Shown piece after piece: positions 1 to 39,092 of a DNA stretch of 39,092 nucleotides (positions are counted from its first letter, which is position 1; each line of letters starts with the position of its first letter). Origin of the DNA: Octopus bimaculoides (taxonomy: Eukaryota); assembly GCF_001194135.2 (NCBI RefSeq), contig NC_068990.1, positions 4,112,187 through 4,151,278 of the forward strand, written 5' to 3'. The notes under the pieces are model-generated. The model searched no databases and had not been told where the DNA came from. It saw only the letters and a list, made by a program, of their open reading frames with translations. The translations under genes were made by a program, and so were the position numbers.

Positions 1-815
1 TATTAATGTTTGTTTTTATGTCAACTTATTATAAAAACAACTTCTCATAAGCTAAAGTAGCAAGAGGAAAAATATACAGTGATGAATAAGACCTCAGAAC
101 AACACTAACTGTGAGACACTATGCACCCTCACTTACAGATGATGAAATTAAATGTGCCAAGAAATTATGCATTAAAACACAAAGGGAAACAAAATGAAAC
201 ACTACACCTCATCTCAAAATACTACAATATATATCAGCTCACAACCCTAGAAACAATGTGACATATAACACTATTATAAAAATCTACCAATGCCCACAAG
301 GGATCCAAAAATGAACAACATTCTGAAAACACATAAATTCATCAAATGTAAAAAGCAACCCAAATATCCAAAAAGACTCCTGACAAATGTGAAGCTTTAC
401 ACAAAAACTACAAAACCAATGGTTAAAAAAATGTGGACTTCTGAACTATAGAACATGCCCCAACCTACTGGAAGGCTTAGAATTCCAATACAAACAAGGT
501 GAAAGGTTCACAATTAGGACTAACTTCACTTCTGCACCCAAGAATTTGATTTATATTATAACTTGTTTAGGTTGTGGACATAAATGTACAAGACAGACAA
601 GTATGGCACTAAGATGGAGAACCACACTACACAAGGAACGGATCCATTTCCCAAAGTATAGAAAGATACTTTTGAGTGAACACATAGACAGATGTGCTGG
701 GAATCTCCAACCAAATTTCACAGTTTTCCTCATCTACTAGTGCAAAGAAATAATTTCTGTACAGGAATGTTTAAATAAAGAAAATTTATTTATCGAAAAT
801 ACAGAACATGCTTAA
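1..815 (+). mobile_element. Penelope-like retroelement remnant: C-terminal RT linker and GIY-YIG endonuclease, decayed
   Basis: Frameshifted translation HNPRN..KNLP..KQPK..KRLLT..VKKCG..TCPNLLEG..FTIRTNFT..KNLIYIITCLGCGHK..QTS..LRWRTTLH..ENLFI..Y...LN fits the PLE CCHH linker and GIY-YIG layout. Confidence 0.8.
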
Positions 816-1139
816 ATATGAATGCATAACCAACTTTGGTCTCAGTATATATTTTAATTCATGATCACATATCCATGAATTAAAATATGTGATATTTTAA
901 TTCATGGATTAAAATATGAATTAAATCCATACTTTAATTGGATTTAATTCATATTAAAATACATATGAATTAATGTATTCATATGTACATATGAATACAT
1001 GTATGCACGTATTCATGTGTACACATATGAATACATGTACATATATTCATATGTACATGTATGAATACACATGTACATATGTATATTCATATGCACATGA
1101 ATGTGCATATGTATATGTACATAGTTCATCTCACTACTT

Positions 1140-1410
1140 TAGCTTATGAGTTTTTGTGTGTTTATTTATCCCACCCCAAAACGTGCAATTACCTCCACTG
1201 TCCCGAGTAATAACTATCACCAATTACCTCCCCTTAGATTTTTCTACTTGTTGATTCATTCACAAACTTTCATACAAGAAAATGGACTAAAATCTCCTTA
1301 AGAAAATACGAGATTACAATAATTTCAATTTCATGATTGGCGAAAGCGAAACTGGTCGACAACCACAATACTTTTTCATTTAAAATACATTAAAACTATG
1401 TAAACTGTGT
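1140..1410 (+). repeat. Probable Penelope pseudo-LTR region with degenerate hammerhead-like motif (~1330-1358)
   Basis: Lies between the PLE C-terminal and N-terminal parts. Contains ttcatga-t-tggc-gaaa-gc-gaaac-tg-gtc, resembling CUGAUGA/stem II/GAAAC-NN-GUC. Confidence 0.45.
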
Positions 1411-1526
1411 GCTTTCCTTCTTTTATTTTATATATATATATATATATCTTTTTTTGCATTACAACTCACCACATGAAGATAATCAAAATTCTCTTCCACT
1501 CTTTTCTTACTACTATTTACCATACA

Positions 1527-2560
1527 TGGAACAGAAAATTCCACAGAAACCTACCACAAACACACCAGATAAAATTACCAACGAGGACATATTGAAGGAA
1601 TTAAAAGAAGTTAACTCAAATCTGGAAATTCTAATTAACAAAATCGACAGATTAAATTACTGTACCCAAGAAGCAACTGAAAATGAACAGGGAAGACAAT
1701 CTACAGAGAAGGTTAGTCAAATTTTGAATGAACTGTGCACAACATTGCACTCAATGTTTACAAATACTTTTGAAATAGGATCATCACCAAAATACCAAAA
1801 CCATAATGAGAATATACCAATGTCAGCACATATAATAAAAAGCCACTTTAGCCATATTTGGAACAAAAACCTAAACACTAAAAACTTACTTTTTGGAACA
1901 TGATAAAAAAATAATAAGGCAGAAATATATGAAAAATGGATGAACTCAACACCATTACTTCTCCCATGCAAACTAGAAATCAAATCAATCCCAGAAGAGC
2001 CTGAACAACAAAAACAACTTCTGGAGAAATTAGCACGAGAGAAAATGAAAATAGAAATTGAGCTACTTAAACTTAGAGCATCGGATAATGAACAAAAATA
2101 TAAAACCATTCTTTCCTACTCTTGGCACAAGGCCCGAAATTTTGGGGGAGGGGGCCAGTCAATTAGATTGACCCCAGTATGCAACTGGTACTTAATTTAT
2201 TGACCCTGAAAGGGTGAAAGGCAAAGATGGCCTTAGCGGAATTTAGACTCAGACCATAAAGACAGACGAAAAAATATAAAACCATTGATGAAAAAATGCA
2301 TACCGGACTCACTAAGCATGCTGATGAACAACTTTTGGAAAGTGTTATCAAGCTATGGAAAAATAGCTGTGAGTCAGAAGAAATAAATTCCCTTCAACGA
2401 TGGGAAAACAGTGTTAATTTCTTCCTTAGTTACAAAACTCAGTTTATAAGAGAATACAGTTCAGAGAATTCCTTCCTGTAAAATCCTAGAACAAATATGT
2501 ATACAGAAATTAATAAACATCCAACTTGATCAAACTATAAACATCTAAAAGAACAGAAAC
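1527..2560 (+). mobile_element. Decayed N-terminal coiled-coil-rich ORF of a retroelement, probably the downstream Penelope copy
   Basis: ORFs 1409-1903, 1940-2110 and 2287-2481 are collinear (MEQKIPQK..ILKELKEV.., AEIYEKWM..LAREKMKIEIELLKLR.., DEKMH..LWKNSCESEE..RWE). They become continuous once the SINE at 2111-2269 is removed. Family assignment rests on position. Confidence 0.5.
2111..2269 (-). mobile_element. SINE fragment (family B) with 17-bp TSD
   Basis: TSD aaaaatataaaaccatt at 2094-2110 and 2270-2286. Body matches the GAGTTCAAATTCCGC..CTTTCATCC family. Confidence 0.85.
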
Positions 2561-2580
2561 ACACAAAACTAACTTCTCAG

Positions 2581-2626
2581 ATTCTTGATCTGAAAACTTG
2601 TGTTGAAACAGATATTGTTATACTTG
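2581..2626 (+). CDS. Candidate micro-exon ILDLKTCVETDIVIL(V), phase-compatible with 5693
   Basis: ctaacttctcag| acceptor and TTG|gtgatg donor. The join gives DIVILVGNK. Weak. Confidence 0.2.
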
Positions 2627-3329
2627 GTGATGGTCATATTTTGCCAATTAAACACATGCATAATATGTTTGGTCTTCACTTCAGCTTTATTATTATTATT
2701 TTGTTTCTTTTGCAGCTGGACAACGAAAAATTGCATGGCTGTGTGGTAAGATGTTTACTTCTCAACCACATGGTTCCAGGTTCAATCCCACTGCGTGGCA
2801 CCTTCGGCAAGTGTCTTCTACAATTGCCTCAGGCCAACCAAAGCCTGTGTATTAAGGTGGTAAACTGGCAGAATTGTTAGCACGCTGGGTAAAATGCTTA
2901 GTGGCATTTCGTCCATCTTCATGTTCTGAGTTCAAATTCCGCTCAGGTCAACTTTGCCGTTCATCCTTTCGGGGTCAATAAATTAAGTAGCAGTGAAACA
3001 CTGGGATTAATGTAATCAACTAGTTCCCTCCCCAACAAATTTCAGGCCTCAGTTTTTCATGGTTAGCTACCCTTTTTGCTGTACTGAAATTCCTCATTTT
3101 TGGAAAAAAGATCAATTTACGATTTTGGCTGATCGCAGCTAAGTCACCCACAAAGCATACATAACCATCTAAAAAAAAAGGGACACAACAGATAATGTAG
3201 TTTTAGATATAGCTTTCATTTTTAATAAAAATGGGATAGAGGATGGAAGATTCACTTTTGATCACTTGGAAAAAAAAAACATACATACATACATGCATCC
3301 ACCCATCCATCAATACATACATACATGCA

Positions 3330-3885
3330 GCAGCTGTCCTAAAAATGTTGTCACGATACTACCCCACTATGCGGCACAATGTTGTTGCTAAAACAATTTA
3401 CAATGCCATCTGCAAAAAAGACTGTCCTGAAATAAACTTAGGAAATCTCTCTGTTATGGAATACATTCATAAACACCAACTCAAGGAATACTGGTGGAAT
3501 ATTCCCATCAAAACTTCTGTTAAATGTAAACATAACAGGCCAGATATTGTTGTTTGGAACTGAGGGGCATAGGGATGTACCATCATAGAGATCAGCTGTC
3601 CTGCAGATATAAATATCTCTTTGAAAATCAAAGGAAAAGAGGATATCTATGGGTAACTGTTTCGAAACCTCCAGCTTCTATATCCAGACTATGAATTCAT
3701 GTTCATACCAATAATGATTGAAGCACTAGATTTTGTTATTAAATGCTTAAAGGAGAATCTGGATAAACTGGGATTTTCAGAAAGAGAAATTGACACATAC
3801 ATTCATACTTTTAATTCATACATTAAAAGTGCAATCTGTGAGTGGAACAGTAAAAATATTGAAGACTTTTTTCAAGTTCCAAATG
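3330..3885 (+). mobile_element. C-terminal restriction-like endonuclease (RLE) fragment of an R4/R2-type non-LTR retrotransposon, decayed
   Basis: RHNVVAKTIYNAIC..WWNIPIKT..HNRPDIVVW..IIEISCPADINI..LQLLYP..FIPIMIEAL..LDKLGF matches the PD..D/ExK RLE domain. In-frame stops are present. Confidence 0.8.
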
Positions 3886-4164
3886 TGAATTTGTTTACGT
3901 TAACTACATCCCAAAGATGGGGTCTTGTATCTTTGTTGGAAATCGGCTCCCTCCTCAGTGGAAGATTTATAATAATTAAAAAATAGAAGAGACATACATA
4001 TAGGGGCACTGGAATATGTAACACACTGCTTAAATACCAATCTGTAGAAATTAGGCATCTGAAAACCTGAAAGGAGAAAGCTGATTTGAAGACTACAGAT
4101 CCAATCCATCACTGGAATTGCTAAAGTTTGTAAAACTTTCCAGAATTTTATCATTTAAATATAT

Positions 4165-4558
4165 AAATGAGATCGTTGCCAGTGCCCCTGGACTGGCTCT
4201 TGTGCGAGTGGCACATAAGATGTACCATCTTGAGCGTGACCATTGCCAGTACGGCCTGACTGGACTTTGTAGGGTTTTCAAGCGAGATCGTTGCCAGTGC
4301 CCCTGGACTGGCTCTTGTGCGGGTGGCACATAAAAGACACCATTTCGAGCGTGGCCGTTTTCGTGTGGGTGACACATAAAAGCACCCACTACACTCTCTG
4401 AGTGGTTGGCGTTAGGAAGGGCATCCAGCTGTAGAAACTCTGCCAAATTAGATTGGAGCCTGGTGTTGCCATCCGGTTTCACCAGTCCTCAGTCAAATCA
4501 TCCAACCCATGCTAGCATGGAAAGCGGACGTTAAACAATGATGATGATGATGATGATA
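4165..4558 (+). mobile_element. 5'-truncated RTE 3'UTR / (GAT)n-tailed repeat with an internal ~50-bp duplication; other copies 6062-6300(-), 7090-7230(+), 15150-15265(+), 15270-15430(-), 18045-18525(-), 25040-25365(-), 29130-29180(-)
   Basis: Shared CCAGCTGTAGAAAC..CCAACCCATGCCAGCATGGAAA..GACGTTAAAC(GAT)n sequence, also found directly after the RTE ORF at 28020-28470. Boundaries are approximate. Confidence 0.8.
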
Positions 4559-4619
4559 TATGAACATGTCTGGATATGCAACTATATGCATGAGAATACA
4601 TACATAAAACAAAACATAC

Positions 4620-4775
4620 AAATCTGCACACATACATACATACATACATACATGCACACGTACATACATACATACACATACATGCATACATACATACATA
4701 CATACATACATACATACACATACAGGCACACATGCATACATACATACATACATACATACATACATACATACGTAT
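4620..4775. repeat. (CATA)n microsatellite; other SSRs include (TA)n/(CA)n at 8550-8660, 15440-15490, 18925-19115, 20625-20680 and 21955-22000, (AAT)n at 11248-11275, (CAA/CAC)n at 13705-13830 and (GA)n at 33678-33727
   Basis: Direct reading. These explain the YI/CV/MYVC low-complexity ORFs. Confidence 0.95.
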
Positions 4776-5692
4776 GCATTTCCCATGACAGTAGGGAAAC
4801 GGCAGGATTGCAATGGTTCACAAATGTCCCGAATTCAAATATATCCTAACGCTTCTGTGTTTATTTGGAGCACAACACTTTATCCAACAGGTCAACTCTC
4901 CTGAGTATTGAGAAAAAAACATATTGGATCATTCATAATAAGGTGAAATAGCTGAACGTAACATGAATCTCACCGGTCTCCGATCTTTAACTGCAGCAAA
5001 CTCACTGGTCCCAGTGAGCCTGCAAAGGTCATAGGTACTGCCCCTTCCTTCAGATTTTGCAATGGACAAAAGAAAAGTCCTTTTCTTTTCTCCGCTCCAT
5101 TTATTCTGCTCGTACAAGAATTTGAATCAAGACTTACTTCCCTTACATCATTTGTAAAAGTTATGTCCCTTGCATAATTCTAGCATTTGCAGTTACATTG
5201 ATCAACATGATTTTTGGTGCCAAGAAACAAAACACGTTTTTTAACTAATTTGATGGTGCTGATTCTTATTTTTTCATGGTTAGCTACCATTTTTGCTGGA
5301 CTGAAATTGCTCATTTTTAGAAAAAAGATCAATTTACGATTTTGGCTGATCGCAAAATTTAGTTTTAAAAAGGTAGTAGAAACTCATGAATTTTCAGGTA
5401 GGGCTAGCAATTTATGCCAGCCACCTGAAATGAATTATTTTTATAAGAAAAAAAGTGTTTTGAGTCAAAACTTTTAAAATAGAAGTACCGAATTTTTCCA
5501 GTTTATTGTCAAAATTCAAATTAACTGATAAACTTTATCAGTAATACACTTCAGTAAACCTGATAATTAAGGTGACATAAAAAAAAAGGAAACCCTAAAA
5601 TATTCTGTTTGATATTCATAAATTTATCCGATCACTTTTATCCATTCAATACAGAAGGAAACCAAGCACATTAAGAGCTTTTGTTTTCACAG

Positions 5693-5832
5693 TTGGTAAC
5701 AAAATTCCAGCTAAAGACATCTCAATTGAATGCACCTATTCCATTGTACATGATGAACATCATGAAAATGGTTTCACCATAACATCTGCCCTCCACGCGG
5801 GATTACGAAGATACGAAGCAGAATCAGCGTAA
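5693..5832 (+). CDS. Candidate exon of an unassigned plus-strand gene: (x)GNKIPAKDISIECTYSIVHDEHHENGFTITSALHAGLRRYEAESA*
   Basis: Good acceptor ttttgttttcacag| inside a 77-codon stop-free frame (5599-5829) in non-repeat, locally more GC-rich DNA. No confirmed homology. Confidence 0.3.
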
Positions 5833-7231
5833 TGACTCTTTCCATCTTTAGTTATTGACAGTTTTACGAGTCTTTCCATAGGACATTAGCATAGATCCAA
5901 TTACCTAAATGTAAACACGCAAAGTATAACGTAAATGCTCAACCAACTCATGTTCTTTTTTAATCATAGACATAGATATCAAAATATTACATCCAACATG
6001 GTCTTAAATTTATCCAATAACAAAGGCACACAAAGCTGATTCAGCATTGAGCAACAAGAGTTGAGATGGGTGGAATCATCATTATCACTTAACATCCATT
6101 TTTCCATGCTGGCATGGGTTGGACAGTTTGACCAGAGCTGGTCATGCCAGGAGCCGCAACAGGCTTCATTGTCTGTTCTGGCATGGTTTCTATGGTTAGA
6201 TGCCCTTCTTAACACCAACCATTCCATAGAGTGTGCTGGATGCTTTTAACATGGCACCAACACAAGTGTCGTTTTATGTGGCACCAACATCAGTATCACT
6301 TCTGCTGTGGCGGATGGGTCGTCTTGAGTACAATGTGTCCATAAATGTGTTCATAAATCTTGTCTTTGAACGTGACTGTGTGGTAAGAAGCTTGCTTCCC
6401 AACCACATGTTCCCAGGTTCAGTCCCGCTGCATGGCGCCTTGGGCAAGTGTCTTCTACTATAGCCTCAGGCCAACCAAAGATCAAAGCTTTGTGAGTAGA
6501 TTTGGTAGACAGAAACTGAAAGAAGCCTGTAATATATGTGTGTGTGTGTGTGTGTCTGTATGTGTGTGTGTGTGTGTGTGTGTGCGTGTGTGTGTGTTTA
6601 TGTTTGTGTTTTTCTCCCTCACCATTGCTTGATAACTGATGTTTGTGTGTTTACATCCCCATAGCTTAGTTCAGCAGAAGGAACCAATAGAATAAGCACC
6701 AGGCTTACAAAGAATAAATCCAGGGGTCAATTTCTTTGACCAAATGGCAGTGCTCCAGCATGGCTGAAACAAGTAAAAGAATAAAAGCATGTGTTTATTG
6801 TTCCGTGAGATATTTTGACTCTTCATGAGAAGCCTGGTGTATGAAACATTAAAGCAATCTTGAAACTCCTTCATAGTCCAAGTTTCAGCTCCATAATTAG
6901 GAATGTTCTCTATACGTGTCTTGAAAAATACGTACCTTGTTGACTTTTAAATATTTGCCAAATGTTATGAAGCTTGTTATGGGTAACCAGGCTTATAATT
7001 GCATATCAGGGTGTTAATGCTGCTACCCTTGATGGAAAGGATTGGCTTGCAAAAGCTCTATGATGGTTCCATGTAAATAGTACTCATGCCAGACTGGAAC
7101 CTGGTGCAGCTCACCTGCCAGTTCTGGTCAAACCATCCAATCCATGCCAGCATGGAAAATGGATGTTAAAAGAGGATGATGATGGTGATGATGGTGGTGG
7201 TGGTGGTGGTGATGATGATGAGGAGGAGGAG

Positions 7232-7457
7232 NNNNNNNNNNNNNNNNNNNNNNNNNNNNNNNNNNNNNNNNNNNNNNNNNNNNNNNNNNNNNNNNNNNNN
7301 NNNNNNNNNNNNNNNNNNNNNNNNNNNNNNNNNNNNNNNNNNNNNNNNNNNNNNNNNNNNNNNNNNNNNNNNNNNNNNNNNNNNNNNNNNNNNNNNNNNN
7401 NNNNNNNNNNNNNNNNNNNNNNNNNNNNNNNNNNNNNNNNNNNNNNNNNNNNNNNNN
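7232..7457. other. Assembly gap; others at 16240-16260, 29209-29368, 30639-31204, 31492-31501, 32816-33677 and 35693-36122
   Basis: Runs of N. Confidence 1.
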
Positions 7458-8546
7458 AGGAGGAAGCAAAATAGGACCTATGAGTTATGAGCCAAAGTTA
7501 GTACTAATTGGTATTGTATTTTCCAGCATACAAGTTAACTTAATATACTAACATACCTAAGTTGGAAGAGGAAATTGCATTCCCATGAGTCTTTGCAAGG
7601 TCTTCAAAATTGGTGGACAGAATTTATTCTCAGACCCAAGTCCTGACTCAAATGCTTGCAACAGTGTAAAACCTGCTAAAAACATGGAATCTTTATCTTG
7701 TTTCAGTAATTTGATTGCGGCCATGCTGGGGCACTGCCTTGAAGAATTTTAGTCAAACTTATCAACCCTAGTACTGATTTTCTTTTAAAGCCTACTACTT
7801 GTTTTATTGGTCTCTTTTGTTAAACCAGACAAAAGATTAAGACTATTTCCTAAAATATAGATAAGTAATGTAAATAGACAAAGAATGCTGGATAAAAAGA
7901 AAAACAATATGACATGTGTTGTGAGAAGAGGAAGATGTGGAAAGAAATGGTATAACCAGAACTCAGGGTGTTGGATGCTATAGATAATGACAAGAGGGAA
8001 AAGATGTATTAAAATGATGGCAATATATTTTCAAGGTAGAAGGCAATTAGCTGGCAGAACTATTGGCGAGCCAGGCAGACTGCTTAGTGGCATTTCATCC
8101 GTTTTTCTGTTCTGAGTTCAAATTTCGCCAAGGTCAACTTTACATTTTATCCTTTCGAGAGGTCAATAAATTAAGTAACAGTTGAGCACAGAGGTTGATG
8201 TATTCAACTCAGTCTCTCCCCTAAAACTACTGGCCTTGTGCCAAAATTTGAAACTAATATATTTTCAAGGCTGAAGCTCAGTAAACTAATAGTAGTTAAT
8301 TGTTTTTTGACGTTTAGCTCCAAATCAGCCCTGATCCAAAAGATCTATTATCAGAGTCGAAGCTATGACAATTTTCTTTTATTTGTTTCTCATTAGATTA
8401 TGGCCATGCTAGGGCACTGCCTGGAAGAATTTTTAATTGAATGATTTTGCCTCGGTACTTATTTTATCAGTCACTTTTCTTGGAGATGTAAACACCAATA
8501 CCAGTTGCTACGCGGTGGTGGGGCAAACACAGACACATATAAATAC

Positions 8547-8601
<55 letters not shown>

Positions 8602-8608
8602 CATACAT

Positions 8609-8644
<36 letters not shown>

Positions 8645-10615
8645 TTATATATACATACACACAACGAGCTTCTTTCAGTTTCTGTCCACCAAATCCATTC
8701 TCAAGGCTCTGGTCAGCTCAAGGCTTACAGCAGAAGACACTTGCCTGAGATGCCACACAGTGGGACTGAACCCAGAACCATGTGGTTGGGAAGCAAACTT
8801 CTTACCACACAGCCAGCTTCCCCCACCTTACCCCACCAGTGTATCAAGGACTACATTATAAAATCTTACCATCAGGTGTGATTTGAAGGAAACCGTTTCA
8901 TGGTCTCTTTTTTAGTTTTTGGCACTTTATTTTTATCAGTTAGAATATGCTGAAATAAAAGAAATCACAACTTCTGGCACAATAAGCAATTATAAAAAAC
9001 AACAACATGGATATTGTCAAATAATTTTTATTTATACTAAAATAGACAAATTGTTTTGTTATGAAGGACAAAAAAGAAAGAAAATCATTCTGCTATTTAG
9101 AGTCTAAAATGAAGGCTTATATTATTCAAACATTAGTAATTATTTGATGCTTGTGTATATGAAGTTTTGGTGATATAAATTTTCTACAATTTATCAGGTG
9201 TAATTTACTTTAAATATATTCTAAAAAAATATTCATGAATACAAATAACCAGCTATGATATTTAATAACATCACTACTAATATCCAATATTGATAAATAA
9301 TAGCCAAAACTGAAATTATTAGAACATGCACAAGGAAATAACATATTATTGGAATTTCTAATTATGGGAAATATAGGCAAATGGCTATAATATATGCAAT
9401 TTTTTTTCAAATATGAGAAATTATAATTATATTTATTGAAAAAAATATTTTAAACTTTGAAACCTCACTTAAGGTATTCCCAAATTTGAACAAGTTTAAA
9501 ATAAAAAGTTATTTTATTATTTCTGATATCATTTAATTATTCTACAAGTACAACAAAAATATTGAAAATAAGAAAAGAATTTTTTAAAATTATTTTTTAT
9601 TTTACATTAAAAATTCAATCACTTTAATTTTTTTTTTTTATTAATTGGCAAAACAGAAATATTTCCATACACTGAAGCTGAGTAAAACTAAAATAAAATT
9701 AAAATAATAATTAAAGGAATTGAATGACGATATTCCCTAACTGAAATTAATATTAGAATTTGATATATATATATATATTAGTGTACATCTAAATTTCCAA
9801 GCTAATATGGATCGAATGGTTGTTTCATTGGAGTAAATTGTTTTCCCAGCTGGATGGTGCCTTCCTGTGACAATCACGCAATATTGAAACAGGAATGGAA
9901 CTTGGAGAAACCATTTATTCTTTCCTATTCTATTTTGGTAAATTCCTAAACTTCCAAACAACCTGTTTTCCAATGATCATATTTATAATGTTTATGTACA
10001 TGTGTACATTTTGGATTTGAACTACTGGCTAATTGTTATTTCATGCAAGGTTCAAATAAAGAACATTGGAGACATGCATGAAAGAAAGAAGAAAAAAAAA
10101 CGTTAACAAGCCTAACCAGAGCACATGACAAATAAGGATCTGAAGATAAATGGGAATGAAATTATTGGAAATGGGAGCTACCAAATCATAAACAGAATCA
10201 ATATGATTAGGGTATTGAAATATTATCCCCATTAATACTAATAACTGTTTTCAATTTAGGTACAAAATTGGCAGTTTTGAGGGGAGGAATTAGCTAATGC
10301 AATTTACTCCAATACTTGACAGGTATTTTATGTCATCAATCTTGGAGAGATGAAAGATAAAGTTGATTTCAGCAAGATTTTCAGCTTGGAAAATAAAGAG
10401 CCAAGAAGAAAAACTGTTCTTTGCAATACACTAATGATTCTGCCAGCTTGCAACATTTTTTAATGGTAATAATTTATAACATACACACAGGACCACAGAT
10501 TGGGAGTTAGGGGTTAATCGGTTTAAATCTACCCCAATATTTGACTGGGGCTTTATTTTGTTGATCCAAGGGGAATGAAAGGCAAAACTGACCTTGGTGG
10601 GATTTTAACATATTG

Positions 10616-10920
10616 TGGTCTATAGAAAAACATTGTAACTCAGTTACAGTCAAGTGGTCTATAGACAACATTGTAACTCAGTTACAGTCAAGTGGTCTAT
10701 AGACAACATTGTAACTCAGTTACAGTCAAGTGGTCTATAGACAACATTGTAACTCAGTTACAGTCAAGTGGTCTATAGACAACATTGTAACTCAGTTACA
10801 GTCAAGTGGTCTATAGACAACATTGTAACTCAGTTACAGTCAAGTGGTCTATAGACAACATTGTAACTCAGTTACAGTCAAGTGGTCTATAGACAACATT
10901 GTAACTCAGTTACAGTCAAT
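10616..10920. repeat. Minisatellite, 8 x 38 bp (tggtctatagacaacattgtaactcagttacagtcaag)
   Basis: Units start at 10616, 10655, 10693, 10731, 10769, 10807, 10845 and 10883. They are essentially identical, with no spacers. Confidence 0.97.
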
Positions 10921-11357
10921 GTGCCTCTATCAGTCAATAATAAACTGAAATTTTCATTAGAACTGACATCAACAACAAAAAATAAATTCAAAAAATCTTA
11001 TATCTGAGTTTAAATGCTAATTCTAGAATTATATTTTTAATTTTATTTTTATTTATTTATTAGCTTCAGTTTTGTTTTATGAAAATGTCTCAGATTTAGC
11101 AAGTGAAAATATTCAATCAACTATTTAAAAAATTAAATAAATAAATAACAATAAAAGAACTGAATCAAAATTCCTTTCCGTAATTTAAACAGATTGTGTT
11201 AGAAAAGTATAAACCTGTCATTTTTTCTCTTAAATCAATTGTAAAAAATAATAATAATAATAATAATAATAATAATCTTCGCCGTCAACATAATCAGGAT
11301 TATTAATACTTTTACATTGTAAAATTCCTCTTTTGTTATTCATATACTTAATGGACC

Positions 11358-11517
11358 TCATTCTCTGATGGATTTTTTTATTTTTTCCAAAATTCCACGG
11401 AAAAAGTCCTCAATTACTTGTCCAATGCTTTCTGTTCTTTCTTGTAGCCAGTCAGAAAACTGTGTTGCTCTACGAGATAAGCAGCTTCCGGATGTCTTCA
11501 AGACTTTCGACCACATT
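11358..11517 (-). CDS. STC: Stanniocalcin-like gene, terminal coding exon 4 (160 nt including TGA): (K)MWSKVLKTSGSCLSRRATQFSDWLQERTESIGQVIEDFFRGILEKIKKSIRE*
   Basis: Acceptor tttttgattacag|A completes the phase-2 AA to AAA (Lys). The 10th Cys lies 12 residues after the split codon, as for STC1 C170. AATAAA motifs occur on the minus strand about 300 nt downstream (~11042-11058). Confidence 0.85.
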
Positions 11518-12959
11518 CTGTAATCAAAAAGAGAAAAAACACATTTTGAATATAATATCAAAACAAAAGACTGGGAAAATTTGGTATATTTTTAATTCTG
11601 TGTTACATATGTTTCATTACAGAGTCAGAATTACAACTGTATATGCATAGAAAAACATATATAGGGCCTCCTATCTGTAATTCGTCAAAGATTAATAAAT
11701 AAAACAAAATTACACTGGACAAGACTGCAATTTGTAGCATTAAGCATTAATTAGCAGTATATTGAGAGAGAGAAAGAAAACAGAAAGGATGTATATTATA
11801 GCAATTATATTAAAAGAATAAATCGCTAAAACACTCTGTACTGTTATGTACATGCAGTTAGAACCAGTTTTGCCTAGTGTTATGTTGTGAGTTGTGCACA
11901 AGGGTGTAAGAATAGCATTACCCAAATAAATATTTGGATATGGTTATCTAGAATAACCTTTTGCAGAATTAATATGTTCACACAGAATGCACTACCGTAC
12001 TACTCCAAAACGTAGTTATGATATTAAAATAACACAGTAACCAATATGGACGATCAATGCTGTCAACTGTACTGTTGTTAAGTACTGACAGTTCACAGTG
12101 TCTTTATTTTATTGAAATGTGTTGGTCCACTTTCAGTTAAGTGGGGATGGTCAGGATCTTTCCACAACACCTAGGTTTATTAATACCTGAACTAAATACA
12201 TCTCCATATGAACTCATATTTTGGATAAGTTAGTACCAACCTTCACTTTATCCAGGAATGTTGACTCACTCAGAATTGTTACATCCAAGCTATTGATTTT
12301 TATAAAAATACTAAAAGAAAAAAAACTAAGATCTTTGTTACAAGTATGCAAAAAAAAAAAAGCCAAGTGCAGACATGGCTGTATGATAAAAAGTCCATTT
12401 CCCAACCATGTGGTTCCCTGTTCAGTCTCATTGTGTGGCACCTTGGGCAAGTGTCTTCTACAATAGCCTTGAACTGACTGAAACCTTGTGAAAGGATGTA
12501 ACAGACAGAAAGTGAAAGAAGCCGTGTGTGTGTGTGTGTGTGCCTTTGTATTTGACTCCATCACTGCTTGGCAACTGGCGCTGGTTTGTTTACATCCCCA
12601 CGAGTTAGCGATTTAGCAAAAGCGATTGATAGATTAGGTACCAGGTTTTAAAAAAATCTGTGGGGTTGATTTGTTTGGTTAAAACCTTCAAGGCAGTGCT
12701 TTATCATGGACACAGTCTAAGATTGAAACAAATAAAAGCCAGAAGACAAAAGGTGTATATTATAAGCATCTTCTTAGTTCTTTGATTTTAAATTCAAACT
12801 TCTAAACCTAAGATTTGGGTGGAAATGATTATCTTCCTGACAATAATTGGCCACTGGTACACACCACATTTTTTCTTCTTTTTTTTCCCTCACCAATTTA
12901 ACTTAATAAATCTGAATAATTATTTCTTCTAATCAGTAACTTTTTACAATGGTTATTGC

Positions 12960-13255
12960 TGATTGCCAGACCAGGCTGTGCAGTGTTCTTAAGCAAGACA
13001 CTTTATTTCACGTTGCTCCAGTTCATTCAGCTGTAGAAATGAGTTGCGATGTCACTGGTAGCAAGCTGTATCGGCCATTGCCTTTCCCTTGAACATCGGT
13101 GGCGTCAAGAGGGGAGGCTGGTATGTATGGGCAACTGCTGGTCTTCCATAAACAACTTTGTCTGGACTTGTAGCTCAGAGGGTAACTTTCTAGGTGCAAT
13201 CCCATGGTCAGCCATGACTGAAGGGGGTCTTTTTACACACCACAGAAATCAGGTG
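12960..13255 (+). mobile_element. Older SINE with a conserved central domain (GTTCTTAAGCAAGACACTTTATTTCACGTTGCTCCAG); related minus-strand copy at ~14420-14590
   Basis: Reciprocal similarity between the two copies and a V/CORE-like central motif. The exact superfamily was not determined. Confidence 0.6.
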
Positions 13256-14778
13256 ACTGGCCCTATGAATGCTAGGACTCAAGACAATGCTTATTTTTGT
13301 ATTACATTTACCAGAAATATCCATGTCTTTTGCTTCTCAGCCAATGAAGTCTATATGTGGTCACTCTGCTAAAAATAACAATTAAGTCTCCATCAAATCA
13401 CAACTTATCATCTTAAAAAAAAAGTTGAAAGGAAAGCTACATTAAACAGTATTATGCTAAACAAAGAATCAAGAGTTTTAATAACCTAACTAAGTATTGT
13501 GCTCATGATTATAAGGCTATAGGATCAAATCATGGAATGGTTAGCATGTTGCAGCTGTGTGCAAATTATTTCTTCTCATGTTGCCCAGTCTATTTGGCTG
13601 CAAATGAGTACCAAACTAGCACTGGTGCAGCACCTTTTGCCTCCATTTTTCAACTGACTACCTGTGAGTCATAAGACTCGATCAGGGCTTGCCTGGGGCT
13701 ACAAGACAACAACAACAACAGCAACTACATAAACACCAAAAGCAACAACTCCAGCAACATGAAAACTAAAACAGAAGCAATAACAATAACAACCACCACC
13801 ACTACCATCACCACCACCATCATCTACAACAACACATTGTATATGAAAATGTTTGCATACTTAAAAAGAACTTTGCGTGTAAATCTTATTAGAATATATC
13901 AGAAAATATTGCACAACTTATCAAAGTTAATTGACTTTGAAGACATTTATTATCCAGTTTCCAAGTTTTATGGCTAATTTTAACAAAGGTTTTATGTATT
14001 TAAACATTAAAATATGCCAAACATTGAAACAAAAAATATTTGTAGTTGTTGCTGATAAAAACTGATGGATTGTTGTGGGTGGGGAGTTAAATTGCCAGTT
14101 TTAAAGATTAATGAAATACAAAATTCTCTTTAAAATATTGATTTTGTTTTTAATACTGAAGAACCAGAGCACAAAATTAAAAAGCAGAGGCATGTATATA
14201 GTAAACTGAGTCACTGTCTCCTCCCATCTTGCATTGTTTGTGACTAGATAGCAATTATTTCATAAAATGCTGGAGGTGGGGAAATGTGTAGTTAAACCTA
14301 TGTAGGACTTGATCTAGGGATACAGAAAAAAAATAAAGAAAAGATCAAAGGTCCTTCCCAAGCCATAGGTTCATGAAGCCAATTTCCCAGAGTCTGTGGT
14401 GTATATAATGGCTCCCTGATTGGGATGCCAGTCTGCCATAAACTAGTCATTTTTAACTAGCTGAGCAGACTGGAGCATTGTGAAATAAAATGTTTTGCTC
14501 AAGAATACAATGCATTGTCTGGTCCAGGAACTGAAACCACACTCTTATGATCACGAGAGCAACAACCTAACCAATAAGCCATGAGCCTCCACTGGGATAC
14601 AGATAGGGAAGAACTAGAACATGCACACTGGAGCCCTGCGTTTATTTTTTTATTTCCTTTACACATCATCATGCCTTTTTCTTTACTGTTTACAACATTA
14701 TTATTAAATTCTACAAGAGATTAAAAACAAGTTTGGACTGTATTTCTTGACTAAGAAAATACTATACATATAATCTGC

Positions 14779-14816
<38 letters not shown>

Positions 14817-14818
14817 AA

Positions 14819-15082
14819 GATTCCTTGCATGCTAGAAGGAACAGCTAAAGTCCAAACCACTATTAAGGATAAACTTCGAAGGGAATGAAAAATAAGAACA
14901 TTTACCATCTATCTCCTGGACCATGGTTTCAGACTTTTTTTTAGCAAATTTATTTGCTAAAAAAAAGTCTGAAACCATGGTCCAGGAGATAGATGGTAAA
15001 TGTTTTTATTTTTCATTCCCTTTGAAGTTTATCCCTAATAATGGTTTGGATTTTGGCTATTCCTTCTAGCATGCAAGGAATC
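14819..15082. repeat. Near-perfect long palindrome (131-bp arms, 2-nt loop)
   Basis: Position i pairs with 29901-i. There are 7 mismatches, all transitions, and the inner 53 bp are perfect. Confidence 0.95.
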
Positions 15083-15439
15083 CTATGATGGTTACCTCTT
15101 ATGTGTTTAAATGTACACTGTATTTATATGAATAATATATATAATTAAGAGTATCCAGCTGTTGAAACCATGCTTTGGCATGGTTTCTACAATTCTTCGG
15201 CTAATTAGATCCAGTTAGTCCATGCAACCCATGCCAGCAGGAAAGAAAGGCGTTAAATGATTATATATTATCATCATTGTTTAATGTCCGCCTCCTATGG
15301 TGGCATGGGTTGGACAGTTCGACAAGAGCTGGCCAGACAGAAGACTGTGCCAGACTTCTGCATTTGTTTTGGCACAGTTTTTATGGTCGGATGCCTTTCC
15401 TATCACCAACCACCTAGCAGAGTGGTTGGTGTTAAGTTG

Positions 15440-15494
<55 letters not shown>

Positions 15495-15707
15495 TATGCA
15501 TACACATACACTTATATGTGTGTGGTTGTGTTTGCAAGTATGAAATTGCATACTGATTGTAAACAAACATGACTGTCATACAAGTGGTATCATCTGTTTC
15601 CAACATTCCATGGAAACATATTCCAATATTCCATGGAAACATTGTGCTGCTCATGTTTGAAAAAAAAAAAGGAAGAAGAAAGGAAAAAAAAACAGTATTA
15701 ACTTTAA

Positions 15708-16160
15708 TACAAGTAGAAAGATCTGTTTTTTCAATGCGTAAATACTGATAGAACAGCATATATAGGATAAAATCCTTACAGAGCAGAAAAATCTCTCAGC
15801 AACCAGCCACTTGTACTAGAATACATTTCAGCGCTTCAAAAACAAACTTAGATTTGTTTATATATGATGTAATTTCCATTCCATCTAGCATTTCTAGATG
15901 AGTCTATAAATTCTAAATGGCAGAAGAATTTGTCAGTAAAACAGTTTAGCTTAAATGGTAAAGCACTTAGACTGGAAATTGATGGGATGTGAGTTCGTGT
16001 CTCATCGCTGGTGGCCGACAAACTTTTTCTGCTCTAAAATGATTTTATCCCATATATGCTGTTCTATCAGTATTTATGCATTGAAAAAATAGATCTTTCT
16101 ACTTGTACTACAATACATTTCAGCACTTCAAAATCAAACTTTGTTTACATATGACGTAGT
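15708..16160. repeat. Combined inverted (15708-15807 / 16007-16107) and direct (15809-15870 / 16101-16158) repeat with a tRNA-like head at ~15947-16010
   Basis: Direct reading of the sequence. A-box-like TAGCTTAAATGG at 15947 and B-box-like GAGTTCGTGTC at 15991. Confidence 0.75.
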
Positions 16161-16794
16161 ATTAACTTTAATTGGAAATATATAAAAATTGTTAACATGG
16201 AGGGTATCAGGATATAGAGAATCTACCCCCCCCCCCCCCNNNNNNNNNNNNNNNNNNNNNCCACTGAATTTCAGTTGACCCATGCGAGCACAGAAAAGTG
16301 AATATTATGATGATATAAAAGGTATGGTTATGTGGTTAAGAAGTTCCCTTTTGAACCGTAGGGTTTTAATTTTAGTCCCACTGTATTGCACCTTGAGTGA
16401 ATGTTTTTGCATGTCTGTGTGCATGCTTGTTGTGCATGCACATGTGTATGTCTTTGTATTGATACCATTCAGCATAGTGAAAGAGTGTGGCAATAGCTCT
16501 CTGTGGTTCAAGTGAAGCTGAATAAAGCATCATACTTGAATACAAATCAGAATTAGCATCAGGGAAGGAATCCAATCATAAAATCCTGCCTCAACAAGTT
16601 TCATTTAACCCATACCAACATGGAAAAAAAATGGGATGTAAAAATGTTGATGATATATATATATGTATCCATAGCACACGTATATGCAGATGTATCATTA
16701 AAACATGAGGTTAAAGGTCTATAGGTCACATAAACTGATCTATCAATTGATTTAATCATGTCAGAGACAGAAATATTTAAATATAGTGACTTAC

Positions 16795-17021
16795 TTCTGT
16801 GATGCAGCTGATCCTGGCCCCAAATCTGTGGCGTCAAATATATCCCATATTGCATCTCGGTTATCCCAGTTTATGTCACAGAAATTATTTTCTATGAAGC
16901 AGCGATGCATGGCATCGAAGCCTGCATCAGAGATTGACTTACAAGATTGAGATGATGACTGGTACAGTGGGTTCAGCGCTTCACTTTGGCACCTTAAGGT
17001 GGAATTTGCCCAAACTCTTCC
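16795..17021 (-). CDS. STC: Stanniocalcin-like gene, coding exon 3 (227 nt; phase 0 in, phase 2 out): GRVWANSTLRCQSEALNPLYQSSSQSCKSISDAGFDAMHRCFIENNFCDINWDNRDAIWDIFDATDLGPGSAASQ(K)
   Basis: Acceptor tttttcacag|GGA and donor AA|gtaagt. Cys spacing 23,15,13,6 is identical to human STC1 C74-C98-C114-C128-C135 (recalled sequence). GRVWANSTLRC aligns with GKAFVKESLKC. N-glycosylation sequon NST. Confidence 0.9.
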
Positions 17022-17514
17022 CTGTGAAAAATTACAAATGGAAAAAGATATTTTACAGTGGTGGTTACTCAATCATTTTTGATAATGCGCATTCAGTTGT
17101 CTAATCAGCCAAATGACCAACTCATTAAATTACTAAATGGCTGAGTATTTCACAAGCATGTATATTCTTAATAACTGAACTCACTACCTTATGTTGTGAG
17201 CCCAACACTAACCACAGAACCATGCACCTTCACCTTAATACAATTCTCAGACGAAATCAGCTTGGTACAATATGCGATGTTTGAACTGAAAATACAGAGA
17301 ATCAGACCAAATACTGCAAAACATTCTATCTGATACTTTGACTAGCAATTCGTCACTTTCTCTTTTTTTTTGTTTACCTGTTTGCTGCTTGAAAGGTATC
17401 TCGAAGTTATACAATTGAACACTAGTCAGCAGCTGCTCAGCCAATTTTACAACTAACACCTTGACTTGGACTATCAACTATCAATTCCCAAGAGAGAATA
17501 TCTATGCACAATAA

Positions 17515-17857
17515 GTTTGTTGTATCTAGGGAGAGTTATTATGCCAATATAATTGACACACACACTGGTTCAATTCCACTCCTTTATTATGAATCAATTG
17601 GTTGAATATCCAACTAACTAATTTGTTTTGTTTTTGTTTGTCAAAGCTCTTTCATTGCTATACGCCTCTATAATGGACTAAGTCGATAATCATTGAAAAG
17701 GTTGCAAGTAACAACAAAAGACCTTTGACAACAGAAACAAAACAAATTAATTAGTTGGATATTTAGCCAATTGACTATTAATAAAGGAGTGGAATTGAAC
17801 CAGTGTGTGTGTTAATTATACTGGCACAATGACTCTCCCCAGACACAACAAAATTTC
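17515..17857. repeat. Imperfect inverted repeat, ~140-bp arms and ~50-bp spacer
   Basis: cacacacactggttcaattccactcctttatt..ccaactaactaatttgttttg versus the reverse complement at 17740-17815. Confidence 0.85.
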
Positions 17858-18922
17858 TTTCAATATATGATTTCACATAAAGAATCTTGCAAACCAGATA
17901 CAAAAACAATGTACAATAAACCAAGTTTCTATTTAAGGAGAGATCTATTTTCTATACACTCTAGAAACCAGTGATAAATACCAGCTCTGTAGGGATTATT
18001 CTTCTTCAGATCCAGACTGAAGATTTTGCTGTTATATCCTGTCTTAGTCATCACCATCATCATTGTTTAATGTCTGCTCTCCATACTGGCATGGGTTGGA
18101 CGGTTTGACTGAGGACTGGCAAGCCAGGAGGCTGCACCAGGCTCCGATCTGATCTGGCAAGATTTCTACAGCTGGATGCCCTTCCTAATGCCAACCACTC
18201 CGAGAATGTACAGGGTGCTTTTTTATGTGCCACTGGCATGGGAGCCAGTCAGAGACACTGGCATCGACCATGCTCAAATTGTGCTTTTTACGTGCCACCC
18301 ACATAGGAGCCAGTCAAATAGCATAGGCATCAGCCATGCTCGAATGGTGCTTTTTATGTGCCAGTCAGGTGGCACTGGCATCGGCCATGTCTATGATTTC
18401 ACTTGGCTCAACAGGTCTTCCCATGCACAGCATAGTGCCCGACGGTTGAAGGGGTACACTTAAATGGGCCAGTTATGTAACACTGGCATCAGCCACAGCT
18501 ACGATCTCACTTGGCTTGCCTCACAGCACATAGGGGTGCCAATACTAAGTGGATGGAATAAGGGATGTTTGATGGTGCGGGACAGCAGATTCAAAACGAT
18601 GATACAGTAGACAGGAAGATGCACTACTTATTGGTATTCATACTTTATAGAGAATTATTTCTCAACAAACAAATCTTCACTGGAACTTCTATAACAAGGA
18701 TGAGGAAACTGTTTTTCGTTTAAAAATTTTCATTTTATTAAATTAGCAAGACTGATTCAATATATTTCATCTCCTCCATATCAGCAAACTGTTATATTTG
18801 CTAAGTTTTAATAAAGTTTGATAATATATTAGGATTTATAATAAATTTTTAATAAATCTGCAAATGTGTATATTTACAGTCAACATGTATGACAGTAAAA
18901 GGGTAGTGAGGGGCCAGTTAAA

Positions 18923-18961
<39 letters not shown>

Positions 18962-19040
18962 TATAGATACATACATACATACACACACATATATATACAC
19001 GCACACATACATATACACACATCCATACACACACACACAC

Positions 19041-19095
<55 letters not shown>

Positions 19096-20469
19096 CACAC
19101 ACATATATATATATATAATCTTTGCACATCATGTTACATAAATTGGAGGTTCTGGCATTATCATTTGAAGCTTTAATTGGTTGTCACTTAGAAATAATTC
19201 ATTATTTGAGAGCTGAAGCATGCCTTCATTTGTTTCAATTATGAAAAATATTGAAACTATTGAAAATACTAAAGGAGATCAAATGTCTGAGATGAATTAT
19301 TGTTAATATGGTTATAAATACTTGAGACCATTAACCTCATTTTTAGAGATGAGCCATTTTCTGTTATCTTTTTATTTTTTATAATTGTTTTGTTTCGTTT
19401 CAGTCATTGGATTGTGGCCTTGCTGAGCCACTACCTTGACGTGTGTAGTTGAACAAATCAGCCCTAGTACTTATCTTTTAAGTCTGGTACTTATTCTATC
19501 AGTTTTGTTTGATTGAACTGCTAAGTTACAGGGACATAAAGAAACCAAAACTTGTCAAGTGATATTGGAGACAGACAACACAATGATATACAATTGCACA
19601 TATTCGATGGGCTTTTTTCAGTGACCATCAACCAAATCCACACACAAGACTTTGGTTGACTCAGGGCTACAGTAAAAGATACTTGCCCAAGGTGTCATGC
19701 AGTGGGATTGAACCCAGAGCCATGTGGTGAGGAAATAAACTTCTTACAACTATGTTTTCATCAGTCTGACCTTTAATCATCATTAGGTTTCCTTTAATTG
19801 GACATTTTCAGATTCTATTCAAAATAAGTATTTTTAAACTAAAGGCAGTAAATCTATCCATTATCTCATTGATACACGTACATTGTAAGCATCAAGAAAT
19901 AAGATAAAGACTAAACTTCCTGTTTAAAAGTGATCGAAATTAAAACCTCCCATCATATTTTCAGGTATTTGTTCCAAATACAAGATTATGAAATTATGGA
20001 GGAGGGCGGGTGTCAATTACATTGACCCCAGTTACTCAACTGGTAATTATTTCATCAACCCTGAAAGGATGAATGCCAAAGTTGACCTCAGTGGAATTTG
20101 AACCCAGAATGTAAAGCCAGAAGAAATGCTGCAAAGCATTTTGTCTGGCATGCTAAAGATTCTACCAGTTCATTGCCTTAAAATACAAGAATGATAATGA
20201 TGAAGCTATTTCATTAAATTCTTCATTATTTTCAAATTTAATTGAAAAGCAGGCAGTGTATTTCAAAAAATATATCTGTTATTAATAAACAACTAATGTC
20301 TATAAGTTGATTGACTCCTCAACAACAAGAATAAGAACTATATCCACTTTTGTAAACTAAGGAAACCTCCATGCATTCACCTGCCCTCTTGGATATAGCA
20401 GCCAAATTCTTAAATTTCTCTCCCCCCACCAAAAAAATCATCTCAAAACAAAAAAATTATTTAAATAAA

Positions 20470-20619
20470 AGCGTGGCTGTGTGGTAAGAAGCTTGCTTCC
20501 CAACCACATGGTTCCAGGTTCAGTCCCACTGCGTGGCACCTGGGCAAGTGTCTTCTACTATAGCCTCAGGCTAACCAAAGTCGTGTGAGTGGATTTGGTA
20601 GACGGAAACTGAAAGAAGT

Positions 20620-20684
<65 letters not shown>

Positions 20685-20890
20685 TTGTGTGTCTGTGTTT
20701 GTCCCCCTGTCATCGCTTGACAACTGATGTTGGTCCATTTACGTCCCTGTAACTTAGCAATTCGGCAAAAGAGACCGATAGAATAAGTACTAGGCTTACA
20801 AAGAATAAGTCCTGGGGTCGATATGTTCGACTACAGGCAGTGCTCCAGAATGGTCGCAGTCAAATGACTGAAACCAGTAAAAGAAAAAAA
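20470..20890 (+). mobile_element. tRNA-headed SINE, family A, with internal microsatellite; other copies 2732-2847(+), 6372-6787(+), 7690-7830(-), 8373-8818(-), 12373-12745(+), 16322-16400(+), 19385-19750(-), 23160-23460 (fragments), 29385-29775(+)
   Basis: Head GGCTGTGTGGTAAG..GGTTCAGTCCC (A/B-box-like), CORE-like TGGCACCTTGGGCAAGTGTCTT segment, and tail ..GAAACAAGTAAAAGA repeated about 10 times in the window. Confidence 0.85.
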
Positions 20891-21418
20891 GAACAGATTG
20901 ACAAGGTAGTCCTTGATATATAAAACAAATAGGATCATTATGTAGATCAATTTTTAATTAAACTGCTTGACTAAGGCTGACCTATGGCTAAAAGAAAAAA
21001 AAAACAATTTGTTACAAACATGGGAACTTCCACAAGCCACTGTGTGAGCCTTTACATGGTCAAGCATCATACTGGTAATAGTAGTAAAATCTCTTTAAAA
21101 GAAGAACACACTGAACAATGCAATCCTGGATCAAAGCTCCATTAGGGATGACCTTGGGTTAAACAACAATGTGAACTGCTCCTGTAATAATCTTAAATAA
21201 ATGCTGTATATTTGCAGTTTGGTACAAAACAGAGGTGACATGTATGGACTTCAGACTTACTAGTCTCTAGATCTGAGTAAATATGTATATATCTATTGTT
21301 TAATGTGTGTATACAGCATTACATAACATTTTTACACTCTTTTGCAGCATTAAATATTCGAAGTTTTATGATCATGGTGTTTAGTGTCTGCTAGAAAATT
21401 TTAATACCAACACCTTGT

Positions 21419-21450
<32 letters not shown>

Positions 21451-21951
21451 ATACATACACATGTTTACATTGAGACAAACATTGTACACACACAACCACA
21501 TTTATGATATTCCCTCTGTCTCGCTGCCTCTTTCTCATCACACACAGCCAGATAGATATGCAGATTTACAGAGAGGTGAGATTTGGCAGAGTCATTAGAG
21601 TGTTAGATAGAATGCCTTGCAGTACTTGAGTTCAAATCCTGTTGAGGTCAACTTCACTTTTTATCCTTTCAGTTTCAATAAATAACGAATCAATCCAGAA
21701 CTAGGGTCAATTGCTTTCGTTCTCTTTTTCTCTTTTCTCTCTGGAAGAAATTGGCTGAGGTCAGAACTGGAGAAGGATGAGCTCCATCAGGTTTAGATGC
21801 TCATGGCATGCTGTAAGTCAAAATGACAGAGCTACAACCCTTCTCTAACCCCAGATTTAGATGTCATGGCCCCCATCAGGAGTTGAGGTCTGAAGGTAAA
21901 GCAGATACATAAGCATATTTACATACATACACACAAACATATATCTATCTA

Positions 21952-22004
<53 letters not shown>

Positions 22005-24273
22005 TCACATACAGGTATGCACATTTCAATAGATATATGCACCAGAGAGAAAGAAACAAACAGATAGATACATATATACATATTCGCAGATACTGTCTAG
22101 GTCTTACATATATAGTCATACTTACAGAAATACATACAGTTACACACACAGAAATCTATCTATCTATATATATATATATAAACACATATACAGATACAGT
22201 TACATATGTATACATAGGCACACACATAAAAAACACGCAGTTACATACATACAGATATACTTGTTTTCATACACATCTAGATAGTTATAGATTCATTTAT
22301 ATAGACAACTACACACACACATATAAAGTAAACTTCTGGACTAAATGCCTTAGAGACACACATGTATGTCTAATGTTATAAACTGCTGAACAAATGTTAT
22401 GTTTTCATCAAGCAACTTCTTGTGATGTTAGCACACTTAACTGGTACATGCCAAACCAACATAAACTTCACATACATGAATATCTCCCAATTATAGAGCG
22501 AAAGCTTTTAAAAGCAAATTATTTTCCAATATTCTCCATACTTGGAATTCATAGAAATTATTATATACCACTTAGCTATTAAATGATGATGATGATGATG
22601 ATCATCATCATCGTTTAAACATTGCTTTCGCATGAAATCTATTCTACTGTTTACAGAAAATAAATAAATAAAACTAAAATTTAAATGACCTAATTAAAGT
22701 CTATTAATAGGTGCTTAAATAATCCATCTAAAAAAAGCTCCCCCCTCCATCTCCACCATACCCAAATCAAAACAAACATTTAGATCAAATTTGACTAGCC
22801 AGTTTTTTTTTTTTTTAGTCTCTTAAAAATTTGTCTGATTTGAATACTTTCAATTAAGATTTAAATTCATTTTCAGTTTGTGATATTTCTTAATTGTGTC
22901 TTATTGATGTGTGTGTATGTATGTGTGTGTGTGTGCGTGTGCGCATATATATACATATATAACACACACACACATATATATATACAGGCACATATAAACA
23001 CACACTTATATACATCTGTATGCATACATATACATACAAATGTATGTAAAATATCCACACATATACAAATGTATGCATATATATGTAGTGGATGGGGTCA
23101 GCATAAGAATACAGCTAATGGCGCAGTAGTGTAAAAGTGGAAGAATTTGTCTTTTCCCATTCTTTTGGTTTCCTGCATTCCAGTTTCAGTTACTGGACTA
23201 TGGCCATTCTGGGGCACTGTCTTCAATGGTTACTAGCTATATGCATCAACTCCCCTTCTCCAGTAGCCTGTCTGGTACATTTCTTATTCTAGTAAAGAGA
23301 GAAAGAAAGTAAAAAACCCCCAAAAAACTGACTTTGGTGTGAAGGGGTATGGCATGAAACATAATACCCAAGTGTACTTTTGCTTGATGCACTGATTTCT
23401 CAGTGGTTCTGGGTTCAGTCCCACTGTGTGGCAACTTAGGCAACTGTCTTCTATTATATCCCTGTTGCAGCAAAAAAAAAAAAAAAAAACTAAGAAAAAG
23501 GAATATTTTGATACATATACATAAATTGATGAATAATAAAAAGTACATTTCAACAGGATTGAGACATGTTTAATGGCTTGACTGTGTCCAATGTAGATGT
23601 AGTCAAACTTTTTCATTTATTTACTGACAATTCCAATATAAATGTTATGAAACTAGAATATTTCAACCCATATAAATTGTATCTTTTCTTAAATATTTCA
23701 CTCTAAATAATACTGTGTGACTTAATTTTTGCTAATATTAGTTTTAAGCATTCAAACATCATCATCACTATTTTTCTAAATCCTGAAGCATTCTACACAG
23801 AATTTTTGATGTTCCAAAGTCATCTTGGTGTATAAGTCAACTAATATTTTTGGCTTTAAATTTTGATCTGAAAAATTTGAATTGTATGCTGGAAAATAGG
23901 GTACGTAGGGTAAACAGGGTAAAGAATTCACACACAAACACATTTTATTTCATACATACACACACATACATATACACATTGTAACACATGCATATATATA
24001 CAGGAAGACATGCAAGCAAACCAAAGTAGTTTCTACAAGGCTAGTCAACCTGCTGGAAATAATAACCAAATCACTCAAATCAGATACTGCTGTCCTTGAT
24101 ATATGCAAAAAGACTGGATGGTCATGAATGGCTACAACACATTGATATAGCATTACTCTACCAGGGCTGGTCTGGCATTAAACAACAACAATACTAACAA
24201 CATCGACAAAAAGCAGAAAAATGTATCAAAAAGAAAATGAAAAAGGATAGAAAAACATTTGAGTTTTACTGAC

Positions 24274-24434
24274 TGCAGCGTTTAAACTGTTAATTTTATT
24301 CCGCATCCTCATGCAATAATAGAGTCCAAACCGTATTGCAAAGCCTTCGCTGCCACAGGGATAGCGGTCATTGATACAAGTGTAGTAAGTACAGTCACCT
24401 GTTGCACTTTTTAACAGACATTTGCTGTCGATAC
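24274..24434 (-). CDS. STC: Stanniocalcin-like gene, coding exon 2 (161 nt; phase 1 in, phase 0 out): (G)IDSKCLLKSATGDCTYYTCINDRYPCGSEGFAIRFGLYYCMRMRNKINSLNAA
   Basis: Minus-strand acceptor tttgttttag|GT and donor GCA|gtcagt. Open frame with 5 Cys spaced 8,4,6,13. The phase-0 end joins the next exon in frame. Confidence 0.88.
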
Positions 24435-26964
24435 CTAAAACAAAATAAACAAATTGAGAAGTCAGTTTTATAATCACTGATTTTTGACACAGGCACAAGA
24501 CAAAAAAGAAAAAATATTGGGAGGAGGGTACAGTTAATCCTTTGACTGTAATTAAATTTTGTGATCAATCCTGTAAGAATGTTAATTATCCACCAAAAAA
24601 ATAGAACTGATATTTTCTGCTACTGCAATACTCTTTCAGTGTTTCCTGTAGGTATGGTCTGAATTACTACCACTAAAAGTATTTGATTCTTGCTCTGTAA
24701 AGAGATATTTGATGAAATATGTGAAAAAATGTAAGAAAATCTGAAAAATTGTATTCTGCAAGAAGTGTACCTAAGAATGTGCTCAAAACTGTAGAGCAAA
24801 ACTGCTTTCCACAGTTAACAGTAATAATATTTTTGAGTGGATTTGAAATGCCAAGCTGGCAAAATGATTAGAATGCCAGACAAAATGCTAAGCAGCTCTG
24901 AGTTCAAATTCCTTCCAGGGTTGATATAATGAGTACCAGTTGAGCACTGGGGTCAATGAGTGCAACAATGCTATCCATGCAGTTAGCATCAGCTGCACCA
25001 ATACCTTTCAAATTATAAACTCATTCACAATAAACATCTTTCATCATCATCGTCATCATTTAATGCGTCTTTCATGGTTTAGGTTGGATGGTTTGAGAGG
25101 AGCCAGCCAGGTAGAAGACTACACCAGGCTACTGTTTTTGCATGATTTTATGGCTGGATACCCTTCCTAACACCAGCCACTCCAAAAAGCGGACTCAGTG
25201 CTTTTTATGTGGCACCAGCATAAACGAGGCCAGTTTTGGCATGGTTTTTTACAGTTGGATGCCCTTCTAAATGCCAACTATCTTACAGTGTGGACTGGAT
25301 GCTTTTTATGTGGCACCAGCACTGGTAGGGTCACCAAGTAACTTGCAAGACAAGGAATTTTGAGAGGGGATGGGGCATTAAAGGAGGTGATCTATACCTG
25401 TCTTGTTACTTAATTTCAATTTGGACATCATTATGTACTGAGATATATTAATAAACCAAAACGTTGGTAAGTTGAAGGAGATTGTTGAAGACCTATTCGA
25501 GGAGTGCAAAACCACAAACCGTCTTTGACAGTGAACAGTAGTAGCATCTGTTACATTTCCATCTACATGTTAGGCATATATATTCGGTGAAGTGGGTTGA
25601 TGACAGTACAAGCACTTGATGTCATTTCAAATAAGAGTGTTTCTCTCACATGGCTTACTGCTGCAAAATTTGAAAACTTTGAATGAAGCTATAAGATGTA
25701 TATTTTTGAAAATTTTAAATTATCTCTGCAATACCCTGTACCTAGAAAATTATAACAAGAGAACAGCTTTTTCTAGTGTTGCTATGCATTGTTACTTCAG
25801 TCTAATTCACCCCAGAAAGCTCACATAATTCTATTATTTACAAAAATTCTTTTAGTCTTAAAGCAAAATTTTGATAACTTACTATTGATATTCTTTAATG
25901 TAGTTTTATTACACCCAGTTTCAAATTGTAAACGTTTTCTTTTTAGATTTTCTTTTGTATTCAATATTTCAGATATCATTTCATCAATGTTTTCTCTTTC
26001 CAGTCTTACATTTACATACCAGATATCATCTTTTAAAGTCTTTCTTTGAACGTAGATCAATTGATATCAGTTTTCTTGAAGCGCTCATGGAGTACAGCTA
26101 CCTCATATACATAGTTATTGTTTTATAATTTATCCATCATCTTGCATAAGAGATCGACTGTCAGAAGAAACAGTAAATAAACGGAAATGTTCAAATTGAA
26201 ATTTTTCAAAACTGCAGCGAAGACATAATTGTGTTGCAGAAAAGTATTTCAGAGAAAGTTGTTAAGGGCTGCAGAAAGATAACAGATCAACTTCAGATAA
26301 CGTCAAAACATAAGTGTGCCAACAGCTAAACCTAGCCAGTGACCAGAAATACTGGAAACTCATCAAACTAGAAAATTTGTCACTTGTGAAACCATCCAAA
26401 ATTATCAATGGAAGAAATCAAAGAAAGCTAGAATTTTAGATTTTAAGGCAAGTGCTGGAGATTCTTCATATTATGATCATAAACTAAATAGACTGAAATA
26501 CAAATGGAAATCGGAACAGAATACAATAGTAATATGAACAATATAAATGTTTCTTAACAAACAAACAATCATACTTCAAATATGAAGTATATTTAATGTT
26601 TTTTTTTTTGTTTTTGTTTTTCCATGCTAGCATGGGTTTCAGTAATATATTATTGTGGCAATGTTTTAGAGCTGGTTGAATATTTCTTCTACATCATCTG
26701 GTTACTCCAGCCTCACGGCAATGGGCCACAGTCTGTACTACATTGACTTGTATGCCAGCAAATACAGCATGCAGAGTTTCTTTTATGACTGTATACAAGC
26801 TAGTTGATGATGTACTGTTTAAACATTGATAATATTGCTTGATCCAGTAATACTATACTGGATCAAACAATAAATTATCATTAAATAAGATTAAAATGTC
26901 TACAGGTATCTGATTTGATTTAACACATATTTATGTGCTTACAAAACTGAGTAATGACCATGTA

Positions 26965-27175
26965 CAATGGAGTGCTGAAAAGTCTCTGGCTTTAAGGGTA
27001 TCATGAGAAAGGTCTGGTTGGAGGACCAACCTTCCCAGTTCTTTTACAAAACTTAGAAAAACTGAAGGACCAGTGCAATGAGTGTGTGAATCTGAGATGT
27101 TGTATAAAATCCTAATCAACTGATCCTCCTGTATTTTCGTTTACCCAAAGCCAGGAACTTTTCAGCACACCCTCA
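26965..27175. mobile_element. Tc1/mariner-type MITE
   Basis: ~28-bp imperfect TIRs (gtgctgaaaagtctctggcttt and aaagccaggaacttttcagcac) flanked by TA at 26963-64 and 27176-77. Confidence 0.8.
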
Positions 27176-27559
27176 TAAGTCATTTATTGTTTAATGTACA
27201 AATATATACTCTCTATAATATACAGAAAGGTCTTTTCTTGTGATATGTTTCAGGTTCTGTGTCACTCTACAGCACTTTGGGCCTGTGTCATCTATAACAA
27301 TAGCCTAGGTTAACTTGAGAGTGAATTCGGTAGAAAGGATCTTTAGGAAGCTTGTCATGAGTGTGTGTCTCCAGCATCAGTAATGCTTCACCCACTGGGC
27401 TCATAATGCTTATATTTACAATGCCCCAAACACTTTCATATGCAATACTTCCTTGCTGCCCCACCCCCTACCCAGTAGAGGTAACAACCTTAATAACTTT
27501 AACATGTTTGAATGATAGTTGGTTAAAAGCAAGAACAACTATTATGATGCCTGTTACCA

Positions 27560-28470
27560 AAAGTTCATGGGAATACTGAATAACATCTCTCCTTCCTGTG
27601 TTACCTCCCATATCTCTTTCCCAGTTTTCAGAGTTGGCATTTCTAAATGTAGGCATATTGAAAAGTAGGTCTAGTGAGATTGTAGAGATACTTGAACAGA
27701 GATGTACTGATGTATGTTGTGTACAAGAGGTAAGATGGAGAGGAGCTTCAGCCAGAGTCCTCACAGGCAAAGCATATAGGTATAAACTATGGTCATGTGT
27801 TATGCATGAATGAAGAGAACTATGTGAGGAAGTGCCACTCCCTAACTGTAGAAGGAACGTGTGGAAGAGGTAGACCTAGGAAGACATGGGATGAGATGAT
27901 GAAGCATGACCTACAAACATTGGGCCTCACAGAGGCAATGATGGGAGACCAGGACCTTTGGAGATATGCTGTGATTGGGAAGACTCGGCAACTAAGTGAG
28001 ATCACAGCTACGCATGTCAGGCCCTGTTAAGAATACCCCTGATGTGTCGGGCGATATGATATGCTTGAGAAGACCTGTTGAATCAAGTAAAACCAACATC
28101 GTAGCTGTGGCCAGTGACCCCTGATTGGCTCCCATGCTGGTGGCACATAAAAACCACCAACTGATCGTGGCTGATGCCAGTACTCTCCGACTGGCTCTTG
28201 TGCTGGTGGCACATAAAAAGCACCATCCGAACATGATCAATGCCAGGCTCGCCTGCTTGGCGACCATGCCAGTGGCACATAAAACACACCCACTACACTC
28301 TTGGAGTGGTTGGCGTGAGGAAGGGCATCCAGCTGTAGAAACATTGCCAGATCAGATTGGAGCCTGGTGCAGCCACTGGCTCTCCAGACCTCAGTCAAAC
28401 CGTCCAACCCATGCCAGCATGGAAAACAGACGTTAAACGATGAAGATGATGATGATGATGATGATGATGA
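27560..28470 (+). mobile_element. Internally deleted RTE-clade LINE: AP endonuclease N-terminus fused to ORF C-terminus, 3'UTR and (GAT)n tail
   Basis: LNVGILKSRSSEIVEILEQRCTDVCCVQEVRWRGASAR..YKL abuts YGHVLCMNEE..VEGTCGRGRPRKTWDE..DLWR at ~27787-27790. The 3'UTR follows and ends in (GAT)n at ~28440-28470. Confidence 0.85.
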
Positions 28471-30217
28471 GAACATTATATGAGAAAGAAAGAGAGAGAG
28501 TTAGACACACACATACACTAAATATACATGTTTGTAGACAGATATATATATGCTGATATAGACAAATACATATACAGACAAGTGAGACAGGGTAGCAGAA
28601 ATAATAGATTGAAGGACTAAATGATTGATACAGAGATCAAAAGATGGTTGGTGAAACTAAATATCAGTTATGTGCATGGGTGAATTCAACTGACTACTTG
28701 CCATTATAACTTGATAGAATACCTGAACACGATATTTTTGAATGTAGAAAAATGAACATTTAAATACATCAAAACGTCTACCACTTTTCTTTAATCTATT
28801 AATTTCATGATTATTACAAAGAAAATTGAACTTGAAATAAATTGTTTTTTTTTCTTCATTTTTGCTGTGATGGTTGAAAATATGAAGAAAAACAATGCAA
28901 GTGAGAGATGTCATGCCATTTAGCCCAACTTCTCACAGTTCATGTCAGTTAAATCTTCTCCTGACATGACTTGGTTTTTAACATGCTATTGCTAGCAATT
29001 TCAATTCAAAGACAGAAAATAGCTTACAACAACACCATTATCTCTCTCTCTTTCAAAACAAAATGAAATATATATACATGTGTATGTGCGTGTATATATA
29101 TATATATATTTATATATATAAAATCTTCAACTTTTAATGTCTGTTGTCCATGCTGGCATGGTTTGGACAGTTTGACGAAGGCTGGCAAGCTGAAATTATA
29201 TATATATANNNNNNNNNNNNNNNNNNNNNNNNNNNNNNNNNNNNNNNNNNNNNNNNNNNNNNNNNNNNNNNNNNNNNNNNNNNNNNNNNNNNNNNNNNNN
29301 NNNNNNNNNNNNNNNNNNNNNNNNNNNNNNNNNNNNNNNNNNNNNNNNNNNNNNNNNNNNNNNNNNNNTATATATTAGACTAGTAAAGTTGTGTGCTAAG
29401 AAGCCTTCTTCCCAACCACAAGTTCCAGGTACAGTCCCATATTGTGACGCCTAGGGCAAGATTTTCTCTACTATAGTCCAAGACTAACCAAAGCCTTGTG
29501 AGTAGGTTTGATAGAAAGAAGCCCATTGTATGCATGTATGTGTGTGTGCTTGTGCACATGCATTTGTTTGTCCCCCCACCATCACCTCCATTTGATAAAT
29601 GGTGTTTGTTTGTTTATGTCCCCATAACTAGCAATTCAGCAAAAGGGACCAACAGAATAAGTATCAGTTTTATAAAAAAAAAACAATAAGTATTGCGGGG
29701 GTCAATTTGTACAACTAAACCCTTCAAGGTGGTGCTCCAGCATGGTCACAGTTCAATGACTGAAACAAATGAAAGATGAAATTGTAAAAAATTTCATTAA
29801 AAAAAAATATTAATTTTTCTGAAAGTTATGAAGAAACAAAGTCAGTAGTGGGGCACACTCATGTAAGTATGCCCCGGATTCATATATCTCACCACCCCTA
29901 GATTCTAGGCTCCACCTCCTCCTTTCCAAAAATTAAAAAGAAAAAAACTTAAATGAATTTTGTTAAATTTTTTCCCATCAACTAAAACAATCTTTGCTCC
30001 TCTGAATAAGGAAGCTGTACACTACCATGCATTCAAGTCCATAAAATGCAGCACCCTCTCTTTCTTTAAGTATCCGTGATGTGTCTCACCACCAAAACTG
30101 TTATTAAGCACCTTTTTAATCTTCACTCATCAGAAATGTTATACTACACCCATTAACTACACACATTTTCTCTCCAGACTCCAACTGACACGTGTTCAAG
30201 TTGAACATCCATCTTAC

Positions 30218-32074
30218 CAATCTTAGAGGGTCTTGCGAAGGTTTCTTTTATTCAAAACTAGCAGTATAACCCGACCTTGTCCGGGTGTGACTTATTACGC
30301 CATCTACGATAAGTCTTGCTAGCTGAAAATCAACTAAAAAAGAAAACCTTACAACGAAAAAACCCTTATGATGTAAATATGTTCATAATTCAAAAGACGA
30401 TGAAATTAACAGGGAAAGTCTGAAGGCTGTTTTGCGTAAAATTATTAAGCGTACGTAAATTTCATCCGTCTAATTGGCTATAGAAATGCTTGTGCAAAAC
30501 AACTTTCTGCGCTGCCCTGATTATACATAGCAGGGTAATCCCTTTTCGCAGGAGCTAGGACGGCAATTTGTGATGGAGCAATTGCTGGCGATCTGTTGCT
30601 ACACAGTTTTGCCAGAATTCTATCAGATTGGGCAGATGNNNNNNNNNNNNNNNNNNNNNNNNNNNNNNNNNNNNNNNNNNNNNNNNNNNNNNNNNNNNNN
30701 NNNNNNNNNNNNNNNNNNNNNNNNNNNNNNNNNNNNNNNNNNNNNNNNNNNNNNNNNNNNNNNNNNNNNNNNNNNNNNNNNNNNNNNNNNNNNNNNNNNN
30801 NNNNNNNNNNNNNNNNNNNNNNNNNNNNNNNNNNNNNNNNNNNNNNNNNNNNNNNNNNNNNNNNNNNNNNNNNNNNNNNNNNNNNNNNNNNNNNNNNNNN
30901 NNNNNNNNNNNNNNNNNNNNNNNNNNNNNNNNNNNNNNNNNNNNNNNNNNNNNNNNNNNNNNNNNNNNNNNNNNNNNNNNNNNNNNNNNNNNNNNNNNNN
31001 NNNNNNNNNNNNNNNNNNNNNNNNNNNNNNNNNNNNNNNNNNNNNNNNNNNNNNNNNNNNNNNNNNNNNNNNNNNNNNNNNNNNNNNNNNNNNNNNNNNN
31101 NNNNNNNNNNNNNNNNNNNNNNNNNNNNNNNNNNNNNNNNNNNNNNNNNNNNNNNNNNNNNNNNNNNNNNNNNNNNNNNNNNNNNNNNNNNNNNNNNNNN
31201 NNNNATAACCTGCATTTGTTTCCTTCAAAATTCCTACATGCTTGAAATGTACATACATCAAGGTATATTTGTAGAAAATTTCACGAAAAAATATTCATTT
31301 TCCTGGAAGTTAAGAGGAATTTAAGTGGATTTTTCGAAAATTGCCCCCCACCCCCTCCCAAAACACTTCCACCGAAAATGTTTGTATATTCGAAATCTAC
31401 ATAATAAATAATATATGCATAGAAAATTTCATTAAAAAATATTCATTTTTCTGAAAGTTATGACCTTCCAAAGTCGGTGGGTACAACTCTGNNNNNNNNN
31501 NTATTCATTTTTCTGAAAGTTATGACCTTCCAAAGTCGGTGGGTACAACTCTGTAGTTATGCCACATTGACGAACGTGAATGATTGTGTTTACTTCCACG
31601 TGTATGCGTTTGAGAGAGGAAGAGAGGAAGAGGGGGAAATAGAGAACGGGAGCAATGTGTATGTTGTTGTCACAGATTACGTATGTGTAGTTGTGTATGT
31701 TTTTACGTATCAATGTTATGAAAAATAGGTAAAGAATACTGAGAAGAAAGTTTAATCTGACGTTGTATGTATCACTTTCTCTCTCTGTTGAGCGCGTGTG
31801 TAAGAACGCCGTTACAGGTAGAAGGGAAGAAATATAAAAGTTGCTAGAAACAACAGCCAAATATCCCTTAAATCACACAAAGTAAACGGAATTTTAAAAA
31901 TCTAATTACTGCACTGGAAAGTTCACATCGAGAAAATTCCATTGATGGAAAAATTTTTACGAAAAAGTGGAAAATGTGGATTTCTATAAACTTTTAAAAA
32001 GGCTTCACACAGACACACAACTTCAGCTTTATATATTAAGATAAACAACAGTACAATGGTTGGCATTCTTTCAT
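30218..32074 (-). pseudogene. Candidate signal-peptide exon 1 of the STC-like gene, interrupted by a Helitron and a stop or frameshift
   Basis: Strong phase-1 donor ATTG|gtaaga, with the exon ending at 30218. Removing 30258-32041 joins ATG(32074) in frame as MKECQPLYCCLF*IKETFARPSKI(G). Alternatively ATG(32066) with a 1-nt deletion gives MPTIVLLFILIKETFARPSKI(G). This is inference only. Confidence 0.4.
30258..32041 (-). mobile_element. Non-autonomous Helitron (spans the N-gap 30639-31204)
   Basis: On the minus strand: 5' end TCTTAATATATAAAGCTGAAG at 32041, 3' end CTAG at 30261-30258, GC hairpin cccggacaaggtcggg (30270-30285) 8 nt before CTAG, and insertion between host A and T with no TSD. 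These are canonical Helitron hallmarks. That both ends belong to one element is assumed across the gap. Confidence 0.8.
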
Positions 32075-33677
32075 TTTATGATCCCGAAATAAAAGTGGAA
32101 AATTATTGCAACCAATTCTCATTAAGAAAGCAGAAATTAAAAAAAATATTTTTAGAATCGTAATCTCCATACTTTTAAACATGAAATTACCCTGCACTTA
32201 ACAAAAAAAAAAAAAAGATACAAAAAAACAAACAAACAAAAATAGTGGTAGGATCTTTCCGGTTTTGTTCAAATTTCAGCTCTGACGTAGTTTTGTTTGC
32301 TAATAGTGATAATCGCATTAATTTTTGACAAATTGATCATAAAATAGTTAAGCCTTCATTATCGACATACCGGAAGTCACAATTTCAATATGTTGATAAA
32401 ATGAAAACGCTACGAAACTTTGAAAGCTTTTATTTTATATATTTATTTTTTGATAAATAGAATTTAAGGAAAGAAATTAAAGATGTTTCGAAACCCCTTT
32501 ATAGATGAAACAATTTAATGTTATATAACTTTAAATATGAAAGGAAAAAATTTAATTGGAAGTTCCAAATTAATAAAAAGAAAAGCAAGTCAATGACAAC
32601 GAAATTATGCAATGCATTCAAATAGTGTTTGCAAGTGGTCTCTGATGTTGAAACCATAGAAATCTGAAGAAATTTTGGTAAATTTTGATACTTTCACCTG
32701 CACGATTTTCACAAAATAAAAAGAAAAAAAAAAGAAAAAAATTCGGATTTTTTGCATGGAATCAAGTACGCTGATCTTCTAATATGCTGCAAACCTCCTT
32801 ATTTTTGTTCGGAAANNNNNNNNNNNNNNNNNNNNNNNNNNNNNNNNNNNNNNNNNNNNNNNNNNNNNNNNNNNNNNNNNNNNNNNNNNNNNNNNNNNNN
32901 NNNNNNNNNNNNNNNNNNNNNNNNNNNNNNNNNNNNNNNNNNNNNNNNNNNNNNNNNNNNNNNNNNNNNNNNNNNNNNNNNNNNNNNNNNNNNNNNNNNN
33001 NNNNNNNNNNNNNNNNNNNNNNNNNNNNNNNNNNNNNNNNNNNNNNNNNNNNNNNNNNNNNNNNNNNNNNNNNNNNNNNNNNNNNNNNNNNNNNNNNNNN
33101 NNNNNNNNNNNNNNNNNNNNNNNNNNNNNNNNNNNNNNNNNNNNNNNNNNNNNNNNNNNNNNNNNNNNNNNNNNNNNNNNNNNNNNNNNNNNNNNNNNNN
33201 NNNNNNNNNNNNNNNNNNNNNNNNNNNNNNNNNNNNNNNNNNNNNNNNNNNNNNNNNNNNNNNNNNNNNNNNNNNNNNNNNNNNNNNNNNNNNNNNNNNN
33301 NNNNNNNNNNNNNNNNNNNNNNNNNNNNNNNNNNNNNNNNNNNNNNNNNNNNNNNNNNNNNNNNNNNNNNNNNNNNNNNNNNNNNNNNNNNNNNNNNNNN
33401 NNNNNNNNNNNNNNNNNNNNNNNNNNNNNNNNNNNNNNNNNNNNNNNNNNNNNNNNNNNNNNNNNNNNNNNNNNNNNNNNNNNNNNNNNNNNNNNNNNNN
33501 NNNNNNNNNNNNNNNNNNNNNNNNNNNNNNNNNNNNNNNNNNNNNNNNNNNNNNNNNNNNNNNNNNNNNNNNNNNNNNNNNNNNNNNNNNNNNNNNNNNN
33601 NNNNNNNNNNNNNNNNNNNNNNNNNNNNNNNNNNNNNNNNNNNNNNNNNNNNNNNNNNNNNNNNNNNNNNNNNNNNN

Positions 33678-33730
<53 letters not shown>

Positions 33731-34164
33731 AACCATTTCCTTTCTTATAAAGAATGGAGCTTCGTGATATGGCTGTTCCAAAACTCCATCATATTATTTG
33801 TAAGACATTTGACAAACTGTGGAACAAAATTGAAATGTAAGACACACGTTATATGTAACCGTGTGAAATATAGCGTCTAAGTGGGAGTCAGGTATAAAGG
33901 AAGATGCACTCATGTGAAGTATATTTGGAAATATAATTAATTGCTGAAATTATACTTTATAATTTTGGCACAGGTCAGCAATTTTGGGAAGTGGGTAGTG
34001 GATTAAATTGATTCCAGTGTTCAAACGTACTTATTTTATCGATTCCGTGAAGATGAAAGGCAAAGTCTACTACTGCGTGATTTGAACTCAGAACGTAAAG
34101 AACTAGTAGAAAGACTGCTGCGACTGGAATCCAGGTAAAAAAGTCACATATTATGCCATCATAT

Positions 34165-34345
34165 ATAAATGCTTAGCAGTATTTCGTCTGTCTACGTTCT
34201 GAGTTCAAATTCCGCTGAGGTCGGCTTTGCCTTTCATCCTTTTGGGGTCGATAAATTAAGTACCAGTTGCGTACTAGGGTCGATCTAATCGACTGATCCC
34301 CCCTCCCCCAAAATTTCGGGTCTTCTGCTTAGAGTAGAAAAGAAT
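34165..34345 (+). mobile_element. SINE family B; other copies 2858-3050(+), 8040-8255(+), 10245-10420(-), 10495-10605(-), 19985-20180(-), 21570-21712(+), 24845-24960(+), 33960-34100(-)
   Basis: Recurrent AAATGCTTAG..TTCTGAGTTCAAATTCC..GTCGACTTTGCCTTTCATCCTTTCGGGGTCGATAAATTAAGTACCAGT. Confidence 0.8.
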
Positions 34346-36122
34346 ATTTGACACTGCTGGACATAAAGCACCTGTTTTTCAGCGTTGAACGATATTTGGT
34401 TTTAATAAGGGTTAAAGCTGAAAAAGTCGTTTCACATTGGTATGTGGTGCTAAATGACAAAAGAACACATAATGCCATTTCAGAAATAACATAAACTGAA
34501 ATTCAAGTGTTTGAATTTAATTTTCGCGACCCATAGTTTAAGAAGCGCTGGCTTAAATAATGATTTTGATGTAAGTGACGGGCTTCTATAACGTTTCTAA
34601 CAAATTTCACGCCTTCCTTAGCTACAAATTCTTTACTTTTGTTAAATTAATTTCACAAATCTTTTGCACAGGAAAACTTCATTATAGACTGCTGGAAGCA
34701 TACACCTTCTTTTAAGGTGTGTTTTTTTCTAAGACATTTCGGTTGCTAGCAGAAACTATTTCACTTAATTTACATCTGTGATATTCATGTGAATGGCTTT
34801 AATGTTACAACATCCCATTACCAAAATTCCTTAAAAAATACGATTACCATGTACTTTGAAAGAAAATAACCAATACTTTATTTGTTGCTTAATCTCAGGT
34901 CAGCCTTGATCAAACAGATCAATGATCAAAAGGTGTCTAGCTGTAACCATACATTCTTTTCATAAACTAGAGAGTAGCATTATCGAATATGTCCTTCTCT
35001 TTTACCAAAGACAGCAAAGTGTGCGATTCGAAGAATTTCTTACTACTATTTCTGGCACAATGAGCGCTAGCTTAGAGACTGCTTCCGTATTATCCTATAT
35101 TGGTAAACAAACTGGTTTTTACTGGTAAACAAAATCAAAGTCTCATTGAAGTTATGGCGTGTGTCACGACCAAGAAAGTTTACAATAGTGTCGTGATTTT
35201 AAGGAAACAATTACAAAGAAAAAAATTGTAATCATAAATGGTCTGTAATTTTCTTCGTTTGTTGACTAATTTATGATTGATGTTTTATCATGTTTTGAAA
35301 TTATTCTACCAAATATACATTTAACTCACCACAGCCACCATACCATACAATTTTCTAATTAAACGTACATTACGCATTTTAAAGTTCACAAATTTAGATA
35401 TGTTTTTAGCGACATTTTATGCAAAGAAGGAAATTTTAGGTCACCGTTTTTTATTAGCTACTGAGGGGACAATATTCTGGCAACAAAGCTCCAAAACTTG
35501 TTTGTGCAGATGCAGATTAGCAATTAATCCATTGACTGAGTAATTAAATTTCATGGTCATTCACGTAAAAAAAAAAAAAATAGAACTGATCCTATCGGTA
35601 CAATTTTCGTATCCGCCACTAAAAGTATTTGGTTCTTGCGCTGAGAAGAAATATTTGACAAGTATATAAAAGATAAAATCGAGAAAATCTGGNNNNNNNN
35701 NNNNNNNNNNNNNNNNNNNNNNNNNNNNNNNNNNNNNNNNNNNNNNNNNNNNNNNNNNNNNNNNNNNNNNNNNNNNNNNNNNNNNNNNNNNNNNNNNNNN
35801 NNNNNNNNNNNNNNNNNNNNNNNNNNNNNNNNNNNNNNNNNNNNNNNNNNNNNNNNNNNNNNNNNNNNNNNNNNNNNNNNNNNNNNNNNNNNNNNNNNNN
35901 NNNNNNNNNNNNNNNNNNNNNNNNNNNNNNNNNNNNNNNNNNNNNNNNNNNNNNNNNNNNNNNNNNNNNNNNNNNNNNNNNNNNNNNNNNNNNNNNNNNN
36001 NNNNNNNNNNNNNNNNNNNNNNNNNNNNNNNNNNNNNNNNNNNNNNNNNNNNNNNNNNNNNNNNNNNNNNNNNNNNNNNNNNNNNNNNNNNNNNNNNNNN
36101 NNNNNNNNNNNNNNNNNNNNNN

Positions 36123-37400
36123 TCCCTCGTAACTTTCAGGAAAATGGATATGTTAATGAAATTTTTATAGAAATACCTTTCAAATTACGATTAGAAAGAA
36201 ATTTGTGGGGAAAATGTTTTCCGAAGGGTTGGGGAGAGGATTTCAGAAAATTCACATGATCCTTTTTTTCTCCCTCATAACTTTCAGGAAAATGGATATC
36301 TTTTGATGAAATTTTACAGAAACACCTTTCAAACAGCATAGATTACGATTATAAAGAAACGTGTGGGGGAAATGCTTTCCGAAAGGGTGAGGAGAGGACA
36401 TTGAAACAACGATGCGAAAATGCCTCACTCTAACAATTTTGAAGAGATCATCCAGAGAAAATTCGCGCACAAAACATTGAAAGACTTTGGAGAGATATAA
36501 AAGAATCAATCAAAAAGCCATGAATTCGATCAAAATATCTGCAACAATATCTTGCAAGATATTCATTTATAACTTCTCAACATGAAGAAAGTCTGTTGCA
36601 CAAGTTCTTCATAGAGGCAACCAAGTTATACCTTCCTCTCTCTAATCGTAGCCGTCAATTACCAACCAAGACGAAGGTATATACAAAGTATGTCTGCGCA
36701 AATTTTTTATACGTTTTTTTACACCTATTAGATGGAGGCGCAATGGTCCAGTGGTTAGAGCAGTGGACTCGCGTTCATAGGATCGCGGTTTCGATCCCCA
36801 GACTGGGCGTTGCGAATGTTTATTGAGCGAAAACACCTAAAGCTCCGCGAGACTCCGGCAGGGGATGGTGGCGAACCCTGCTGTACGCTTCCACCACAAC
36901 TTTCTCTCACTCTTACTTCCTGTTTCCGTTGTACCTGTATTTCAAAAGGGTCAGCCTTGTCACATTGTGTCATGCTGAATATCCCCGAGAATTATATTAA
37001 GGGTACACGTGTCTGTGGAGTGCTCAGCCACTTGCACGTTAATTTCACGAGCAGGCTGTTCCGTTGATCGGATCAACTGGAACCCTCGACGTCGTAAGCG
37101 ACGGAGTGCTAACAACAACAACAACACCTATTAGACTGTTTGTTTTTTCCTTTTTAGTGACCGGGCGCTAAACTAGATCCTGAAAGTTACGAGGGGGAAA
37201 AGACGGATCATGTGAATTTTCCGACAGTCCTCTCCTCACCTCGTCGGAAAACATTTTCCACACAAATTTCTTTATAATCGTAATTTATGCTGTTTGAAAA
37301 CTATTTCTGCAAAATTTCATCGAAAGATATCCATTTTCCTGAAAGTTATAAGGGGAAAAATCGGATCGAGTAAATTTTCCGAAAGTCCTCCCCCTCCGCG
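36123..37400. repeat. Inverted arrays of a ~150-bp tandem unit (36123-36410 versus 37178-37400), foldback-like
   Basis: aactttcaggaaaatggatat at 36131 and 36279. The reverse complement cctgaaagtta occurs at 37179 and 37338. Confidence 0.7.
36733..37123 (+). mobile_element. Full-length young tRNA-derived SINE with (AAC)n tail and 12-bp TSD
   Basis: Head GGCGCAATGGTCCAGTGGTTAG..GGTTTCGATCCC, (AAC)n tail, and TSD acacctattaga at 36721-36732 and 37124-37135. Confidence 0.9.
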
Positions 37401-38585
37401 TTCGTTTGCGCAAATTTTTGTTTTCACTTTCATTTTCTACACATTTTTTTACACCTAGGAGGCTGGGGTTTTTTTTCTCGTGACCGGGGCTTAAACAGTT
37501 TATTGACCTTAGCTTCTTGCACCATTGAGATTAAATATTATGAACGTTGTACTAAACTATAGCCGAAATTTGTAAGGGAAGTTTTTGAAGGAATTCTAAC
37601 AGACCGAAATATAATGGCGATCGATAATGGCCGATATGTAACTCGATATAGCAAGCATGTCATATTGTATCCAATATAAATGTTAGATATAATAAATTAA
37701 ATGACATAAGGACATAGAATAAAGAAAAAGCTAACAATTTCAATTTAATAAATAGTAAAAAAATTCATTCCCAATGTTTAGAAGTAATACAAAGTACATT
37801 TTTATCAGCAAGAAAGATATGTAAGACGGAACTAGAAAATTGAGAAAAAACAAAGATGTTATATTTCATTATATTTTGGTGCTATATAGATAGATGTATG
37901 ACAATGCAGTCAAAAAGTTCTTTTACAAAAGGCTATAGTAGAGAACAAAATTCCACTTCCTCTTCGGCGTTCTCTGTAACAAATTGATAACAATTGGTTA
38001 AGTTTTTACAGACATATTAAAAAAAAAAGGATCATGGCTACTAGTAAAGTTTTTAGTTTGGTTGTATCACAAAATATCCCTAAATGACTCTCCCTGGTAC
38101 TGTGCAGTGTGCTCGAACACGGGACCAGGTGGTTGCAAACAAACTTACGCTTGCACCTATACACAGTATTTTAAGCAAATACGCTGTTTTTCATAAAGGA
38201 ATCAGAAAACTACATCAGCAAGCAAATATATACTGATATAAGTGCCGACTTCGCAGAGAATCATTTCGCAGATCATTAAATCTATGAACAATCACATCCT
38301 ACCATTTTAATGCTTTAAGGCCGCAGAAGTGTGATTATAGGAAGACTTGATTGCTATTTCTAGCAGATCGAGTCACCGCGTCGCGGTTCCCTGTTAAAAC
38401 TCATTTGGTACCGACAAAGCAGTTACTGTAAACTTTACTTCGTTTATGAGACCCCGACTGTCAAAGATAGACCTCGGCAGCTTTGAACTGAGGTTCCTGA
38501 GAGTCGGAACAAGAGCTGCGATGTATTTTACCCAACAACTGTAGCTGTCCTGACAATTCGTCAACTTCCACTACTGTATTAAACC

Positions 38586-38740
38586 AAAAGTTAGTCGGTG
38601 CTACTTTAGCGTGCGGTCTACCTCAGTATTCGTAGTTTACGTTGTGAAATTACCTGATCTGGGTTGTGATTAAGGTTAGACTGCAACGCTTAAGTATAGG
38701 CTCGGTTGACCGCACGCTCAAGTGGCACCAATTCACTTTT
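38586..38740. mobile_element. Short MITE-like element with ~37-bp imperfect TIRs
   Basis: aaaagttagtcggtgctactttagcgtgcggtctacc versus the reverse complement of ggttgaccgcacgctcaagtggcaccaattcactttt. No clear TSD. Confidence 0.55.
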
Positions 38741-39092
38741 ACTAGATTACCTCAAAGTTCACCCCACCAGCCATTAGCGTGCTTTCGAGAGATGTTTAAA
38801 CTGGAAAACTTATGAGGGTGGGAAGCTGATATGAAAATGGCCACTCTAGGTAAAATTAACAAAGTGTAACATTTTTGTCTGTATAGAAACTGGTATACTT
38901 TACAATCCGTGACACCTTAACTTTCCTTCAATTAGAATGGTTTGAGGCCAAAACAGATGTTAAAATTACTAATGGAAAGGATGCAAAAGTCTTTTATTTT
39001 TGTTGGTGGGAAAGAAAATTTACAAACTTGGAAAAAAAAAAATATCACACTACTGATTTCTCGTCATTCAAATTTCTTGAAATAAAAAAATT

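Follow-up and report, generated by a model that had tools for sequence, protein, structure and literature searches.

A stanniocalcin-family gene of Octopus bimaculoides shares its three intron positions with vertebrate STC1

Introduction

Vertebrate stanniocalcins have a core of ten Cys residues that forms five disulfides, and an 11th Cys provides the homodimer disulfide. STC2 is an inhibitor of PAPP-A, to which its free Cys120 bonds covalently. Molluscan genomes are known for retaining ancestral introns. Stanniocalcins with the ten-Cys pattern have been reported from molluscs and other protostomes, where the loop from Cys4 to Cys5 is lengthened by a hydrophobic stretch (Roch & Sherwood, 2011; PMC5654410). 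Gastropod homologs carry the name "Stanniocalcin" in UniRef, and a recent preprint explicitly describes a stanniocalcin from O. bimaculoides (10.64898/2026.02.02.703354).

We analyzed a stretch of 39,092 nt from O. bimaculoides (the window), which is 100% identical to GCA_001194135.2 CM046610.1 of the same species. It very probably holds coding exons 2–4 of LOC106869053, a minus-strand gene of four coding exons for a 217-aa, putatively secreted protein of the stanniocalcin family. The exons are those of RefSeq LOC106869053 (XP_014770049.1; UniProt A0A0L8HRP4), which is named only "uncharacterized protein" and can now be given a functional family name; the database record of the full-length protein bears a precomputed match to PF03298. 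The locus is thus not unannotated, as the initial annotation had it, and the novelty implied there was overstated, since mollusc stanniocalcins were reported in 2011 and an O. bimaculoides stanniocalcin in the 2026 preprint. Both the gene and its family in molluscs are already known, and the mapping of the introns is the only new addition.

Exons, introns and the assembly gap

Coding exon 2 lies on the minus strand at 24274..24434 (161 nt; acceptor ...TTTTAG, donor GTCAGT). It is entered in phase 1 and left in phase 0, matches exon 2 of vertebrate STC1 (143 nt), and encodes Cys1–Cys5 together with the longer Cys3–4 and Cys4–5 loops of the protostome type. Coding exon 3 at 16795..17021 (minus strand, 227 nt; acceptor ...TCACAG, donor GTAAGT) runs from phase 0 to phase 2 and is the counterpart of vertebrate STC1 exon 3 (212 nt); its first residue is a family-invariant Gly, and Cys6–Cys9 as well as an NST sequon follow. 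The coding part of exon 4 at 11358..11517 (minus strand, acceptor ...TTACAG) is 160 nt long including the stop codon TGA (11360–11358), and contributes Cys10 and a C-terminal helical tail that is kept in cephalopods (EDFFRGI). Spliced together, the three exons give 181 aa, open in one frame only and with incoming phases 1/0/2. The minus-strand reading agrees with the three exons, canonical splice sites, phases and single frame described initially, and the product is identical to residues 37–217 of XP_014770049.1.

Three exons are, however, not the whole gene as first proposed. Coding exon 1, a 106-nt exon for the putative signal peptide, is located about 7.6 kb past the upper end of the window, at the window-equivalent position ∼46712–46817 in CM046610.1, and residues 1–35 of the full-length protein have no match anywhere in the window. 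The annotated full-length protein begins with MWIILSMLLFSVTFTES... and its hydrophobic core looks typical by eye; the putative signal peptide, likewise a by-eye call on sequence outside the window, consists of M + WIILSMLLFSVTF. RefSeq isoform X2 (XP_052826976.1) uses an alternative first coding exon at 25883..25979 (minus strand; ATG at 25979, 97 nt, donor A|GTAAGT, phase 1). The 32 residues that it encodes include no hydrophobic signal sequence, and its significance is doubtful.

All introns are read on the minus strand. The 3′ part of intron 1 (24435..39092, phase 1) runs on beyond the window end. Intron 2 (17022..24273, phase 0) spans 7252 nt with many interspersed and AT/microsatellite repeats, and its ortholog in O. 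sinensis measures ∼17.4 kb. Intron 3 (11518..16794, phase 2) holds an assembly gap of 21 N at 16240..16260, set in a homopolymer run that reads poly-C on the plus strand and poly-G on the gene strand. As the gap lies inside the intron, 535 nt downstream of the donor of coding exon 3, the reading frame is unaffected. On the gene strand it is flanked by ...GAAATTCAGTGG and poly-G...TAGATTCTC, and in O. sinensis and O. vulgaris these flanks are directly contiguous (...GAAATTCAGT-GGGGG-TAGAATCTC); the gap, lying within a homopolymer run, therefore hides little or nothing.

Membership of the stanniocalcin family

The 181-aa product matches Pfam PF03298 (Stanniocalcin) over residues 4–119 with 32.7 bits against a gathering cut-off of 23 (E 6.1e-8). 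PF03298 was likewise matched by 15 of 15 invertebrate relatives tested. Searched against the PDB, a profile built from invertebrate sequences only has human STC2 as its sole match (E 7.5e-15), spanning Cys1–Cys10. The better AlphaFold model, whose input alignment included vertebrate STC1 sequences, reached a pLDDT of 86.3 and a pTM of 0.79, and a Foldseek search with it placed STC2 chains in the top four positions (probability 1.00, best E 5.5e-4, TM 0.59/0.62); the next match came at E 3.5. A model from cephalopod sequences only was weak (pLDDT 67), but STC2 was still its top match (E 0.05–0.1). The product has the ten-Cys stanniocalcin core and a predicted all-helical fold like that of human STC2.

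Amino acid identity to vertebrate STC1 is only ∼15%. The Pfam, profile-to-PDB and fold searches nonetheless agree that this is a genuine stanniocalcin-family gene, and the homology proposed in the initial annotation holds.

Cysteine pattern

The 181-aa product contains ten Cys residues with the spacing 8,4,6,13,23,15,13,6,39, the same count and spacing as first noted, and each of the ten is kept without exception in an alignment of 28 family members. Four vertebrate STC1 proteins have the spacing 8,4,5,8,23,15,13,6,34. The octopus loops are thus longer by one residue (Cys3–4), five residues (Cys4–5) and five residues (Cys9–10), and the extra codons of the 161- and 227-nt exons correspond exactly to these insertions, as had been suggested. 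The Cys4–Cys5 interval comprises 13 residues (GSEGFAIRFGLYY) vs. 8 in vertebrates; it is 13 in every mollusc examined, and its extra residues are partly hydrophobic, matching the feature described in PMC5654410.

Vertebrate STC1 has its 11th Cys 31 residues past Cys10, and this Cys is absent from the octopus protein, which has exactly ten over its full length. Between Cys3 and Cys4 the N-glycosylation site that is conserved in vertebrate STC1/STC2 (CLENSTC) is also absent and the octopus protein reads CINDRYPC; its only N-glycosylation sequon is the NST five residues before Cys6. No equivalent of STC2 Cys120 is present either: when phmmer aligns the protein with STC2 (8a7d), a Ser in ...LYQSSSQSC stands opposite the Cys of ...RFGCISRKC.

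With its longer Cys3–4 and Cys4–5 loops the protein is of the protostome/amphioxus-STCc type. The gene might belong to a separate ancient paralog lineage, in which case the relationship would be one of homology only and STC1/STC2 function may not transfer. Amphioxus holds both vertebrate-like STCa/b and a protostome-like STCc (PMC5654410), the best non-cephalopod matches of a cephalopod profile are amphioxus proteins (168–174 bits), and a spacing of 6/13 for Cys3–4/Cys4–5 is common to all molluscs examined as against 5/8 in vertebrates. Roch & Sherwood, however, interpret the Cys pattern as reflecting a transition inside a single family (PMC5654410), and the shared introns described below show common descent, although they are blind to the distinction between orthology and ancient paralogy. 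We regard a separate lineage as quite possible, but lean against it. The gene is a homolog of STC1; one-to-one orthology is not demonstrated.

Intron positions

The figures given in the initial annotation for human STC1 could be confirmed on the STC1 genes of Nannospalax galili and gar, rather than on human STC1 itself. Both have the Cys spacing 8,4,5,8,23,15,13,6,34, and the coding exons are 118/143/212 nt with phases 1/0/2 in N. galili, whose STC1 we take to be 97% identical to the human sequence; the first exon is 115 nt in gar. When the introns were mapped onto a stanniocalcin alignment, those of six genes (the octopus gene, two octopus paralogs, Aplysia, N. galili STC1 and gar STC1) shared columns 56/110/185 as well as their phases. 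The distance from intron 1 to Cys1 is 5 codons, that from intron 2 to Cys6 is 10 codons, and that from intron 3 to Cys10 is 12 codons; the invariant Gly comes directly after intron 2.

Since all three introns coincide with those of vertebrate STC1, the parsimonious reading of these alignments is that the four-exon stanniocalcin gene dates to the bilaterian ancestor, in line with the earlier proposal that the exon structure predates the protostome/deuterostome split. The checked coordinates show that all three stanniocalcin introns are common to molluscs and vertebrates in position and phase, which is direct evidence for true homology of the divergent "STC-like" proteins of protostomes, at ∼15% identity to STC1. 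The result is useful but expected, because molluscs retain ancestral introns and a deep origin of the family was published in 2011, and it opens no new question.

Conservation and paralogs

As pointed out initially, the gene is invisible in any single ORF: no ORF of at least 110 aa covers any of the three exons. This, and nothing else, would suit a chance arrangement of frames or a decaying pseudogene, a reading that we consider practically inconceivable and reject. The Pfam match has an E-value of 6.1e-8, and the exon boundaries are the same as in the gene models of three Octopus genomes, with exon sizes of 106/161/227 nt also in O. sinensis and O. vulgaris. Orthologous ORFs of 214 aa run uninterrupted through cDNA-like contigs of ∼1 kb, which come from three sequencing runs. 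Over 546 nt of coding sequence, comparison with O. sinensis and O. vulgaris shows 14 differences that are synonymous and 1 that is non-synonymous, and the 300-nt exon flanks are mostly ∼70–91% identical, with one aligning at only ∼59%. By these comparisons, the gene is under strong purifying selection. The protein is 92% identical to its counterpart in Argonauta and ∼70% identical to other cephalopod transcripts.

Two paralogs in O. sinensis, LOC118767950 and LOC115224535, are arranged in tandem on CM016883.1, ∼30 kb apart. They agree with the window gene in Cys spacing, intron phases and the sizes of their exons (106/161/227 nt), but lie on a different chromosome, are only 26–30% identical to it, and have a diverged Cys4–Cys5 loop and a short C-terminal tail.

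Proposed mode of action

The signal peptide encoded by exon 1, outside the window, would be cleaved and the protein secreted as a monomeric, disulfide-locked helical molecule, probably N-glycosylated at the NST before Cys6. It could then act extracellularly through non-covalent binding of a partner protein. By analogy with STC1/STC2 the likeliest partner would be a pappalysin-type metalloproteinase, or else the protein might regulate ion transport. The partner is the weakest step of the proposal, because no invertebrate stanniocalcin is known to have an experimentally established function. Pappalysin homologs have been reported in Lophotrochozoa (PMC11925022), and the same authors consider an invertebrate STC–pappalysin interaction unlikely, given how little is conserved apart from the cysteines.

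Instead of serving as an endogenous hormone, the protein might have its main role in the salivary gland, as a venom "doppelganger" that disturbs or mimics stanniocalcin signaling in the prey. In O. bimaculoides and Hapalochlaena maculosa, stanniocalcin-like proteins (superfamily SF5) are reported to be among the secreted products with high expression in the posterior salivary glands, and the O. bimaculoides protein was overlaid on human STC2 (10.64898/2026.02.02.703354). That protein may, however, be of the LOC118767950 or LOC115224535 type. The window gene is also highly conserved, as seen from the Argonauta and other cephalopod identities and the 14:1 ratio given above, and the paralogs are far more diverged. 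Toxins under diversifying selection are usually not so conserved, and we find such a main role unlikely for the window gene.

A broader scenario, which we offer only tentatively and hold to be rather improbable, would combine a slowly evolving single-copy octopod stanniocalcin (LOC106869053) with a fast-diverging tandem pair. One of these lineages, possibly LOC106869053 itself, would have been recruited as a salivary "doppelganger" directed at prey, and all copies would keep the bilaterian four-exon structure. If true, the locus would be a clean case for an ancient hormone gene recruited to venom.

Comparison with known stanniocalcins

Compared with vertebrate STC1, six of the nine Cys intervals are identical, and both genes have four coding exons with the same intron columns and phases 1/0/2. 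Unlike STC1, to which it is ∼15% identical, the octopus protein has three loops that are longer by one, five and five residues, lacks Cys11, carries the sequon NST before Cys6 in place of CLENSTC, and ends in a short, unrelated C-terminal tail.

Human STC2 (7y5q, 8a7d, 8a7e and 8hgh) is the only solved structure matched (E 7.5e-15, TM ∼0.6). It is a helical bundle, as is the predicted octopus fold, but an RMSD of 5.5 Å implies considerable divergence, and the octopus protein has Ser at Cys120 and lacks the C-terminal dimerization Cys.

The protostome-type stanniocalcins, such as the Lottia "Mollusc STC" (JGI 165566) and the gastropod "Stanniocalcin" proteins, share with the octopus protein the ten Cys with the mollusc-wide spacing 8,4,6,13,23,15,13,6, the partly hydrophobic extension of the Cys4–Cys5 loop, the lack of an 11th Cys, the PF03298 match and a length of ∼200 aa. 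They also have a signal peptide, for which the N-terminus of the octopus protein is a candidate by eye. The gastropod proteins are ∼25–30% identical to the octopus protein. The Aplysia gene has all three octopus intron positions, plus a further phase-1 intron, absent in octopus, in the Cys8–Cys9 interval. What sets the octopus protein apart from this type is a conserved, cephalopod-specific C-terminal helix (EDFFRGI...KIKK).

Gene Model and Annotation of the Locus

The three coding exons of LOC106869053 that lie in the window are on the minus strand, at positions 24434–24274 (161 nt, donor GTCAGT), 17021–16795 (227 nt, donor GTAAGT) and 11517–11358 (160 nt, with a TGA stop at 11360–11358), and each is preceded by a polypyrimidine-AG acceptor. 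Splicing joins them into a single open frame of 181 aa containing ten Cys residues with the spacing 8,4,6,13,23,15,13,6,39, exactly as described in the initial annotation, which had been made from the sequence alone. It was also right that the gene cannot be recognized from a single ORF, as no ORF of at least 110 aa was found over any of the three exons.

The same annotation had called the gene unannotated, which is not the case. Residues 37–217 of XP_014770049.1 (UniProt A0A0L8HRP4), labeled “uncharacterized protein LOC106869053 isoform X1” from Octopus bimaculoides, are identical to the 181-aa product. Each block of the window between N runs is 100% identical to chromosome CM046610.1 of GCA_001194135.2 (window position p is at about 4,112,186+p in that record), so the gene has a RefSeq model in this assembly already, with exactly the proposed exon boundaries and an uninformative name. 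A precomputed match to the Pfam Stanniocalcin family (PF03298) is attached to the protein in the database, and only the functional name is missing from the annotation of LOC106869053.

Coding exon 1 is not in the window, where neither tblastn (word size 2) nor a fuzzy six-frame search found it. The exon (106 nt) is located on the minus strand at window-equivalent positions 46712–46817, ~7.6 kb outside the upper boundary. It encodes MWIILSMLLFSVTFTESFFFTKEKNPDEIEKTAQK, with a hydrophobic N-terminus, and the first base of Gly36. An alternative first coding exon, belonging to isoform X2 (XP_052826976.1), is located at 25979–25883 on the minus strand with a phase 1 donor (A|GTAAGT). It encodes MISEILNTKENLKRKRLQFETGCNKTTLKNIN and the first base of a Ser codon, without a signal sequence. 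As this would be odd for a ten-Cys protein with a secretory fold, the X2 start may be spurious or the start of a non-coding transcript. A look-up returned no gene records with exactly the isoform X2 product.

Intron 3 contains a gap of 21 N (16240–16260), which follows the donor of the 227-nt exon by 535 nt and borders a plus-strand poly-C run. The blastn alignments of O. sinensis and O. vulgaris pass over it unbroken, and in a MAFFT alignment the gap flanks are directly contiguous in both species (GGGGG vs. G14-N21-GG in the window). This makes it a homopolymer read-through problem that leaves the reading frame unaffected. Six further assembly gaps (7232–7457, 29209–29368, 30639–31204, 31492–31501, 32816–33677, and 35693–36122) are found downstream of the gene (one) or in intron 1 (five). 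In the source record another gap, of 1.2 kb, adjoins the upper end of the window and separates it from coding exon 1, so the ~22 kb given for intron 1 are an estimate only. At 7.3 and 5.3 kb, introns 2 and 3 do not reach half the size of their counterparts in O. sinensis and O. vulgaris (17.4 and 12.4 kb).

Downstream of the stop codon, at a distance of ~440 nt and probably in the 3′ UTR or flank, lies a near-perfect tandem array at 10615–10919 (38-nt unit, eight copies, 99% matches). Introns and flanks also contain several families of interspersed repeats of ~150–440 bp, with 64–85% identity and in both orientations (for example 4292–4557, 6371–6787, 8597–8819, 12373–12554, 18048–18470, 20472–20891, 28020–28459, and 29390–29776), as well as long AT, TG, and ATAC microsatellites. 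An Rfam scan of the window gave no matches.

Family Membership and Predicted Fold

The proposed assignment to the stanniocalcin (STC) family was confirmed by profile, structure database and fold comparisons. The spliced product matches PF03298 with 32.7 bits (gathering cut-off 23, E 6.1e-8), and a single-sequence search of the PDB returned human STC2 chains at E 2.7e-4. PF03298 was also matched by 15 of 15 invertebrate sequences. A profile that included vertebrate STC1 was discarded as circular, and the PDB search was repeated with a profile of the 15 invertebrate sequences only. This matched STC2 alone (E 7.5e-15), in an alignment spanning from before Cys1 to past Cys10.

An AlphaFold model based on a 28-sequence alignment, which had the caveat of including vertebrate STC1 sequences, reached a pLDDT of 86.3 and a pTM of 0.79. 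With this model the top four Foldseek matches in the PDB were all STC2 chains, the best having E 5.5e-4, TM-scores of 0.59/0.62 and an RMSD of 5.5 Å over 162 columns, while the next match was at E 3.5. It superseded a weak cephalopod-only model from six sequences (pLDDT 67), for which STC2 was also the top match, at E 0.05–0.1 only. The family of relatives is large: an exhaustive HMMER search over 1.84 billion representatives gave 1132 relatives at E ≤1e-3, 175 of them at E ≤1e-10.

Sequence Conservation

The coding sequence in the window (546 nt) differs from the O. sinensis and O. vulgaris orthologs at 15 sites. Of these differences, 14 are synonymous and one, Q/R at residue 190 of the full-length product, changes the protein. 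Identity over the 300-nt exon flanks is mostly ~70–91%, with one aligning at ~59% only. This pattern shows that the coding sequence is under purifying selection. Protein identity is 92% to Argonauta and ~70% to three other cephalopod sequences, which are uninterrupted ORFs on ~1-kb contigs of the runs SRR8281680, SRR29271475, and SRR27666063. They are spliced, cDNA-like transcripts and have no indel at the junction positions.

Intron Positions in Octopus, Aplysia and Vertebrates

Exon boundaries were placed by exact spliced translation in the genomic loci. The initial annotation had given coding exons of 118/143/212 nt with phases 1/0/2 for human STC1. These are the values found for Nannospalax galili STC1, a protein 97% identical to the human sequence, and the spotted gar gene has 115/143/212 nt with the same phases. 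Coding exons 1–3 of the O. sinensis and O. vulgaris orthologs are 106/161/227 nt long, again with phases 1/0/2. Exon 2 is also 161 nt in Aplysia californica, where the shared introns have phases 1/0/2 and exon 3 is split by an extra intron; exon 1 was not recovered in the range covered at this locus, which has assembly gaps, so that only introns 1–3 and the extra one could be placed.

All three shared introns fall at the same alignment columns (56, 110, and 185; MAFFT) in six of six genes. The codon split by intron 1 is five residues ahead of Cys1, and the one split by intron 3 is twelve residues ahead of Cys10. Intron 2 is placed ten residues ahead of Cys6 and directly in front of a family-invariant Gly. 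The exon arithmetic offered at the outset is equally sound. The six surplus codons of the 161-nt exon correspond to the loop differences between Cys3 and Cys4 (+1) and between Cys4 and Cys5 (+5), and the five of the 227-nt exon to +5 between Cys9 and intron 3. The parsimonious reading of these alignments is that the four-exon structure would be older than the protostome/deuterostome split. In 2010, Roch and Sherwood reportedly remarked on the conservation of four exons in tunicate and amphioxus. No prior reports of intron conservation in protostome STCs were found in the literature searched, and the explicit protostome–vertebrate mapping, apparently absent from that literature, is a modest and expected addition.

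The extra Aplysia intron is in phase 1 at codon D131 of the protein P0284 (locus L005, KB941667.1), between Cys8 and Cys9. It contains an assembly gap and is missing from the octopus and vertebrate genes.

Two O. sinensis paralogs, LOC118767950 and LOC115224535 (loci L006 and L007), also have 106/161/227-nt exons in phases 1/0/2. They lie in tandem and in the same orientation, ~30 kb apart, on CM016883.1 (~23.77–23.88 Mb), and share only 26–30% identity with the window gene. In O. vulgaris, CAI9741011.1 (308 aa), a model ending in a low-complexity E/G/K tail, is apparently a merged or extended version of this pair.

Possible Mode of Action

The product has ten Cys residues and a predicted stanniocalcin fold, its coding sequence is under purifying selection, and annotated exon 1 encodes a hydrophobic N-terminus. 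It would be a secreted, monomeric and probably glycosylated helical protein that acts by binding an extracellular partner non-covalently. Among the family's partners, only the pappalysins, inhibited by both STC1 and STC2, are understood mechanistically. Pappalysin homologs are present in Lophotrochozoa, and an STC–pappalysin interaction in invertebrates was judged unlikely by the authors reporting them (PMC11925022). Our literature search found nothing useful in the way of functional data on mollusc STCs. A 2026 preprint that reports stanniocalcin-like proteins from octopus posterior salivary glands names an O. bimaculoides stanniocalcin (10.64898/2026.02.02.703354), which may be the window gene or a diverged tandem paralog. 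As the window gene is strongly conserved, an endogenous role would be the better fit for it.

Comparison With Other Stanniocalcins

A mollusc stanniocalcin is not new, contrary to what had been implied. STC homologs in molluscs and other protostomes, known by their ten-Cys pattern, were published in 2011 together with a hydrophobic insertion between Cys4 and Cys5, and the preprint already names one from O. bimaculoides. The insertion is found in protostome STCs and in amphioxus STCc, and not in STCa/b or in tunicate or vertebrate STCs (Roch and Sherwood, 2011, PMC5654410). Consistent with this pattern, the best non-cephalopod matches of a cephalopod profile were amphioxus proteins. These best matches are gene models (P0131–P0133, from Branchiostoma lanceolatum or B. 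floridae) in which lysozyme-g, phospholipase-A2-like and Cys-rich modules are fused to a tandem of two stanniocalcin-like domains, and they could be mis-merged neighboring genes or real multidomain secreted proteins.

The spacing 8,4,6,13,23,15,13,6 is common to all molluscs examined (octopods, other cephalopods, Aplysia, Lymnaea, and two chiton genes), while four vertebrate STC1 proteins share 8,4,5,8,23,15,13,6,34,31. Unlike the vertebrate STCs, the octopus protein has no 11th Cys, and it carries a Ser at the position aligned with Cys120 of human STC2. Its sole N-glycosylation sequon is placed before Cys6 and not between Cys3 and Cys4. The octopus protein thus belongs to the protostome-type branch already known, as a homolog of STC1/2 that need not be their ortholog.
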